From positions 35,776-99,775 of the forward strand of contig JBGATK010000001.1 in NCBI GenBank assembly GCA_044229265.1: a stretch of 64,000 bases of DNA, read 5' to 3'. The position numbers were made by a program, and so were the translations under genes. The stretch is from Minisyncoccia bacterium. GTDB taxonomy: Bacteria; Patescibacteriota; Minisyncoccia; Phycocordibacterales; UBA9973. Shown here piece after piece: positions 1 through 64,000 of the stretch. Below the pieces are notes generated by a model, which was not told the origin of the DNA, ran no database searches, and worked only from the letters and a program-made list of their open reading frames with translations. Every line of letters begins with the position of its first letter. Position 1 is the first letter of the stretch.

Positions 1-434
1 GGAAAATTCTTTGGTCGTGGAGGGTAATTTATCAATCGAAAACTGCTAGTTTTCAACCCACCCATAGCTATGATACTGAGATCTACATTCACAGCTTCAC
101 TCATAATCTCAACCATATCAGACACAATTTTCTTGGCAGGAATAAGTAAATTTTTACCAGTCATGACTAGTTCTATGTCTACAAGTGATGACTTTTTTGG
201 TAATTCATATTCAGATGTAATATGAAAAATTTGCTTATAATCCCTTTTTTCAGGGCCATTGTATTCATAGCCACCTAAATAATCATCAAAGGTGTGAATT
301 AACCTATGTCTCATTGGTTGGGCATAGAACATTTGCCAAGACTTTCTGAATCTAGCAAATTGCTCTGCTAGTTTAGGGGGAATTGGGTATTCAAAATACC
401 CGTTTTCTAAGAAATCTTTTACGAATTGATTCAT
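1..434 (-). CDS. Partial ORF (N-terminal ~144 aa; C-terminus lies beyond the window start); possible 2OG-Fe(II) oxygenase-family protein
   Basis: Own translation of the minus strand from ATG (complement of 432-434) to the window edge: MNQFVKDFLENGYF...SSFRLINYPPRPKNF. The ...RLINYPP... segment resembles the conserved strand preceding the HxD motif in 2OG-Fe(II)/IPNS-type oxygenases. Not in the ORF track because it has no stop codon inside the window. Confidence 0.35.
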   Translation of the reverse strand, partial: MNQFVKDFLENGYFEYPIPPKLAEQFARFRKSWQMFYAQPMRHRLIHTFDDYLGGYEYNGPEKRDYKQIFHITSEYELPKKSSLVDIELVMTGKNLLIPAKKIVSDMVEIMSEAVNVDLSIIAMGGLKTSSFRLINYPPRPKNF

Positions 435-516
435 AAACAATAAATTTTTATGCCAAATTGGCAGTTAGCAATGAATTTCTAATGTTAGATTACCATTAAT
501 ACGGAAAAAGTAAAGA

Positions 517-549
517 AATAAAAAAAGCCGGACACAATGTTGTGCCGGC
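517..549 (-). terminator. Intrinsic terminator downstream of the 1130-aa gene
   Basis: GC hairpin gccggacacaatgttgtgccggc (527-549) preceded on the plus strand by an A-run, so on the minus strand the hairpin is followed by a T-run. Confidence 0.6.
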
Positions 550-610
550 CTTCGCAAACGAAGTCCTGATCGCCTCAGTGGTAACACTGCATGCGCCTCG
601 GGAAAATTTT

Positions 611-3600
611 CTATAATTTTAATACCTTAGCTTGGTATTTCTTAACATCTGTTATAACAGATATTATGTAAACACCGCTAGGGTATTTCTCTAAACTAAC
701 TTCAAGCTTATCACCATTTTGTACTGGCAATACTCTTGTTTCAATGCCTTCTGAACTAATTATGCTGACTTTAGCATTTTGAGTTCCTTTTGGCAAATCG
801 ATAAACAATACTCCCCCTGTTGGGTTTGGATGCACTGATATCTCAAATTTCATGGCATCAATCAAGATTTGGTTTCTTTGATATTCTATTTCAACATCCT
901 CTTTAGAAGAACGTGAAGAAAGTTTCTCATCGTCTCCAGAGGAATTATTAGCACTACCATCCACGTCTCCTATCTTGATGCCAAAAAAGTCAGCATTCAT
1001 GACATCACCTGGAGGTGTGCCGTAAGTAATACTCAAAAATTCAGGGAAATTCCAAGTCATTGAACCTGAAGGAAAAACAAAACTCTGTGGCACAAAGCGC
1101 CATGAATTATTGTTTTGAAACCTTGGGTTAATTCCTAGAATCAATTTCCTAATCTCGGAAATATCAGAGGCAGTGACTGAACCGCTATGGTTCACATCAG
1201 CAGCTATCATTTGATACGGACTAAGAGTATCTTTCCCTAAAACATATCGTTGTATTTTAACGATATCTCTAGTGCTGACACCAAATAACGGATCATCATC
1301 CTTAAAAGGACTTACCTTGTGGGTCTTAGGTGCTAAAGAATCGAACTTGTAAGATCCCGAGCATATCATGCTCGTAGAGTCTAAAGTCATTTTGACATCT
1401 TCAACAATAGAGCCATTTGGCCTTTGTAGCACACCTGCAACCATCAGTGTATCCTTGAAAGCTGTTGGGCAACGTTTAAAATTGTCTTGTATATGTATTT
1501 TTGTTTTGACAAAAGTATAATTGCCATAACAGTCGAAAGCATACACAGTAATATTTCTCCATCCTAAGGAATCACAAGGATAAAGCATTTCAGTAATAAT
1601 TGTATCTTTAAAGAATGAGAACTTAATATCTTCGTTTTTACAACAATTATCGCTGAAACTCTTGATGAATTTTTCCAGAATTACTTTTGCTCCTAATCCC
1701 ATCGGTGGACAATCTTGTATGTCAGTAGCAAGACCATCTAATAATATGAGGCTAGGTGCTTTTTTGTCGCTAACCGTGATATTCATTGAACAAGTCGATG
1801 TGGTACCACAGCTATCATAAACAGTGAAAACAACTTTATGAACACCATTTGGGTATTTACCACTCGCATTAGCTCCTTTGACGAAAGAATATTTAGAATC
1901 ATTACTGATTTTTAGAATACCCCCACAATCGATTGCTGTTACTGATTCTAAGTTTACTACAACTGAATCATTGCAAGCTCCATAGTTGGCAATACTCGTG
2001 TCTTTTGGACAAAAGGTGATTACTGGTTTTGTGGAATCCATTACCTCAATGATCTGAAGATGAGTCCAATATGGACCTGTTTTCGGATTAAAGTTGCACC
2101 AGTCTATAACTTTCCAAGTTCGTAAAATGCCTTTGCATTTTCCGTTCTTACGAAAATTAAAAACTTCGTCAATGTATGACCATGCTATTTGTTTAGAACA
2201 ACCAACATGATCAAACTTTGGATATAATCCTCTGTCCGGACCATAATTAGCATGACAATCCCAAAATACTGTGTCTCGTGGCCATTTGATATTACTTTCG
2301 TCAAACTTTCGGCCATCGATTATAGTGATAGTCTGACTACAAATAGCTGTATTCCCGTTTGATGCAGTTGCCGTAAAAGTACGAACAACAGTCCCGACAT
2401 TACACATAGTTAGAAAATTTATAAAAGTATCTTTTAAAGATACTCCACAACTACTATATGCAACTGCTTTGCCATATTTTGATAAGTTTAAAATATCAAA
2501 AGTATCACAAGCTACGGTTATGTCGCGAGGGCAAGTTATTCTCGGAATACTTTTGTCTTGAAGAGTTATTGTAGAAAAACATTGAGCGATTTGATTTGTG
2601 TCGCACTTACTTCTTGCTTGTAAACAGACTTGAATAGTTTTACCAACATCATTACAACATAATTCCACATACTTACCTTCTTTACCTGTATCGAGTCTTT
2701 TAACGGTAAGAGTATAACCACAGCAAAGACTAACCATATCAATGAAAAAACTTTCAGCATAAACTCTAGAACAACTGTCTGAATTTAAGCTTGTATTTAT
2801 AGCTTTTTCACAAACGATATTAAAGGAGTTGTCTTCCTTTACATTTACCCAATACGAAGAAATCGTTTGATTACCACATCCATCTGTAATGGTGTAAATT
2901 ACCTCAAATTTTTTGATTTGAACTCTAATACCAGCAATATAGCCACCATTACCACGAATATCTCCGTAGTCTGTGTGTATAAACACACTGGCATTTTTGT
3001 CGCAATCATCAAATTGAATCGCTGGAACAAAATATTCCGCTTCGCAATCTGTATTGTTAACATAAATTGTTACATCTTTGGGCTTGTTTGCCACCAAAGG
3101 TGCGTCAAAGTCTGTGAAGATATACTTTGCTACGTATTTTTCTCCACAACTGGAGTTCCATTCATAGTAAACTATTCTCTCACATCCATTAGTTTCCTCC
3201 CAAACTTTTTTGGCAGGTCCCCATTGGCAGAAATTTCCAAGGGCCGAACAAAGAAATTCTATTTTGAAACCATAGAATTCCCAAATCGGTGGATTACATT
3301 GTTGATCAAAAGGATTACACCATCCATGTATAGGATTTGTACCATATACGAGGATATGAAATCCTTTATTTGCGTCGAAATATTTATTAAAAACAAATTC
3401 GACTAAACCAGAAGAATCTTTAGTAAACTTTACATCCACATTTACAGAATCAATTGCCTTTAGATTCCAATTTGCGTCGTAAAGTTCAGCTACGAGCCAT
3501 TTAGGTGCATTGGGTTTATTCTGGTCAGGTCTAGCCATCATGCTTTTGGTTACCCAGACATAATTAACCCAGAATCTGTTTACAACTGTGCCATGCTTGG

Positions 3601-4003
3601 TGTTACCAGTAATATTTACGGTACTATCCTTATCCTTAAACTGCATTACGCAAGTAGGCTTTGGATTAACTAAATTATTACAGCTGTTCCCAAGCTTGTC
3701 TTCAAGGAAACCTTCAGCACACAAACCATTGAATGGCAAGCCTCCTTGTAAATTCAGAGCCACACATGAAAGATTTTTAATCTCAACCATGTCTGTATCA
3801 ATCTCAGGGTAGGGTAAAGGACCCGGAAAAATCTGAAACATTTTTACTTCATCCTTGCAGGATAACGTAATTGCTGTGTCAGCATTTGGCGGACCTCCGG
3901 CCACCACGGCAGAAGCAGGCGGAGCTTCTGGCTTGTAGGTTAAGAAACAAGCACCCACGCCAAGGAGTGCCAAAAAGCCGTTTCGGAAATTTTTTAAATT
4001 CAT
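611..4003 (-). CDS. Giant cysteine-rich secreted lipoprotein with a dockerin-like segment and a T9SS (Por) C-terminal sorting domain
   Basis: 1130-aa ORF. N-terminus MNLKNFRNGFLALLGVGAC is a signal peptide with a lipobox-like GVGAC. Very many Cys residues. The segment DIVKIQRYVLG...ADVNHSGSVTASDISEIRKLILG resembles a dockerin repeat pair. The C-terminus VHPNPTGGVLFIDLP...KVSIISSEGIETRVL...YPSGVYIISVITDVKKYQAKVLKL matches the T9SS C-terminal-domain pattern (YPNP...I.LP...G.Y...K..K). Confidence 0.7.
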   Translation of the reverse strand: MNLKNFRNGFLALLGVGACFLTYKPEAPPASAVVAGGPPNADTAITLSCKDEVKMFQIFPGPLPYPEIDTDMVEIKNLSCVALNLQGGLPFNGLCAEGFLEDKLGNSCNNLVNPKPTCVMQFKDKDSTVNITGNTKHGTVVNRFWVNYVWVTKSMMARPDQNKPNAPKWLVAELYDANWNLKAIDSVNVDVKFTKDSSGLVEFVFNKYFDANKGFHILVYGTNPIHGWCNPFDQQCNPPIWEFYGFKIEFLCSALGNFCQWGPAKKVWEETNGCERIVYYEWNSSCGEKYVAKYIFTDFDAPLVANKPKDVTIYVNNTDCEAEYFVPAIQFDDCDKNASVFIHTDYGDIRGNGGYIAGIRVQIKKFEVIYTITDGCGNQTISSYWVNVKEDNSFNIVCEKAINTSLNSDSCSRVYAESFFIDMVSLCCGYTLTVKRLDTGKEGKYVELCCNDVGKTIQVCLQARSKCDTNQIAQCFSTITLQDKSIPRITCPRDITVACDTFDILNLSKYGKAVAYSSCGVSLKDTFINFLTMCNVGTVVRTFTATASNGNTAICSQTITIIDGRKFDESNIKWPRDTVFWDCHANYGPDRGLYPKFDHVGCSKQIAWSYIDEVFNFRKNGKCKGILRTWKVIDWCNFNPKTGPYWTHLQIIEVMDSTKPVITFCPKDTSIANYGACNDSVVVNLESVTAIDCGGILKISNDSKYSFVKGANASGKYPNGVHKVVFTVYDSCGTTSTCSMNITVSDKKAPSLILLDGLATDIQDCPPMGLGAKVILEKFIKSFSDNCCKNEDIKFSFFKDTIITEMLYPCDSLGWRNITVYAFDCYGNYTFVKTKIHIQDNFKRCPTAFKDTLMVAGVLQRPNGSIVEDVKMTLDSTSMICSGSYKFDSLAPKTHKVSPFKDDDPLFGVSTRDIVKIQRYVLGKDTLSPYQMIAADVNHSGSVTASDISEIRKLILGINPRFQNNNSWRFVPQSFVFPSGSMTWNFPEFLSITYGTPPGDVMNADFFGIKIGDVDGSANNSSGDDEKLSSRSSKEDVEIEYQRNQILIDAMKFEISVHPNPTGGVLFIDLPKGTQNAKVSIISSEGIETRVLPVQNGDKLEVSLEKYPSGVYIISVITDVKKYQAKVLKL

Positions 4004-4116
4004 AAGATTATGATTTTTAAAAGTTAAAAAATATTTTTCAAAAAAACGAATATGTTCAGGGCTGATATTAAAACATATTTGCCAAAAAGTAAAGGGCTCG
4101 TATTCTAATAACTAAT

Positions 4117-4150
4117 ACAAAAAATACACAGGCAAGACCTGTGTATTTTT
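4117..4150 (-). terminator. Intrinsic terminator after rplK (bidirectional-looking)
   Basis: Hairpin atacacaggcaagacctgtgtat (4124-4146) flanked by an A-run upstream and a T-run downstream. The same acacagg/cctgtgt stem recurs at 27045-27064. Confidence 0.6.
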
Positions 4151-4166
4151 GTATGTTTTTATATTA

Positions 4167-4592
4167 TTAGTCTTTTACTTCTATTCCCATACTGCGAGCA
4201 GAGCCAGCTATGATATTTATGAGTCCCTCATCGTCTTTAGCATTTAGATCCACTGCCTTTTTCTTACCAATTTCTAGAGCTTGAGCGCGAGTAATTTTGC
4301 CTACTTTCGAAACTGCATTTTTACCAGAACCTTTTTCTATGCCTGCTGCTTTTAGGATAAGTCCTGAAGCTGGTGAAGTTTTGATATCAAAATCATAAGT
4401 TCTGTCTTCGTATACACGAACTTTTACACCCACCATCTCACCCATCATAGTTTGAGTAGCAGCATTAAACTTAGTAACAAAGTCGCCGATATTAATACCA
4501 GCCTGACCAAGTGCAGGACCAAGTGGTGGAGCTGGAGTTGCCCGGCCACCCATAATTTGAAGTTTTATTTTTTTAGTTATATTCTTTGCCAT
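4167..4592 (-). CDS. rplK: 50S ribosomal protein L11
   Basis: 141 aa; MAKNITKKIKLQIMGGRATPAPPLGPALGQAGINI... is a near-universal L11 sequence. Confidence 0.95.
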   Translation of the reverse strand: MAKNITKKIKLQIMGGRATPAPPLGPALGQAGINIGDFVTKFNAATQTMMGEMVGVKVRVYEDRTYDFDIKTSPASGLILKAAGIEKGSGKNAVSKVGKITRAQALEIGKKKAVDLNAKDDEGLINIIAGSARSMGIEVKD

Positions 4593-4635
4593 GATTTTTA
4601 CTCTACTATAAATTTAATTAAATTGCAAAATTTTC

Positions 4636-4680
4636 TTAACCCCCGACGCATTAAGTCGGGGAGCCGACTTTACGTCGGCT
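4636..4680. repeat. Two consecutive GC-rich hairpins in the nusG-rplK spacer (ccccgac-N7-gtcgggg; agccgac-N5-gtcggct)
   Basis: Read directly. Same style as the ccccgac...gtcgggg hairpins at 40279-40297 and 41554-41585. Possible rplK leader structure or attenuator. Confidence 0.5.
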
Positions 4681-4687
4681 TTGCTAA

Positions 4688-5233
4688 CTAGATTTTCTTC
4701 ACCTGAAGAAAATCTAGCTCGACTGGAGTTTCGCGACCGAACATGGAAACCAAAACCTTTACTTTACCGCGTTCATTATCTACAGCGCCTACTTTACCTT
4801 CGAGGTCTTTAAACGGACCATCAGCAATGCGCACTGTTTCATCTACGGCTAGATCAATATTGTGTTTTGGTGTACCGCCATCCATTTTCTTGAACAAATA
4901 ATCCACTTCTTCCTTCTTGAGTGGTACTGGATTTACCCCTGCACCTACGAAACCTGTAACACGTGGAGTATTGCGCACGATATACCAAGAATCATCATCC
5001 ACTATCATATCTACCAATACATAACCCGGATAAACCTTTTCTTCTACTTCTACTCTTTTCCCAGCTTTGATTTTTATTTTCTTTTCTACAGGAACAATAA
5101 CATTGAAAATCTTTTCTTGCATACCCAAGGATTCGATGCGTTGTTTTAAATTACGCAAGACAACATTTTCATACCCTGCATAAGTATGAATTGCGTACCA
5201 ATTTCTAGATCCATGTGTTTCTTGTTTTGACAT
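4688..5233 (-). CDS. nusG: Transcription termination/antitermination factor NusG
   Basis: 181 aa; NGN and KOW regions (WYAIHTYAGYENVV...; GFVG...PVPL); secE-nusG-rplK synteny. Confidence 0.9.
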   Translation of the reverse strand: MSKQETHGSRNWYAIHTYAGYENVVLRNLKQRIESLGMQEKIFNVIVPVEKKIKIKAGKRVEVEEKVYPGYVLVDMIVDDDSWYIVRNTPRVTGFVGAGVNPVPLKKEEVDYLFKKMDGGTPKHNIDLAVDETVRIADGPFKDLEGKVGAVDNERGKVKVLVSMFGRETPVELDFLQVKKI

Positions 5234-5250
5234 AAAAATTTAAAATAATT

Positions 5251-5436
5251 TTATAAAGTAATTGCTAGGCCAAGTAAGTATGAGAACAAAACATCAAAAG
5301 CACCTAAAAAGTAAGCAACTAAAATAGAAAAAAGAATAACCACTAAAGTATACAAAAAAGTATGCCTACGAGAAGGCCAAACTATATTTTTTGCTTCAGC
5401 TTTTGTTTGTTTTAAATAATCGATAATTTTTGACAT
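5251..5436 (-). CDS. secE: Preprotein translocase subunit SecE
   Basis: 61 aa, single C-terminal transmembrane segment, immediately upstream of nusG. Confidence 0.8.
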   Translation of the reverse strand: MSKIIDYLKQTKAEAKNIVWPSRRHTFLYTLVVILFSILVAYFLGAFDVLFSYLLGLAITL

Positions 5437-5454
5437 TTTTTGAAAATTTATTTT

Positions 5455-5480
5455 ATTAAAAAAGCCCTTTTCGGGGCTCT
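5455..5480 (-). terminator. Intrinsic terminator (hairpin agcccttttcggggct followed on the minus strand by a T-run)
   Basis: Read directly; lies between the SIMPL-domain gene and secE. Confidence 0.5.
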
Positions 5481-5515
5481 TTTAATATTACTCTAGTTTT
5501 TATCGAGAGTCAAGT

Positions 5516-5558
5516 TTTTCAGGTGTTGGACACCTTTGAGGTGTCCAACACCTGAAAA
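5516..5558. repeat. Perfect 20-bp inverted repeat with a 3-nt loop (ttttcaggtgttggacacct ttg aggtgtccaacacctgaaaa)
   Basis: Read directly; starts right after the stop of the 5559-6341 gene. Far longer and more perfect than the other terminators in the window. Confidence 0.8.
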
Positions 5559-6341
5559 TTAACGAATAGAATAAGTAATGCTAACTGATGAACTTATAGT
5601 ATTTTCACCTGGTGGGAGTTCTGCTCTACCAGAAGACTCATTTGCTGAATCTAGACTAGCACTTGTTTTAGCATACTGAATAAAAGGATAACCATCAGAA
5701 TTTTCAGAAAAAGAAGTAATTCTGCCTAGGCGAACACCTAAATCTTTAGCTAAAACTTTTGCTTTTGCCCTAGCATCTTCGATAGCCTTTTTACGAGCCT
5801 CAGCTTTTAAGCCTTCTTCATCATCTATGGCGAAATTTGGACCGTATAAATTACTAACACCAGTTTTTCCTAATTCTTCAATAATAGCACCAGTAGTATC
5901 TAATTTACGAACCTTTACAGAAATAGTTTCGTAAGCTTCGTAGCCAATAATTTTTGGCGACTTTTGAGGACAAGGATAAGTAATACAATATATAGCTGTA
6001 TTATCGTATTTTGGATTAAAAGACGCAGATTCTGTTTTAATATCTTTATCCTCCACTCCAGCAGCACGTAACGCTACGAGGGCTTTGCCCTCTACTTCCG
6101 CCACAGCAGTTTGAGCTTCAGCTACTGTTTTACCTTCTTTGGTAATAGTAAAACTAATATTTGCTATATCTGATTTACCTTGAACTTCGCCTACACCTGT
6201 TACTGTAATTATATTTTTTTCTCCACCATACATACCCGCGAAATCATGCATTTTCCCCATAGGAGAAAATCTTACGAGAACAATGAGAGCCACTAATACT
6301 ACACCGACTTTAAATATAAAAGTTTTATTTTCTTGAAACAT
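5559..6341 (-). CDS. SIMPL/DUF541-domain protein (BP26/OMP28-like), N-terminal membrane anchor
   Basis: 260 aa; ITVTGVGEV...ANISF near the N-terminus and AELPPGENTISSSVSITYSI at the C-terminus, as in SIMPL-domain proteins. Confidence 0.55.
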   Translation of the reverse strand: MFQENKTFIFKVGVVLVALIVLVRFSPMGKMHDFAGMYGGEKNIITVTGVGEVQGKSDIANISFTITKEGKTVAEAQTAVAEVEGKALVALRAAGVEDKDIKTESASFNPKYDNTAIYCITYPCPQKSPKIIGYEAYETISVKVRKLDTTGAIIEELGKTGVSNLYGPNFAIDDEEGLKAEARKKAIEDARAKAKVLAKDLGVRLGRITSFSENSDGYPFIQYAKTSASLDSANESSGRAELPPGENTISSSVSITYSIR

Positions 6342-6351
6342 AAATTAATTC

Positions 6352-6891
6352 TTATTGTTTAGGATTAATAGCAACTAATTCTACTTCAAAAATCAAAGTA
6401 GAATTAGCAGGAATAGAACCAATAGCACGATTACCATAACCTTTCTCAGGAGAAATAGTAAGAGTTTTCTTTTCACCTACTTTCATACCTACGAGACCTT
6501 CATCCCAACCTTGTATTACTTGACCTGCACCCAAGGTAAATACAAATGGCTCTACATGAGAAAACTTTGGATCCACATTGGAATCAAAGACTACTCCATT
6601 TTGCAGACGACCAGTATAATTCATGACTAACACATCCCCGGGTTTTGAAACTACTCCAGTATTTGTACTTGTATTTGCACTAGTATTTGTATTTGCACTA
6701 ACTTCATCCTCGGACTTACCTTCTAACTCATTGTTTGTTGTATTTTGCACGTTTGTTTCTATTGTATTATCTTCTAAAATGTCAGTATTTGAATTTGATC
6801 TGGTACTAAGATAAATTCCAATACCAACTACGACTATAACTATAATTATATATACCCAATTTGCACCGTTTTTTGGTTGATTGTTTTCCAT
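6352..6891 (-). CDS. FKBP-type peptidyl-prolyl cis-trans isomerase, membrane-anchored with a low-complexity N/T/S linker
   Basis: 179 aa; GDVLVMNYTGRLQNGVVFDS...FTLGAGQVIQGWDEGLVGMKVGEKKTL...ANSTLIFEVELV is a canonical FKBP fold sequence. Confidence 0.85.
   Translation of the reverse strand: MENNQPKNGANWVYIIIVIVVVGIGIYLSTRSNSNTDILEDNTIETNVQNTTNNELEGKSEDEVSANTNTSANTSTNTGVVSKPGDVLVMNYTGRLQNGVVFDSNVDPKFSHVEPFVFTLGAGQVIQGWDEGLVGMKVGEKKTLTISPEKGYGNRAIGSIPANSTLIFEVELVAINPKQ
6656..6702. repeat. Short tandem ~18-bp repeat inside the FKBP gene, encoding the NTSANTSTNT linker
   Basis: agtatttgtacttgtatttgcact agtatttgtatttgcact read directly. Confidence 0.4.
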
Positions 6892-6899
6892 AAATTTTC

Positions 6900-6929
6900 C
6901 TTGTCCTCTATAGCTTTAGCGAAAGAGGA
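6900..6929 (+). repeat. Palindromic element copy: cttg tcctct-atagctttagcgaa-agagga
   Basis: 6-bp inverted arms around the GAAGCTTTAGCGAA-like core; member of the family listed in the findings. Confidence 0.6.
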
Positions 6930-6957
6930 AAAAATTAGCCCTTCGGATACCTAAGGG
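6930..6957 (-). terminator. Intrinsic terminator after murB
   Basis: Hairpin cccttcggatacctaaggg, followed on the minus strand by taatttttt. Confidence 0.55.
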
Positions 6958-6996
6958 TGAACTATTAATAATCTTATTCTAAACTAAAAGCCACAT

Positions 6997-8055
6997 TTAC
7001 ACAAAATTGACTTCTGGGGTAATAGTGATGCCGAATTTTTTATGGACAGCAGAGATGATTTTTTCAGCGAGGTTTAAAATATCCTGCCCAGTAGCTTCGC
7101 CATGATTCACTAATACTAAAGCTTGCTTATCATGAACTCCTGCAAAACCAAAAATTTGCCCCTTGAAACCACACTCCTCTATTAGCCACGCTGTGGGGAT
7201 TTTGTATTGTATTTTTTCCCCCTCTCCTTCCAGGAGAGGGGCTAGAGGTGAGGTAATGTCTTCTTTATAATGTGGCATTTGCGGATAAGTTTTCAAAAGT
7301 TCCAAAACTTTTTCTTGTGGCACTATAGTATTTTTAAAAAAGCTCCCGGCATTACCTAGAACCCTCCAATCTGGGAGCTTGCTTCTTCGAACAGCCTCTA
7401 CTGCATTTGCTACATCTTTTGATGTTTTTACTTCTAAATTATTTTGTATTAAATATTCTTTTAAAGCTTTATATTCAATATTTACTCTCGGCACTTTAGA
7501 TAATTTTAAAATTATCGCTGAAATAAAGTACTTGTCTTTAGCTTCTTTTTTAAAAATGCTATCTCTATATCCAAAAGAGCATTCATTGTTTTTAAAAACT
7601 TTTTTCTCTCCTGTAGATAATTCATAAGCTTCAATTTCATACAAAGTATCGCAAAGCTCTATGCCATAAGCACCAATATTTTGTATAGGCGCAGCCCCTA
7701 CAGTGCCGGGCACAAAAGCGAGATTTTCTATACCCCAAAAATTATGCTCCACAGAAAACAAAACTAAATCATGCCAAACTTCACCCCCCATGGCTCTTAA
7801 TAATACGAATTCTGGTTTTTCTTCAATAATTTCTATGCCTTTTAATTCATTTTTAATAACAATACCTTCGTAATCTTTGGTAAATAAAACATTACTACCG
7901 CCACCTAAAAACATATATTTATTTTCTTTAAAAATACTATTATGTAAAAGCTCTATTAAATCCTGTTCCGATTTTAAAAAAGTAAAAAATTTAGCAAATA
8001 CAGATATGCCAAAAGTATTGTGTTCTTTTAAATTAAAATTTTCTTTTAGTTCCAT
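6997..8055 (-). CDS. murB: UDP-N-acetylenolpyruvoylglucosamine reductase
   Basis: 352 aa; FAD-binding N-terminal domain (NTFGIS...LGGGSNVLF) and the MurB C-terminal domain. Confidence 0.85.
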   Translation of the reverse strand: MELKENFNLKEHNTFGISVFAKFFTFLKSEQDLIELLHNSIFKENKYMFLGGGSNVLFTKDYEGIVIKNELKGIEIIEEKPEFVLLRAMGGEVWHDLVLFSVEHNFWGIENLAFVPGTVGAAPIQNIGAYGIELCDTLYEIEAYELSTGEKKVFKNNECSFGYRDSIFKKEAKDKYFISAIILKLSKVPRVNIEYKALKEYLIQNNLEVKTSKDVANAVEAVRRSKLPDWRVLGNAGSFFKNTIVPQEKVLELLKTYPQMPHYKEDITSPLAPLLEGEGEKIQYKIPTAWLIEECGFKGQIFGFAGVHDKQALVLVNHGEATGQDILNLAEKIISAVHKKFGITITPEVNFV

Positions 8056-9320
8056 GCCAAAAATATAATAGCTGTTATACCTATAACTGCCATTAAAATA
8101 AATATTATATAACCTATGATATTTGTAAAAATATTATTTTTGAATTTACCCATAGTATCCATACCAGCAATTCTAACTATAAAATATAATACTATAGGTG
8201 CGATTATGCCATTTAATATTGCAGAATAAAGAAGCATTTTTATAGGGCTAATACCTACAAAATTAATTCCTACACCAAGCAGTATTGCAAAAGCAAGAGT
8301 AATATAAAAAGAAAGTGCATCTTTAAAATTACGATAAAGTCCATGCCTCCATTCTAACGCTTCTGATATAGCATACGATGCCCCACCAGCAAGGACTGGT
8401 ATAGAAAGTAGTCCAGTTCCTAAAATACCTATGGTAAAAAGCAAAAAAGCATATTCACCAGCAAAAGGTCGCAGAGCTTCTGCACCTTGGCTAGCTGTCT
8501 CAATACTAAAAATTCCATTTTTATATAAAGTAGCACCAGCCACTAAAATAATAAAAAACATAACTGTATTTGAAGCAAGCATGCCAAACCAAGTATCTAT
8601 ACGCATATCAGATATGTCATGTTTACTAGTTTTACTTTCAATTTCTTCTGGAGTTGTCTCACCCTCGGAAATTTTTTCTTCGACTTCTTGATCTGTCTGC
8701 CAAAAAAATAAATATGGTGATATTGTAGTTCCAAAAGCAGCACAAATAAGTAATACTGTTTCTTTGTTGAAATAAATTTTTGGATGAAAAATACTATACC
8801 CAACCTCTTTCCAAGAAATATCAATAAAAAAAGCAGTTAAAATATAGGCTATCAAAATGAAAGCTAAATATTTTAAATATTTTGAATATTTTTTATATGG
8901 TATAAAAACTTGCAATACTAAAGAGAAGAAAGCAAAGAAAAAAATTAAAAAAACAAAATTTAATTTTGGAAAAATAAGCTGACTAACTTCAGCCATAGCA
9001 CCTAAATTTGCCCCTATATTAAAAACATTGGCAATAAACAAAAACAAGGTTACAAAAAACAAAACTTTCGCTGAATAATGTTTTTTTATATTTGTTGCGA
9101 GCCCCCTGCCAGTCGCAAGGCCTATGCGTGCACACATTTCTTGAACTACAGACATAAACGGATACAAAAATGGAGCAAGCCAAAGCATATTGAAACCATA
9201 TTTAGCACCCATTTGAGTATAAGTAGCTATACCAGAAGGATCATCGTCAGCTGCACCAGTAGTTAAGCCTGGGCCAATAATACTAGTTATATGCTTAAAT
9301 TTGCGTAAGATTTTTTTCAT
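8046..9320 (-). CDS. mntH: NRAMP-family divalent metal (Mn2+/Fe2+) transporter
   Basis: 424 aa polytopic; GPGLTTGAADDDPSGIATYTQMGAKYGFNMLW is the NRAMP signature region. Overlaps the murB stop by 10 bp. Confidence 0.8.
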   Translation of the reverse strand: MKKILRKFKHITSIIGPGLTTGAADDDPSGIATYTQMGAKYGFNMLWLAPFLYPFMSVVQEMCARIGLATGRGLATNIKKHYSAKVLFFVTLFLFIANVFNIGANLGAMAEVSQLIFPKLNFVFLIFFFAFFSLVLQVFIPYKKYSKYLKYLAFILIAYILTAFFIDISWKEVGYSIFHPKIYFNKETVLLICAAFGTTISPYLFFWQTDQEVEEKISEGETTPEEIESKTSKHDISDMRIDTWFGMLASNTVMFFIILVAGATLYKNGIFSIETASQGAEALRPFAGEYAFLLFTIGILGTGLLSIPVLAGGASYAISEALEWRHGLYRNFKDALSFYITLAFAILLGVGINFVGISPIKMLLYSAILNGIIAPIVLYFIVRIAGMDTMGKFKNNIFTNIIGYIIFILMAVIGITAIIFLAWN

Positions 9321-9883
9321 TATTCTCTAATTATAGACACAGAACCATCTTTATACAAATGAACTATACGTGAAGGGGTGCCACCTATAGGCAAAAATTT
9401 AGAATAAAAAGAAACTTTATCACCAAAATACTCTCTCGCCTCATTCTCATTCTTAGCCACAGGATTACCAACAGTATTAGCTGAAGGTGCTACAATTGGC
9501 CCAACTTCTCTCAAAAAATGGGCGAGATTTTTATTTTTTGGAACCCGAAAAGCAAGTGAATTTTTTCCTCTATGTAAATAGTTTAAATCTTTATTTTCTA
9601 TATCTAACACAAAACTAGTCGGCTTATCTGAAAAAACAATAATTTTATTTTTTTGCAATTCACTTAGAGATATATCAAATTTTAAAAGTTCATCGAAACT
9701 AGAAATTAAAATGATAAAAGGCTTATGCGTATCCCGCTCTCTTATACTATATAGCTTTTCAACTCCGTCTTTATTCAAAGCACTGCATACAATACCTAAA
9801 ATAGTATCAGTGGGTATTATGGCGAAATCACCTTTTAATATAGTTTTTATTAAATTCTGATCTGCCCAATAATCCTCTATCAT
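9320..9883 (-). CDS. tsaC: L-threonylcarbamoyladenylate synthase (YrdC/Sua5/TsaC family)
   Basis: 187 aa; PTDTILGIVCSA...AFRVPKNKNLAHFL...IVAPSANTVG matches YrdC-domain motifs. Confidence 0.75.
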   Translation of the reverse strand: MIEDYWADQNLIKTILKGDFAIIPTDTILGIVCSALNKDGVEKLYSIRERDTHKPFIILISSFDELLKFDISLSELQKNKIIVFSDKPTSFVLDIENKDLNYLHRGKNSLAFRVPKNKNLAHFLREVGPIVAPSANTVGNPVAKNENEAREYFGDKVSFYSKFLPIGGTPSRIVHLYKDGSVSIIRE

Positions 9884-9903
9884 AATAAGAGTATATCAGA
9901 AAA

Positions 9904-10968
9904 TTATTTTAAAGCTTGCATTCCTGGCAATGTGCCTTTCGCTAAAAATTCTAAAGCTGCACCTCCTCCAGTAGATACAAAAGTATATTTTTCTTCTAAT
10001 TTTAATTCATTTACAAGTTCTACAGTATCACCGCCGCCTATGATTGAAGAGATTTTTTTATCTGCAATAGTTTTTAAAATTTTTCGAGTTGCCTTGTCTC
10101 CACCATCTTCATATTTACCAAGTGGACCATTCCAAAGCACAAATTTTGTCTTGGCTAATTTTTCTTCTAACAAAACAATGCTTTCTTTTCCTATATCTAC
10201 GATAGTATCACCCTCATTAATTTCTTCTATTTTTTTATTTTGCAATACGCCACCATTTTCTACCAGCACATCGGTTGGTAATAAAATCTTCTTATTTTTT
10301 AAAATATTTTTTGGTACAGAAAAATTCTTATCTGTGATTGATTTCCCAACAGACAAGCCAGAACTTTCTAAAAATTCATTGAGAAGTGCTCCGCCGATAA
10401 AAATGTGATCAGCTGTGGCCAAAAATTTTTTCACTAATGGTAATTTAGTAGCAAATTTTACACCACCTAATATAAACAAAAATGGATGTTTTGGTTTTTT
10501 AAAAGCTAAGGATAAGTTTTTAATTTCAGCTTCAAATTGAAGTCCCATATATGCTGGCAGAAATTTTGGCAAACCTGATACAGAAGCATGGTTTCTATGA
10601 GAAACTGAAAAAGCATCATTTACATATAAATCAAAACCCTGCGCTAAAGATTTTGCAAAATTTTTATTATTTTCCATTTCACCAGTAAATTTTCTAATAT
10701 TTTCGGAAAAAGTAATTCTATTCTCTGGGAATTTGGTAATTTTAAAAAAATGTTTAATAACTGGACTGATATCTGCACTGCCATCGTCCCCCAGATGCAT
10801 TAATATATGCAGATTTGCCCCCTTACCCAATAAATAAAGTATAGTGGGTACTGATTTTTTAATACGAAAATCATCCTCTACCCTATCATCTTTTATAGGC
10901 ACATTATAATCTACTCGCAAGAGTACTTTTTTATTTTTTAAATTTTTTACTTTTTTAATACTTTGCAT
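9904..10968 (-). CDS. pgk: Phosphoglycerate kinase (short form)
   Basis: 354 aa; KKVLLRVDYNVP near the N-terminus, with hinge and C-domain motifs; adjacent to tpiA. Confidence 0.85.
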   Translation of the reverse strand: MQSIKKVKNLKNKKVLLRVDYNVPIKDDRVEDDFRIKKSVPTILYLLGKGANLHILMHLGDDGSADISPVIKHFFKITKFPENRITFSENIRKFTGEMENNKNFAKSLAQGFDLYVNDAFSVSHRNHASVSGLPKFLPAYMGLQFEAEIKNLSLAFKKPKHPFLFILGGVKFATKLPLVKKFLATADHIFIGGALLNEFLESSGLSVGKSITDKNFSVPKNILKNKKILLPTDVLVENGGVLQNKKIEEINEGDTIVDIGKESIVLLEEKLAKTKFVLWNGPLGKYEDGGDKATRKILKTIADKKISSIIGGGDTVELVNELKLEEKYTFVSTGGGAALEFLAKGTLPGMQALK

Positions 10969-11713
10969 TTTCGGTATTGTTAATAATTTCTAAAAATTTC
11001 TTTGAATTCAAACTATCGCGACCAACTAAAAATCCATCTGCTTTGCCTTCAACCATAAAACCGACAGAATTTTCTGGATGAACTGAACCTCCGTAAATAA
11101 TACGGATACCTTCAATACTCTTTATTCCAAATTTATCACTCAAAATTCTTTTCATAAAAATACTAATTTCTAAAAATTCAGAAGGAGTAGCTTCTCGAAT
11201 AGCTTTTTCGCCTATAGCCCAGATTGGTTCATAAGCTATGATAATTTTATCTAAAGTGGTTTTTGAAACGCCAACAAGAGCAGATTCGATTTGTTCTTTT
11301 ATAAAGAACAAATATTTATGTTCATTATCACGAACACTTTCACCAACACAAAGTATAGGTATAAAACCATTGTAAACTGCATTTTTTATTTTTTTATTTA
11401 CATCAATATTACTCTCTCCCATTGCTCTCCTTTCAGAATGCCCTATTATGCTATAGCGAGCACCGATATCATAAAGCATACCTCCTCCTATTTCACCCGT
11501 AAAAGCTCCAGAATTTTCATAAAAAATATTTTGAATACCGAGAATTATACGCTTAGAAATTTTACGTAAAGCTTCTATGTAAATAGAAGGCGGACAAATT
11601 ACCACATCTACACCCTTCCATTTGCCTTTGCTAATTTGTTTAAAAATTTTTTCTGCCTCTTTTTTTGAGGTAGGATTTTCTTTCCAATTACCAATAACTA
11701 TTCTTTTAGACAT
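10955..11713 (-). CDS. tpiA: Triosephosphate isomerase
   Basis: IVIGNWKEN...IAYEPIWAIG...GGSV motifs. The true start is probably the internal Met (MSKRIVIGNWK), so the start is trimmed from 11731 to 11713. Confidence 0.85.
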   Translation of the reverse strand: MSKRIVIGNWKENPTSKKEAEKIFKQISKGKWKGVDVVICPPSIYIEALRKISKRIILGIQNIFYENSGAFTGEIGGGMLYDIGARYSIIGHSERRAMGESNIDVNKKIKNAVYNGFIPILCVGESVRDNEHKYLFFIKEQIESALVGVSKTTLDKIIIAYEPIWAIGEKAIREATPSEFLEISIFMKRILSDKFGIKSIEGIRIIYGGSVHPENSVGFMVEGKADGFLVGRDSLNSKKFLEIINNTENAKY

Positions 11714-11736
11714 GAGAATATTATAACACAAGAAAA

Positions 11737-13485
11737 TTATTCAGTTTCCTGCCAGCTCTCGACACTCCACCCACCCGAAGGCCCAGAAACGAAATTTGCA
11801 TTTATTAGACCCGAATCGAAAGTAATGACAGCATTATTATTTAAACTTATTTTATACCCATTTACCGATGTCGCTCCAGCATTATTGCTAACACTGACTG
11901 TACCATTCGCAGCATAAAGAACCACTGCTCCAGCATTATTACCAAGAGTTATTGCTGAAGTAGATGTAGATGTAGAAAGCGCCATTATATAACTACCTGC
12001 GGTGCCAGAGCCGTGAAAATCCGCATTATTGCCGACAGTTATAGTACCATCAGCTATAACTGCCCCTTCTCCTGATCCATAACCAGAAGATAGTCTTATA
12101 TCGACATTATTACTAAAAGAAATATTCCCTGTCACCCATAAAGTACCGGTAATAGTAAGGTCGCTATTGTTTTGAACAGTCAAATTCCCAACAATTTTTT
12201 TAGGTCCGAGTGAAGTAGTAGTGCTATCTATAGTCATATTACCTGTATATGTACCTCCGGCTAATGCTTCATCTTTCCAATCTAAAATATTTTGGTCAGA
12301 AATAGGCATCGCAATTGCTGCTGGATCAGCAAGTGATGTGTTGCACGATTTGTTATTTCCACTTCCCGTCTGGCAATAATTCGTGCCTGCGATAGTCGAA
12401 TTATTCACTGTATGAGCGTAAGCATTACCTACTCCACCAGAGCCGACAGTAATACCACTTATAAGCCCAGTGAGTCCTCCTAAATATAATTTGAAAAAGC
12501 CATCCAGCCCTCCCGGTGTAGTATTATTCCAAGTGCTACTATATTGACCTATTTTCCCAGTGCCACTACTATAACCATTTGCATTTGCACCTATATAATA
12601 ATATCTAGAAGAATTTGTTCCGCCATCAATAACTATCCAATACGTAGTACCAGCAGTAAGCTGTGGATTTGTGGACATTGGTACTGACACCCAGCCATAA
12701 GTTGTAGATATGAGCGATGCAGAAAGAGTACCAGAAGCCAGTGTAGTGGTGCTAGGTACGCCACTATTATCAGAAACAATTCGCACGGTTAGATTGCTAG
12801 GTGTGCTTACTTTTTTCAAATAAAGTTCAACCTTATTTACTACATCGGTAATGCTCGGCACAAAACTTTGCGCAAAATCTTGGGTACCATTTGCATTACC
12901 AAATTGCACATCATAAGCTGGTGTGCCGGAACCATTTGTCTGATCTGCGGTAAGAGCAGCAGAATTTGCAGATGTTGCAGATCCAGTAATACTACCAGAA
13001 CCTGTAATATTACCATTGGAATAAACACTACCTATAACACTAGAATTATTAGCCATAGTAAGACCGCCTTGACCCGACTGCACTCCATAATTAAAAGAAA
13101 TACCTGTACCTGCCTCTAAAATTATCTCATTTGCTCTATCTCTATTCCCGACATCACCAGCTGATGTAATTGTTTTTTGATTTCCCGCGTCGATAATATT
13201 TGTAGTAGCACTATAGCCATCTATATCTATAGTTTCTGTTGAGCCAATAGTTTTACCTGAATTAATTCTATAATATGCATCTTCGACGCCAGACTCTGAG
13301 AGATAGAACGATTTTTTAGCTTTTAATCCCGTATCAGCGAGCTTGTATTCAGAAACTGTTGGTGAAACCAAGCCCACAATCAAAGAAGCTGACAAAGCTG
13401 TAAAAAAAACTAGTGATACTATGAGAGCTTGACCCTTTTGATATTCATTATTATATTTATTTTTTGAAAAATTTTTTTTAAACAT
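11737..13485 (-). CDS. PilX-like minor or tip type IV pilus component (large G/S/T/N-rich secreted protein)
   Basis: 582 aa; N-terminus ...YQKGQALIVSLVFFTALSASLIVGLVS fits the PilX_N pattern (Q/R-G-x-ALIV...); last gene of the pilin block. Confidence 0.5.
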   Translation of the reverse strand: MFKKNFSKNKYNNEYQKGQALIVSLVFFTALSASLIVGLVSPTVSEYKLADTGLKAKKSFYLSESGVEDAYYRINSGKTIGSTETIDIDGYSATTNIIDAGNQKTITSAGDVGNRDRANEIILEAGTGISFNYGVQSGQGGLTMANNSSVIGSVYSNGNITGSGSITGSATSANSAALTADQTNGSGTPAYDVQFGNANGTQDFAQSFVPSITDVVNKVELYLKKVSTPSNLTVRIVSDNSGVPSTTTLASGTLSASLISTTYGWVSVPMSTNPQLTAGTTYWIVIDGGTNSSRYYYIGANANGYSSGTGKIGQYSSTWNNTTPGGLDGFFKLYLGGLTGLISGITVGSGGVGNAYAHTVNNSTIAGTNYCQTGSGNNKSCNTSLADPAAIAMPISDQNILDWKDEALAGGTYTGNMTIDSTTTSLGPKKIVGNLTVQNNSDLTITGTLWVTGNISFSNNVDIRLSSGYGSGEGAVIADGTITVGNNADFHGSGTAGSYIMALSTSTSTSAITLGNNAGAVVLYAANGTVSVSNNAGATSVNGYKISLNNNAVITFDSGLINANFVSGPSGGWSVESWQETE

Positions 13486-13497
13486 TTTAAATTTAAA

Positions 13498-13995
13498 TTA
13501 ATAACTACCACGTAAAACTACCGTGTCATAAAATGTAGCTGAATTTACACCGCCATAACGAGTAGAAGTAATAGTGAATTCTATTTTTACGGCTACACTA
13601 TTTGCTGTCGTAATTTGAGTAAAAGTAAGCCCGGAGACAGAAAGAGTGCTGGGATTTAAATTACCCACCAAAACATCATCTTCATAGAAAAGTAAATTAC
13701 TGCCTGAAAGTGTAAATTGTGAGCTATCACCAACTAGGGTGCCGTCTTCAATGCGAACTTTTAAATCAGTGCTGCTAATACTCACGATACTACTTGCCTC
13801 ACGAACTTCGCGAGCTATACGCTCCATAATATTTGCGCCTTCAGCTAATTCTATATTTATTTTTGCATTTCTGAAAGATTTAGTCAGAACTATAGTTGAT
13901 TGTATTATCAGCATTGAAAGCATTAAGAAAATAGCGATATAAAAAATCATTTCAAGTAGCGAGAATCCTTTTTTATTTTTTAAAAAATTTTTCAT
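13498..13995 (-). CDS. Prepilin-type pseudopilin (minor pilin)
   Basis: 165 aa; KKGFSLLEMIFYIAIFLMLS is a class III (prepilin peptidase) cleavage and methylation N-terminus. Confidence 0.7.
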   Translation of the reverse strand: MKNFLKNKKGFSLLEMIFYIAIFLMLSMLIIQSTIVLTKSFRNAKINIELAEGANIMERIAREVREASSIVSISSTDLKVRIEDGTLVGDSSQFTLSGSNLLFYEDDVLVGNLNPSTLSVSGLTFTQITTANSVAVKIEFTITSTRYGGVNSATFYDTVVLRGSY

Positions 13996-14002
13996 TTAAA
14001 TT

Positions 14003-14500
14003 TTAAAATAAATCCGTTATGTAAAATTTTATATTTTTCTCCATAACAGTAGTGCCTTCTGTCCAACCCACTGACACTGTTACTAATTTTGTTCCTGTAT
14101 CGAGTACTCCCCCAGAAGAAACTATATCCTGCGTAGACGCATCACGATACACATCAGAAAAAACAATCCTTCGAGTAAAAATACCTATAGTGGAAGGAGT
14201 TTGACTTACACTCCACGTTCCATTTGAAAATGAAGCATAGTAATAACTAAGTGCAGTTGGGCCAGAAATATTAGTCCAATTATTATCACGCAAAATCCGA
14301 ACTATTTCAGCTCCTTCTTCTAAAATTAAACTAGCTTGCATTTGATGAAGTGATCTACGAGAAACTTCTATTCCTTTTTGTGCTACTGCTGATGCAGAAA
14401 TAATAAGCATTACCAAAACAGCAGCGATTACCAAAAGTTCTACCATCATAAAACCTCCTTTATTTTGTTTTTTATTTTTTAAAAAATAAAACATAAACAT
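14003..14500 (-). CDS. Prepilin-type pseudopilin (minor pilin)
   Basis: 165 aa; KGGFMMVELLVIAAVLVMLII has a G|F processing site followed by a hydrophobic helix. Confidence 0.7.
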   Translation of the reverse strand: MFMFYFLKNKKQNKGGFMMVELLVIAAVLVMLIISASAVAQKGIEVSRRSLHQMQASLILEEGAEIVRILRDNNWTNISGPTALSYYYASFSNGTWSVSQTPSTIGIFTRRIVFSDVYRDASTQDIVSSGGVLDTGTKLVTVSVGWTEGTTVMEKNIKFYITDLF

Positions 14501-14961
14501 TAATTCACACTTATGTGGCCAGTTGGACTAATTGTAATTGTTTTTGTGTATGAATCTGCTGACAAAACAATAGTTCCATTTACATTTGGTGCACCATATA
14601 TTCTACTAAAATACACATCGGTAGCTCCGCCCGTTAAAGAAATAGTTGATATACTAGCAGGAGAAGAAATAGTTGTAATAATATTACTCCCTGCTAGAGC
14701 TGAATAAGTAGTCCCTTCAAAAATTATAACTTGATTATTTGCAAAATGCACACCGTACTCTTTGGAATCAAGAGAAGATATAGTATTTGTGCGAGCTTTA
14801 TTTATAGCTGAAAAAACATCAGCTGTAGAATTTTGCAAACTTTGCAGAGTACGGAAACTGCTAAATTTTGGAATTACCACCACAAGTAAAATGCCAATAA
14901 TAGCTACAACTATTAAAACTTCAATTAAATTTATACCCTTATTAAAATTATTTTTTTTCAT
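14500..14961 (-). CDS. Prepilin-type pseudopilin, GspH/FimT-like
   Basis: 153 aa; KGINLIEVLIVVAIIGILLVVVIPKF matches the GspH/FimT N-terminal consensus. Confidence 0.7.
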   Translation of the reverse strand: MKKNNFNKGINLIEVLIVVAIIGILLVVVIPKFSSFRTLQSLQNSTADVFSAINKARTNTISSLDSKEYGVHFANNQVIIFEGTTYSALAGSNIITTISSPASISTISLTGGATDVYFSRIYGAPNVNGTIVLSADSYTKTITISPTGHISVN

Positions 14962-14968
14962 AATTTAA

Positions 14969-16180
14969 TTAACCTATATTATTTAGAACAGAATAAAGTG
15001 GAGTTATCATAGACAATGCAAAAAAACCAACTCCTGTTCCAATTAAAATCATCAAAATTGGCTCAATAATAGTGGAGAGATTTTTAGTTTTATTTTCAAT
15101 TTCATTTTCATAAAAAATAGCAATTTCTGTGAGCATATCAGCTAATTTACCTGTTTCTTCGCCAACTTGAACCATCTCGGTCATCATAATAGGGTAAAGT
15201 TTTGGATTATCTTCAAAAACTTTTGCAAAAGGTGCTCCTTTTTCTACGGATTTTACTGCATCCTCCATGACTTTTTTATAATAAACATTTTGCACAACAT
15301 CACGAGTAATCTCTATGGCCCGTGTTATAGACACACCAGATAAAATAAGTGAAGAAAGAGTGCGCGCTGTCCGAGCAGTATTGAGCTCGCGTGCCATTGT
15401 ACCAAAAACTGGTAATTTTAAAACTACAAAATCTATATATTTTTGACTAGCTTTTGCAGTAAAAAGAAAATATAATCCTACTCCAAATAAAATTGCTCCT
15501 AGTAAAGTAAGTATTAAATTATTTGATATGAAATCACCAAGCCAAAGCACAAAACGTGTAGTTGGAGGTAATTTTACGCCAAGTTCTTTGAAAGTATTAG
15601 CCAGTGTAGGAACCACGAAAGCAAACATTAATATACCTATTATTACCATAGCGGAAATAATTACCCCTGGGTACATCATCGCGCCTTTAATTTTTTTTGT
15701 AAGAGAATTAGATTTTTCTAAATTCATGCCTATCTCAGTAAGAGCTCCAGCTAAATTACCGGACTCTTCCCCAGCACGAACCATGGAAACAAAAAGTGGC
15801 GAAAAAGCTTTTGGTTTTTTAGCGAGCCCACTCGATAATGTTCCGCCATTATTAATTTCATCGATAAGACTAGCAATTATTTTTTTAAAAAACTCTTTTG
15901 GAGTTTGTTTTTCTAAAACCGAAAGAGCTCTACCTGCTGACAAGCCAGCTTTTAACATGCCTGCTAAATTTTTGGTAAATAAAATTAAATCCTGCATTTT
16001 CACCCCACCAAAAATGCCATCAAAAGAAATATTCCAAGAATTCTTTTTTTGTTCTTCAATTAGAATTGGTATTGAACCTTTTTCTCTAAAATCACGGGCC
16101 ACTGCAAAGCGATCCACAGCTTCTGTAGTGCCTTCTATTATATTTCCCTCTTTATTTTTTATTTTATATTTAAAAAGCAT
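14969..16180 (-). CDS. pilC: Type IV pilus assembly platform protein PilC (GspF family)
   Basis: 403 aa; two repeated GspF domains with three transmembrane segments; N-terminus MLFKYKIKNKEGNIIEG... as in PilC. Confidence 0.9.
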   Translation of the reverse strand: MLFKYKIKNKEGNIIEGTTEAVDRFAVARDFREKGSIPILIEEQKKNSWNISFDGIFGGVKMQDLILFTKNLAGMLKAGLSAGRALSVLEKQTPKEFFKKIIASLIDEINNGGTLSSGLAKKPKAFSPLFVSMVRAGEESGNLAGALTEIGMNLEKSNSLTKKIKGAMMYPGVIISAMVIIGILMFAFVVPTLANTFKELGVKLPPTTRFVLWLGDFISNNLILTLLGAILFGVGLYFLFTAKASQKYIDFVVLKLPVFGTMARELNTARTARTLSSLILSGVSITRAIEITRDVVQNVYYKKVMEDAVKSVEKGAPFAKVFEDNPKLYPIMMTEMVQVGEETGKLADMLTEIAIFYENEIENKTKNLSTIIEPILMILIGTGVGFFALSMITPLYSVLNNIG

Positions 16181-16189
16181 TATATAAAT

Positions 16190-17941
16190 TTACTCAGAAA
16201 CCACTCTAAATACTTCTTCTACGCTAGTATTCCCTAGTGCTGCTTGAAAAATACCATCTTCTATCATGGTCATCATTCCTTCTTTTTTTGCTTGAGCTTC
16301 AATATCGTCTTGTGAAGCACCTTTTAAAACTAATTCCTTGATAGCACCTGAAACCTTTAATACTTCATGAATACCTACACGGCTTTTATAGCCATCTTCC
16401 GATTCAGCACTTTTTACTGGCCGATAAAATGCTACTTTATCCCAACTATCATCTTTGCCAATAATATTTTCAGCTTTTAAAAAACCTAACATTCTATCTA
16501 AATCTACAATTTTAGCTAAATTTGCTAATTCGTCTTTATTCATAAAATATTTTTCTTTTGATGAAGTTAAACGTCGTACAAGACGCTGAGCAATAATAGT
16601 TTTCACAGTAGAAATAATCAGAAATGGCAATGCGCCCATATCTATCATACGAGGAACAGCACCAGCAGCTGAATTAGTGTGAATTGTAGAAAGCACTAAG
16701 TGTCCAGTAAGTGAAGCATTAATAGCAAGAGATACAGTTTCCCCATCACGAATTTCCCCTACCATTACGATATCAGGGTCCTGACGAAGAAGTGCACGTA
16801 GTCCTTGTGCAAAAGTTAAACCTATTTCTGGTTTTACTTGTGTTTGATTTACTCTTGGCATTTGATATTCCACTGGGTCTTCTACCGTAGAAATATTTAC
16901 ATCTGGCTTATTTAACATATCGAGCATAGTGTAAAGCGTAGTAGTTTTACCCGAACCGGTAGGGCCAGTAGCTAGTATCATACCTGTTTTTTGTTTCATG
17001 GATTCATAAATTTTCTCTAATCCTTCACCATGAAAACCTAATCCTTCCAACGAGAAACCATGAGAATTTTCTTTTAAAAGACGAATCACAGTTTTTTCAC
17101 CGAAAAATGTAGGTAGTGTAGAAACACGAAAAGAAACTTTTTCACCATTTTGTTCTATTTTAAAACGACCATCTTGTGGGAGTCTTTTTTCATCAAGCTT
17201 TAAATTCGACAATACTTTTATGCGTGCAGTTATGCCTGGTGCTGCACTTTTATCGAGTGTCATGGCATCATGCAAAATACCATCAATACGGTAGCGCACT
17301 ACTAATTTTTCTTCACCTGGTTCTATGTGAATATCAGAAGCATTTTGCAAAATAGCATGAAAAACTAATGAATCCACGATCTTAACTACAGGCAAATCTT
17401 CAGCCATTTCTTTTAATTCTTGCGCTGATTTTTCTCCTCCACCCTCATCGTTCTTTAATTTTAAAGAATTTGATTCTTCTTGAATAATATTTGAAAATTC
17501 TGCTTGTAAACTTTTGCGATATTGCACAAGAGCACTTTTTATAGATGCACTATCTGTGAGGCGTGGTAAAATTTTGAGCCCGGAACGCTTTTTAATAAAA
17601 TCAATAACAGGCAAATCGTCCACGTCGAGCATAGCTACTTCTAATTCTTTTTCTGTTTTTTTATAACCAATAATATTATAATTTCGAGCAATTGGCTCTG
17701 GGATAAGTGAAAGTATAGCTATATCTATTTTTTCTTTTTCCAAAGAAACAAAAGGTATACCTAGAACATGGGCTTCTATTTTGCGAAGCTCTGTTTCTTT
17801 TAATTTATTTTGAATAAGAAGAGTATCAGAAAGGGTTTGCCCTTTTTCACTCGCAATTTTTGCCATATCATTTAAATCCGATTCTGAAATTAATTTACTA
17901 TCAAGTAAAAATTTCTTGAGTTGTTTTTCATCTATCTCCAT
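16190..17941 (-). CDS. pilB: Type IV pilus assembly ATPase PilB (GspE family)
   Basis: 583 aa; GspE_N-like N-terminus, Walker A GPTGSGKTTTLYTML, Asp and His boxes. Confidence 0.9.
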   Translation of the reverse strand: MEIDEKQLKKFLLDSKLISESDLNDMAKIASEKGQTLSDTLLIQNKLKETELRKIEAHVLGIPFVSLEKEKIDIAILSLIPEPIARNYNIIGYKKTEKELEVAMLDVDDLPVIDFIKKRSGLKILPRLTDSASIKSALVQYRKSLQAEFSNIIQEESNSLKLKNDEGGGEKSAQELKEMAEDLPVVKIVDSLVFHAILQNASDIHIEPGEEKLVVRYRIDGILHDAMTLDKSAAPGITARIKVLSNLKLDEKRLPQDGRFKIEQNGEKVSFRVSTLPTFFGEKTVIRLLKENSHGFSLEGLGFHGEGLEKIYESMKQKTGMILATGPTGSGKTTTLYTMLDMLNKPDVNISTVEDPVEYQMPRVNQTQVKPEIGLTFAQGLRALLRQDPDIVMVGEIRDGETVSLAINASLTGHLVLSTIHTNSAAGAVPRMIDMGALPFLIISTVKTIIAQRLVRRLTSSKEKYFMNKDELANLAKIVDLDRMLGFLKAENIIGKDDSWDKVAFYRPVKSAESEDGYKSRVGIHEVLKVSGAIKELVLKGASQDDIEAQAKKEGMMTMIEDGIFQAALGNTSVEEVFRVVSE

Positions 17942-17954
17942 TACTATAATTATA

Positions 17955-17985
17955 ACAAAAAATTCCCCATACAGGGGAATTTTTT
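17955..17985 (-). terminator. Intrinsic terminator between the surface-protein operon and pilB
   Basis: Hairpin attccccatacaggggaat flanked by an A-run and a T-run. On the minus strand a TATAAT lies just downstream, about 7 nt from the pilB ATG. Confidence 0.55.
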
Positions 17986-18002
17986 GTTAATTATTTTTAT
18001 TT

Positions 18003-20309
18003 TTAATATAAAGTTCGCCAAGCATATGTATTTGCAGCATCTTTGGCGCATACTTCTACATTATCTTTTACACCTGTAGCACCCTGTACCACAAAAAACA
18101 TACCCCGAACACTGGCTGTGCATGATGGTTTAGCAGAATTATTATTATTTACGATAACTCCTCCATTAAAAGTATTTTGTGTTATTGCTGTATTACCAAA
18201 AACCATAGAATTACTTGCACTGACTATAGCTCCATTACCAATTGCTGTAGCATTAGTTAAACCACCAGTAGAAACATCCGCACTATAACCAATAGCTGTA
18301 TTGTTTGTTCCAGTAGTATTTGTTAGTAAGGAAAAATAACCAAAAGCTGTGTTATTTGAACCTGTTGTTGCATTTAAAGAACCATTACCAAATGCAGAAT
18401 TATTATTACCAGCAGTATTTAATTGCAAAGCACCTTTTCCAAAAGCACTATTTCTATCGCCATCTAAATTATTTAAAAGAGCTTGATATCCAAAAGCGGA
18501 ATTTTCGAAACCACCTGTATTTACAGCAAGAGCAGTAGAACCCACAGCTGTATTTCTATACCCTACAGTATTGTCTCTAAGAGCCCATTGTCCAAAACCA
18601 GAGTTAGCATCACCTGTAGTATTTGATTGTAAAACTTGATATCCAACAGCAGTATTATTTGCCAATCCAGAATTATTTCCACCGAGAGCATTAATACCTA
18701 CAGCCAAATTTGTTCCTAATTGGTTAGTGCCTTTACCTACAATTACACTACTGATAGATATATTACCCGAAGTATCTACTCTCATTCTCTCAACCCCACT
18801 CGTAGTTATTGCAAAAATATCAGCTCCTGGAGAAAATGTTCCCGTATTTGTATCACCTAAAAATGTCCGAGTTGGAGCACTTGCTGTGCCTAGTGTGGTA
18901 GCTACTGCTCCAGCCACTTCAAACTTTGAAACAAAAGTAGTTCCTACAGGTTGCCCCACACCAACACTTCCATTAACTGGATTTATTACGACATCTCCTT
19001 TCAAAGAACCATTGCTTGTAGAATCTAAAATTAAATCTCCATTTGCAGTAGAATTTCCATTTATTGTAAAACCAGCCATTTGCAATGCTTGTGTAGCTGT
19101 ATGATTTCCTAAATTATCAGCACCGCCACATGTTTGCCATTCAAAAGTTGCACCTGTAGTTTCGTAAGTTAAACAAAATTCATCAGTAGCAGTACCAGAA
19201 ATACTAACCTTTGATACAGTAACAGCGCCATTTAATATTTTTGTATTTGAAACAGCATTAACTGCTATTTTGGGATCATCTACAGCAAGAGCTGCTATTT
19301 TTCCATTGGTTATAGACAAAGCATCGACAGTCCAAACTGTGCCAGTACCAGAAACAGTAATGTCTCCTTTATCACCATCTGTAATACCACCATTAGCTGT
19401 AAAAGTAATATTACTATTATTTACATCATGAGTAATGGTAATTCCTGAACCGGCTATCAAACCTTTATATTCCAAACTAAGACCAGTATCATCTAAACCT
19501 AGAACCTTATTAGCACCTCCAAAAACTGCAGCTATATCAGTTTTAGATACACCATCAACAGCTATTTTGTCGCTAGTTATAGAATCTGCAGCTAATTCTG
19601 TATTACCAACCACTCCTGCATCTATATTCCAAACACTACCACTAGAGGAAACAGTGATGTCGCCTTTGTCGCCATCTGTTAGAGAATTTAACACTTGCCA
19701 AGATCCGTCGCCTCGCAAATAATTTGTAACGCCAGGAGTGCCTGTAATAGCAGATGAAAATAATGGTATTCTATTTGTATTAATTTCTTGCACAGGACCA
19801 GCTGAATTACCTAAATTCGCTAAAAATCTATTAGCTCCAACATTTTGAATTTTTGAATAGGTAACAGCCAAAGGATCTATAGTCCAAGTAGCTCCACTAC
19901 CAGAAACAGTAATGTCGCCTTTATCACCATCGGAAACACCTCCGGAACTAACATCCCAAGTTAAATTACCTGCACCATCAGTTTTTAAATATCCATTTGC
20001 AGTTTGGTTTGCAGGAAAAGTATATGTTTCTGTATTTAGAGTAAGTGTTTTGCCTGGAAAGATAGTTACATTACCTTTTAAATCTGAAGTTCCGTCTACT
20101 ACTAATACTGTACCAGAGCGTAGTCCACTCCATGCTACTATTCCTCCGTCTTTTGCTTGAGTAGTGGAGCTTGTGTTTATTGGGGGTTCGGTGTTGCCAA
20201 GAGGTGGAATACCGGACGGTGGAACCCAAGTAGCAAAAGCTTGTAAGCTTATACTAAAAAGTGATATCGCTAAAAATGATTTAAGAAAAATTTTCTTTTT
20301 TAAAGACAT
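18003..20309 (-). CDS. Large secreted surface protein with internal repeats (DGDKGDITVSGSG..WTID three times); paralogue of the next gene
   Basis: 768 aa; signal peptide ...SLQAFA|TWVPP; the N-terminal ~130 aa are near-identical to the 20348-22021 product; G/N/T/S-rich beta-solenoid-like composition. Confidence 0.7.
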   Translation of the reverse strand: MSLKKKIFLKSFLAISLFSISLQAFATWVPPSGIPPLGNTEPPINTSSTTQAKDGGIVAWSGLRSGTVLVVDGTSDLKGNVTIFPGKTLTLNTETYTFPANQTANGYLKTDGAGNLTWDVSSGGVSDGDKGDITVSGSGATWTIDPLAVTYSKIQNVGANRFLANLGNSAGPVQEINTNRIPLFSSAITGTPGVTNYLRGDGSWQVLNSLTDGDKGDITVSSSGSVWNIDAGVVGNTELAADSITSDKIAVDGVSKTDIAAVFGGANKVLGLDDTGLSLEYKGLIAGSGITITHDVNNSNITFTANGGITDGDKGDITVSGTGTVWTVDALSITNGKIAALAVDDPKIAVNAVSNTKILNGAVTVSKVSISGTATDEFCLTYETTGATFEWQTCGGADNLGNHTATQALQMAGFTINGNSTANGDLILDSTSNGSLKGDVVINPVNGSVGVGQPVGTTFVSKFEVAGAVATTLGTASAPTRTFLGDTNTGTFSPGADIFAITTSGVERMRVDTSGNISISSVIVGKGTNQLGTNLAVGINALGGNNSGLANNTAVGYQVLQSNTTGDANSGFGQWALRDNTVGYRNTAVGSTALAVNTGGFENSAFGYQALLNNLDGDRNSAFGKGALQLNTAGNNNSAFGNGSLNATTGSNNTAFGYFSLLTNTTGTNNTAIGYSADVSTGGLTNATAIGNGAIVSASNSMVFGNTAITQNTFNGGVIVNNNNSAKPSCTASVRGMFFVVQGATGVKDNVEVCAKDAANTYAWRTLY
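19874..20198. repeat. ~325-bp near-identical tract, copy 1 (within the 5' part of the 768-aa gene)
   Basis: Matches 21583-21907 with about 4 mismatches when read directly. The ORF track shows identical 82-aa shadow ORFs in both places. Confidence 0.85.
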
Positions 20310-20347
20310 ATAAATATTATAACAATAAAAAACTACTAACGAAAGAT

Positions 20348-22021
20348 TTATTTTATCTTTGCTTCGAGGATTTCTAAACGCCTACGCAAATCTTCATTTT
20401 CTTTTTTTAGTTCATTAATTTGAGCTTCATGTTTTTGAGTTTCTTTAAGTAGCAATACTGACAACATTGGATATTTAACAGAATCTGGGATTAGTAAATC
20501 TCTTGTGCTACCGGCAATTACATTCTTCTCTGGAATATAGTCCACCAAAGCAGGCACAACTTTATCTACATCTTCGGCTATAAGACCAAAATACCTAAGT
20601 CCATCACTTTTTGAAGTATAAGAAACTGGTTTCAAATCATAAATTTTTGAAGTATCTATTTCTAAATCCGCGACATCTTTTTTATATCTTATAGAAGAAG
20701 TTGAGCGAAGTAATTTACTAGTACCTGTATCATAATACGCATTTGCAGCATTTGCTGTCGTTCCAATACTTCCAAATGAAGGATTGGTTAGTGTTTTCCC
20801 CGATAGAGTTTGAGTGCCTGTTGTATCTACTGGGGTAAAAGTAGTCCACCCTGTACCTGAATTAACTCTACGTAAAGCATCATTATTACCAGGGCATTTC
20901 TCTACAAGAATACCTGTAGTTTCGGCAGCCAACATACAACCTCCGGTGACGCTTGATACTCCAGTACCTCCTTTACCTACAGGTAAAATACCCGCAACCT
21001 CAGTCGTAGCTAGGTCAACTTGAGCTGTAGTTCCACCACCAGTAGCAAATATGTAATTATTAGCAGTTATAACACCAGCACCAGTTGGACCCAACGTACC
21101 TGAGGTCAGTAGTGCTACTGTATTTGTACCTGTTGTAACACTCGCAAATGATACTGACCCTCCACCTCCAGATGTTCCACAAGAAAAAGTATTTGTAGCA
21201 ATAACATAATTTAAATGATTTCCTCCAGAATCAGGACAATTTAAAAGTGCTTTTGCTTCCCAAGCAGAACCATTTGAAACAAGTAGGGTATCGTCAACAG
21301 CACTTGAAAGGCCTGTGCCACCTTTGGCAAAAGGCACGACATTGTTATAAGTAGTAGAGAGTCCGGTAGAAGTAACGTCCCCAGTTAAGTTTCCCATAGT
21401 AGGTGTTCCCCAAGTATTATCGCCTCGCAAAAAAGTAGTAGAATCTTTTGTGCCAGTAGCTGAGAGCTTTGTAGTCGCTACTATAGTAGCATCAGTAATT
21501 TTTATATTAGTTATTGCATTGTCTGCAATTTTTGAATTTCCTACTGCATTGTCTACAATCTTTCCTGTTGTAATAGTAAGTGGGTCTATAGTCCAAGTAG
21601 CTCCACTGCCAGTAACAGTAATGTCGCCTTTATCACCATCAGAAACACCTCCGGAACTAACATCCCAAGTTAAATTTCCTGCACCATCAGTTTTTAAATA
21701 TCCATTTGCAGTTTGGTTTGCAGGAAAAGTATATGTTTCTGTATTTAGAGTAAGTGTTTTGCCTGGAAAGATAGTTACATTACCTTTTAAATCTGAAGTT
21801 CCGTCTACTACTAATACTGTACCAGAGCGTAGTCCACTCCATGCTACTATTCCTCCGTCTTTTGCTTGAGTAGTGGAGCTTGTGTTTATTGGGGGTTCGG
21901 TGTTGCCTCCTGTTGGAGGAGTGCCTATTGGAGGCACCCACACTGCAAATGCTTGCAAAGCTATTGCAAAGGCTGTGAGGACGAAAACAGATTGAAGAAA
22001 AATTTTTGTTTTATAAGTCAT
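20348..22021 (-). CDS. Tail-fibre-like surface protein with a C-terminal intramolecular chaperone auto-processing (peptidase S74-like) domain
   Basis: 557 aa; signal peptide ...LQAFA|VWVPP; C-terminus RSTSSIRYKKDVADLEIDTSKIYDLKPVSYTSKSDGLRYFGLIAEDVDKVVPALV...YPMLSVLLLKETQKHEAQINELKKENEDLRRRLEILE matches the endosialidase/tail-fibre chaperone domain pattern. Confidence 0.7.
   Translation of the reverse strand: MTYKTKIFLQSVFVLTAFAIALQAFAVWVPPIGTPPTGGNTEPPINTSSTTQAKDGGIVAWSGLRSGTVLVVDGTSDLKGNVTIFPGKTLTLNTETYTFPANQTANGYLKTDGAGNLTWDVSSGGVSDGDKGDITVTGSGATWTIDPLTITTGKIVDNAVGNSKIADNAITNIKITDATIVATTKLSATGTKDSTTFLRGDNTWGTPTMGNLTGDVTSTGLSTTYNNVVPFAKGGTGLSSAVDDTLLVSNGSAWEAKALLNCPDSGGNHLNYVIATNTFSCGTSGGGGSVSFASVTTGTNTVALLTSGTLGPTGAGVITANNYIFATGGGTTAQVDLATTEVAGILPVGKGGTGVSSVTGGCMLAAETTGILVEKCPGNNDALRRVNSGTGWTTFTPVDTTGTQTLSGKTLTNPSFGSIGTTANAANAYYDTGTSKLLRSTSSIRYKKDVADLEIDTSKIYDLKPVSYTSKSDGLRYFGLIAEDVDKVVPALVDYIPEKNVIAGSTRDLLIPDSVKYPMLSVLLLKETQKHEAQINELKKENEDLRRRLEILEAKIK
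21583..21907. repeat. ~325-bp near-identical tract, copy 2 (within the 5' part of the 557-aa gene)
   Basis: See copy 1. Confidence 0.85.
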
Positions 22022-22044
22022 AATTTTTTACTAAATAATAATAA

Positions 22045-23604
22045 TTAATTTTCTTTGTATTTTCTAGTTTGTTTACCAGAACTAGGATTAATATCTAAGG
22101 TTGTGGAATAAATTTGGTTTGAATTACCTGTGCAAGTAATAGTAAATTTATTATTACCTGCTGGAACATCGATATTAACCTCTTCGTGTGAACCATCAGA
22201 ACTGTCTTTAGGATTTGGTGTTTGCCACGAAGGATTGTTTGGCGCGGAAGTAGGGACACAAGAATTTGCCTGCATTCCAAGCACTGTCCATTTGAGCGTG
22301 GTTTTATTTCCCACAACTTTTGTATTAGAAAATGTAAGTTGCTCATTGAAACCCTTATTCACAAAAACAGGCTGGGCATTCACTGGCACTCCCCCATCAA
22401 AACATTGCAAATCAAAACGAACTGGGGCACTGATGTTTGCAATAGAATAATCGTATTTTGTTTGAGTAGTTGTATTTGAAGTAAAAGGACTTACCTTCCA
22501 ATCTGCCTGTGAATTTCCGAAAGAATCAGTAGTGTGTGCTATACAGCCTGTAAGCGGAGCATCAGAATACCAAGTAAGGTCAACATCAAAAGGTGAATAT
22601 GATACAAAGCTATCTGGAGCAAGGAATAATCGTATACCTACGTGAACTACTACACGTTCTACTACAGACCAAATAGTGCCAGTAGTGTCTAGACATTTTA
22701 TTTCATATATATAATCTCCTTTAGTATTCAAAATACCTGTATTAAAAGTGCCACTTGGTGAATTTTTTTCTGGCACTGGATTTATCCATGCTCCTGTATC
22801 CTGTGAACCTGCACCTTGGCTAGCCAAACATCCAGTAGGACTATTTATTAAATTAAGACCATCCCAAAATATTGTAGTTTGACCACCTTGAGGGATATAA
22901 ATATCTTGCGCTGAAATTGTAACCATGGGTTCATTGATAGGATCATAAAAAACATTTGAAAAATCTAACCAACCTACGACTTGTTCATCGTGAATACCTG
23001 AGCCATCATTTCCACCAAAGGCATAACCACCAAAAGTTTTTAAATTAGCATCATAACTGACACCATAGCCAGTGCCACGAAGAGAAAGCCATCCATCCCA
23101 ACCCCCATTTGAAGCATTTTTACCAGCATTGCCAGTACAAAGAGAAGGGACAGCTGAAGGCGAACAAAAACGAGCCCAGCCTCGAACTTCATTTCCGACT
23201 ACTTGGGCATTTTGAGTATAAGTTCCAAAACCAGTAGGCATTTCACTAGTATTTAATCCTCCGAATTTTACCCAACCATAGTGAGCTGAATAAGCATAAC
23301 CTTCTAAATAACCAGTATTTGGATCGAAATTTACACCATAATTTGAATCACTACATCCATTATGAGAGACACAATTAAAAGAAAGCCATTCTGTTCCACC
23401 TCTGACTAAACCATAGCCAAAATCACCTTCATCCATACCCCAAGCTGCACCCTGCAAACTATCTAGAGTGCTACCTTTGACTAAATTATTTGAAAAAGAG
23501 AATAAAAATCCAAAAACAACTACAATTACTAAAAACTTGATTGCTTTTACATGATCAAATTTAATCAAACTAACTTTTTTAAATATTTTTTTAAAAATTT
23601 GCAT
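22045..23604 (-). CDS. Secreted hypothetical protein (N-terminal anchor, Gly/Trp/Cys-rich)
   Basis: 519 aa ORF with an N-terminal hydrophobic segment; no recognisable family. Confidence 0.5.
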   Translation of the reverse strand: MQIFKKIFKKVSLIKFDHVKAIKFLVIVVVFGFLFSFSNNLVKGSTLDSLQGAAWGMDEGDFGYGLVRGGTEWLSFNCVSHNGCSDSNYGVNFDPNTGYLEGYAYSAHYGWVKFGGLNTSEMPTGFGTYTQNAQVVGNEVRGWARFCSPSAVPSLCTGNAGKNASNGGWDGWLSLRGTGYGVSYDANLKTFGGYAFGGNDGSGIHDEQVVGWLDFSNVFYDPINEPMVTISAQDIYIPQGGQTTIFWDGLNLINSPTGCLASQGAGSQDTGAWINPVPEKNSPSGTFNTGILNTKGDYIYEIKCLDTTGTIWSVVERVVVHVGIRLFLAPDSFVSYSPFDVDLTWYSDAPLTGCIAHTTDSFGNSQADWKVSPFTSNTTTQTKYDYSIANISAPVRFDLQCFDGGVPVNAQPVFVNKGFNEQLTFSNTKVVGNKTTLKWTVLGMQANSCVPTSAPNNPSWQTPNPKDSSDGSHEEVNIDVPAGNNKFTITCTGNSNQIYSTTLDINPSSGKQTRKYKEN

Positions 23605-23607
23605 AAT

Positions 23608-23913
23608 TTACTGTGTAATATTTAGTAGATCTTGCTTGGAATCTGTTTCATTTCTAGTGTATATATCTTTAGGAGGTGCGACTCTATTCAAATCTTTCTT
23701 CGCTTCAACATCAGATTTTAAATCTGCTGGAGGCTGAAAAGAATTCAAAGTTTCAAGACTTTTCGCATTTTTTTCTTCTTGAGTAAGCTCGGTATTCGGC
23801 ACAACTTGTTCAATCCTAGGAGCAGAATCTTTCTTGATTAAGAAATAAAAAATACCGGCAATTAACAAAACTACTAAAATGCCTACAAAAATAAAAATTT
23901 TTTGTTTTGCCAT
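23608..23913 (-). CDS. Small membrane-anchored hypothetical protein
   Basis: 101 aa; single N-terminal transmembrane segment (IFIFVGILVVLLIAGIFYFLI); first gene of the minus-strand surface-protein operon. Confidence 0.45.
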   Translation of the reverse strand: MAKQKIFIFVGILVVLLIAGIFYFLIKKDSAPRIEQVVPNTELTQEEKNAKSLETLNSFQPPADLKSDVEAKKDLNRVAPPKDIYTRNETDSKQDLLNITQ

Positions 23914-24017
23914 ACAAATATATTATATAAAATAAACGCTATAAAATTTAACTTATATGTGGATAACTAAAAAGTATTTGCCTTTTAGTTTTAAATTTGA
24001 TATTATATGCATATTAA

Positions 24018-24046
24018 AGTCCTGTCGAAAAAGGGACTTTTTTTAT
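24018..24046 (+). promoter_or_regulatory. Terminator-like hairpin plus T-run in the nusA 5' leader (possible attenuator)
   Basis: aagtcc tgtcgaaaaag ggactt followed by ttttttt, ~65 nt upstream of the nusA ATG. No plus-strand gene ends upstream of it. Confidence 0.35.
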
Positions 24047-24073
24047 TCCTCCTACGCCAAAGGCTACGGAGGA
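24047..24073 (-). repeat. Palindromic element copy (variant, reverse orientation): tcctcc-tacgccaaaggctac-ggagga
   Basis: Arms tcctcc/ggagga; the core is related to ttcgccaaagcttc at 35370. Confidence 0.5.
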
Positions 24074-24110
24074 TAAATAAAAATTTAATAGTTAATATAA
24101 AATTAAATAT

Positions 24111-25295
24111 ATGTTAGATATAAAAACATTCAAATCAGCCTTAGACCAATTAGAACTCGAACGAAAAATCCCAAAAGAAAAAATACTAGACGCCATCGAA
24201 CAAGCCATGGCTGCCGCTTATAAAAAAGATTACGGTAAAAAGGGGCAAATAGTTCGTGCTAAATTTGATCTTGAAACAGGTAAAACTGATTTCTATCAAG
24301 TAAAAATAGTCGTCGATGAAAGTATCGCTCGTATCGCACCTGTCGCAGAAGAAGAAACTGAATACGAAATAGCGGAGGAAAATGGCGATGAACGTGTTCG
24401 TTTCAATGAAGAGCACCACATTATGCTTGAAGACGCTCGCTTAATTAAAAAAGACGCTGAAATAAACGATGAAATAGTTTTCCCTCTTGATGCAAAAGAA
24501 GACTATGGCCGTATTGCTGCTCAAACCGCAAAGCAAGTCATAATTCAACGTATTCGTGAAGCAGAACGCACAAGTATTATGGATGAATATGGCACCAAAG
24601 AAGGTGAAATTATCTCTGGTATCGTTCAAAAAATTGAACGCGGAAATGCTTTTGTGGATTTTAATCGTGCAACAGGAATACTCCCAGCTGAAGAACAAAT
24701 TCCAGGCGAATACCTCGCTCGTGGTCAAAGAATAAAGGCATATTTATACTCTGTTGAAGATTCACCTCGTGGTGTTTCCCTGCGTCTTTCTCGCACACAT
24801 CCAAAATTTGTTGAGAAATTATTCTCTATCGAAGCTCCAGAAATAGAATCTGGAGTAGTAGAAATAAAATCCGTGTCTCGTGAAGCAGGTTCACGAAGTA
24901 AAATCGCAGTATTTTCAAACGATGAACATATAGACCCAGTAGGTTCTTGTGTTGGTCAAAAAGGTACACGCGTAAATACTGTGACTTCCGAATTAGGCGG
25001 AGAAAAAATCGATATTATCCCTTGGTCAACCGATCCAAAAGTATATGTAGCAAATTCTCTCTCTCCAGCAAAAGTACTTTCTATAGAAATAGATGAAAAA
25101 GAACACAAAGCTCTGATTGAAGTAGCTGAAGACCAACTATCTCTTGCTATTGGTAAAGGCGGACAAAATGTTCGTTTAGCGGCAAAATTAACTGGCTGGA
25201 GAATAGATATCAAAGGCAATGGTGCAGTAGAAAATAAAGAAGAAAATTCAGATGAAAATTCTGAATCTAAAGAAGAAGTTGCGGAAGAAAATTAA
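24111..25295 (+). CDS. nusA: Transcription termination/antitermination factor NusA
   Basis: 394 aa; N-terminal domain, S1 and tandem KH regions (…GEIISGIVQKIERGNAFVDF…; …GSCVGQKGTRVNTV…). Confidence 0.95.
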   Translation: MLDIKTFKSALDQLELERKIPKEKILDAIEQAMAAAYKKDYGKKGQIVRAKFDLETGKTDFYQVKIVVDESIARIAPVAEEETEYEIAEENGDERVRFNEEHHIMLEDARLIKKDAEINDEIVFPLDAKEDYGRIAAQTAKQVIIQRIREAERTSIMDEYGTKEGEIISGIVQKIERGNAFVDFNRATGILPAEEQIPGEYLARGQRIKAYLYSVEDSPRGVSLRLSRTHPKFVEKLFSIEAPEIESGVVEIKSVSREAGSRSKIAVFSNDEHIDPVGSCVGQKGTRVNTVTSELGGEKIDIIPWSTDPKVYVANSLSPAKVLSIEIDEKEHKALIEVAEDQLSLAIGKGGQNVRLAAKLTGWRIDIKGNGAVENKEENSDENSESKEEVAEEN

Positions 25296-25337
25296 TAAAT
25301 CTATAATTTAATTATTAATTAAATAAAAAATAAAACT

Positions 25338-25880
25338 ATGAGTTTAAATCTTTGGCACGATATAGAAATAGGAAAAAATGCACCAGAAGAATTCAATTGC
25401 ATAATTGAAATTCCAAAAGGTTCACACAATAAATACGAAATAGACAAAGCAACAGGTATTATCAAGCTCGACCGAGCAAATTACAATGCTTCACCTTATC
25501 CATGTGAATACGGCTTTATTCCTCAAACATTATGGGAAGATGGCGACGCTATCGATGTTTTACTACTTGCTACATACCCTATACATCCAGGTATATTAGT
25601 AGAGGCTAGACCTGTCGGACTCATGGAATTAGTAGATGAAGATGAATCAGACTACAAAATAATCGCAGTGCCAGTAGATGATCTAAGATGGAATGACGTA
25701 AAAGACATTGAGGATGTGAATAAACATACTTTAAAAGAATTTAAACACTATTGGGAAGTTATAAAACACTTAAAACCAAAACCTTCTACGGGAGTAATCA
25801 ATGCTTTTAAGGGCAAAACAGAAGCCATGGAAGCTATAAAACGTTCTCAAGAATTATATAAAGAGAAATTTGGTAAATAA
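25338..25880 (+). CDS. ppa: Inorganic pyrophosphatase
   Basis: 180 aa; EIPKGSHNKYEIDKATG...DGDAIDVLLL are family I PPase motifs. Confidence 0.95.
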   Translation: MSLNLWHDIEIGKNAPEEFNCIIEIPKGSHNKYEIDKATGIIKLDRANYNASPYPCEYGFIPQTLWEDGDAIDVLLLATYPIHPGILVEARPVGLMELVDEDESDYKIIAVPVDDLRWNDVKDIEDVNKHTLKEFKHYWEVIKHLKPKPSTGVINAFKGKTEAMEAIKRSQELYKEKFGK

Positions 25881-25912
25881 TATAAATTTTACCCAATACG
25901 AAATATGCTATA

Positions 25913-25944
25913 ATAGACTACGGAGCTAATCCATAGTCTATTTT
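25913..25944 (+). terminator. Putative intrinsic terminator after ppa
   Basis: tagact-N15-agtcta hairpin followed by tttt. Confidence 0.4.
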
Positions 25945-25976
25945 AGCTTCAAATTAGAAATAACATTAAAATAAAT

Positions 25977-26753
25977 ATGAAAAATACATTAAAATTATTC
26001 TTAATACTGTCCTTGGTTTTTGCTTTAGGGGCAAATACAGCAAAAGCTCGTGAAGAAGAGCCAGGAGACGATCGTGGAAGTGATAGGTCAACGTTAGAAG
26101 ATAGTTCTGAAAGGAATCTTCCCCCACCAGTGCCTGGTCGCGAAGAAGAATTTCAAAAAGCATTACAAGCTTTTATTGAATCACAAAAAGCCAAAGGTTT
26201 TTCCGAAGCTGAAGTGAAAAAATTCATAAATTTAAAAGCTGAAGATAGAAAAGAAAAAATAGAGAAACTTCATGATGAATTGAAAGAAAAACGTGAAGAA
26301 AATAAACAAAAGCTCGAAGATTTCAAAGAAAAGGCAAAAACAGAAAAAATTAAAAGTGTAATCGAAGGTCGCAAGCAAGCCCTAGAGAGATTTGAGAAAA
26401 GCGTAGACCGCCTAGAAGAATTACAAGACAAAGTGCAAACTATAATAGACAGAGTAAGTGCTAAAGGCGTTGATACCACAAATGGAGTAAAAGCAATTAG
26501 TGAAGTTGATGCGAAAATCATTACTATAGAAAGTAAAGTAAATGAAATGCATGCTATTCTTTCAAAATCTACTTCTGACCTTACAAAAGCTGACAAAGAA
26601 GCTTTATTAAAATTACAAAAAGAAGTTCGAACGCTGGTGACAGATTCACAAAAATTATTGCAAACAGCAATCAAAAATCTAAAAGATGCTATTAAAGTAA
26701 AAACCTCAAATTCATCATCTTCAAATACATCTACTAGCACAACTACACAATAA
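25977..26753 (+). CDS. Secreted coiled-coil protein with a Ser/Thr-rich tail
   Basis: 258 aa; signal peptide MKNTLKLFLILSLVFALGANTAKA; K/E-rich heptad-like sequence; ends SSSSNTSTSTTTQ. Confidence 0.55.
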   Translation: MKNTLKLFLILSLVFALGANTAKAREEEPGDDRGSDRSTLEDSSERNLPPPVPGREEEFQKALQAFIESQKAKGFSEAEVKKFINLKAEDRKEKIEKLHDELKEKREENKQKLEDFKEKAKTEKIKSVIEGRKQALERFEKSVDRLEELQDKVQTIIDRVSAKGVDTTNGVKAISEVDAKIITIESKVNEMHAILSKSTSDLTKADKEALLKLQKEVRTLVTDSQKLLQTAIKNLKDAIKVKTSNSSSSNTSTSTTTQ

Positions 26754-26777
26754 TTATTATTTAACTAAAACAAAAAT

Positions 26778-27020
26778 ATGGAAAACGATAAAAAATCAAA
26801 TGGTGCGTTCATAGGAGCAGTTGTAGTTATTATTCTTATAGTTGTCGGTGCTATCTACATGTGGAACAAAAAATCAGAACCAGTAGAATCACCTGTAGAA
26901 AATAATGAAGTTTCTGAGGATGCAACAGTAATAAATGCTTACGAAGAATTAAATACTATAGAGGGCGATGTAAATGCCATGAATACAACTGAACTAAATT
27001 TAGATAGTTCTGTGCAATAA
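26778..27020 (+). CDS. Small single-pass membrane protein
   Basis: 80 aa; one transmembrane segment (AFIGAVVVIILIVVGAIYMW). Confidence 0.45.
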   Translation: MENDKKSNGAFIGAVVVIILIVVGAIYMWNKKSEPVESPVENNEVSEDATVINAYEELNTIEGDVNAMNTTELNLDSSVQ

Positions 27021-27039
27021 AAATATATACTAAATAAAT

Positions 27040-27070
27040 TAAAAACACAGGCAAAAACCTGTGTTTTTAA
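27040..27070 (+). terminator. Intrinsic terminator
   Basis: acacaggcaaaaacctgtgt followed by ttttt. Confidence 0.6.
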
Positions 27071-27075
27071 TTTAT

Positions 27076-27104
27076 TTGAAAATTCTAAAAATTTAATGTA
27101 AGAT
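27076..27104 (+). promoter_or_regulatory. Sigma70-type promoter TTGAAA-N17-TAAGAT, 9 nt upstream of the tig ATG
   Basis: Hexamers and spacer read directly; there is no Shine-Dalgarno between the -10 and the ATG. Confidence 0.45.
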
Positions 27105-27113
27105 ACGAGAACT

Positions 27114-28172
27114 ATGACCATACAAATAAAAATAAACAAATTACCAAAAAGCGCAGTAGAGATTGAGGGCGAACTAGAAGCTAATGCCTTTGAAAGCTAT
27201 TTCGACAAAGCAGTAAAGCACTTGGGCGAACATTTTGAATTAGATGGTTTCCGCAAAGGCAAAGTGCCTACTGATGTAATGCTATCCAATATTCCCGAAA
27301 TTCGTATTTTAGAAGAAATGGCACAGTTAGCTATAAGCGAGCATTACCCAAAAGCCATAGCCGAGCAAAAACTAGACATTATTTCACAACCAGAAATTTC
27401 TATCACTAAACTCGCTCGTAATAATCCACTAAATTTTAAAATTAAAGTTGCTGTTCTACCAGAATTTTCTTTGCCAGATTATAAATCTATCGCTAAGAAA
27501 ACTTTAGCTAGTTTAACTGAAGCTGATAAATCTACTGAAATTACAGAAGCTGAAGTAGAGCAAACTATTATGGATATTCGTAAATCTCGCGCTCCTAAAG
27601 TAAAAACAGAAGATTTAGCAAATAACACACCAAACTCTGAAGTTAAAGAAGAATTACCGGACTTTAATGATGAATTCGTGCAAGCTCTTGGACCGTTTGA
27701 AAACATAGCTGACTTCACAGAAAAGTTAAAAGAAAATTTAAAACTTGAAAAAACAAATCTAGTTCGTGAAAAAACTCGCCTAAAAATCATGGAAGCCATA
27801 ATAGAGGCTACCACTATTGAAGTACCAGAAATAATAGTTGCATTAGAAACTGAAAAAATACTTTATAGAATGGAGTCCGACATTACCCAAATGGGTATGA
27901 AGTTCGAGGACTATTTAAAACATTTAAATAAAACCAAAGAAGATCTTAAAAAAGAATTTGAAAAAGATGCTGAGAAAAAAGCTATCCTTTCCCTCATCTT
28001 AAACCAAATAGCTAAAGTCGAAAACCTAGAACCAAATCAAGAAGATGTAGAAAAAGAAGTTTCCCATATCATGGAGCACTACAAAGACGCGGACAAATCT
28101 CGCGCCGAAGCTTATGCTCATAATATGCTAACAAATGAAAAGATTTTCCAATTCTTGGAAGAGCAGAAATAA
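27114..28172 (+). CDS. tig: Trigger factor (short form lacking the central PPIase domain)
   Basis: 352 aa; N-terminal ribosome-binding domain with GFRKGKVP; the sequence then passes directly into a C-terminal-arm-like region; clpP lies downstream. Confidence 0.8.
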   Translation: MTIQIKINKLPKSAVEIEGELEANAFESYFDKAVKHLGEHFELDGFRKGKVPTDVMLSNIPEIRILEEMAQLAISEHYPKAIAEQKLDIISQPEISITKLARNNPLNFKIKVAVLPEFSLPDYKSIAKKTLASLTEADKSTEITEAEVEQTIMDIRKSRAPKVKTEDLANNTPNSEVKEELPDFNDEFVQALGPFENIADFTEKLKENLKLEKTNLVREKTRLKIMEAIIEATTIEVPEIIVALETEKILYRMESDITQMGMKFEDYLKHLNKTKEDLKKEFEKDAEKKAILSLILNQIAKVENLEPNQEDVEKEVSHIMEHYKDADKSRAEAYAHNMLTNEKIFQFLEEQK

Positions 28173-28174
28173 AA
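28140..28174. repeat. Direct repeat copy 1 (tig 3' end, aagattttccaattcttggaagagcagaaataaaa)
   Basis: Repeated at 29507-29539 with a single-base indel. Confidence 0.8.
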
Positions 28175-28256
28175 TCTCAAACTTCACTCTTGCTTTAAAG
28201 CAGGCAAAACTTTGACAAACTATTCTGAAAGAGTTAGATTTTAAGAAAATTAAAAA

Positions 28257-28898
28257 ATGAATAAAGAAAAAATGATTGAACTGGCCCACGCTAATCGCGT
28301 GCTCCAAATTAATTTTACCGATCAAATTACTACCAGCCAAGGAGATTTAGTCCCTATTTATTTTGATTGGCGAAACAGTGGAGAATCTCCAGAACTTATG
28401 AATTTGATCTCTGACGCAATTTACGAAAAAATGTGGAGACTGGAGGTTGATGTGATTGTTGGTGTAGCAAACGGAGGTTCTTTGCATGCTGACTGGTTGG
28501 CTTCAAGGATTAACCACAAGATCGCGTTCGTAAGACCTAAGGCCGAGCCGAAGGGACACGGATTTAGAAACGTGATCGAAGGAGCTATGGTGAAAGATCG
28601 TAAAGTTTTCGTAATAGAAGACGTACTGACCACAGGCACCTCGCTCGAACAAGCTATTTGGGCTCTTAAAAAAGAAGGGGCTATAATTGTTAAGGCATGT
28701 GCTATATACGCTCGTAATAGAAATATTATTGACGTATTTAATAATAAAGGCATAAAATTGGATTTATTATTAGACTTGAATGATTTTTCTGAATTATTTA
28801 ACAGTATTTTTAGTCCAGAAGATCACAAGGCTTTCAATGCTTGGATATACAAGCAAATGTCAGAAGGCATGAAGCCAAGACCTAGGCTTCATAGTTAA
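28257..28898 (+). CDS. pyrE: Phosphoribosyltransferase, orotate phosphoribosyltransferase-like
   Basis: 213 aa; ...SQGDLVPIYFDWRNSG... (PRPP/orotate loop-like) and VFVIEDVLTTGTS (PRPP-binding motif). Confidence 0.55.
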   Translation: MNKEKMIELAHANRVLQINFTDQITTSQGDLVPIYFDWRNSGESPELMNLISDAIYEKMWRLEVDVIVGVANGGSLHADWLASRINHKIAFVRPKAEPKGHGFRNVIEGAMVKDRKVFVIEDVLTTGTSLEQAIWALKKEGAIIVKACAIYARNRNIIDVFNNKGIKLDLLLDLNDFSELFNSIFSPEDHKAFNAWIYKQMSEGMKPRPRLHS

Positions 28899-28925
28899 AT
28901 CTCTATTATTCTCTTTGAACAATTA

Positions 28926-28954
28926 AGCGGAAATTCGTATTTCCGCTTTTTTTA
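28926..28954 (+). terminator. Intrinsic terminator
   Basis: agcggaaattcgtatttccgct followed by ttttttt. Confidence 0.6.
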
Positions 28955-28955
28955 T

Positions 28956-29516
28956 TTAGGTAAATAATATATAGTTAAAACTTAAATTTATTAGAAAATG
29001 AGAAACTGAAATCAAATAAATATTTCTAAATTTCAAGAAATGCTGACCCCAGAAATAACCTGCTATAAAAGTTAACCCGGCAAAAATAACTCCGGTAGTA
29101 GTCCAAGTATATGGAGCAATTAAATGGAAAAGTACGAAAATGGCTATGCTTATCCATAATGCTTTCTTTTCACCAAATTTTTCAAAATAATTTATTATTA
29201 AACTTCTAAATAATATTTCTTGAAAAAATGTGATTGCAAATAATGGTAAAATAGGGTCTTTATCTAGCACCCATTCCGGTAAATTAATGAATTTAGTATA
29301 AATTGCCAGTTGCACTGAAACAAAAACAAGAATATTAAATAACAAAACTTGCCACCAACCAGCAGTAAATTTATGTGGAGCAAATCCAAACTTTTTCCAA
29401 TTAATATTTTTAACAAAAATAATTAAAAAAATAAAAACCAAACCACTTAAACATATAAAGATATTCTCTGCAAAAGTCATACTGGTCATACTAGCATACA
29501 CAAAAAAGATTTTCAA
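28956..29516 (-). CDS. CPBP-family intramembrane metalloprotease (CAAX protease/Abi)
   Basis: 186 aa polytopic; motifs FFQEILFRS (EExxxR), FVLFHL (FxxxH), VSHFLINL (HxxxN). The track start corresponds to TTG; an ATG lies 9 codons downstream. Confidence 0.7.
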   Translation of the reverse strand: MKIFFVYASMTSMTFAENIFICLSGLVFIFLIIFVKNINWKKFGFAPHKFTAGWWQVLLFNILVFVSVQLAIYTKFINLPEWVLDKDPILPLFAITFFQEILFRSLIINYFEKFGEKKALWISIAIFVLFHLIAPYTWTTTGVIFAGLTFIAGYFWGQHFLKFRNIYLISVSHFLINLSFNYILFT

Positions 29517-29539
29517 TTCTTGGAAGAGCAGAAATAAAA
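29507..29539. repeat. Direct repeat copy 2 of the tig 3' end
   Basis: See 28140-28174. Confidence 0.8.
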
Positions 29540-29566
29540 AAAGCGCTCAATCATTTATAAGCGCTG
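29533..29566 (-). terminator. Terminator overlapping the coaE stop codon
   Basis: agcgct-N12-agcgct stem followed on the minus strand by ttttttt; the TAA stop lies in the loop. Confidence 0.45.
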
Positions 29567-30170
29567 TTTTGGAAACTATTTTTTTTATTTGATTATAAAG
29601 TTCTTGAACTCTTTTTGGCATTTCTTTGAGCTCACATTCTGTGTTTATTACCAGAGTAGTTTCAGACTCTAAATCAGGGCGATCCTTTTGAGAAGACATC
29701 CTGCTCTCAATATCAGTTAAGCTCATATTGCGATAAAGCTCTAACCTTCTCACCCTCTCAACTTTGTCGCAAACTGTAGAAATAACACCAAGCTCAAATT
29801 TACTTTGGCTATTTGTTTCATAAAGCATTGCCATCTCTACAATGCAAATATGGTCTTTAGAATAAAATGCCACAATTTCTTTAATCCTTTGCCAAACCTT
29901 TGGGTGAATAAAAAGCTCAAGTTTGGTTTTTTTACCGATATCATTAAAAATGATTTCAGCGACAAGTTTTGTTTGTAAAATCCCATCCCAAAAAACTTCT
30001 TTGCCTAAAATTTGGGAAATTATTCTTTGGTTTTGTACCTCCGACATTATTTGTTTAGCTATGTCGTCAGTATTAATTGTGTGAATATCACAATAATGGG
30101 CTAATAGTGTGGCCACGGTTGACTTTGCTGAACCTATCGGCCCAGTCAAAGCAAAAGCGTTTAATTCCAT
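29547..30170 (-). CDS. coaE: Dephospho-CoA kinase
   Basis: 207 aa; ALTGPIGSAKSTV P-loop at the N-terminus, typical of CoaE. Confidence 0.8.
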   Translation of the reverse strand: MELNAFALTGPIGSAKSTVATLLAHYCDIHTINTDDIAKQIMSEVQNQRIISQILGKEVFWDGILQTKLVAEIIFNDIGKKTKLELFIHPKVWQRIKEIVAFYSKDHICIVEMAMLYETNSQSKFELGVISTVCDKVERVRRLELYRNMSLTDIESRMSSQKDRPDLESETTLVINTECELKEMPKRVQELYNQIKKIVSKTALIND

Positions 30171-30247
30171 TTATTTCAAATTTTCCCCATACTAATACTT
30201 AATTAGACTTTTTGCAAACACAATTGCACTCTATGTTTTGTATTAAC

Positions 30248-30276
30248 TTGAAAATTTTAAGATTAAAGTATAAGAT
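30248..30276 (+). promoter_or_regulatory. Sigma70-type promoter TTGAAA-N17-TAAGAT, 6 nt upstream of the clpP ATG (leaderless geometry)
   Basis: Same hexamers as the tig promoter; the expected transcription start coincides with the ATG. Confidence 0.45.
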
Positions 30277-30282
30277 AAACTT

Positions 30283-30876
30283 ATGTTAATACCAACAGTT
30301 ATAGAAAAATCACAATTTGGCGAAAGGGCGTATGATATATACTCTCGCCTGCTTCGCGAACGCATAGTATTTATGGCAGGACCCATAGACGACAATACTG
30401 CAAATATCGTCATAGCTCAGCTACTCTTCCTCGAGAGCGAAGACCCAAAGAAAGATATTTTCCTTTATATCAATTCCCCAGGTGGCTCTGTCACTAGCAC
30501 TATGGCTATCGTAGACACTATGAACCATATTCGCCCTGATGTTTCGACTGTATGCGTAGGACTCGCTGCTTCGGGTGGAGCTATCATACTCTCTGCAGGT
30601 AAAAAAGGTAAACGCATGATATTGCCAAATGCAGAAGTCATGATTCATCAACCGCTCGGTGGCGCTGAAGGTCAAGCTACAGATATTGCCATCTCTGCAA
30701 AACACATTCTAAAAACTAAAGACAATTTGAATAAACTACTAGCAAAAAATACAGGAAAATCCCTTTCTCAAATAGAAAAGGATGTAGAGAGAGACTTTTT
30801 TATGGATGCAGTTGAAGCCAAAGCTTACGGTATAGTAGATGACCTACTAACTAAGAGCAAAGCTCCAACAAAATAA
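30283..30876 (+). CDS. clpP: ATP-dependent Clp protease proteolytic subunit
   Basis: 197 aa; catalytic Ser in GLAASGGA, plus His and Asp context (MIHQPLGG). Confidence 0.95.
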
Positions 30877-30878
30877 TT

Positions 30879-31616
30879 TTACTTCTTAACGAAACCTTCT
30901 AAAGCTTTTAAAGCTTCTATTGGAACCATATATACTACAGTGTTTGATTGGTCAGAAGACATATCATTTATGGATTGAAGGGTGCGCAAATGCAGTGCAC
31001 CAGGAGTAGCTGCTAGCATTGCGGCAGCTTTTGAAATATTTTCTGAAGCTGCTAGCTCTCCTTCAGAATTTATAATTACAGCCCTCTTCTCACGTTCTGC
31101 TTCTGCTTGTTTACCTATAGTGCGCTCCATTTCAGCTGGAAGACTTACATCTTTGAGTTCTACATTTTGAACTTTTAGACCCCAAGCATCGGTTTCTTTA
31201 TCTACAATTTCTCTTATTCTATCTGCAATTTTATCTCTACTAGAAAGAAGCTCATCCAAAGTCACTTCACCTACGATATTTCGCATAGTGGTTTGTGCGT
31301 ATTGAGAAATTGCATAGCGAAAATCTTCCACTTCTATAATAGCTTTCTGCGCTTCTGAGACTTTGTAGTAGATAACTGCATTTACTCGCACAGAAACATT
31401 ATCCCGAGTAATGGCATTCTGATCTGGCACGTCTACTGCTTTAGTGCGCACATCTACCTTTTGATAACTTTGAATAACTGGAAATACTAGTCTCCACCCT
31501 GGCTCCATCATTCCGGTAAATTTACCCAAAGTAAAACGCACACCTTTTTCGTATTGATTTATTTGACGAATACTTACGAGAACTATAAGTAGAACAAAAA
31601 TTATTACATATATCAT
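30879..31616 (-). CDS. SPFH/band 7 (stomatin/prohibitin-like) protein
   Basis: 245 aa; N-terminal transmembrane segment then QYEKGVRFTLGKF...PDQNAITRDNVSVRVNAVIYYKV is the SPFH core. Confidence 0.85.
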   Translation of the reverse strand: MIYVIIFVLLIVLVSIRQINQYEKGVRFTLGKFTGMMEPGWRLVFPVIQSYQKVDVRTKAVDVPDQNAITRDNVSVRVNAVIYYKVSEAQKAIIEVEDFRYAISQYAQTTMRNIVGEVTLDELLSSRDKIADRIREIVDKETDAWGLKVQNVELKDVSLPAEMERTIGKQAEAEREKRAVIINSEGELAASENISKAAAMLAATPGALHLRTLQSINDMSSDQSNTVVYMVPIEALKALEGFVKK

Positions 31617-31640
31617 AAAAAAATAAATAAAACTTAAAAA

Positions 31641-32267
31641 TTAATAAATATATTCTAACACATTATCCAAATCTAAAATACCGAAAATATCTAAAATATG
31701 AGATAAAACCAAGATACTACCTACAATAATACTGATTATATTAATAATACCGATCATTTTATTCCTATTTTTTGGTATTAAATAAAATCCCCACATTGCG
31801 AGAAGTAAAGTTTCTTTATTTTTAAAATCTAAACTAGTTTCCGTGGATACTTCTTTCATCACAGGAAATCCTTTAATTGTTTTAAAACTCATGACAATTT
31901 GATCATTTGAATCTTTCCACGCATATGATGTTGAAAAAATATTTTTTGAAGAAAATTTATAAATTTTGCCATTGTATTCAAGCATAGTACCTTTGGCATC
32001 TTTCTTTGGCAAAATAGTTGCTTTTGATAACAATTTTTTTTCTTTATCAAACAAAGATAAATAGGTGTACTGACTAAGCATTTTGGTTATCTTTTCTTCT
32101 GTAATTTCAAAAATCTCCCCCTGCATTTCTATCTTTGCATTACCAAAAGAAATCACAATAGACCTTGAGTTGGATTTTTGGTAATTTATAGAAGACCACA
32201 CATTATGCCCATCTGAAAACACATATTCATCTTCACCTTTTAGCTTTATTGAGAAATTCATATACAT
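31641..32267 (-). CDS. Hypothetical protein with a C-terminal membrane anchor
   Basis: 208 aa ORF; hydrophobic C-terminus; no family recognised. Confidence 0.45.
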   Translation of the reverse strand: MYMNFSIKLKGEDEYVFSDGHNVWSSINYQKSNSRSIVISFGNAKIEMQGEIFEITEEKITKMLSQYTYLSLFDKEKKLLSKATILPKKDAKGTMLEYNGKIYKFSSKNIFSTSYAWKDSNDQIVMSFKTIKGFPVMKEVSTETSLDFKNKETLLLAMWGFYLIPKNRNKMIGIINIISIIVGSILVLSHILDIFGILDLDNVLEYIY

Positions 32268-32454
32268 ATTATATGCCAGCTAGACACAATATGCTATATT
32301 TGGTATATTAAAGATGTTGAATTTTAGAAATTTTATTGAAATCGGCTTATAGGAATACTCCAATGATATTGAAAGTTTTGAACAAAATTTACTTAGTAAA
32401 ACAGGCAAATAAACTACAAATATAGTGGTTGTTTTTATAAGCTGAAAAAAGCTT

Positions 32455-33984
32455 ATGAGTATATTACAAATAATATTGATCGGGGCAGGCGCTCTTTCTT
32501 TGGGCGTTCTTGTTGGTTATTATTTGCGAAGACTTGTAGCTTTGAGTAAACGCCGAAGTATAGAAATAGACATCAAGCAAATGATGGTCGGCGCTAAAGA
32601 AGAAGCTCAAAGACTATTAGATGAAGCAAAAAATAAATCCGAAGAGAGGCTCCAGAAATTAAAAGAAGAGGAAGAAAAGAAAACCGAAGAATGGCGCACT
32701 AAAGAAGAACGTCTTGCAAAAAAAGACGAGTTCTTGGATGCCCGTCAGTTAGATATCGACAAAGAAGTCGAAAATATTAAAAACAAAGTCGAAGAAATAA
32801 AAAAAATACAGGAAAAAGCGCAAAATATTGAGCTGGAAAAATCACGTGAATTAGAACGTGTATCTCAACTCTCACAAGAAGAAGCAAAAGAAGAACTTTT
32901 GCATGATATCGAGAAAAAATACGAACAAGATTTACTTATTCGTATGCAAAAAATGGAAACAGCTAATGATGAAAAATTAGACAGAAGGGCTAAAGACATC
33001 TTGGCTACTTCTATCCAACGCTTAGCCTCTTCTACCGCTTCAGACCTTATGACAACTTCGGTAAATATTCCGAATAATGACATAAAAGGTAAGATTATCG
33101 GTAAAGAAGGCCGAAATATTCGTGCTTTTGAACGCGCCGCGGGGGTAGAATTAATTGTAGACGATACTCCAGGAACTATTATAATCTCATCTTTCGACCC
33201 AGTACGCAGGCAAGTAGCCCGCCTTGCTCTTGAGAATCTAATTTTAGACGGTCGTATTCAACCAGCTAAAATAGAAGAACTGGTAGAGAAAGCTCGTGAA
33301 GATATAAATAAAATCATTAAGGAAAAAGGTGAACAAGCAGTATACGAATGTGGAATTTATAATTTCGATCCACGCATTGTAGCTATTATCGGTCGCTTAT
33401 ACTTCCGCACTAGTTATGGACAAAATGTTTTGCAACACTCTATCGAGATGGCACATATAGCAGGCATGCTTGCAGAAGAGCTGGGTGCTGATGTGGCTAT
33501 AGCCAAAGCTGGAGCTCTGGTGCACGACATAGGTAAAGCTCTCGACCACGAAGTTCAAGGTACTCACGTAGAGATAGGTATGCGTATTTTGCAAAAATTC
33601 GGAGCAGATGAACGCATAGTAACAGCTATGAAATCTCACCATGAGGATTACCCTTATGAAACTGTCGAATCTGTAATAGTCCAAACCGCAGATGCTATTT
33701 CTGGTGGTAGACCAGGTGCTCGCCGAGATAGTGTTGAAAATTACTTGAAACGCTTAAAAGAATTAGAAACTCTAGTAGCAGGCTTCCCTGCTGTCGAAAA
33801 ATCTTACGCACTATCAGCTGGCCGTGAAATCCGCATCTTTGTAACTCCAGAAAAAATTACAGATGCTGAGTGCAAACTCCTAGCCCGTGAAATAGCCGAA
33901 AAGATAGAGCAAGAGCTAAAATATCCGGGTGAAATCCGCGTAACCATGATCCGCGAAACTAGAATTATCGATTACGCAAGGTAA
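32455..33984 (+). CDS. rny: Ribonuclease Y
   Basis: 509 aa; N-terminal transmembrane segment, coiled coil, KH (IIGKEGRNIRAFE) and HD domain (HSIEMAHIAGMLA...LVHDIGKA). Confidence 0.9.
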   Translation: MSILQIILIGAGALSLGVLVGYYLRRLVALSKRRSIEIDIKQMMVGAKEEAQRLLDEAKNKSEERLQKLKEEEEKKTEEWRTKEERLAKKDEFLDARQLDIDKEVENIKNKVEEIKKIQEKAQNIELEKSRELERVSQLSQEEAKEELLHDIEKKYEQDLLIRMQKMETANDEKLDRRAKDILATSIQRLASSTASDLMTTSVNIPNNDIKGKIIGKEGRNIRAFERAAGVELIVDDTPGTIIISSFDPVRRQVARLALENLILDGRIQPAKIEELVEKAREDINKIIKEKGEQAVYECGIYNFDPRIVAIIGRLYFRTSYGQNVLQHSIEMAHIAGMLAEELGADVAIAKAGALVHDIGKALDHEVQGTHVEIGMRILQKFGADERIVTAMKSHHEDYPYETVESVIVQTADAISGGRPGARRDSVENYLKRLKELETLVAGFPAVEKSYALSAGREIRIFVTPEKITDAECKLLAREIAEKIEQELKYPGEIRVTMIRETRIIDYAR

Positions 33985-34007
33985 AATAATTAAATGAAAA
34001 TACAAAA

Positions 34008-34037
34008 AGCCACCGAAATGGGTGGCTTTTTGTTTTA
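34008..34037 (+). terminator. Intrinsic terminator after rny
   Basis: agccaccgaaatgggtggct followed by ttttgtttt. Confidence 0.65.
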
Positions 34038-34163
34038 AATCAAAAAGTTTTTTGTAATTTTGTCAATGTTTAAAACATTTGCATTAAAAAACCCTTATTA
34101 TATAATGGTTATGTAAAGAAAAGGGTCGAAATATTTTTTAAAAGACTTTATTAAAAACAAAAA

Positions 34164-34436
34164 ATGAATAAACAATCATTAGTTGAGTTAGTTCAAGGGA
34201 AATTAGGAGGCACAAAAGTGCAAGCAGAAGAAGTAGTAGACACTATTTTCGATGGCATCACAGGTGCTATGAAGAAAGGTGGCGAAGTTTCAATCGCTGG
34301 CTTCGGAATCTTCTCTGTAAAGGGTCGTGCGGCTCGTATGGCTCGCAATCCGAAAACTGGTGAGCAAGTAAAAGTTGCTGCTAAAAAAGTTCCGAAATTC
34401 CGCCCTGCGAAAGCTCTAAAGGACGCAGTGGAATAA
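34164..34436 (+). CDS. hup: DNA-binding protein HU
   Basis: 90 aa; ...GFGIFSVKGRAARMARNPKTGE... is the HU/IHF arm. Confidence 0.9.
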   Translation: MNKQSLVELVQGKLGGTKVQAEEVVDTIFDGITGAMKKGGEVSIAGFGIFSVKGRAARMARNPKTGEQVKVAAKKVPKFRPAKALKDAVE

Positions 34437-34470
34437 AAAATTGTGCAAACGTTTTCACACTTACAAAAAT

Positions 34471-34499
34471 ACCCGCTTTATGCGGGTGTTTTTGTTTTT
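34471..34499. terminator. Intrinsic terminator between the convergent hup and lexA
   Basis: acccgctttatgcgggt with an A-run before and a T-run after. Confidence 0.6.
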
Positions 34500-35058
34500 A
34501 GTATTTTCTAATTACAGCTTTGACTATGCCTACTATCTTCAGATCATACTCAGGGTAAATAGGTTTGTATTTTTTATTAGCAGGTTGTAGCCACATTTTA
34601 GCGCCTTTGATTCGCAAATATTTCATAGTGAACTCGCCATCGATGTTTGCGATCACTATATCCATATCTTTCCCTGTATTTACTTTTTCTACTAATACCA
34701 TGTCGCCTTTTTCTATGTGAGCTTCTATCATAGAATCACCATCGACTTCGAGCATATAAGTATTTTCTTTTTTTGGAGCAAGCATAGCAGTTATGTCCAC
34801 GCGATCAGTTAACTCCGCATCTACATCAGCTGGCAAACCTGCGGTCACATATCCGAGCATCGGAATTTCATTTTGATTTTGATTCGGCACTAGTCTGCCT
34901 AAATGATCTTTCTCTACTGCACCTTCTTCTACTAAATGATTTACTATTTTATAAATAGCATTTTTAGAACGCAAACCAAAAAGCTTCAGCATTTCCGTAT
35001 AGGTGGGCATTCTACTATTGCTATCGTAAAAAGAGTAAATTTTTTTCTTGTAGTCCAT
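34498..35058 (-). CDS. lexA: LexA repressor (S24 peptidase)
   Basis: 186 aa; N-terminal wHTH; C-terminal domain with EVDGDSMIEAHIEKGD and a downstream Lys. Confidence 0.85.
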   Translation of the reverse strand: MDYKKKIYSFYDSNSRMPTYTEMLKLFGLRSKNAIYKIVNHLVEEGAVEKDHLGRLVPNQNQNEIPMLGYVTAGLPADVDAELTDRVDITAMLAPKKENTYMLEVDGDSMIEAHIEKGDMVLVEKVNTGKDMDIVIANIDGEFTMKYLRIKGAKMWLQPANKKYKPIYPEYDLKIVGIVKAVIRKY

Positions 35059-35087
35059 TTGTTTTTATTTAATATATTTTACCAAAT

Positions 35088-35282
35088 TTAAAACTGAAAC
35101 ACACTTGGTAAAAATTTAGACAAGAAGCTACGATGAGTGTGATAGCGCAATCTGCGAAGCATGAGCCTGTGGTCATGCGCTTCCCTGCGATAATCCTCAC
35201 CACGCATTATCTTGAAATCGATCTTTTTATTTATCTTTTGTATCTCTTTTTCTAAAATTTTTAGATATTGTTTTTGTGACAT
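35088..35282 (-). CDS. Small basic protein upstream of lexA and co-oriented with it, behind a LexA box
   Basis: 64 aa ORF; a Cheo-type box lies 42 bp upstream of its start. Confidence 0.45.
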   Translation of the reverse strand: MSQKQYLKILEKEIQKINKKIDFKIMRGEDYRREAHDHRLMLRRLRYHTHRSFLSKFLPSVFQF

Positions 35283-35323
35283 ATGTTTATATAAATGTTA
35301 ATTACTAATATCTATATTATAGA

Positions 35324-35338
35324 TGAACGAGCGTTCAC
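35324..35338. promoter_or_regulatory. LexA operator (Cheo-box type, GAAC-N4-GTTC): tGAACgagcGTTCac
   Basis: Perfect GAAC-N4-GTTC palindrome read directly, immediately followed on the minus strand by TATAAT. Confidence 0.65.
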
Positions 35339-35363
35339 CTGTCAAACATACCTCTGTGGAAAA

Positions 35364-35389
35364 CCCTGCTTCGCCAAAGCTTCGCAGGG
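35364..35389 (-). repeat. Palindromic element copy (reverse orientation): ccctgc-ttcgccaaagcttc-gcaggg
   Basis: The core is the reverse complement of GAAGCTTTGGCGAA. Lies just 3' of the comM stop; may also act as its terminator (followed on the minus strand by tttt). Confidence 0.6.
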
Positions 35390-35395
35390 CAGGCT

Positions 35396-36940
35396 CTAAG
35401 TATTCAATTTCGGTCTATACTGCAATGCTTCGAGTATGTGATTCTCAGATATATTAGGTACTCCTTCTAAATCCGCAATTGTGCGAGCGAGTTTTATGAC
35501 ACGATGGTAAGCCCTGGCCGAGAGTGCAAACCTCTCTGCAGACTTATCTAAAACATCTCTTACATTTTGAGAAAGGATTGCGAAAGTATCTAAATCTTTG
35601 GCAGACATTTCACTATTGGATTTTATTTTTTTAGAAAAATTTTTAAAACGTTCTTGTTGTATTTTGCGAGCACTCTCTACCCTCTTTTTTATTTCACTAC
35701 TCTTCTCGCCTTCTTCTCCTCCCGAAAGTTTTTTATAATCAACTTGCGATACAGGTACCCACATATCTATACGATCCATTATTGGTCCCGAAAGTTTTCT
35801 TTTATATCTATCGAGATCACTTGGTTTACAAATACAAGCTCGAATTTTTGAATCTAAGTTTCCACAAGGACAAGGGTTCATGGCCGCGACTAAAATAAAA
35901 TTACTTGGAAAAATTGCATTACCTTTTGCACGAGAAATAGAAACTATGTTGTCTTCGAGTGGTTGGCGCAAACTCTCGATAACTCTTTTTTCAAATTCTG
36001 GAAATTCGTCTAGAAAAAGCACTCCGCGGTGTGCCAGTGTAACCTCACCGGGTTTTGGAAAAGTTCCACCACCAATTAGTGAAACGTAAGAAGAGGTATG
36101 GTGTGGGGAGCGAAAGGGTGGATAACAAACTAGCTCACCTTGGTTGGCGCCAACTATAGAATGTATCCCTGTGACTTCTAAAATTTCATCCAGAGATAAA
36201 TTCGGAAGTAATCCTGCGAATGCTCGCGCTAGCATTGTCTTGCCTGTGCCTGGAGGTCCATACATAGCTATGTTATGCCCACCAGCTGCTGCAATTTCAA
36301 GACCTCGTTTTGCACTCTCTTGTCCACGCACTTCAGCAAAGTCTAAATAAATTTTATTTTTATCAAATACAACTTCTATTTTTGGTGCAGGTAATAATTT
36401 TTTGCTATCCATTTTTTCTCTACTCTTTTCTAAATGATCTATAACTTCACGTAAATTTTTAGCGCCAAAAATTTTTATACCACCCACAAGTGATGCTTCG
36501 TAAACATTATCAATAGGTAAAAATATTTCTATGAAACCCACTTCACGTGCTTCAAGCACTATAGGTAAAATTCCTCGCACTGGCCGAAGAGTGCCATCGA
36601 GTCCTAGTTCGCCTATAAATAATTTTCCTTCACTATCAAAATCTATCTCATTGGCTGAGAGTAGAAAACCTAGTGCAATAGCCAAATCAAAAAAAGGTCC
36701 TTCTTTTTTTATATCAGCTGGTGAAAGTGAAACCACGATTTTTTGGTTTAATGATTTTGGAGATTTAAAATCTGAATTCTTGATTGCCGATGAAACACGA
36801 TCCCTTGCTTCGTCTACTGCTTTATCTGGTAAACCCACAACGGAAAACGCATGCAGTCCACGTGACATGTCTACCTCAACAACAACAATATTACCTTTTA
36901 GTAGTGAAACCTGTGCGGAATATACTTTAGCGAATGACAT
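35396..36940 (-). CDS. comM: YifB/ComM-family Mg-chelatase-like AAA+ ATPase
   Basis: 514 aa; Lon-like N-terminal domain, Walker A GPPGTGKT, Mg-chelatase-like C-terminus. Confidence 0.9.
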   Translation of the reverse strand: MSFAKVYSAQVSLLKGNIVVVEVDMSRGLHAFSVVGLPDKAVDEARDRVSSAIKNSDFKSPKSLNQKIVVSLSPADIKKEGPFFDLAIALGFLLSANEIDFDSEGKLFIGELGLDGTLRPVRGILPIVLEAREVGFIEIFLPIDNVYEASLVGGIKIFGAKNLREVIDHLEKSREKMDSKKLLPAPKIEVVFDKNKIYLDFAEVRGQESAKRGLEIAAAGGHNIAMYGPPGTGKTMLARAFAGLLPNLSLDEILEVTGIHSIVGANQGELVCYPPFRSPHHTSSYVSLIGGGTFPKPGEVTLAHRGVLFLDEFPEFEKRVIESLRQPLEDNIVSISRAKGNAIFPSNFILVAAMNPCPCGNLDSKIRACICKPSDLDRYKRKLSGPIMDRIDMWVPVSQVDYKKLSGGEEGEKSSEIKKRVESARKIQQERFKNFSKKIKSNSEMSAKDLDTFAILSQNVRDVLDKSAERFALSARAYHRVIKLARTIADLEGVPNISENHILEALQYRPKLNT

Positions 36941-36955
36941 ATTTTTAATAAAATA

Positions 36956-36979
36956 AAAACGCCAGTCTGGCGTTTTTAT
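36956..36979. terminator. Bidirectional-looking intrinsic terminator
   Basis: aaaac gccagtctggc gtttt. Confidence 0.55.
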
Positions 36980-36983
36980 TTAT

Positions 36984-37223
36984 TTACATATTTTTTAATT
37001 TTTCTTCTACGTCTTTTAAACGCTCTTCTAATACTGCAAGGACTGAAGATCTAGATTCAAAATCTTCTGCTCTGTCTGCCATATCACTTTCATCAGCTTC
37101 GCCATATTCTTGTGAGAATGGCACAGCATTCCAGCGACCCGTTGCTGGATCCATAACACCGAGACTTTTCATTTCTTCTAAAAGCAAATCGTATTCTTGT
37201 TGTAATTCTTCTTTTTGATTCAT
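36984..37223 (-). CDS. Small acidic hypothetical protein
   Basis: 79 aa ORF with predicted helical ends; no family recognised. Confidence 0.4.
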   Translation of the reverse strand: MNQKEELQQEYDLLLEEMKSLGVMDPATGRWNAVPFSQEYGEADESDMADRAEDFESRSSVLAVLEERLKDVEEKLKNM

Positions 37224-37260
37224 GCCTAAATAATAACAATTATTAATTTTAATGCAATAT

Positions 37261-38148
37261 CTATTTGCGAATATTAGAGGAAGATTTTCTTTCTATAATC
37301 TCATCTGCTATACCAGCATAATTACTGATGAGCACAGTTGTGTCGTCGAGATAAACATACATGATAACTATAGAGCCAAGATCATCGTAAAGGACGCGTG
37401 CATTTTTATTTTGAATAATTTCATCTTCAAAATCTCTGGTTAACAATTGCTGAGTATTTGGAGAAATTTCATAATTAAAAATCTGTCCTAAATCATAGAG
37501 CATTTTATTTTCCCAATTACGCATCGTAGTAAAAGCATCATTCATACTTTTTACTTTAAAAACAAAAAATGGGTGATTACCTTTATTACTAAAAACTCCA
37601 TACATAAAATCAGAGCTAAAAATATTCCCTTCTGGTAGAGATATATTTGCCTCAGTAATTTGCAAAAATCTAGCAAGAGAAAGTTGTTTCTTATTTTCGA
37701 CAAGATTAAAAGCTTGAATTTGCCCTTCTGGTAAGACAACTTTTTCTGACTCATCAGCTATGATTTTTAAAGATTTTGTTTTGTTTAAACCTGCAATTTC
37801 GATACTATCCAATTTATCAACTAAAAACATATTTTTTGCATCTTGAACAAATTGATTTTCCCCGCTATTATTTTTTACTGCTATAAAAAAAATAAAATAA
37901 TAAAGAAGTCCTACAGAAAGTATAAGTGCAACAAAACCAAAAATCATATACAGTTGATTTACACTGTAGCCAATTTTCATATGTTCTTTTTCATTCTCTC
38001 TACCTTCTTCAGCATCGATAATAGCGCGAATAGTTCCTGGTGTTCCAGCCTCAGCCTCATGAGCTATGTCATTACTCAAAGTATGCACGCCTTTGCGTGG
38101 CACTTCGAGTGTATCGTTATTTTTATTTTGATTAGAATTAATTTCCAT
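37261..38148 (-). CDS. Membrane-anchored hypothetical protein
   Basis: One transmembrane segment (IFGFVALILSVGLLYYFIFFIAV). The start is trimmed from 38199 to the internal Met at 38148 to limit overlap with pnp; the start is uncertain. Confidence 0.4.
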   Translation of the reverse strand: MEINSNQNKNNDTLEVPRKGVHTLSNDIAHEAEAGTPGTIRAIIDAEEGRENEKEHMKIGYSVNQLYMIFGFVALILSVGLLYYFIFFIAVKNNSGENQFVQDAKNMFLVDKLDSIEIAGLNKTKSLKIIADESEKVVLPEGQIQAFNLVENKKQLSLARFLQITEANISLPEGNIFSSDFMYGVFSNKGNHPFFVFKVKSMNDAFTTMRNWENKMLYDLGQIFNYEISPNTQQLLTRDFEDEIIQNKNARVLYDDLGSIVIMYVYLDDTTVLISNYAGIADEIIERKSSSNIRK

Positions 38149-40267
38149 TTTTATCAGGTGCAAAAAAGTTTTTGTCTGCTTCTTTGATTGAAAGTCCAAC
38201 TTTACCTCTTTCTTTGTCTACAGAAATAACTTTCACTGGGACTATCATACCTGCTTTTATTATACTATCTACTCGTTCAACACGGAAAGGTGCTATCTCA
38301 GATACATGCACCATACCATCAGTAAAATCATTGAGTTTTACAAAAGCTCCAAATTCTGCGATGCGAACAACTTCTCCTTTTAACATTTCACCTACTTCAA
38401 ATTCGTGAGTCATTTCTTCGACTATGGCTTTAGCTTTTCCGGCAGATCCACCCTTGCCAGTAAAATACACTGTGCCGTCTTCATCGATATCTATGTCCGC
38501 ACCGGAGCGTTCTTTTATTTCTTTAATAGTTTTACCACCAGAACCTATGACCATACCTATCTTGTCTGGATTTATTTTTGTAATTAAAATTTCTGGTGCA
38601 TTTGGCGAAATATTTGGCCTGTGAGTAGGTATTTCTTTTGTAATAGTTTCGAGGATTGTGTGTCTTGCTTTCTTACCAGCCTCAAGAGCTTCTGCAAGAA
38701 TTTTTATCGGCACACCATCTACCTTTACGTCGAGTTGTATTGCTGTAACTCCTTCCTTTGTTCCTGCAACTTTGAAATCCATATCACCATGATGGTCTTC
38801 AGGGCCTTGGATGTCAGTGAGGACTTTGTACGCGTTATCATTTTCATACATCAGCCCCATCGCAATTCCAGCCACAGGATTTTTTATTGGCACACCGCCG
38901 TCCATGAGGGCAAGAGTTGATGCACAAATACTTGCCTGTGAAGTCGAACCATTGGAAGCCATACTTTCAGAAACAATACGGACAGTATATGGGAATTCTT
39001 CTTTACTTGGTAGAACCATAAGTAATGCTTTTTCTGCGAGTGCTCCGTGCCCCACTTCACGACGATTTGTGAATCCTGATCTTCCCGGTTCGCCAGCAGA
39101 AAATGGAGGAAAGTTATAGTGATGCATAAACCTACGAGAAGACGTAACGTCCATACCATTTACTTCTTGTTTATCACCAGGACCTCCGAGAGTGAGTGCC
39201 GAGAGCACATGTGTTCCACCTCTGTAAAAAATACCAGATCCGTGAAGTATAGAGGAAAGTCCTCCGGCTTGCGCATACAGCTCGCGAACTTCGTCCATAG
39301 CTCTACCGTCTGCTCTTTTATTTTCTTTGATAGCTTTCTCGTGCAAAATATTGTTTTCTGTTTCATCAAATAGATTTTCTTCAGGAGCAAAGCTATCACG
39401 GTCGCTATTTGCATATTTTTCTTTAAATAATTTTTTCCATTCATCATGCAATGCTTCTATTTTTACTTTTCCAGCACCTGCAAAAATCGCTTCTTCCATT
39501 TTTGGCAAAATATTTTCATTAAAAAGCGCTGCAGACTCAGCTGAAATCTCTTCATGCTCTATTACCCTTTTTATTTTGCCTATTTCAGCAACGATTTTCT
39601 TTTGAAATTCTTCGAGTTTTGTAATTTCAGCACTTGCGAGCTCAAGCGCCTGCACTAATTCAGCTTCAGGTACTTGCCGAGCTGCCGCTTCGATCATATT
39701 TATGGTTCCAGCGCGTCCGCACACAGTCAGGTCGTACTGATACGGGTATTCTTCGGCGCGCAGTGTCATACCAGCATTGATTTGCATATTTTGACCATCG
39801 TATTTCCCAACTCTCACACAACCAATAGGTCCAGCCCAAGGAATATCAGATACTGCAAGGGCGAGGGACGCTGCATTTACTGCAAGCATTGCTGTATCAT
39901 TATCATCACAAGCGAGCACAGTAGTTATTACTTGCACGGCATGACGAATTCTTTGATCAAAAAGTGGGCGAATTGTTCGGTCTATAACTCGACTAGCTAG
40001 TATAGCTTCAGTAGAAGGTTTACCTTCACGGCGCACATATTGTGAACCCAAGATTTTACCTGAAGCATAAAACTTCTCCGCATAATCTACAGTTAAATTA
40101 AAAAAACCGAGTCCTGCTTGAGGCTCTTTGCTCATACAAGCAGTAGCGAGCACGATACTCTCGCCATATTTAAGCATTACCGAACCATGAGCTTGGTCTG
40201 TCAAATCACTAAAAATAGCAGTAAGCATCTTGCCCCCTATCTCTACACTAAATTCTTTTTTATTCAT
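38138..40267 (-). CDS. pnp: Polyribonucleotide nucleotidyltransferase (PNPase)
   Basis: 709 aa; two RNase PH domains, KH (...GSGGKTIKEIKERSG...) and S1 (GEMLKGEVVRIAEFGAFVKL). Confidence 0.95.
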   Translation of the reverse strand: MNKKEFSVEIGGKMLTAIFSDLTDQAHGSVMLKYGESIVLATACMSKEPQAGLGFFNLTVDYAEKFYASGKILGSQYVRREGKPSTEAILASRVIDRTIRPLFDQRIRHAVQVITTVLACDDNDTAMLAVNAASLALAVSDIPWAGPIGCVRVGKYDGQNMQINAGMTLRAEEYPYQYDLTVCGRAGTINMIEAAARQVPEAELVQALELASAEITKLEEFQKKIVAEIGKIKRVIEHEEISAESAALFNENILPKMEEAIFAGAGKVKIEALHDEWKKLFKEKYANSDRDSFAPEENLFDETENNILHEKAIKENKRADGRAMDEVRELYAQAGGLSSILHGSGIFYRGGTHVLSALTLGGPGDKQEVNGMDVTSSRRFMHHYNFPPFSAGEPGRSGFTNRREVGHGALAEKALLMVLPSKEEFPYTVRIVSESMASNGSTSQASICASTLALMDGGVPIKNPVAGIAMGLMYENDNAYKVLTDIQGPEDHHGDMDFKVAGTKEGVTAIQLDVKVDGVPIKILAEALEAGKKARHTILETITKEIPTHRPNISPNAPEILITKINPDKIGMVIGSGGKTIKEIKERSGADIDIDEDGTVYFTGKGGSAGKAKAIVEEMTHEFEVGEMLKGEVVRIAEFGAFVKLNDFTDGMVHVSEIAPFRVERVDSIIKAGMIVPVKVISVDKERGKVGLSIKEADKNFFAPDKNGN

Positions 40268-40274
40268 ATTTTTT

Positions 40275-40320
40275 CTTGCCCCGACCTTGCGTCGGGGTTG
40301 TGTCCATACCCGGTATGGAC
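40275..40320. repeat. pnp 5' leader hairpins: cttg ccccgac-cttgc-gtcgggg, then gtccatacc-cgg-tatggac
   Basis: Read directly; first hairpin 40279-40297 (with the cttg prefix, 40275-40297), second 40302-40320; GC-rich structures immediately upstream of the pnp ATG. Confidence 0.5.
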
Positions 40321-40469
40321 ATTAGTTCGTGGACAGACTGGAGTATTGTTTCATACATATATATATGTACAAACACTACTATGTGTCTACCCGCGAACCG
40401 ATTAACTTGTAAAATATCTCAATACTCTTGAAATATGTTTTTATACTAGCATTTTGAAGATTTAAAATC

Positions 40470-40497
40470 AAAAAAAACCTCATACAAATACGAGGTC
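40470..40497 (-). terminator. Intrinsic terminator after the 124-aa gene
   Basis: acctcatacaaatacgaggt preceded on the plus strand by aaaaaaaa. Confidence 0.5.
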
Positions 40498-40521
40498 TTT
40501 CTATAATGACTAATAATGAAT

Positions 40522-40896
40522 TTAGTGAACCATTGATACTGTTCTTCCTTCAATTTTTGATACATAAAGAAAAAATTCAACCCAATCCTCTTTTAGGTAA
40601 CCTAAAAACATGCCTTCATTAAATTCACACCATCTTACACAATCTTTTTCCCACTGTTCTTTAGTGAGTTTACATTTACTTGATCTACCAATTTGGAAAC
40701 GAATAATTCCTAATGACAAACACTCTTTAATCTCTTTTTCCTTAGTATGATCAAAATCTTTGGATTCTAAAAACATTTTGATAATACCTTCTTTAAACCC
40801 TGTGTGATCAGCAAGTGTAGCTAACATTGAAAAGTTTTCAGTACTTATGTTTTGATTTTTAAGTAAAGAAATAGCCATTTCTCTAAAATTTTTCAT
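40522..40896 (-). CDS. Hypothetical protein (Cys-containing)
   Basis: 124 aa ORF; no family recognised; sits between rpsO and pnp. Confidence 0.45.
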   Translation of the reverse strand: MKNFREMAISLLKNQNISTENFSMLATLADHTGFKEGIIKMFLESKDFDHTKEKEIKECLSLGIIRFQIGRSSKCKLTKEQWEKDCVRWCEFNEGMFLGYLKEDWVEFFLYVSKIEGRTVSMVH

Positions 40897-40972
40897 ATCT
40901 GTGTTTTTAATTATAAATTAAACAATATAAATTCCCCCTATTTTTAACACTAAATAAAAAATAATGCAAACT

Positions 40973-41004
40973 AAAAAACCTGAATATGATGTTCAGGTTT
41001 TTTA
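40973..41004. terminator. Bidirectional-looking terminator after the NYN gene
   Basis: aacctgaatatgatgttcaggtt flanked by aaaaa and tttt. Confidence 0.55.
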
Positions 41005-41019
41005 GTTTATTTTTACAAT

Positions 41020-41529
41020 TTATCTAGCGCCGATGATGTATTTGCGAGGATTGTCGGATAGGTCGACGAAGTCGTCGACTGTTTCGATCAGTGCTGAGGA
41101 AGTTGATTTTCCAAAGGAAACCACTTCGACTTGCACACCCATAGTCTGCAAATATTCTACGAGGGGTATATAGTCGCCATCACCACTAATGATGACTACA
41201 GAGTCTAGTCGTGGAGCCATCTTGATGGCATCCACAGTCAAGCCTACATCCCAATCACCCTTTTTTGTACCAGAGTGAAATACTTGCAGGTCTTTTGTCT
41301 TGGTTTCAATGCCGAGCTTTGTAAGGGCTTCGAAAAAATTCTTCTCGTCACCTGCTTCGGTAGTGATGACATAAGCCACAGCTCGCACGAGCTTGCGCCC
41401 TGCTACTGCATCTTTCAAAACCACACCAAAATTTACCCGTCCTTTATATAAATTGCGAGCAGAGTGATACAAATTTTGTGTATCTATGAACACGCCCACA
41501 CGTTGTTCTTTATGTTTAATTACAGTCAT
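41020..41529 (-). CDS. NYN-domain (LabA-like) predicted RNase
   Basis: 169 aa; RVGVFIDTQNLYHSARNLY...VITTEAGDEKNFFEAL...VIISGDGDYIPLVEYLQ shows the NYN acidic motifs; visibly GC-richer than its flanks. Confidence 0.75.
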   Translation of the reverse strand: MTVIKHKEQRVGVFIDTQNLYHSARNLYKGRVNFGVVLKDAVAGRKLVRAVAYVITTEAGDEKNFFEALTKLGIETKTKDLQVFHSGTKKGDWDVGLTVDAIKMAPRLDSVVIISGDGDYIPLVEYLQTMGVQVEVVSFGKSTSSALIETVDDFVDLSDNPRKYIIGAR

Positions 41530-41549
41530 ATATTTAAATTTGTTCTTTA

Positions 41550-41585
41550 CTTGCCCCGTATGAAGCCTATGGCTTTCGTTCGGGG
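41550..41585 (+). repeat. GC hairpin element: cttg ccccg-(tatgaagcctatggctttcgtt)-cgggg
   Basis: Read directly; ccccg/cgggg arms as at 4641 and 40279. Confidence 0.45.
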
Positions 41586-41619
41586 TGTTTTATTACTGTC
41601 ATATATTTTATTAAAAATT

Positions 41620-41681
41620 CTTGTCCTGCGTAGCTTCTTGTCCTCCCGAAACTTTACGTGAAGGAGGATAGCGAAGCAGGG
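41620..41681 (+). repeat. Nested pair of palindromic elements: tcctgcgtagctt [cttg tcctcc-cgaaactttacgtgaa-ggagga] tagcgaagcaggg
   Basis: The outer copy is interrupted between gtagctt and tagcgaa (compare the intact copy at 47450) by a complete inner copy carrying its own cttg prefix. Confidence 0.6.
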
Positions 41682-41710
41682 ATTAAATTCGACCTTTGTT
41701 ATATTTTAGC

Positions 41711-41743
41711 ATACAAATAAATAAACTCCTTTTGAAGGAGTTT
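41711..41743 (-). terminator. Intrinsic terminator after rpsO
   Basis: aaactccttttgaaggagttt adjoining the stop codon, followed on the minus strand by atttatttg. Confidence 0.55.
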
Positions 41744-42005
41744 ATTTAAGTTCTAATTTTTTAGTTAAAGCGTCGTAGCGAGCTTTGTCTTTTCTTTCTA
41801 AGTATTTCAGATGTCCACGGCGATCCGCAACCATCTTGATAAGACCTCGGCGTGAGCCATTGTCTTTCTTGTGCTTCTTCAAATGTTTTGAAAGTTCATC
41901 AATTTGAGCAGACAAAACAGAAACTTGCACTTCGGCAGAGCCAGTATCCTTCTCGTGAACTTGGCTTTTCTTTATTATTGCTTGTTTTTTCTTTGTAGCT
42001 AACAT
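41742..42005 (-). CDS. rpsO: 30S ribosomal protein S15
   Basis: The track ORF extends to 42128; the S15 sequence proper starts at the internal Met (MLATKKKQAIIKK...LKKHKKDNGSRRGLIKMV...RYDALTKKLELK, 88 aa). The upstream extension has no S15 homology. Confidence 0.85.
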   Translation of the reverse strand: MLATKKKQAIIKKSQVHEKDTGSAEVQVSVLSAQIDELSKHLKKHKKDNGSRRGLIKMVADRRGHLKYLERKDKARYDALTKKLELK

Positions 42006-42150
42006 GCTTATAATATAGCATATTTCATAAAAAAATGCAAGGTCTCTGCATTTAATGTGCAGACCGCAGTCCTGAACCGAGCTTTGCTCTGGTTTAGGGC
42101 AATACCTACCCCAAATATTGGGCGACACAATAATATGCTAAAATAATACT

Positions 42151-43098
42151 ATGAAAAACGAGTTATCTAACCTAAAAAGACAATTTCTAGAATACCTGGA
42201 AATAGAAAAAGGTTCTGCGTTGCGCACTATAGAGAATTATGACCATTATTTAACGAAGATTTTTGAAAATGGGGGTTTTGAAAAAGTAGATGATATCACT
42301 CCTGAAGCAATTCGTGAATATCGCCTCAAATTAAATCGCCAAATTAGTGGCAATAACAAAAAATCTGGCAAAACCACTAGCAAAAAAACTCAAAATTACT
42401 ACATGATAGCTCTGCGCATGTTTTTAAAATACTTAGCCAAGCGAGATATCACTGCTATGCCAGCCGATAAAATAGAACTTGCAAAGATTCCCGAACGTTC
42501 ACTCGACTTAATAACTCCCGCTGAACTCTCGCGCCTACTAAACGCACCTCTGCTTCGTCAAGACTTCGCAGGGCAAGCCAAAAATATAGACATAAAAACA
42601 CTTAGAGATAAAGCAATATTGGAATTACTTTTTTCTACAGGACTTCGTGTTTCCGAACTATGCTCACTGACAAATGACATAGATATAAATACCGAAGAGT
42701 TTGCAATTCGTGGAAAAGGCGGAAAGGTTCGCGTGGTGTTCGTATCCGATGAAGCACGCAGTGCTGTAAAAGCTTACCAAAATGCTCGCAAAGACATGAA
42801 TGATGCGATGTTTGTGCAAGTAGGCAAAGAAATAAAAAGCAAAGAACCTACCCCGCTGACCCGCCGATCAATCGAAAGAATTGTAAAAAGTTATGCTACT
42901 AAAGCTGGTATTTATAAAAAAGTTACCCCGCACGTACTGCGACACTCATTTGCCACTGATCTACTTAGTAATGGTGCGGATATTCGCAGTGTGCAAATAA
43001 TGCTCGGCCACGCTAGTATTTCAACTACTCAAGTTTACACTCACCTTACCGACAAACAACTTCGTGATACACATAAAAAATTCCACGGAAAAAGATAA
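42151..43098 (+). CDS. Tyrosine site-specific recombinase XerC/XerD-like
   Basis: 315 aa; N-terminal SAM-like domain; catalytic region ...RDKAILELLFSTGLRVSEL...HVLRHSFATDLLSNGADIRSVQIMLGHASISTTQVYTH. Confidence 0.85.
   Translation: MKNELSNLKRQFLEYLEIEKGSALRTIENYDHYLTKIFENGGFEKVDDITPEAIREYRLKLNRQISGNNKKSGKTTSKKTQNYYMIALRMFLKYLAKRDITAMPADKIELAKIPERSLDLITPAELSRLLNAPLLRQDFAGQAKNIDIKTLRDKAILELLFSTGLRVSELCSLTNDIDINTEEFAIRGKGGKVRVVFVSDEARSAVKAYQNARKDMNDAMFVQVGKEIKSKEPTPLTRRSIERIVKSYATKAGIYKKVTPHVLRHSFATDLLSNGADIRSVQIMLGHASISTTQVYTHLTDKQLRDTHKKFHGKR
42547..42573 (-). repeat. Degenerate palindromic element copy inside the xerC-like CDS (cctctgc-ttcgtcaagacttc-gcaggg)
   Basis: Core ttcgtcaagacttc against ttcgccaaagcttc at 35370; translates in-frame as PLLRQDFAGQA in a variable loop between the two Xer motifs. 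Confidence 0.4.
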
Positions 43099-43234
43099 TA
43101 AATAAATCCAACTTTTGGTAATAATTTTTTAGAGACATTGCGCAGGCGGACGCGCCGAGCATAGCAAATTTTCAGCAGAAAATTATGTGTGTCGATAAAA
43201 AATTGATTAGCAAAAGTTATGCTATTATTAAAAC

Positions 43235-44020
43235 ATGAAAATCATCAGCTGGAACACAAATGGCCTACGCGCTACTATAAAGCAAGGACACTTTGAACCC
43301 TTATTCAAAAAATACAAACCAGACATAGTGTGTTTCCAAGAAACTAAATCTGAAGAAATTCAAATTCCTGAAAAATACAGAAATTTTCTAGGTTATCATT
43401 CTTATTTCTCACATTCCAAAGAAAGAAAGGGCTACAGCGGCACCGCTATTTATTCTAAAGAAAAACCAATAGAAGTTTTTGAAGGCATGGAGAAAATTCT
43501 CGGAAAAAGTGCAAAAATTTTCGATACCGAAGGGCGTCTCCTGACTGCTCGCTATAAAGATTTTACTCTTATCACTGGATACTATCCAAATGGGGGCCAA
43601 GGTCCACACCGCCTCGAATACAAATTAAAATTTTATGATATGTTTTTGAAATTTATTTTAAAACTCCGCGCTGCTGGCGAAAATGTTATTTTCTGCGGAG
43701 ATGTAAACACTGCGCACGAAGCCATCGACCTCGCCCGCCCAAAAGCCAACGAAGAAAATACTGGCTTCCTCCCCATCGAGCGCGCATGGATTACAAAAGT
43801 CATCAAAAATAATTTCCTCGATGTCTGGCGAGAAATGAACCCAAATAAAAAAGATGTCTATACATACTGGGATCAAAAGACTGCTTCGAGGGAACGCAAT
43901 GTCGGCTGGCGTATAGATTACTTTTTTGCAGACAAGCCCCTGATGAAAAAAATAAAATCTGCTGGAATGCTTAGCGACTACATGGGCTCAGACCACTGCC
44001 CTATCTTGCTTGAACTATAA
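43235..44020 (+). CDS. xth: Exodeoxyribonuclease III / AP endonuclease
   Basis: 261 aa; MKIISWNTNGLRA...DIVCFQETK...SDHCPI are ExoIII/EEP motifs. Confidence 0.9.
   Translation: MKIISWNTNGLRATIKQGHFEPLFKKYKPDIVCFQETKSEEIQIPEKYRNFLGYHSYFSHSKERKGYSGTAIYSKEKPIEVFEGMEKILGKSAKIFDTEGRLLTARYKDFTLITGYYPNGGQGPHRLEYKLKFYDMFLKFILKLRAAGENVIFCGDVNTAHEAIDLARPKANEENTGFLPIERAWITKVIKNNFLDVWREMNPNKKDVYTYWDQKTASRERNVGWRIDYFFADKPLMKKIKSAGMLSDYMGSDHCPILLEL
43940..44004. repeat. xth 3' end segment that is duplicated at 45337-45401
   Basis: 65-bp identical match read directly. Confidence 0.8.
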
Positions 44021-44040
44021 AAATAGCTATACTAAAGAAT

Positions 44041-44931
44041 ATGTACAATAACATAGAGAATCCAAATTCCAACAAACAAGTAAGTAGCCAAGTAATGGAA
44101 TCGACAGAAATAGATTTAGATGAAATAAAAATATCTAAATTAAAATCACAAAAGGAAGACATTTTAAATTCAAATAATTTTTCATCTAAGAAAGAAATCT
44201 TGGGTGGCAATATTGGTGACGCAACTTTTGTATCCATAGAAGGTGACGGTAATGGAGTATTTAAACCACACACTAAATATAATTATGACCCAGAAAGAAA
44301 AATGAATTTTATCAATAGCGAGCGAGCAGCATATTTATTTAGTCAGTTTTTAGGTTTTGACATTGTTCCACTCACAATAGTAAAAAATGTAGAATATCGA
44401 AATACTGAGGATAATGATAATGATGTCATCACCCAAATAGGAAGCTTGCAAGAATTTATAGAAAATGCCGAGGAAGGTCGTGAATGCAACATAGCCGAAA
44501 TTCCTAAATTAGAAATTTTAAAACTTCATATTTTTGATATTATTATTGCCAACGACGATAGGCATGGAGCAAATTTTTTAATTAAAAACAATAAAATTTA
44601 TGCTATTGATAACGGATTAGCCCTAAAAAAAACAGACCTTCTTGATATAAATATTGAAAGTAATAGACCGTTAGTAAATAATGACTACTTAATAAAAATT
44701 TCACAAAATGATGAATTACCTGCTGAAATTACTAATAAAATAAAAGAATTACTAAAATGGGAAAATGGTGTAAAAATTTTAAAGCAACAAATAGAAGAGT
44801 TATTAGGGAAAGAAGTAGCAGAAATATCTATAGAAAGATTAAAAATCTTATCAGATTGCATCAATGAAGAAAATAAATTTGACATAAATAATTTTAAACA
44901 ATCAATTCGTGAATTAAAAAGGAAGTCTTAA
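44041..44931 (+). CDS. PI3/PI4-kinase-like atypical kinase domain protein
   Basis: 296 aa; IFDIIIANDDRHGANFLIKNNKIYAIDNGLAL reproduces the catalytic-loop DRHxxN and the activation-loop IDNG(L) spacing typical of type II PI4-kinase-like catalytic domains. Confidence 0.5.
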   Translation: MYNNIENPNSNKQVSSQVMESTEIDLDEIKISKLKSQKEDILNSNNFSSKKEILGGNIGDATFVSIEGDGNGVFKPHTKYNYDPERKMNFINSERAAYLFSQFLGFDIVPLTIVKNVEYRNTEDNDNDVITQIGSLQEFIENAEEGRECNIAEIPKLEILKLHIFDIIIANDDRHGANFLIKNNKIYAIDNGLALKKTDLLDINIESNRPLVNNDYLIKISQNDELPAEITNKIKELLKWENGVKILKQQIEELLGKEVAEISIERLKILSDCINEENKFDINNFKQSIRELKRKS

Positions 44932-44956
44932 ATAGACACACTAACTAATAAAAAAT

Positions 44957-45217
44957 ATGAAATACGTAGAAATATATAAATTGCAAAATAATGGGGATCA
45001 AAAGGTAGTGTTAAAATGCTTTTTACGTGGAGAAAATGTAGAGTTTGAAGGTGAAGGAGAACAATTAGCAAAAAACTTAATCACTGATGGAATCAAGAAC
45101 TATCTTGAAGAATCCATTGAAGCCTTGTATCCCAAAGATGGCTTAAAATTTCTACAAAACATGATGTATAATTTCACTTCTGGATATTTAAATGCATCTG
45201 ATGTGCTAGAACAATAG
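44957..45217 (+). CDS. Small hypothetical protein
   Basis: 86 aa ORF; no family recognised. Confidence 0.35.
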   Translation: MKYVEIYKLQNNGDQKVVLKCFLRGENVEFEGEGEQLAKNLITDGIKNYLEESIEALYPKDGLKFLQNMMYNFTSGYLNASDVLEQ

Positions 45218-45233
45218 AAACCCAGAAACTCAA

Positions 45234-45326
45234 ATCCTAGCGACAAAAAATAAACTTTTGCTATAATATAAATATGCTTAAATCAACAAGGCTCGATGAA
45301 CTCGCCGACGGTATCTTTGCTATTTT
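45234..45326. repeat. Duplicate of the MscS-3'/DUF1211-5' junction (copy of 46332-46424)
   Basis: 93 bp with one mismatch; includes the TATAAT and ATG of the DUF1211 gene. Confidence 0.8.
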
Positions 45327-45420
45327 AATGACAACTCTGATGAAAAAAATAAAATCTGCTGGAATGCTTAGCGACTACATGGGCTCAGACCACTGCCCTA
45401 TAAGTCTTGAATTAAAATAA
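45274..45420 (+). pseudogene. Chimeric remnant ORF: the first ~22 codons of the DUF1211 gene fused to the last ~26 codons of xth
   Basis: Own translation MLKSTRLDELADGIFAILMTTLMKKIKSAGMLSDYMGSDHCPISLELK; the junction lies in a shared ctgatgaaaaaaataaaatc microhomology. Confidence 0.55.
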
Positions 45421-45429
45421 AATTTAACA

Positions 45430-45478
45430 TTTAGAATTTTTGTGTTATACCCGTACACTTAAATTTGTAAAAAATTAA
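45430..45478 (+). promoter_or_regulatory. Imperfect 17-bp inverted repeat with a 12-nt spacer upstream of the MscS-like gene (candidate operator)
   Basis: tatacccgtacacttaa - atttgtaaaaaa - ttaagtgttggggtata. Confidence 0.25.
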
Positions 45479-45491
45479 GTGTTGGGGTATA

Positions 45492-46352
45492 TTGAAAAAT
45501 ATGGATATTTTTGAATTTTTTGGACAATTTAATACCCACCAAACTACAATACTTTGGGTTTTGTTTGGACTTCTTATCATAGAAGTTTATTTACGCATAG
45601 CCAAAAAGAAACTCAAAGTAAAATATAAATACAATAAAGATAAAGTCGAAGATTTTGAAGACATGGAAAAGATCTGGATTGAGTATTACAAAAAGAATCA
45701 AAATTTATTCGTCATTCGTGTTATCAGTATTTTTATCGCCATAGCGGTAATATTGGTGAGTTTTGATGTAAATGCTTTTAATTTGCTCGCAGTAGTAGCC
45801 GGTGCGACGATAATTATTTTCCGTGATTATATATTTTCTTTTATTACATTTTTCTATATAATTTCTATCTATAAAATCGGTGATGACGTAAAAACAGATA
45901 CAATCTTAGGAGAAATACTACGCATCAATCCCCTGTATGTAGCCATAGCCGGTAAAGATGAAGATGGTGAATACAATGGCAAATTACATCGTGTTCCAAA
46001 TAGTATTTTCATTACTCAAAAAATAGAAGCCCAAGAACTAAAAGCAGATGATTATCGTAGAGTAATGATAACTGCAGTATTTTCAACTGAAAAATTCATG
46101 GATGGTTTTAGTATATGGTTAGACAAAGTAAGAAATTTCTTAGAAGAAACATTGCCAGCTCGCACACTAGAACGTGTAGGACATTTTAAAGGATATCTAG
46201 GTGTAAAATATAAAATTAATTTTGATTATAATGATAAAGGTGATACAGTGGTGCGCATTTCATTCATTGCTCGCCCACCAAAAAATATAGAACTAAAAGA
46301 AAAAATCATAGAATATATTGAAACTCTACGTAATCCTAGCGACAAAAAATAA
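45492..46352 (+). CDS. Mechanosensitive ion channel, MscS family
   Basis: 286 aa; transmembrane helices, then IYKIGDDVKTDTILGEILRINPLYVAIAGKDEDGEYNGKLHRVPNSIF matches the MscS beta-domain pattern (V.IG...G.V..I.LR.T..R..DG....IPNS). Confidence 0.7.
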   Translation: MKNMDIFEFFGQFNTHQTTILWVLFGLLIIEVYLRIAKKKLKVKYKYNKDKVEDFEDMEKIWIEYYKKNQNLFVIRVISIFIAIAVILVSFDVNAFNLLAVVAGATIIIFRDYIFSFITFFYIISIYKIGDDVKTDTILGEILRINPLYVAIAGKDEDGEYNGKLHRVPNSIFITQKIEAQELKADDYRRVMITAVFSTEKFMDGFSIWLDKVRNFLEETLPARTLERVGHFKGYLGVKYKINFDYNDKGDTVVRISFIARPPKNIELKEKIIEYIETLRNPSDKK

Positions 46353-46424
46353 ACTTTTGCTATAATATAAATATGCTCAAATCAACAAGGCTCGATGAAC
46401 TCGCCGACGGTATCTTTGCTATTG
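46332..46424. repeat. Original MscS-3'/DUF1211-5' junction (duplicated at 45234-45326)
   Basis: See 45234-45326. Confidence 0.8.
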
Positions 46425-46999
46425 TGATGACGATACTGGTTTTTGAAATAAAAATTCCAGATGCTCTCGGAGAAATTTCAAATTTTGAACTTTGGAAACA
46501 CTTGGTAAACCTTATTCCTTCTATGCTTTCTTATATACTTTCTTTTGCTTTACTATTTACTTACTGGCGAGCACACCACTTCTTTATATCTGTATATGCA
46601 AAAAATATCGACACTGCCCTTATGAATATAAATGGTTTCTTTTTCATGATCATTGCTCTCATCCCCTTTTCAGCCAGCGTTCTTGGTCAGCACAGTAATA
46701 ATGAACTTTCTATAATTCTTTTTGGTAGCAATATCGTAATCATTGGTCTTACTCTTTATTTTATGCGTAGATATGTACTATACTCACCTCATATTAAAAA
46801 TCCTGAAATAACTCATCGTGAACTTTTTGGATCCACTGTTCGAACCATGGTGCCAGTGATATTCGCGCTCATAGCTATATCACTTTCTTTTTGGAATACG
46901 ACTTTATCACTCGCTCTTTTTACACTAGCGGTAATATTTAATTTACTACCACAAAGCACAACACTAGCCGAAAAATTCTTCCATCATGAAGAAGAATAA
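46373..46999 (+). CDS. DUF1211/TMEM175-like potassium channel family membrane protein
   Basis: 208 aa; RLDELADGIFAIVMTILVFEI is the DUF1211 signature (RxxxFSDGVFAIAxTLLVLE); 6 predicted transmembrane segments; TATAAT sits 8 nt before the ATG. Confidence 0.75.
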   Translation: MLKSTRLDELADGIFAIVMTILVFEIKIPDALGEISNFELWKHLVNLIPSMLSYILSFALLFTYWRAHHFFISVYAKNIDTALMNINGFFFMIIALIPFSASVLGQHSNNELSIILFGSNIVIIGLTLYFMRRYVLYSPHIKNPEITHRELFGSTVRTMVPVIFALIAISLSFWNTTLSLALFTLAVIFNLLPQSTTLAEKFFHHEEE

Positions 47000-47025
47000 C
47001 AAATAACTAAGGCTTTTTTTATTAA

Positions 47026-48633
47026 TTATTTTCTAACTCCGTGCTTGCTATGCAATTTTTCTACCTCAGCTTCTTCAAGCTCTTCTTTTTTTTCTTTAGC
47101 TTTTTCGCCTAGGGCTCGCAGGTCTGCATCAGAAAGTTGCTCTAGTTCCCCTACTCTATTTTTTAAATATTCTATTTCATTCTTTTCTGGATTTTCCAAT
47201 ACTTCTTCTAGTAATGCATTTAATATCCATCCCATTCTCGGCCCCGGCTTCATTTGCATATCTTTCATAAGAAAATTTCCATCAATTTTTAATTGAGATA
47301 CCGATATAGGGTCCCGCAGGCATTCCTCTATCATCGCATGATATTTGCGCAAGCGGTAAGGTGCCTCTTTTTTGGCCATACCTACCCTGTCGCATTCTCG
47401 CACTTTCATTAAAGTCCAAATCGGATGTTCGTAAGAATCATCCGATTTGTCCTGCGTAGCTTTATGCGAAGCAGGACCCTTGTCCTCCGAAGCTTTAGCG
47501 AAGGAGGATACTTTCACAATTATTCGGCGCACTGCAGAAAGAGTGATCTGCTCTGTATCAGAGAAAAACATATGATTCCTCACCAAACTCTCCACCATAT
47601 TTATTTCATCACGAGAAAATTTCATCCGCTCCATTATCTTCTTTGCCATCCGCGCACCCACTACTTCATGACCATAAAATGTATAAGCTTTCTTTTCCCC
47701 CCTCCTGCGAGTTCTCGGCTTGCCTATATCGTGCATAAGGGCAGACATACGAATAACAAACGACCAATTTTTATCTGCCGCGTGGCCGAGTGCCTGAACT
47801 AAGTGTTCAAACACATCATACCTATGTGCACCTCCCTGCTCACAATTTATTCCTTCTTCGAGTTCTGGGATAATATATTTTAATAAACCAAATTTTTGCA
47901 ACATTCCAATTCCAGACATTGGATTATTCGACATAATTATTTTTACAAATTCATCTCTAATTCTTTCTTGCGAAATATTTTTTATCAAATCTGCATTTTT
48001 TACGATACTTGTCATCGTCTCGCCTGATATAGCAAAATCAAGTTCGCAAGCAAAACGAACTGCGCGAAGCATTCGAAGTGCATCCTCATTGAATCTCTCA
48101 TCCGCATTACCTACTGTTCTTATTACTTTGTCCTTTATGTCCTTTATACCCCCAAACATGTCTGTTATGCTTATTTTTTCTTTTGCACTATTAGACATAG
48201 CGAGTGAATTCACTGTAAAATCACGTCTTTTAAGATCATCTTCTATGTTTTGACTAAACCTTACCTCGTCTGGGTGCCTATTATCACTATATTTACCTTC
48301 TAGTCGATACGGAGTAACCTCTATAGTTTCATAAGAAACATCTTCTTCTTGTCCAGATCCGACTTGGACAGATGTTTCAAGTGAAACTTTAGGTATAAAT
48401 ACTGCCACAGTACCAAATTTATTTTCATAAACAGTTTTTTCAAATAAAGATATAATCTGATCTGGTGTAGCATTAGTTGTCAGATCCCAATCCTTTGGTT
48501 TTCTATCTAAAATCAAATCTCTAACACAACCACCAACTAAAAAGGCTGAAAAACCTCCCTGAGAGAGCTTTTCTATCACGATCAATACTTCTTTCGGAAT
48601 GTTTCTTGTGAAATTGTTTGAGTTATTTTCCAT
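47026..48633 (-). CDS. cca: CCA-adding enzyme / poly(A) polymerase-family tRNA nucleotidyltransferase with an HD domain
   Basis: 535 aa; head domain GGCVRDLILDRKPKDWDLTT; HD region HDIGKP; contains a low-complexity insert at residues ~371-393 encoded by the palindromic elements. Confidence 0.85.
   Translation of the reverse strand: MENNSNNFTRNIPKEVLIVIEKLSQGGFSAFLVGGCVRDLILDRKPKDWDLTTNATPDQIISLFEKTVYENKFGTVAVFIPKVSLETSVQVGSGQEEDVSYETIEVTPYRLEGKYSDNRHPDEVRFSQNIEDDLKRRDFTVNSLAMSNSAKEKISITDMFGGIKDIKDKVIRTVGNADERFNEDALRMLRAVRFACELDFAISGETMTSIVKNADLIKNISQERIRDEFVKIIMSNNPMSGIGMLQKFGLLKYIIPELEEGINCEQGGAHRYDVFEHLVQALGHAADKNWSFVIRMSALMHDIGKPRTRRRGEKKAYTFYGHEVVGARMAKKIMERMKFSRDEINMVESLVRNHMFFSDTEQITLSAVRRIIVKVSSFAKASEDKGPASHKATQDKSDDSYEHPIWTLMKVRECDRVGMAKKEAPYRLRKYHAMIEECLRDPISVSQLKIDGNFLMKDMQMKPGPRMGWILNALLEEVLENPEKNEIEYLKNRVGELEQLSDADLRALGEKAKEKKEELEEAEVEKLHSKHGVRK
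47450..47508 (+). repeat. Tandem pair of palindromic elements inside the cca CDS: tcctgc-gtagctttatgcgaa-gcagga, spacer cccttg, tcctcc-gaagctttagcgaa-ggagga
   Basis: Read directly; on the coding (minus) strand it translates in-frame as VKVSSFAKASEDKGPASHKATQD. Confidence 0.7.
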
Positions 48634-48644
48634 TGGGAAAAATG

Positions 48645-48715
48645 TGCGGCGTAGGAGAATCGAACTCCTGTCTCATCCTTGGCAAGGACGTGTTCTACCA
48701 CTAAACCAACACCGC
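48645..48715 (-). tRNA. tRNA-Gly (anticodon GCC)
   Basis: Cloverleaf folded by hand: acceptor GCGGTGT/ACGCCGC, anticodon loop TTGCCAA, T-loop TTCGATT; no encoded CCA. Confidence 0.8.
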
Positions 48716-48863
48716 ATTTTGTTAATATTTATAAAATAACCTATATATTATATACCTTTTTAGTATAAATGCAAAACTTTAAAAAAAGCTTATAAAATAA
48801 AGCTATTTGTATATATTAAAAATATATTATATAATTTGTTAGTTATTATTTTATTATATTTTC

Positions 48864-48935
48864 GCACCCGTAGTGAAATGGATATCACTACAGTCTTCGG
48901 AACTGTCGTTCCAGGTTCGAATCCTGGCGGGTGCA
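48864..48935 (+). tRNA. tRNA-Arg (anticodon TCG)
   Basis: Acceptor GCACCCG/CGGGTGC, anticodon loop CTTCGGA, T-arm CCAGG-TTCGAAT-CCTGG; no encoded CCA. Confidence 0.75.
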
Positions 48936-49229
48936 CATTAAAGTCCTTGAAACAAATTAAATTTCTGTCCCATAGTTATACCCATATAAAATAAGGATTT
49001 TGTTCAAAACTGTGGATAACTATGTGGGTATTGTTTATAAATGTCCTTTATCAAAATGTCTTTTAAATAGACAATTTCCTAAAATATCCTTTAAAATCAA
49101 GACAAAATGATAAAAGACTATAAATTTTCACACTTTTCATTAATTCTTTCACGTGAAACATATTAAATAGTTTCATCTGAAACATTATAAAGATATGCTG
49201 TTTAATTAAAGAATAAGGCTTACTATTTT

Positions 49230-49655
49230 ATGCCAAAAGTATTTACTTCTAAAACTCAACAAACAGGTGAACTAGGAGAAAACATTGCTTGTAAGTTTCT
49301 CATGAAACAAGGTTTCGCTATTGTTGAAAGAAATTATACTAAAAAGTGGGGAGAAATAGATATTATTGCTAAAAAAGAAGAAAAACTCTATTTTATTGAG
49401 GTAAAAAGTGTTTCCAGAGAGGTCTTACCTGTAAAGGACACTAAAAATAGTGTATCGGACATAAATGGAGAATACAAAGCAGAAGATAATATGCATCCTT
49501 GGAAATTAAAACGTCTATCAAGGACAATACAAACATATTTACTGTCTAAAAATGTTTCAGATGAAACAGATTGGCAATTAGATCTTTTAATTGTTTATTT
49601 GGATTTAAATAACAAAAAAGCACGTATAAAAATAATCAACGATATAATTTTATAG
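49230..49655 (+). CDS. YraN-family (UPF0102) predicted endonuclease
   Basis: 141 aa; GELGENIACKFLMKQGFAIVERNYTKKWGEIDIIAKKEEKLYFIEVKS fits the UPF0102 PD-(D/E)xK core. Confidence 0.75.
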   Translation: MPKVFTSKTQQTGELGENIACKFLMKQGFAIVERNYTKKWGEIDIIAKKEEKLYFIEVKSVSREVLPVKDTKNSVSDINGEYKAEDNMHPWKLKRLSRTIQTYLLSKNVSDETDWQLDLLIVYLDLNNKKARIKIINDIIL

Positions 49656-49666
49656 ATAATTATCTG

Positions 49667-49737
49667 TGCGGGATAGGGGAATCGAACTCCTAACCTCAGT
49701 TTGGAAAACTGATGTTTTACCATTAAACTAATCCCGC
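49667..49737 (-). tRNA. tRNA-Gly (anticodon TCC)
   Basis: Acceptor GCGGGAT/ATCCCGC, anticodon stem TCAGT/ACTGA with loop TTTCCAA; the T-stem has one mismatch in my hand fold. Confidence 0.65.
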
Positions 49738-49770
49738 CTTCGCTAAAGCTTCGTCGGGCAGGCCCGCAAA
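49738..49770 (-). repeat. Degenerate palindromic-element copy between two tRNA genes (core ttcgctaaagcttcg, then cgggcaggcccg)
   Basis: The core is the exact reverse complement of GAAGCTTTAGCGAA. Confidence 0.45.
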
Positions 49771-49781
49771 AAACTCTAGTG

Positions 49782-49852
49782 TCGGGCCGCCGCGAATCGA
49801 ACGCGGTCTAAACGGTCCCAAACCGCTTGTACTACCGGTATACTACGGCCCG
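49782..49852 (-). tRNA. tRNA-Pro (anticodon TGG)
   Basis: Acceptor CGGGCCG/CGGCCCG, anticodon loop TTTGGGA, T-arm CCGCG-TTCGATT-CGCGG. Confidence 0.75.
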
Positions 49853-49944
49853 ATGTATATTTTCAATACTGAACAAAGAATATTCTAGCATAGAAATATT
49901 AATTTTGCCAAATAAAAAAGCCCTAAAGGGAAAAGGGCTTTAAA

Positions 49945-50730
49945 TCAAACTAATTGAGTATTAATTTTAATTTCAAATTTAATAATTCCTAACCAGCGTA
50001 GGAATCTAAGAATTTGAAAGAATGGATCAATTTCACCTTTCTTTACAGCAAAATTTGCACGTTCTGGATGTTTATGATGATTATTTTGAAACCACTCACC
50101 GCCAAGTGCAAAATCAGCATGGAGAACATTTTGTGAATCATCCTCTAATTCAAAATTTCTATAACTAAGCAAGCTTTTTTTGTGTCCATACCAATTTACT
50201 AGAGAGCCTTGTATAGCACCAGAAAAAATATTTAGTAAAATCAGGGGCCAAAGCCACACAGTAGGGCAGAACATGTAGTATAAATAAATGTACAAAAATA
50301 TAAAACCATACATGGAAATACTACTATTTGCAATATTTTCAAAATCTGGCCAACTAGGAAATTTTTTGTCTTTCCAAAGCTTTATTAAGCTGCTTTTACC
50401 TTTATTTATTTCTTCTAAAATTTTTAAAGCTCTGTGCATCATACGCACAACGTCAAAGAAAAAACTTTTCCAAAATCTAGGCGAATGTGGATCGCCTTTT
50501 TCATCAGAATGTAAATGATGTGTTAAATGCATTATTGCATAAGATTTCGGGCACATATAAGCTGAGCCCATGGTAAGATAAGTCTTAATCCAAAATAACT
50601 TTTCCCAAAATAAATTTGTAAAAGATATGGATTTGTGAGTAGCGTATCGATGAATAAAAACACTATGATAAAAAAGCGTTATTCCATACCAAAATACACC
50701 AAAAATCAAGAAAAATAAAAAAGGAGTCAT
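49945..50730 (-). CDS. Membrane fatty-acid desaturase, acyl-CoA delta-9 (stearoyl-CoA desaturase)-like
   Basis: 261 aa; histidine boxes HRYATHKS, HLTHHLHSDEKGDPHSP, NWYGHKK and QNNHHKHPERA match the HxxxxH/HxxHH/QxxHH arrangement of delta-9 desaturases. Confidence 0.75.
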   Translation of the reverse strand: MTPFLFFLIFGVFWYGITLFYHSVFIHRYATHKSISFTNLFWEKLFWIKTYLTMGSAYMCPKSYAIMHLTHHLHSDEKGDPHSPRFWKSFFFDVVRMMHRALKILEEINKGKSSLIKLWKDKKFPSWPDFENIANSSISMYGFIFLYIYLYYMFCPTVWLWPLILLNIFSGAIQGSLVNWYGHKKSLLSYRNFELEDDSQNVLHADFALGGEWFQNNHHKHPERANFAVKKGEIDPFFQILRFLRWLGIIKFEIKINTQLV

Positions 50731-50840
50731 AATATTTTAATTTAAATTTTCAAGAACTAAAACCATCTCTGAAATTATAACACAATGCTAAATCTAAAAA
50801 ATTATTTGCAATAAATATAAAAATATGGAAAACTATCGAT

Positions 50841-51044
50841 ATGGAACACGAAACTTTTTGGGACCTCTTTAATAGTGCTGCGCATTGGCAGTTTGAGATC
50901 TTTTTAATCATTATTTTTGATGGTATTATTGGTTTACTAATTTGGCCAAAAATTAAAAAATGGTTTACTCATCATGAAGAAGACGATGCAAAAATAGCTT
51001 CACTAGAAAAAAGGCTAGATATGTTAGAAAGAAAAGACAAATAA
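50841..51044 (+). CDS. Small membrane protein
   Basis: 67 aa; one transmembrane segment, then a charged coiled tail. Confidence 0.35.
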   Translation: MEHETFWDLFNSAAHWQFEIFLIIIFDGIIGLLIWPKIKKWFTHHEEDDAKIASLEKRLDMLERKDK

Positions 51045-51048
51045 TCTG

Positions 51049-51097
51049 GGCAAAATAAAAATCCTCTTACATTGTAGAGGATTTTTATTTTGCCCAG
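51049..51097. terminator. 21-bp perfect inverted repeat with a 5-nt loop between convergent genes (gggcaaaataaaaatcctcta cattg tagaggatttttattttgccc)
   Basis: Read directly; overlaps the last codons of the M23 peptidase gene. Confidence 0.6.
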
Positions 51098-52236
51098 CTA
51101 TTATCAAAACCCGGATTCTTTGCACCTCGAACTTCAAAGTGTAAATGCGGACCAGTCGAGCGACCAGTATTACCTACATAACCAATTACTTGACCTTGAA
51201 TAACTTCATCTCCAACACCTACAGCCAATTTGGATTGATGAGCGTAGAAAGTTTGAGTGCCATTTGGATGAGCAATAATTATAAGATTTCCATAAGCACC
51301 ATTCCATCCATATTTTGCAAAGATTACCTTACCCGAAGCTGCTGCATAAATAGGTGTGCCGATTTTACCGCAAGCTAAGTCCACAGCGTATGTATCATGC
51401 TTACCTTGAGTTTGGATACCACATTTAAGCGGTCTAATATAATAACCACCGGAAAACTTATTATTATCACTGGATTGATTTGTATTTGAAGGTTTCTTCG
51501 GAGCTATAGTTTCTACATGAATTTCAGCACCGGGGACGATTATTTCATCACCAATAGCGAGTTTAGCGTCTTCGTCCAAGTTATTAAATGCAAATATATC
51601 ATCTGGATCAACTTTGTAAAGTTTAGCAATACTTTTAATGGTTTGCCCTTTAACGACAATGTGTTTTACTCCAGAAATTGGCAAAATAATCAGGGCATCA
51701 CCTTCTTTTAATTTTTCACCAGCCTTAAGGCCATTTGCCCAAAGTATCGTATTATTTGTTACTCCGAATAGTTTAGCTATAGTGGGCACAGTATCACCCT
51801 TACGAACTACATATATACTTATATCTTCAGAAGTATAATCACCATCTTTGCCAGTAAGGGCTCCGAGAGGGCTAACTGTCGGTAAAAGGGCATTTTCTGA
51901 TAAAATGTTAATTTCTTTAGATTCATCAATCTTAGAGTCTTTGGAGTTTTTATCTTCTACAATAGAAGAGCTAGACACATTGGCTTGCAAAAGGTTCAGG
52001 TTTTGAGAATTTTGGTCTGAAACAGGCTCGGTTTCTTCAATTTCTTTTTCATCACTGCCAATGCCAAACAAATCAGCGAAGAATCCGGCTTGGGCTCGCG
52101 GTGGAAAAGCAAAAATCCCTATTGCGAGGAATAGAGTAAATATCTGAATAAATAAGGATATTTTAGAGATTTTTTTTATAAAACAATTTTGTATCGCAAG
52201 AAATCTATCTGGCTTCAGGCATAAATATGCGAACAA
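51085..52236 (-). CDS. LysM-domain M23-family peptidoglycan endopeptidase
   Basis: 383 aa; N-terminal transmembrane segment; two LysM-like segments (DTVPTIAKLFGV...; QTIKSIAKLYKV...); M23 core ...HDTYAVDLA...GNLIIIAHPNGTQTFYAHQSKL...GNTGRSTGPHLHFEV. Confidence 0.85.
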   Translation of the reverse strand: MFAYLCLKPDRFLAIQNCFIKKISKISLFIQIFTLFLAIGIFAFPPRAQAGFFADLFGIGSDEKEIEETEPVSDQNSQNLNLLQANVSSSSIVEDKNSKDSKIDESKEINILSENALLPTVSPLGALTGKDGDYTSEDISIYVVRKGDTVPTIAKLFGVTNNTILWANGLKAGEKLKEGDALIILPISGVKHIVVKGQTIKSIAKLYKVDPDDIFAFNNLDEDAKLAIGDEIIVPGAEIHVETIAPKKPSNTNQSSDNNKFSGGYYIRPLKCGIQTQGKHDTYAVDLACGKIGTPIYAAASGKVIFAKYGWNGAYGNLIIIAHPNGTQTFYAHQSKLAVGVGDEVIQGQVIGYVGNTGRSTGPHLHFEVRGAKNPGFDNSWAK

Positions 52237-52423
52237 GCTTATACAGAACGACCATATGAATATGTGCTGTAAAAAATAAAGTTCTTACGAAATTACTGTC
52301 CTTCTAGCGTATCAGCCATGTAAACCCTGCTATCTATCTGTGTAAATTCATACTATCATAAAAACCATCCTAGCTCAATACTATGCAATAATTGCTGTGG
52401 ATAAGCAAAATGGGGTATAATTA

Positions 52424-54115
52424 ATGTATCTTATGAATCTAGATAAACACAACCCATCAAGAACCACTAAAATAAAAAAAATTGAGGAGGCTGAGGGCTT
52501 TGGACATATTGATAGTTTCGCAGATCTTAAAAACTCTTTAAATTTAGAAAAAAATGAACAAGGAGAAAAACCTACCGAAAACACAACAAAAGAAATTCTA
52601 GAGCGAGAAAAGGATGAGGCTCAAATTATCGAATGGCTAAAAAATGAAAAGATCGCGCAGATAGTAATTCATGGAGGCAAAAGAGAAAAAGGGGAAAATG
52701 GGGAAGATATTTGGGATTTAACTCCTGATTTAGATGCGCAAAGTGCTTCTATCTTTTTAAGTGAATACAATAAAAAGAAAGGTAAAGATCTTTACACAGA
52801 AAATGCTGTTTCTTCTATAGTACCAAAAGGCGGAAATGAGAAAGATTTAGATATAAATAAAGAAAAAGATGGTCTGCAAATTTGGCTAGATACTGGAAAT
52901 CGCTGGATGGAAGTAGAAAAGGACGGTGAAAAAAAGAAAATTTATTTTGATCATCATGGTGAAGGCAAAAAAAAATGGACTTCATCCACAGAAATGGTTT
53001 ACAACATGATGAAAAACGCAAATATACTAAAGGAAGAAAAGTGGATGAAAAATTATGTTCACAATTTAACCAGTTTTGATAACCTGGCTTATGCTTTCAG
53101 CAAAAAAGAACCTTGGACTACGGAAAAATTTCAACACGAATGGCCAAAAACACTAAACCATTTGGCTCGCGAAATGGAACCACTCGATGTTATAGAAATT
53201 TTCAAAAGAGGTATTGTTAGAAACTTTAACACTGAATTTACAGAAAAAGATTTAAATGGAGATATAAGCAAAATAGTATTAAAAAATGGAAGAACTCTAA
53301 AAGAACAAATTGAAAAAGAATCCAGTTTGGATCCAACAGTAAGTGAAGTTGCAAAAACTGAAGAAGCTATCCAAAATTCTGCTGTATATGCCATAAATGA
53401 AAAATTAGATATTACAGACACAAGAGTAGGTAATTTAATCTACAACAATATCCCAACAATAAATGGAAAAAGGAATATAATTCCTCATCATTTAGCATTC
53501 CTAGGAGCTAGAGCAAATAATTTTGATACTTATCTAATACTAAATCATCCTAAAGGTAAAGATAGAAATAGAACATTTTTTATAAATTCTAATTATCCAG
53601 GATTTGAAAAAGTATTAAAAAGATTAAAGAGACATAAAAGAATTAAACTTACCGACGTGCGTGGGGTAATGATTCACGGTGAGACAAACTTAACAGAAAG
53701 AGATTTTTTAGGAGAAATTGATCCAAAAATAATTGAAAATGCAAATTTTGCTAAAAATGGTGAACTCCGAAAAAATATCGAAAATGAAATATTAAAAAAA
53801 GAAAAAGCTAGAAATGAAAAAATTAATGAATCGGCGGAGAAAACAGAACCTGTGGTAGAAAAAGTAAAAGAAACAAAACCTGAAGCATTAGAAACTGCAC
53901 CTGTAGTAGAAGTAGAAAACAAAACAATAACTGAAGCAAAAGAAGAAAGTAAAATAGAAACAAAAACAGATATAGAAAAAGTACGCGAAGAAAAATTAAA
54001 AAAAATAGAGGAAATAAAAATTCGCGAAACAGAATTACAAACAAAAATTAAAGAGGTAGAAGCTAATCTGCAAAAAATTCTAGAAAAAATTGAGAAAATG
54101 GAGAAAAAAAATTAA
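52424..54115 (+). CDS. Hypothetical protein with a DHH-phosphoesterase-like N-terminal region and a K/E-rich coiled-coil tail
   Basis: 563 aa; candidate DHH motifs DLTPDLDAQSAS, IWLDTGNR and YFDHHGE spaced as DHH motifs I-III; C-terminus strongly K/E-rich. Weak call. Confidence 0.35.
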   Translation: MYLMNLDKHNPSRTTKIKKIEEAEGFGHIDSFADLKNSLNLEKNEQGEKPTENTTKEILEREKDEAQIIEWLKNEKIAQIVIHGGKREKGENGEDIWDLTPDLDAQSASIFLSEYNKKKGKDLYTENAVSSIVPKGGNEKDLDINKEKDGLQIWLDTGNRWMEVEKDGEKKKIYFDHHGEGKKKWTSSTEMVYNMMKNANILKEEKWMKNYVHNLTSFDNLAYAFSKKEPWTTEKFQHEWPKTLNHLAREMEPLDVIEIFKRGIVRNFNTEFTEKDLNGDISKIVLKNGRTLKEQIEKESSLDPTVSEVAKTEEAIQNSAVYAINEKLDITDTRVGNLIYNNIPTINGKRNIIPHHLAFLGARANNFDTYLILNHPKGKDRNRTFFINSNYPGFEKVLKRLKRHKRIKLTDVRGVMIHGETNLTERDFLGEIDPKIIENANFAKNGELRKNIENEILKKEKARNEKINESAEKTEPVVEKVKETKPEALETAPVVEVENKTITEAKEESKIETKTDIEKVREEKLKKIEEIKIRETELQTKIKEVEANLQKILEKIEKMEKKN

Positions 54116-56196
54116 TGTCAGAGAAAATAAAAAAAGAAAATATAGAGGCAAATAAAGAATGGACCACAGAAGACGAGGAGACTCTGAATAATTTGCTCAT
54201 GCTTATAGAAAAAACAAAAGCTCGTATCGAAGAAATCGATAAGAAGTTAGAAACTTTAGAGACACAAGAAGAACAATCTATACCAGAAATTATAGAACAA
54301 GAAATAACTCAAGTTGAGGAAAAAATAGAAATAGTAAATGAAAAGATAATTGAAGAAAAAATAAATGAAAGCTTAGATGAAGAAAAAGATCCTGTAATAA
54401 AAACGAAAACAAAAAATAAAATCTTCAAAATCCCAAAATTTCTGAGAAGTAAACTTATGAAGTATATCGTCATTCCACTTGGTCTCGCTACTAGCGTAGC
54501 TAGTGTTTACCATACCCCTCAAGAATATTATGAGATGTTTAAAAATTACAAAGAAAGACATATAGATAAAAATGAAACTGATGACCCAAATATAGTGGGT
54601 ATTGATGAATTTTATGCTGATAAAGTAGACACAGAAAAAAGCACTATGGACTTTTTGGGTGAACAAAAAATTGATTACAAATTTGGATACTATCGATCTT
54701 CGGTATTTGATTTATCTGACAGAACTCCTCCTAAATTTAAAATAATAAATGGTAGAGAAAATTATTCAAAAATTGATTCTGCTGCAGGAATTACCACAAA
54801 TTTCTTTAAACCTTTTCAAAAATTTGGTGAATTTACTCCTGTATTGAAAGGTCACCAAGAAAAGAATACTGATGAAGCAAAAGGTGACATACCTGTAATT
54901 GGATATAATAAAAATAGCCAAACAATAAAGGCTGGACATTATAAAGAATTTAACGACGACTGGCTTGTATCAGAAACTTACGAAATACCTTTAAATTTTA
55001 AATTAAATGCTGACAGTACTATCAACTTAGCTTATCACGATCAAGCCATGAGGATGGTTCCCTTAACTACAAATGAACAAGGAAAACAAATACCTTTTCC
55101 GATAGGAATAACTTATGACAAGAAAATTAAAAATATCAAACCTGAAGATTGTACACGTTTTGGCACGCTAGAAGGAGGTAAGGTATTGATGTCATGCGGT
55201 GAAAAACAAGTGCAGGTTAATGGTAATTTTTCTGACATGTATCGTGTATATCAAAGATTACAAAAAGAAAATCCTGCAACCCCAATTCAAGCATATTTAC
55301 TAGACAATGGGTCCTATAATTTACCAATATGGGACAATGATAATATCATCACTAAAGAAGAAATAAATAGCCATTTACTTAGAAATAGAGATGGCGGTAC
55401 CGCCTTAGTCCTTATTAACGATGGCAAAATCTCTCCTTTCGAATATAAAAATAAATATAAAGAACAAGAACATTACACTATAAACTTCACGAAGGATTCT
55501 GTCACGGGTAAACCGGTAATAAATGAAAAGTCTGTTATTGTGTTACATCACACAGGGTATTACCCGAACTCAAGTACAATTATTAAACAATTTGAAAGTG
55601 ATACCACTATGGGAAATGCTCATGTTCTTATCTTGAAAGATGGCACTAGACATATATTCAATAATGATGATTATGTATTAGCTCATGCTGGTAAAAGCAA
55701 ATTTAATGGGAGAGATAAGGTAAATTTCTTTTCTATTGGAATTGAAATGGAAGGCGATTCTAGAGATAAAAATGCTTTTACAATAGCTCAAATAGAAAGC
55801 ATGCTTGAATATATTCGCCCGAGAGTAGAAAAATACAACATAAAATTTGATAATATTACTGACCACAAGCGAATTCGTGACAATTGGCTAAAAGCAAATC
55901 CGTCGGGTGTGGACGAAAAGGGTAATAAGGTTTTTGAAAAAGAGGATATGGATGATAAAGTTTGGCTACAATTACAAAAACTCATAAAGGAAAAGGTCTA
56001 TACAAAAACAGAAAATAAAGACTTAGGTATGAATGAACAGAAATTACTTGGAATGCTGGCTTTCCAAGATGAATACAGAAGAACTGCAGACTCCAAGCTA
56101 TCGCTATTAAAATCTAGTAAAATATTGAAAGATTGTGGCGTATCACAAAAATATATAAAGCAAGTTTTAAAAAATATAGAAAGTAAATTAGTTTAA
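54115..56196 (+). CDS. Membrane-anchored protein with an N-acetylmuramoyl-L-alanine amidase (amidase_2/PGRP-like) domain
   Basis: 693 aa; N-terminal coiled coil, transmembrane segment (YIVIPLGLATSVASVY); IVLHHTGYYPNS...GNAHVLILKDGTRH...LAHAGKSKFNGRDKVNFFSIGIEMEGD matches amidase_2; its start overlaps the previous stop (TAATG). Confidence 0.65.
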   Translation: MSEKIKKENIEANKEWTTEDEETLNNLLMLIEKTKARIEEIDKKLETLETQEEQSIPEIIEQEITQVEEKIEIVNEKIIEEKINESLDEEKDPVIKTKTKNKIFKIPKFLRSKLMKYIVIPLGLATSVASVYHTPQEYYEMFKNYKERHIDKNETDDPNIVGIDEFYADKVDTEKSTMDFLGEQKIDYKFGYYRSSVFDLSDRTPPKFKIINGRENYSKIDSAAGITTNFFKPFQKFGEFTPVLKGHQEKNTDEAKGDIPVIGYNKNSQTIKAGHYKEFNDDWLVSETYEIPLNFKLNADSTINLAYHDQAMRMVPLTTNEQGKQIPFPIGITYDKKIKNIKPEDCTRFGTLEGGKVLMSCGEKQVQVNGNFSDMYRVYQRLQKENPATPIQAYLLDNGSYNLPIWDNDNIITKEEINSHLLRNRDGGTALVLINDGKISPFEYKNKYKEQEHYTINFTKDSVTGKPVINEKSVIVLHHTGYYPNSSTIIKQFESDTTMGNAHVLILKDGTRHIFNNDDYVLAHAGKSKFNGRDKVNFFSIGIEMEGDSRDKNAFTIAQIESMLEYIRPRVEKYNIKFDNITDHKRIRDNWLKANPSGVDEKGNKVFEKEDMDDKVWLQLQKLIKEKVYTKTENKDLGMNEQKLLGMLAFQDEYRRTADSKLSLLKSSKILKDCGVSQKYIKQVLKNIESKLV

Positions 56197-56236
56197 TTGA
56201 TTTAGAAGCTACAAAAAGCTATTATTAATAAACAAT

Positions 56237-59191
56237 ATGTCAAAAGATTCTATGCCTACAAAAGAAGAGCTCAAAAAAGAAAAAGCTGAAGCTTTAGAGA
56301 TTTTAAAGAATGCAACCGATGCCGCTAATGCTTTAACTGCAAAAAAAGAAAGTGCGAATAAATCTAAAGCAGAGACAAGCAACTCAGAGCTAGAAGATTT
56401 AAAGAAAATGGTATTAGAACAACAAGCTAGTCTTTCAGGCATGAAAGGTGAGCTCAGCGCACTAGGGGAAGAAAGGCAAAAACTCGAACAAGAAGTAATA
56501 CCGGTAGCAGAAATAGAAGAAACAAAACCTGAAATAACAGAAATAAAAGAAGAAATTACAACTCCAGAAGAAACTCCAGAAAATACAGAGGTAAAACAAG
56601 AGGAAATAAAAGCAATACCTGAACCAGAAAAAATTCCAGAAAATAAGTCAAAAACTAAAGCTGAAAAAAGAGCTGAAAACAGAAAAAAGAATGGCATAGA
56701 AGAAAAACCTAAAAAAGATAAGCAGAAAATAGATGAAACTCGCGAAAAAGTTTTAGCGAGCATGGAGCAAAAAGAAGAAGAAAAAGAAGAAATAAAAAAT
56801 TTAGATTTGGAAGACAAAAAAGATGCTGATAAGGATACTTTAGAACAAAAGGTAGAATATTTTAATCTAACTGGTAAAGATATAAATAGAATAGCTCAAA
56901 AAATAAAAGATAAAGAATATTTAGAAGCAGACGACCGTGCTTTGTATGAACAGAATCCACAACTATTCGAATCAGCAGTAAAAACAAAATGGCGCAGTGC
57001 TACAAGCTGGCTTGCTGGTGGATACCTTTGGTTGCAACAGAAATTTCTAACGACTCCAAAAACAGAAAAAATAGTAATTACTGATGAAGAAATTGCGGAA
57101 AATCATCCGGAAACTGTAGTAGATGAGGATAAAGAAACTAAAAAAGCAGAGTATGCTAAAAGGCTTCATGAAACTCTTAGTATTACAGACATGGGGGCGG
57201 CTTATGGTATTGAAAGAGCAAAAATGGCAACTGATGCTCCAGAAATACAAGAAGAAAATAAAAAACCAAAGAAAGAATCTAGCAAAGAAAGAGAGGCTCG
57301 CTTAACTCAAGAATTTATAGAGAAAGTTCAAAACCAAATCGATGCAAAAATGACAGGCGAGTGGAAAGGCGCGAGCGAAAATGAGCGAGCAGAAAAAGCT
57401 CGTGCTCTGTATGTTTCAGAAAAACAAATTTTTGATAAAGAAAAAATTGAACGCGCAGGTATATTTACAAAAAGCTTGCACGCCACAGAAAATTGGTGGA
57501 AGAATTTAGAAAATAAAAAAGGTGGTGCGTTTTGGAAAACTGCTATTAGCTCTTCGATGGTGGGCACAGGAATTGTTCTTGGTGGAATAGCTACTGGTAG
57601 CCTAGAAGCAAGCTTTGGAAAAATAGCTTGGCGTTTAGGCTCACGCATAGGCCTCGCTACTGGACTAAACTCGATGTTAGCTTCAAATAGAATGAAGACT
57701 ATAATTTCTGGTTTAAAGCCAAAAGACCAAGCAGATATCAAGAAAATGAAATATGTATTAGCCGGGACAGGAATTGCAGTTTCTGGAATTATGGGTGGTT
57801 GGGTAGTAGCAGGTATTGCTGCTGGTGGTTATGGAGTAAGGCAAATACTAAATAAAATAGACCAATACGGTGTAAAAAAAATAGCTGAACAAAAAATGGA
57901 AACAGAGAAAATTCTTAAATCAGCAGATTTTAAAGATGGTTATGATAGAAATAAAATGATAAAAAACATTTCTGTATTTAATGATGCTTACAATAAATTA
58001 GAAAAAACGATCAGACTTGAAAATAGATACAGTGCTGCAACAAAATATATTCTTTCTACTGGTATTGGTTTAGCCACACTTACAGCGATGACTCCATCAG
58101 TAGCTCATGCACAACATGACACTACTAGCGAAGTGCATAAAGACATGATTCAAGACAAAAATGGAAGCTGGATCGAGAAGCCAAAATTATCTGATGCACA
58201 CGGAACACAACCTACAGACCAAAACACAACAGCTCCGATAACTAATCCAGAAACAAAAACTCCAGAAATAGAATTTACAGAAGTAAAAGCTGGTGATGGA
58301 GTAACTCAAACCTTAAAACGACTTGTCGATGAAGACAAAGCTCCAAAATGGGTGCTCGATGAACTTGGTAAAAATCCAAAAGCTGATGATTATGCAAAAT
58401 TCGCAGAAAAATTCGGCATGCTTCACGCCAAAGATTTTGAAGATAGTATTCGTGTATCGAAGGGCGATAGTTTTGGTTTCGATGAAAAAGAAAATTTCAT
58501 CTGGAAACATGGTGACCAAAATTACACAGTAATAGAGATAGATAAAAATGGTGATGCCGAGGAAGGTGATTGGATGGATAAAATGCAAGATGAGAAGTTT
58601 ATTCACTCTCAAAGTAATCATATAAATAGTGTTGAAAATTCTAATCAAGATCTAAATGCAGAGAATCCAGAAACTGGAGATAAGTCTGTAGATACAGGTG
58701 GGGAAGGTAATCCAAGTGAAGAAAAAATTGATCCAAATAAAATAGTTGAACCAGAGCCTCTCGACAATAAAAATGCTCCAATTGAAAATACTCCAGAGAA
58801 TACTACAGGGCCAACTGTACCACCTGAAACAAATATAGAGCCTACAAATATGAATCCTTATAGCCTACCGCAAGAACAATTAGATTATGTAAATGATATT
58901 TATAAAAATTATTTAGAAAGAATGTTTCCAAATAATGAATCATTAAAATATTGGTCAGGTATTCAAAACAATAGCGCTCTTGATTTAATTCAAGTCAAAG
59001 CAGATGTTGTTGCTACAGAGAGTAGGGGATTATACCGTTTAGCTCAGACTATTTTCCACCAAACAGGATTAGAACCAAAGCATCCTACCCTAGCAAATCC
59101 ACTTGAAGAAAAAGAAACTATCAAAAATTACATTATTCGTGGTATGCAATATGCAGCTTCAAAAAATAACTTAAACCAAATAACATTATAA
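56237..59191 (+). CDS. Giant K/E-rich protein with central Gly-rich transmembrane segments
   Basis: 984 aa ORF; long charged low-complexity N-terminal half; transmembrane helices (GIVLGGIATGSL; GIAVSGIMGGWVVAGIAAGG); no family recognised. Confidence 0.55.
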   Translation: MSKDSMPTKEELKKEKAEALEILKNATDAANALTAKKESANKSKAETSNSELEDLKKMVLEQQASLSGMKGELSALGEERQKLEQEVIPVAEIEETKPEITEIKEEITTPEETPENTEVKQEEIKAIPEPEKIPENKSKTKAEKRAENRKKNGIEEKPKKDKQKIDETREKVLASMEQKEEEKEEIKNLDLEDKKDADKDTLEQKVEYFNLTGKDINRIAQKIKDKEYLEADDRALYEQNPQLFESAVKTKWRSATSWLAGGYLWLQQKFLTTPKTEKIVITDEEIAENHPETVVDEDKETKKAEYAKRLHETLSITDMGAAYGIERAKMATDAPEIQEENKKPKKESSKEREARLTQEFIEKVQNQIDAKMTGEWKGASENERAEKARALYVSEKQIFDKEKIERAGIFTKSLHATENWWKNLENKKGGAFWKTAISSSMVGTGIVLGGIATGSLEASFGKIAWRLGSRIGLATGLNSMLASNRMKTIISGLKPKDQADIKKMKYVLAGTGIAVSGIMGGWVVAGIAAGGYGVRQILNKIDQYGVKKIAEQKMETEKILKSADFKDGYDRNKMIKNISVFNDAYNKLEKTIRLENRYSAATKYILSTGIGLATLTAMTPSVAHAQHDTTSEVHKDMIQDKNGSWIEKPKLSDAHGTQPTDQNTTAPITNPETKTPEIEFTEVKAGDGVTQTLKRLVDEDKAPKWVLDELGKNPKADDYAKFAEKFGMLHAKDFEDSIRVSKGDSFGFDEKENFIWKHGDQNYTVIEIDKNGDAEEGDWMDKMQDEKFIHSQSNHINSVENSNQDLNAENPETGDKSVDTGGEGNPSEEKIDPNKIVEPEPLDNKNAPIENTPENTTGPTVPPETNIEPTNMNPYSLPQEQLDYVNDIYKNYLERMFPNNESLKYWSGIQNNSALDLIQVKADVVATESRGLYRLAQTIFHQTGLEPKHPTLANPLEEKETIKNYIIRGMQYAASKNNLNQITL

Positions 59192-59227
59192 TTTAACAAA
59201 ACTCTAAAAAGAGAGTAAAATAAATAT

Positions 59228-59539
59228 ATGCTCACAAATAAAAATGAAGTTCGTCAAAATATCATCGACCTGTTTGAGATAGACAAAATGCCAGAAGATA
59301 AACAAGAAGAGATGATAGCTAAAATAGGTGGAATTATTTTCCAATCAGTAATTATGCGAATATTGCCACTAATGCCCGAGGAAGATTTAGCAGAATACAA
59401 TAAAATGATGGAAGAAAATGCTAACCCTGAAAAAGTTTTTGATTTTCTTTTTGAAAAAGTTCCAAATTTCTTTGGTATTATAGCCGAAGAATCCGAGAAT
59501 TTCCGCAAAGAAGCTGGTGAAGTTTTAAGTAAAATATAA
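59228..59539 (+). CDS. Small hypothetical protein, translationally coupled to uvrD (TAAATG)
   Basis: 103 aa ORF. Confidence 0.45.
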   Translation: MLTNKNEVRQNIIDLFEIDKMPEDKQEEMIAKIGGIIFQSVIMRILPLMPEEDLAEYNKMMEENANPEKVFDFLFEKVPNFFGIIAEESENFRKEAGEVLSKI

Positions 59540-61579
59540 ATGCTACACTTAGAAGGATTAAATGAAAAACAAAAACAAGCAGCGCTCCACACAACTGGAG
59601 CGCTCTTAGTTATCGCTGGCGCAGGTGCTGGTAAAACCAAAACCATTACCCACAGAATTGTAAATTTAATTCATACTGGTGTGGCGCCCGAAAATATTTT
59701 AGCTGTCACATTTACTAACAAATCTGCTAAAGAAATGCGCGAGCGTATAATAAATGAAATAGCAAAAAATGCTAAAGGTCAAAATACTCATCCTTTTGTA
59801 TCTACATTTCACTCGCTCGGGGTTTATATCATAAAAGAATGGGCGAGCATGCTTTCTCTAACAAAACACTTCTCAATACTCGATGAAGATGATGCTATAA
59901 AAATAATAAAAAATATAATCAAAGAGCTCGGCCTCGATCCCAAAGAAAACGAACCGCGTAAAATAAAAGGTGCTATATCTCGTGAAAAAGGTAAGTTTGT
60001 AAATTTTGAAAATTATCGCGAGCGCGCTCAAAGCTATTTTGAAAAAACTGTAGGTGAAATTTGGGCATTATACGAAACACAAAAACACAAAGAAAATTCG
60101 CTCGATTTTGATGACCTATTATTAAAAAGCGTCGAACTTTTGCGTAAAAATCCTCATATATTAGAGCATTATCAAAACAAATGGAGTCATATTCATATCG
60201 ATGAATATCAAGATACAAATGAAGTGCAGTATTTGATGTCAAAAATGCTTTCCGCTAAACACAAAAATATTTGTGTAGTTGGCGACGCTGACCAAAATAT
60301 ATATTCTTGGCGCGGGGCAAATTTAAAAAATATTTTGAATTTTGAAAAAGATTATCCAGGTGCTACTGTAATATTTCTCGAACAAAATTATCGTTCAACA
60401 CAAAATATTTTACTCGCTGCTAATGAAGTAATAAAGAAAAATAAATTCCGTCCTGAGAAAAATTTATTTACGAAAAATATTGAAGGCGAGAAACTCGGCC
60501 TATACGAAGCACTCGACGAAGGCGATGAGGCGGATTTTGTGGCAACTAAAATCCTAGAGATTATAGACAGCGAAGGGAAAAGTGTTTTTGAGGGAACCCT
60601 TGGTAGGAGCGACGGCGACGGACAGAGAAAATCTTCAGCAGAAGATTTTCGTGGTGAGTCCAAAAATAATTTTCCCGTAGCTAGAGAAATTGCCGTACTA
60701 TATCGTGCCAATTTTCAATCTCGCGCGCTCGAAGAAGCGATGCTACGATACAATATCCCATATCAAGTTCTAGGAACAAAATTTTTCGAAAGAAAAGAAA
60801 TCAAAGACACGCTCGCATACCTGCGCTCTGCACTCAATCCGGCAAACCTCGCCGACATAAAACGCATTATAAATTTCCCAGCTCGTGGCATAGGTAAAAC
60901 TACTTTGGTAAAACTTTTTGCTGGGGAACAAGAAGGTTTGCCAATTAAAATGCAAATAAAAATAAAAAGTTTTTATGAATTACTAGAGGATATAAAAAAT
61001 AAAATTACAGAAATGAAGCCGAGTGAAGTCATACAATATGTAGTCAAAAAATCCGGCATAGAAAGAGAACTCAAAGAAGGTGGGGAAGAAGAACTAGAAA
61101 GACTCGAGAATATAAAAGAACTCGCAACACTAGCTATCAAATACGACAATTTAGAAAATGGTCTCGGTGTCGAAAAATTACTCGAGGACGCATCACTGGC
61201 TTCTGATCAAGACAGCTTAATAGACAGTGATAAAAACCAAAAAGAAAAAAATAAAAATGCCATAAAACTCATGACTGTGCACGCTTCAAAAGGCCTTGAA
61301 TTTGATTCTGTGTTTTTAGTAGGCCTCGAAGAAGGGCTTTTCCCTCATGAGCGTATGGGTGAGCGCATGAATGAAGAAGATGCTGAAGAAGAACGCAGGC
61401 TTTTTTATGTAGCACTCACTCGCGCTCGCCACAAACTTTACCTATCATTTGCAAACTTCCGCACAATATTCGGTTCTCGCCAAATTAATTCTCCATCATC
61501 ATTTCTATCTGACATACCAAATGATATAATCGAAGGTGAAAATAAAAGCGAAGGCAGAATAAAGACTATTTATATATAA
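59540..61579 (+). CDS. uvrD: ATP-dependent DNA helicase UvrD/PcrA
   Basis: 679 aa; motif I AGAGAGKTKTITHRI; motif II DEYQDTN; motif VI VALTRAR. Confidence 0.9.
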   Translation: MLHLEGLNEKQKQAALHTTGALLVIAGAGAGKTKTITHRIVNLIHTGVAPENILAVTFTNKSAKEMRERIINEIAKNAKGQNTHPFVSTFHSLGVYIIKEWASMLSLTKHFSILDEDDAIKIIKNIIKELGLDPKENEPRKIKGAISREKGKFVNFENYRERAQSYFEKTVGEIWALYETQKHKENSLDFDDLLLKSVELLRKNPHILEHYQNKWSHIHIDEYQDTNEVQYLMSKMLSAKHKNICVVGDADQNIYSWRGANLKNILNFEKDYPGATVIFLEQNYRSTQNILLAANEVIKKNKFRPEKNLFTKNIEGEKLGLYEALDEGDEADFVATKILEIIDSEGKSVFEGTLGRSDGDGQRKSSAEDFRGESKNNFPVAREIAVLYRANFQSRALEEAMLRYNIPYQVLGTKFFERKEIKDTLAYLRSALNPANLADIKRIINFPARGIGKTTLVKLFAGEQEGLPIKMQIKIKSFYELLEDIKNKITEMKPSEVIQYVVKKSGIERELKEGGEEELERLENIKELATLAIKYDNLENGLGVEKLLEDASLASDQDSLIDSDKNQKEKNKNAIKLMTVHASKGLEFDSVFLVGLEEGLFPHERMGERMNEEDAEEERRLFYVALTRARHKLYLSFANFRTIFGSRQINSPSSFLSDIPNDIIEGENKSEGRIKTIYI

Positions 61580-62355
61580 TGACTTACAAACATAAAGCAA
61601 AAAAGAGCTTAGGGCAGAATTTCCTTAAATCTGGGGCTATTTTGAATAAGATTATTGCCGGTGCAGAACTAAAAGAAAATGACATTATCTTAGAAATAGG
61701 TCCCGGAAAAGGTGCTTTAACTGAAAAACTACTAGAAAAAGTGGGAAAAGTGATAGCAGTCGAGAAAGACGATGCACTTTTTGCATTTTTGCAAGAAAAA
61801 TTTGCTGAAAACATAAAAAAAGGTAAATTAATCTTATTAAATCAAGACATTTTGGAATTTGAGATAAAAAGTTTATTTATTTTAAACTATAAAATAGTAG
61901 CAAATATACCTTATAACATTACAGGAGCAATTTTAAAGAAGTTTTTAACTAATAAATGCCAACCAGAGAGTATGACCTTGCTTGTGCAGAAAGAAGTTGC
62001 TCAGAGAATAGTGGCAAATGATAAAAAAGAGAGTCTTTTATCTATATCTGTAAAAGCTTATGGAGAGCCTAAAGTTCTTTTTAAGGTTCAAGCACGTTTT
62101 TTTAGCCCAGCACCAAAAGTTGATTCAGCAGTAATACACATAAAAGACATTTCTCGTGAACTTTTTGAAAAAAACAACATAAAAGAAGAAGATTTTTGGG
62201 AAGTTTTACGAGCCGGTTTTGCTCAAAAACGTAAAAAACTCAGTAATAATCTAAAAAAAGTAGTAAAAAAGGAAATTTTAGAAGAATACAAAGACAAAAG
62301 AGCAGAAGACCTCACCGTTCATGACTGGATTAATATTACAAAAGGGAATAATTAA
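61579..62355 (+). CDS. rsmA: 16S rRNA (adenine1518/1519-N6)-dimethyltransferase
   Basis: 258 aa; LGQNFL...ILEIGPGKGALT; ...NIPYNIT. Confidence 0.9.
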   Translation: MTYKHKAKKSLGQNFLKSGAILNKIIAGAELKENDIILEIGPGKGALTEKLLEKVGKVIAVEKDDALFAFLQEKFAENIKKGKLILLNQDILEFEIKSLFILNYKIVANIPYNITGAILKKFLTNKCQPESMTLLVQKEVAQRIVANDKKESLLSISVKAYGEPKVLFKVQARFFSPAPKVDSAVIHIKDISRELFEKNNIKEEDFWEVLRAGFAQKRKKLSNNLKKVVKKEILEEYKDKRAEDLTVHDWINITKGNN

Positions 62356-62399
62356 CTTTTTCACAGCTTGTTTTATAGAAAAAATGATATAATTATATT

Positions 62400-62786
62400 A
62401 TGCGAAAAATTTTTGCATATGTATTTATAATATCTTTAGGATTTTTGGCAATTTTTAATTTTACTTCTGCATCTAGCCAGTCTTTTGGTGGAACCGTAGC
62501 CGAAACAAAAGCTGATGCAATAAAAAGGGCAGAAGAAGCAGGATATAAATGCGAAGTTCGAGGAAAAACAACAAAAATCAAGCTAACTAGTGGAGCTTCT
62601 TTGGATTTTTACATTCCTAGTTCTGTAAAATCAGCGACAGGTAATGAATTATCAAAAGATCAACAATTTTTAGGAAATAGAAGTGGTGCTTATTCTACAA
62701 TAACATGTACTAAGAAAGATTCTGATGGTAAAAAAGTGTATAAACAAGTAAAATTAAGGAAGGTTAACTATTACGGTAATCAATAA
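62400..62786 (+). CDS. Small secreted hypothetical protein
   Basis: 128 aa; signal peptide MRKIFAYVFIISLGFLAIFNFTSA. Confidence 0.45.
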   Translation: MRKIFAYVFIISLGFLAIFNFTSASSQSFGGTVAETKADAIKRAEEAGYKCEVRGKTTKIKLTSGASLDFYIPSSVKSATGNELSKDQQFLGNRSGAYSTITCTKKDSDGKKVYKQVKLRKVNYYGNQ

Positions 62787-62796
62787 TTTCATAAAT

Positions 62797-63735
62797 ATGC
62801 ATAAGTATAAAAAATACCTACCTAGCAAAAAATTTTCAATAATGATGGGCTCTATAGTTTTTGTCTTACTCTTAACTTTTGGTTTATTTTATTATTTTTC
62901 AAAAAAACAAACTTTTAAAACAGAAAATTCTGATTTAAAAGTAACCAATGCTTTAACCGAGAGTAAAGACATCGTGGACCTTATAGGAAGTGATACAGAT
63001 AATGACGGTGTTTTAGATTGGGAAGAAGCATTGTGGGGTACTGACAAGAACAAAAGAGCTACATTTGAAGGTAAAAGCGACGCATCATATATTGCCGAAA
63101 AGAAAAAAGCACTAAATATTGAGACAGATTTAAATAATGAAAAAAATATCAGTGAGACAGATTTATTTGCTAGAGAATTTTTTACAGCATACACTGCTCT
63201 CAAAGCTTCTGGTCAAGTCGACAGTAATACTATAAATGAATTTTCCAGTGTTCTTGGAGAGAGAGTATCAAATCCAAATCTTGTAGATATATATACCACA
63301 GAAAATATAAAATACACCCTAGTCGATAGCGATACGCCACGAAATACTTATTATAATACTCTGAAAAAATACTTCGATCAGCAAAGTGCAAATGGCTTGG
63401 GTGATGAAATAAACATTATTTCAGGAGGTCTTTTAGAATACGCGGAAAATGGTTCAGAGGGTAAATATGAACAATTAAATATAATAGCTGATTCTTATAA
63501 AGAATTTGCAAAGAAAGTTATATCTACTCCTGTACCTGAAGGCTTAGCTACTATACATCTAAAGATAGCGAACTCTGCTTACAATACTGGCATAAGCGTT
63601 GGCAATATGACAAAAATTACTTCCGATCCGATTATAGGAATATCTGGCTTATCTCAGTATGAACAGTACAGCGAAGCATTGATTCAAGCGGTTGCGGATT
63701 TAGATACAGCGATAGATACCGGTGCTTCGGAATAA
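62797..63735 (+). CDS. Membrane-anchored hypothetical protein
   Basis: 312 aa; N-terminal transmembrane segment; no family recognised. Confidence 0.45.
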   Translation: MHKYKKYLPSKKFSIMMGSIVFVLLLTFGLFYYFSKKQTFKTENSDLKVTNALTESKDIVDLIGSDTDNDGVLDWEEALWGTDKNKRATFEGKSDASYIAEKKKALNIETDLNNEKNISETDLFAREFFTAYTALKASGQVDSNTINEFSSVLGERVSNPNLVDIYTTENIKYTLVDSDTPRNTYYNTLKKYFDQQSANGLGDEINIISGGLLEYAENGSEGKYEQLNIIADSYKEFAKKVISTPVPEGLATIHLKIANSAYNTGISVGNMTKITSDPIIGISGLSQYEQYSEALIQAVADLDTAIDTGASE

Positions 63736-63813
63736 TAATTAACAATTTATATTATTCATAATTCGAAACAGTGTTATAATATAATGGCAAGTTTTAAAAA
63801 CGAGATATATTAA

Positions 63814-64000
63814 ATGGAAAAAATTTTTAAAAAAATTATATCTTTGACTCTAATTTTGAGTTTTGTTTTTTCGCCATACCTACTGGCAATACAAAAAGTA
63901 AATGCGCAATCTTACAATGCAAATGGTTCTTATCAATACGGTAATTCATTTAGTAGTTCTAGCCTTGGAGTATCAGCGTATTTGACGGGCCTTGCTCCTG
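63814..64000 (+). CDS. Partial ORF (N-terminus only), probably a secreted protein
   Basis: Own translation MEKIFKKIISLTLILSFVFSPYLLAIQKVNAQ...; runs off the window end. Confidence 0.3.
   Translation, partial: MEKIFKKIISLTLILSFVFSPYLLAIQKVNAQSYNANGSYQYGNSFSSSSLGVSAYLTGLAP

What the first reader, a model, noticed from the sequence alone, without database searches (positions are those of the whole stretch)
52424..59191. Translationally coupled operon of three large low-complexity proteins including a membrane-anchored peptidoglycan amidase
A 563-aa protein (possible DHH-phosphoesterase-like N-terminus with a K/E coiled-coil tail) overlaps by TAATG a 693-aa protein (coiled coil, transmembrane segment, amidase_2 domain). 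This is followed by a 984-aa K/E-rich protein with Gly-rich transmembrane helices. A divergent LysM/M23 endopeptidase gene lies just upstream. Together they look like a cell-wall remodelling or cell-cell interface module built from unusually long charged proteins. None matches a well-known complex.
Basis: partly seen in the sequence, partly recalled or inferred. Interest (0 to 1): 0.5.

Follow-up and report, generated by a model that had tools for sequence, protein, structure and literature searches.

The report
Cell-wall hydrolase island with RNA leader
An uncultured Parcubacteria (Nomurabacteria-like) genome carries three real genes (a divergent DHH-type phosphoesterase, a membrane-anchored wall amidase and a fast-evolving giant membrane protein) in a variable island next to a conserved wall endopeptidase gene, and that endopeptidase gene has a previously undescribed, widely conserved structured RNA leader and an apparent AUA start codon.

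Summary
ORFs of 563, 693 and 984 aa lie at the stated coordinates. The first two overlap by TAATG, and a divergent LysM/M23 gene lies upstream.

- **B693** is an N-in bitopic protein: a cytoplasmic coiled coil, one TM segment, an unannotated beta-domain, then an AmpD-type zinc amidase_2. The beta-domain has a weak NAGPA/DUF2233-like fold.
- **C984** belongs to an unannotated, fast-evolving family of about 1000-aa membrane proteins.

The order M23 | (A) | B | C | DUF5663 | uvrD | rsmA recurs in at least 11 genomes. However, A/B/C sit in a variable island: in other genomes M23 and uvrD are only 115 nt apart. Whether the three proteins form a complex was not tested.

The main by-product concerns the M23 gene. 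It is preceded by a roughly 120-nt structured leader (window 52173-52302, minus strand). This leader was found at 120 or more metagenome sites, almost always directly upstream of an M23 gene. It shows covariation support and has no Rfam match. A near-invariant DnaA-box-like site and an apparent AUA start codon accompany it.

Verdict: a new variant of known peptidoglycan-remodelling gene clusters, of moderate interest.

The parts
51085..52179 (-). LysM x2 + peptidase M23 endopeptidase gene (about 364 aa from the apparent AUA start; signal peptide MKKISKISLF...)
   Evidence: Pfam M23 E=5.5e-31 and LysM E=1.6e-19. The HxH motif and the other metal/catalytic His residues are conserved in 10 orthologues.
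52173..52302 (-). Core of a conserved structured 5' leader of the M23 mRNA. It has a long-range helix P1, hairpin P2 with an invariant GGUCGU loop, and hairpin P3. It ends at the invariant UUUUAUAAA that holds the AUA start.
   Evidence: Covariance model R1 gives a single hit in the window (47.9 bits, E=8e-8) and 84 hits in 93 sources. There is no Rfam 15 family.
52350..52378 (-). Promoter-like elements of the M23 gene (TTGAGC-17 nt-TAGTAT in the window; TTGACT-17 nt-TAnCCT in relatives)
   Evidence: Read from the sequence. The corresponding columns are conserved in the 72-sequence alignment A10. That this is the promoter is an inference.
52396..52404 (-). DnaA-box-like nonamer TTATCCACA between the divergent promoters
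   Evidence: Exact match. GTT(A/T)TCCACA is nearly invariant at this position in 72 aligned loci. Which protein binds it was not tested.
52424..54115 (+). A563: cytoplasmic DHH-DHHA1 phosphoesterase. The folded core spans residues ~60-460 and includes a helical region of roughly 100 aa (~233-325) between the two domains. Residues 466-519 are predicted disordered, and residues 515-562 form a long helix.
54115..56196 (+). B693: N-in bitopic membrane protein. It has cytoplasmic helices (residues 18-104), a TM segment (113-132), a beta-rich domain (186-470), an amidase_2 domain (473-611) and a helical C-terminal domain (614-692).
56237..59191 (+). C984: large membrane protein of an unannotated family. 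It has a charged N-terminal ~430 aa, Gly-rich TM segments (435-623), an extracytoplasmic region with low-complexity linkers, and a conserved ~120-aa C-terminal domain (860-984).
   Evidence: No Pfam, NCBIfam, PHROG or PADLOC hit. The exhaustive search found 66 cluster representatives with two conserved modules, and these share no common Pfam domain. Large positional counterparts with mid-protein TM segments were seen in 9 related loci; the remaining loci end before this position or were not examined.
59228..59539 (+). DUF5663 small protein, a frequent companion of the C-family gene upstream of uvrD
   Evidence: Pfam DUF5663 E=1.4e-5. Synteny is shown.

Best explanation
This is a chromosomal peptidoglycan-remodelling locus of a Parcubacteria (Candidatus Nomurabacteria-like) bacterium. 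Its conserved anchor is a secreted LysM-M23 endopeptidase gene. That gene's mRNA carries a structured leader and appears to start at AUA. It is transcribed divergently from uvrD/pcrA-rsmA.

In this lineage a variable island has grown between the two, and it encodes three proteins:
- **A563**, a cytoplasmic DHH-DHHA1 phosphoesterase with an intact metal/catalytic centre, an altered substrate motif and a coiled-coil tail.
- **B693**, a membrane-tethered wall hydrolase. Its ectodomain combines an unannotated beta-domain (possibly a NAGPA/DUF2233-like phosphodiester-glycosidase fold) with an AmpD-type zinc N-acetylmuramoyl-L-alanine amidase. Its N-terminus is a cytoplasmic coiled coil.
- **C984**, a rapidly diverging polytopic membrane protein with a long charged cytoplasmic arm and an exposed C-terminal region.

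What is shown: the enzyme identities, the conserved catalytic residues, gene order and conservation, and the leader's conservation and covariation. The membrane topology rests only on hydropathy and charge distribution, so it is a sequence-level prediction rather than a demonstrated fact.

What is inferred: B693 and the M23 enzyme cut the cell's own wall (the stem-peptide amide bond and the peptide cross-links) during growth or daughter-cell separation. The cytoplasmic coiled coils of A, B and C let cytoplasmic factors position or gate the hydrolase. A563 hydrolyses a small phosphoester substrate (nanoRNA, pAp, pApA or c-di-AMP).
For: **Enzyme assignments.** Searches support A563. Searches support B693. 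Searches support the M23 enzyme, whose metal ligands are kept, so it is more likely an active enzyme than an activator.

**Topology.** There is a K/R-rich stretch before the B693 TM segment, and hydrophobic segments were found by hydropathy. Positional counterparts of C984 carry cytoplasmic-type domains in the N-terminal arm: FtsK_gamma at E=9e-16 and a double zinc ribbon at E=1.7e-11.

**Operon-like layout.** A and B overlap by TAATG, B and C are 40 nt apart, and there is no intervening terminator-like site.

**Synteny.** The order M23 | [A] | ... B ... large TM protein | DUF5663 | uvrD | rsmA recurs in the window, L007, L001, L003, L005, L009 and L012-L016. An A homologue sits directly beside the divergent M23 gene in the window, L007, L003, L008, L009 and L013, and in L048, L077, L087 and L088.

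**Wall theme.** GH25 and PG_binding_1 genes lie in the island of L003.

**Chromosomal rather than prophage or defence.** There are no PHROG hits except for the amidase domain and no PADLOC hits. The leader motif is absent from viral contigs.

**M23 gene regulation.** The regulatory region is strongly conserved.
Against:
- The island is variable. A is absent from L001, L012 and L016 and was not found near B in L005.
- The gap between M23 and uvrD ranges from 115 nt to 4.8 kb in 28 metagenome loci. So A, B and C need not act together.
- A563 could simply be this organism's housekeeping NrnA-type nuclease.
- A and C evolve far faster than B and the housekeeping neighbours. That fits surface or host-interaction proteins as well as it fits divisome parts.
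- The central domain + amidase cassette of B693 also occurs at the C-terminus of giant phage proteins. So its ancestry may be viral.
Confidence: 0.55

Rival explanations
1. The genes are neighbours without a joint function. A563 is the cell's housekeeping nanoRNase/pAp phosphatase (NrnA-like). B693 is an ordinary autolysin. C984 is an unrelated surface protein. They merely accumulate in a recombination-tolerant gap between M23 and uvrD.
For: - Island content varies between genomes, and M23 and uvrD are directly adjacent in 10 of 28 loci.
- A is absent from several genomes that keep B and C.
- The closest structural matches of A563 are stand-alone NrnA/DhhP/pAp-phosphatase enzymes.
Against: - A and B overlap by TAATG, and all genes are co-directional with short gaps.
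- A563 departs from housekeeping NrnA enzymes: a helical region of roughly 100 aa between the domains, GGGH replaced by RGVM, a coiled-coil tail and variable extra C-terminal domains.
- A563 is found beside the M23 leader in at least 10 genomes.
- All three proteins carry long charged helical cytoplasmic segments. A short WT(T/E)EDE helix recurs in A-, B- and C-family members, though this evidence is weak.
Confidence: 0.27
2. The locus is episymbiont weaponry. The amidase, the M23 enzyme and the fast-evolving C984 act on the wall or surface of a host bacterium, for attachment and for scavenging wall material, rather than on the cell's own wall.
For: - C (18-22% identity) and A (23%) diverge much faster than UvrD (58-69%) between the same genomes, as expected for host-interface proteins.
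- The organism belongs to the Parcubacteria/Nomurabacteria group (record names). That members of this group have small genomes and are thought to be symbionts is established knowledge and was not tested here.
- The window also encodes a type IV pilus-type ATPase and a dockerin/Por_Secre_tail giant protein.
- Relatives of B693's ectodomain serve phages as wall-piercing modules.
Against: - B693 is anchored in the producer's own membrane by an N-terminal TM segment and has no secretion or cleavage signal.
- The M23 gene is a near-universal, tightly regulated gene next to uvrD, with a DnaA-box-like site. That pattern suggests a housekeeping, cell-cycle-linked role.
- No host is known, and nothing here addresses host contact.
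Confidence: 0.13
3. The locus is a prophage remnant or lysis cassette: an endolysin-like amidase together with a tape-measure-like or holin-like membrane protein.
For: - The amidase domain hits PHROG endolysin families.
- The central domain + amidase cassette occurs in giant proteins on IMG/VR contigs.
- P0029 carries a crAss cargo-protein domain at E=9.4e-6, just below the Pfam cut-off (26.2 against 27 bits).
- C984's length and central Gly-rich helices superficially recall tape-measure proteins.
Against: - The same chromosomal position between M23 and uvrD-rsmA recurs in at least 11 genomes.
- No integrase, capsid, terminase or other phage gene is nearby in the window.
- A563 and C984 have no PHROG hit.
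- Identity to the viral proteins is only 27-38%.
Confidence: 0.04

Closest known systems
Stand-alone DHH-DHHA1 phosphodiesterases (NrnA/Pde2, DhhP, pAp phosphatase, TM1595, the GdpP catalytic domain)
   Different: - The Pfam DHH score is below the gathering cut-off.
- A helical region of roughly 100 aa lies between the two domains.
- The DHHA1 GGGH motif is replaced by (D/N)(V/I)RGVM.
- There are about 55 N-terminal and 50 internal residues predicted disordered, and a C-terminal coiled coil.
- The genomic context is a wall-hydrolase island.
- The substrate is unknown.
Amidase_2 zinc amidases (AmpD, AmiD, AmpDh2/3; endolysins XlyA and LysCS; Atl-AmiA)
   Different: - It is not an AmpD orthologue (NCBIfam 53.9 bits against a cut-off of 143).
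- It is extracytoplasmic and tethered by an N-terminal TM segment, with a ~110-aa cytoplasmic coiled coil.
- It is preceded by a 285-aa unannotated domain.
- A ~17-residue insertion lies between the second His and the K-x-D motif.
NAGPA / DUF2233 phosphodiester glycosidases (uncovering enzyme; PDB 3ohg, 6pkg)
   Different: The motif is one residue shorter and has N in place of G. There is no Pfam or PDB sequence-level match, even with a family profile. The similarity is a lead, not a membership.
LytM-factor/amidase pairs of the divisome (FtsEX-EnvC-AmiA/B, NlpD-AmiC, ActS, DipM)
   Same: A LysM-M23 protein is encoded next to a wall amidase. Coiled coils plausibly couple cytoplasm and wall.
   Different: - The M23 protein keeps its metal-binding residues, unlike the degenerate activators.
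- The amidase is amidase_2, not amidase_3.
- There are no ftsEX genes in the locus.
- The coiled coil is on the cytoplasmic side of the amidase itself.
Giant phage virion proteins with a C-terminal LysM + amidase_2 lytic module (IMG/VR contigs; crAss cargo-like P0029)
   Same: These share the two-domain cassette (central domain + amidase_2, including LDNGSYN) at 27-38% identity.
   Different: The viral proteins exceed 1200 aa, lack the N-terminal coiled coil and TM segment, and carry LysM. The window's gene sits in a conserved chromosomal context.
Cis-regulatory RNAs upstream of wall-hydrolase genes (ydaO/c-di-AMP riboswitch; the lysM-type RNA motifs of Rfam)
   Same: This is a long, conserved, structured 5' leader in front of a LysM/M23 hydrolase gene.
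   Different: There is no match to any of the 4227 Rfam 15 families, even at E<=1-5. The sequence and architecture are different. The ligand or partner is unknown. It ends in an apparent AUA start codon.

Membership tests
DHH/DHHA1 phosphoesterase superfamily (A563) | DHH-domain motifs I (DxD), II (D), III (DHH) and IV (D) | tested here: met
   D102/D104, D156, D176-H177-H178 and D219 are invariant in 10 family members.
DHH/DHHA1 phosphoesterase superfamily (A563) | Pfam PF01368 score at or above the gathering cut-off | tested here: not met
   The score is 20 bits (E=8.4e-4) against a cut-off of 28.1. P0034 scores 21.8 bits.
DHH/DHHA1 phosphoesterase superfamily (A563) | Two-domain DHH + DHHA1 fold | tested here: met
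DHH/DHHA1 phosphoesterase superfamily (A563) | GGGH substrate-binding motif of DHHA1 | tested here: not met
   The equivalent position reads D-V-R-G-V-M, with V415 invariant and R413, G414 and M416 nearly invariant. The motif definition is from established knowledge of the family.
DHH/DHHA1 phosphoesterase superfamily (A563) | Mn2+/Mg2+-dependent phosphoesterase activity and substrate | not testable with these tools
   This needs biochemistry.
Amidase_2 (N-acetylmuramoyl-L-alanine amidase; B693) | Pfam PF01510 above the cut-off, and the amidase_2 fold | tested here: met
Amidase_2 (N-acetylmuramoyl-L-alanine amidase; B693) | Zinc ligands and the catalytic Glu | tested here: met
   E544 aligns to AmpD E116 and H584 to AmpD H154. 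H478/H479, K609 and D611 are nearly invariant in 29 sequences. Assigning H479 and D611 as the other two ligands is an inference from motif position.
AmpD (cytoplasmic anhydro-muramyl-peptide amidase) orthologue | NCBIfam equivalog cut-off; cytoplasmic location | tested here: not met
   The score is 53.9 bits against a cut-off of 143. The domain lies after an N-in TM segment, so it is extracytoplasmic (inference).
NAGPA/DUF2233 phosphodiester glycosidase (central domain of B693) | Fold similarity | tested here: inconclusive
NAGPA/DUF2233 phosphodiester glycosidase (central domain of B693) | Invariant DGGGS catalytic loop (PMC13474241) | tested here: not met
   The family has an invariant L396-D397-N398-G399 followed by a nearly invariant S400. 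This is similar to DGGGS but not the same.
NAGPA/DUF2233 phosphodiester glycosidase (central domain of B693) | Sequence-profile match | tested here: not met
   There is no Pfam hit for 13 central domains at E<=10. There is no PDB sequence hit with the profile.
Catalytically active LytM-type M23 endopeptidase (upstream gene) | Metal-binding H...D and HxH motifs | tested here: met
   HLH (HTH in one) and the preceding His are conserved in 10 orthologues. The first motif is H-x5-D in most and HxxxD in L012. Pfam E=5.5e-31.
Degenerate LytM amidase activators (EnvC/NlpD/ActS type) | Loss of metal ligands; partner is an amidase_3 enzyme | tested here: not met
   The ligands are retained. The neighbouring amidase is amidase_2. 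NCBIfam scores are far below the equivalog cut-offs.
Known RNA families (ydaO/c-di-AMP riboswitch, lysM motifs, any Rfam 15 family) for the M23 leader | Covariance-model match | tested here: not met
   The window scan at gathering threshold found only 4 tRNAs. The permissive scan of 50600-52600 found nothing relevant. Eight canonical loci gave 0 hits at E<=1.
Phage lysis cassette / prophage | Phage structural or integration genes nearby; phage families for the partner genes | tested here: not met
   PHROG hits are limited to the amidase and M23 domains. The chromosomal synteny is conserved.
Anti-phage defence systems | PADLOC model match | tested here: not met
   There are no hits for A563, B693, C984 or DUF5663.
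oriC (replication origin) at the divergent intergenic region | Cluster of DnaA boxes | tested here: not met
   There is one box at this site. There are four in the 64-kb window, each isolated in a different intergenic region. The cumulative GC-skew minimum at about 52 kb follows gene orientation.

The most novel reading that the evidence does not exclude
The conserved M23 leader is a new riboswitch-like element that senses a nucleotide signal such as c-di-AMP, pApA or another small phosphoester. The level of that signal is set by the divergently encoded DHH-DHHA1 enzyme A563. A563 in turn docks through its coiled coil onto the cytoplasmic arms of the membrane amidase B693 and of C984. Together these would form a self-contained circuit that couples a cytoplasmic nucleotide signal, and possibly DnaA and the cell cycle through the adjacent DnaA-box-like site, to the synthesis and activity of wall hydrolases in Parcubacteria. 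These organisms lack most of the known divisome regulators.
Probability: 0.08. Interest if true: 0.85.

Novelty: new variant of a known kind. Interest (0 to 1): 0.52.

Why it matters
How Candidate Phyla Radiation bacteria build, cut and regulate their cell wall is largely unknown. Their genomes lack many classical regulators, and most of their large proteins are unannotated.

This locus offers concrete, testable parts:
- a membrane-tethered amidase with a new accessory domain that is shared with giant phage lysins;
- a divergent DHH-DHHA1 enzyme in a wall-hydrolase context, which recalls the c-di-AMP/wall link of Gram-positive bacteria;
- a fast-evolving family of about 1000-aa membrane proteins.

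Probably the most useful part is a roughly 120-nt structured RNA leader. It was found at more than a hundred metagenome sites, almost always in front of the LysM-M23 gene, and it is absent from Rfam. It is coupled to an apparent AUA start codon and a DnaA-box-like site. If the leader binds a ligand or a protein, it would be a new regulatory RNA class for wall hydrolases in a major uncultured lineage.

Tried and rejected
- **Sequence searches of A563 and the C984 C-terminal region against PDB.** Nothing useful was found.
- **Family annotation of C984.** There is no Pfam, NCBIfam, PHROG or PADLOC hit. Its 64 distant relatives share no Pfam domain.
- **Prophage or defence island.** Rejected (plus synteny).
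- **oriC at the divergent region.** The cumulative GC-skew minimum at ~52 kb and the DnaA box suggested it. It was rejected because there is a single box and the skew tracks gene orientation.
- **A shared docking helix (WT(T/E)EDE...IEK) between the B693 N-terminus and other island proteins.** The motif recurs in 7 places, but the pairwise BLAST E-value is only 0.05. It is kept as a weak lead only.
- **A YkuD-like L,D-transpeptidase motif seen by eye in the L009 384-aa island protein.** Pfam did not confirm it.
- **RNAalifold on raw MAFFT alignments.** It found only helix P1. P2 and P3 needed a trimmed alignment and manual definition.
- **Global identity for M23.** The values are invalid because I gave a mis-framed coordinate. 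The tblastn values are used instead.

Full report
**1. Observation**

The ORF scan shows three co-directional ORFs exactly as described: 52424-54115 (563 aa, 'A563'), 54115-56196 (693 aa, 'B693') and 56237-59191 (984 aa, 'C984'). It also shows a divergent 383-aa ORF (51085-52236, minus strand).
- The A/B junction reads ...AAAAATTAATGTCA..., so the last base of the TAA stop is the first base of the ATG.
- B and C are 40 nt apart. No terminator-like site on the plus strand separates them.
- K+E content is 28, 21 and 24%.
- The proteins are called genes in a public assembly on a 155-kb contig.
- Record names of homologues point to Candidatus Nomurabacteria / Patescibacteria.

The window is a low-GC (31-41%) stretch with housekeeping genes such as PNPase, RNase Y, a CCA-adding enzyme, tRNAs, UvrD and RsmA.

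**2. A563 is a divergent but complete DHH-DHHA1 phosphoesterase**

- Pfam DHH is only sub-threshold (20 bits, cut-off 28.1).
- In an alignment of ten family members, the four DHH motifs are invariant: D102-x-D104, D156, D176-H177-H178 and D219.
- The AlphaFold2 model has a confident core (residues ~60-460), disordered segments at 1-54 and 466-519, and a terminal helix at 515-562.
- Of the top 30 Foldseek hits against the PDB, 26 are DHH-DHHA1 enzymes and four carry only replication-protein labels. They include DhhP, pAp phosphatase, the GdpP catalytic domain, Rv2837c, TM1595, RecJ and PPX1.
- It differs from known members. It has a helical region of roughly 100 aa between the domains. The DHHA1 GGGH motif is replaced by (D/N)(V/I)RGVM. 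It carries a coiled-coil tail, and some relatives have further C-terminal domains.
- It has no signal peptide or TM segment, so it is cytoplasmic.

**3. B693 is a membrane-tethered wall amidase with an extra domain**

- Pfam Amidase_2 matches residues 473-587 (E=5e-15).
- A direct alignment with Citrobacter AmpD puts E544 on the catalytic E116 and H584 on the zinc ligand H154.
- H478-H479, K609 and D611 are nearly invariant in 29 homologues. The active site therefore appears intact.
- It is not an AmpD orthologue.
- The N-terminus forms long helices (18-104), followed by a K/R-rich stretch and one hydrophobic segment (113-132). This gives an N-in topology with the enzyme outside (inference from the positive-inside rule).
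- Between the membrane and the amidase lies a 285-aa beta-rich domain (186-470) that has no Pfam or PDB sequence match, even with a family profile.
- The family has an invariant LDNGS loop. It resembles, but does not equal, the catalytic DGGGS loop of NAGPA described in PMC13474241. I treat this as a lead only.
- The same central-domain + amidase cassette (including LDNGSYN) occurs at 27-38% identity at the C-terminus of giant LysM-bearing proteins (more than 1200-1460 aa) on IMG/VR viral contigs. It also occurs in P0029, which carries a crAss cargo-protein domain.

**4. C984 belongs to an unannotated, fast-evolving family**

- No library recognises it.
- The word-indexed search found three close homologues.
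- An exhaustive HMMER search with residues 390-984 found 66 cluster representatives. These share two conserved modules: the Gly-rich TM block (about 390-640) and a C-terminal ~120-aa domain. The C-terminal domain also occurs in short proteins.
- The relatives share no Pfam domain.
- Nine related loci examined have a large protein (805-1364 aa) with mid-protein hydrophobic segments in the same position, downstream of B and upstream of DUF5663/uvrD.
- Two of these positional counterparts carry typical cytoplasmic domains in the N-terminal arm: FtsK_gamma at E=9e-16 and a double zinc ribbon. This supports an N-in, C-out topology.

**5. Synteny and evolution**

- The closest relative (L007) has the identical order: desaturase | M23(-) | A | B | C | DUF5663 | uvrD | rsmA.
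- More distant genomes keep M23(-) ... B ... large TM protein ... DUF5663-uvrD-rsmA, but with different extra genes. These include charged coiled-coil proteins of 400-600 aa, GH25 and PG_binding_1.
- When the A homologue is present, it is always the first gene next to the divergent M23 gene. It is absent from L001, L012 and L016.
- In 28 metagenome loci that show both the M23 leader and uvrD, the gap between them ranges from 115 nt (10 loci are essentially adjacent) to 4.8 kb. In the window it is 7.3 kb.
- So A, B and C occupy a variable island between two conserved genes.
- Identities of the window proteins to L007/L003/L016/L001 are: UvrD 85/58/69/68, B 67/55/56/53, A 57/23/-/-, and C 53/18/22/21. 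A and C diverge much faster than B and the housekeeping neighbours.

**6. The M23 gene and its leader (found while checking the upstream gene)**

*The enzyme.* The M23 enzyme keeps its metal-binding motifs. It is therefore more likely an active endopeptidase than an EnvC/NlpD-type activator.

*Conservation of the intergenic region.*
- The region between M23 and A563 is far better conserved than the flanking proteins. It contains a 55-nt block identical between the window and L007.
- The same blocks recur upstream of M23 in all the related loci.
- In about 70 of the 80 loci returned, the motif lies directly upstream of an M23 gene on the same strand.
- It is absent from viral contigs.
- No Rfam 15 family matches it.

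*Structure.* I defined three helices on a MAFFT alignment of 35 sequences:
- P1, a long-range helix (AUCGUGAG-A with U-CUCGCGAU);
- P2, a hairpin (GCAG...CUGU) with an invariant GGUCGU loop;
- P3, a hairpin (UCUACCCUU...AAGGGUAGA) whose loop varies in length.

*Covariation on the MAFFT alignment.*
- 86.7% of cells pair, against 36-51% when the partners are slid.
- The covariation score is 0.18, against 0.06-0.09.
- Nine pairs change on both sides.
- No shuffle reaches the observed values (0/500).

*Covariation on the model-based alignment.*
- A covariance model finds one hit in the window (52173-52302, minus strand; 47.9 bits, E=8e-8) and 84 hits in 93 sources.
- On that alignment of 76 distinct sequences, 91% of cells pair. 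There are 64 cells with a change on both sides, against 19 +/- 6.5 in shuffles.
- This second alignment is fitted to the model, which favours the structure.

*Sequence elements upstream and at the 3' end.*
- Upstream of the leader are a -35/-10-like pair and a nearly invariant GTT(A/T)TCCACA, which is the DnaA-box consensus (window 52396-52404).
- The window holds four such nonamers, each alone in an intergenic region. This is therefore not an origin of replication.
- The leader ends in an invariant UUUUAUAAA.
- The reading frame that starts at this AUA gives an ORF of at least 300 codons in 54 of 54 loci with enough sequence. It begins with a typical signal peptide.
- In 49 of 75 distinct leaders, no ATG, GTG or TTG lies between the upstream in-frame stop and the AUA. 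The first canonical codon downstream falls inside the hydrophobic core of the signal peptide.
- An AUA start is therefore the most economical reading. It is inferred, not shown.

**7. How it most likely works**

Shown:
- two wall hydrolases with intact active sites (M23 and the amidase);
- a cytoplasmic DHH-DHHA1 enzyme with an intact metal centre;
- co-directional, partly overlapping genes;
- a conserved but variable neighbourhood;
- a conserved, structured leader on the M23 mRNA.

Inferred:
- the locus serves remodelling or splitting of the cell's own wall;
- the cytoplasmic coiled coils of A, B and C allow assembly or gating across the membrane;
- A563 acts on a small nucleotide substrate.

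I put this at 0.55. The rivals are:
- independent neighbours (0.27);
- host-directed episymbiont tools (0.13);
- a prophage remnant (0.04).

The most novel reading still open is a circuit in which the leader senses a nucleotide controlled by A563. It is speculative (about 0.08).

**8. Novelty and verdict**

Each enzyme belongs to a known superfamily. The architectures are new, as is the combination: DHH-DHHA1 with a coiled coil; a coiled coil, a TM segment, a new domain and amidase_2; and the C984 family. No paper in the searchable library describes them or DUF5663.

The overall finding is a new variant of a known kind, namely peptidoglycan-hydrolase gene clusters. The M23 leader is, as far as Rfam 15 and the literature search show, an undescribed RNA motif. 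It is the part most worth follow-up.

Interest: 0.52.

Noticed in passing
window 52173-52302 (-); also L001, L007-L009, L012, L016 and L019-L098: A roughly 120-nt conserved structured RNA motif lies directly upstream of LysM-M23 genes. It was found at 120 or more metagenome sites. It has three helices with covariation support and no Rfam 15 match.
   Followed up: yes
window 52177-52179 (-): The M23 gene appears to start at an invariant AUA codon inside UUUUAUAAA. The frame is kept in 54/54 loci, and 49/75 leaders have no canonical start codon upstream. Gene callers therefore mis-place the start: different assemblies and callers give 328 or 383 aa for the window organism's gene and 336-368 aa for orthologues.
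   Followed up: partly
window 52396-52404 (-); also 23958-23966, 35355-35363 and 49011-49019 (all minus strand): The DnaA-box consensus TT(A/T)TCCACA is nearly invariant just upstream of the M23 promoter-like elements in 72 aligned loci. All four copies in the window are isolated and intergenic (4 observed; 1.5 +/- 1.2 expected by chance).
   Followed up: partly
window 52416-52433 (+): A perfect TATAAT lies 2 nt before the first ATG of A563 and 11 nt before the second. In L007 the spacing is 6 nt. The A563 mRNA may therefore be leaderless, and the true start may be the ATG at 52433.
   Followed up: no
B693 residues 15-45 (window ~54157-54249); L005 10107-11582 (C-terminus); P0039, P0057, P0063: A short helix motif, WT(T/E)E(D/E)E...LL..IEK, recurs in the cytoplasmic parts of A-, B- and C-family proteins and of another island protein. 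The pairwise E-value is only 0.05.
   Followed up: partly
L005 11658-14576; L014 3096-7190: Positional counterparts of C984 carry an FtsK_gamma winged-helix domain (E=9e-16) or a double zinc ribbon (E=1.7e-11) in the N-terminal arm. This hints at DNA or nucleic-acid contact on the cytoplasmic side.
   Followed up: partly
L139-L146 (IMG/VR viral contigs): Giant viral proteins (more than 1200-1460 aa, cut by the locus ends) end in LysM + the B693-type central domain + amidase_2. The new domain is therefore shared between Parcubacteria chromosomes and phages.
   Followed up: partly
window 51048-51095: A perfect 20-bp hairpin (GGGCAAAATAAAAATCCTCT...) lies just downstream of the M23 stop codon. 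It is probably a bidirectional terminator. It also caused spurious microRNA hits in the permissive Rfam scan.
   Followed up: no
window 611-4003 (-), 16190-17941 (-), 20348-22021 (-): The window also encodes a 1130-aa protein with dockerin and Por_Secre_tail domains, a T2SSE/PilB-type ATPase (E=1e-121), and a 557-aa protein with a Peptidase_S74 (chaperone of endosialidase) domain. These suggest surface and pilus functions elsewhere in the window.
   Followed up: no
L043, L062, L087 (leader region, alignment A10 columns ~150-183): Three leaders carry a ~38-nt insertion (…TACCC-AGCAGTAGAGAAATCTCACTTCTGGGC…) just after the -10-like element. Other leaders have an optional CGCC...GGCG hairpin between P1 and P2, or a longer P3 loop.
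   Followed up: no
L060 and L053/L033 (leader 3' half): In these loci the leader is interrupted after P3 by an unrelated ~70-nt segment (…GATTCGACTAGAGAGGATGTG…). The 3' part then resumes, which suggests a small insertion element inside the leader.
   Followed up: no
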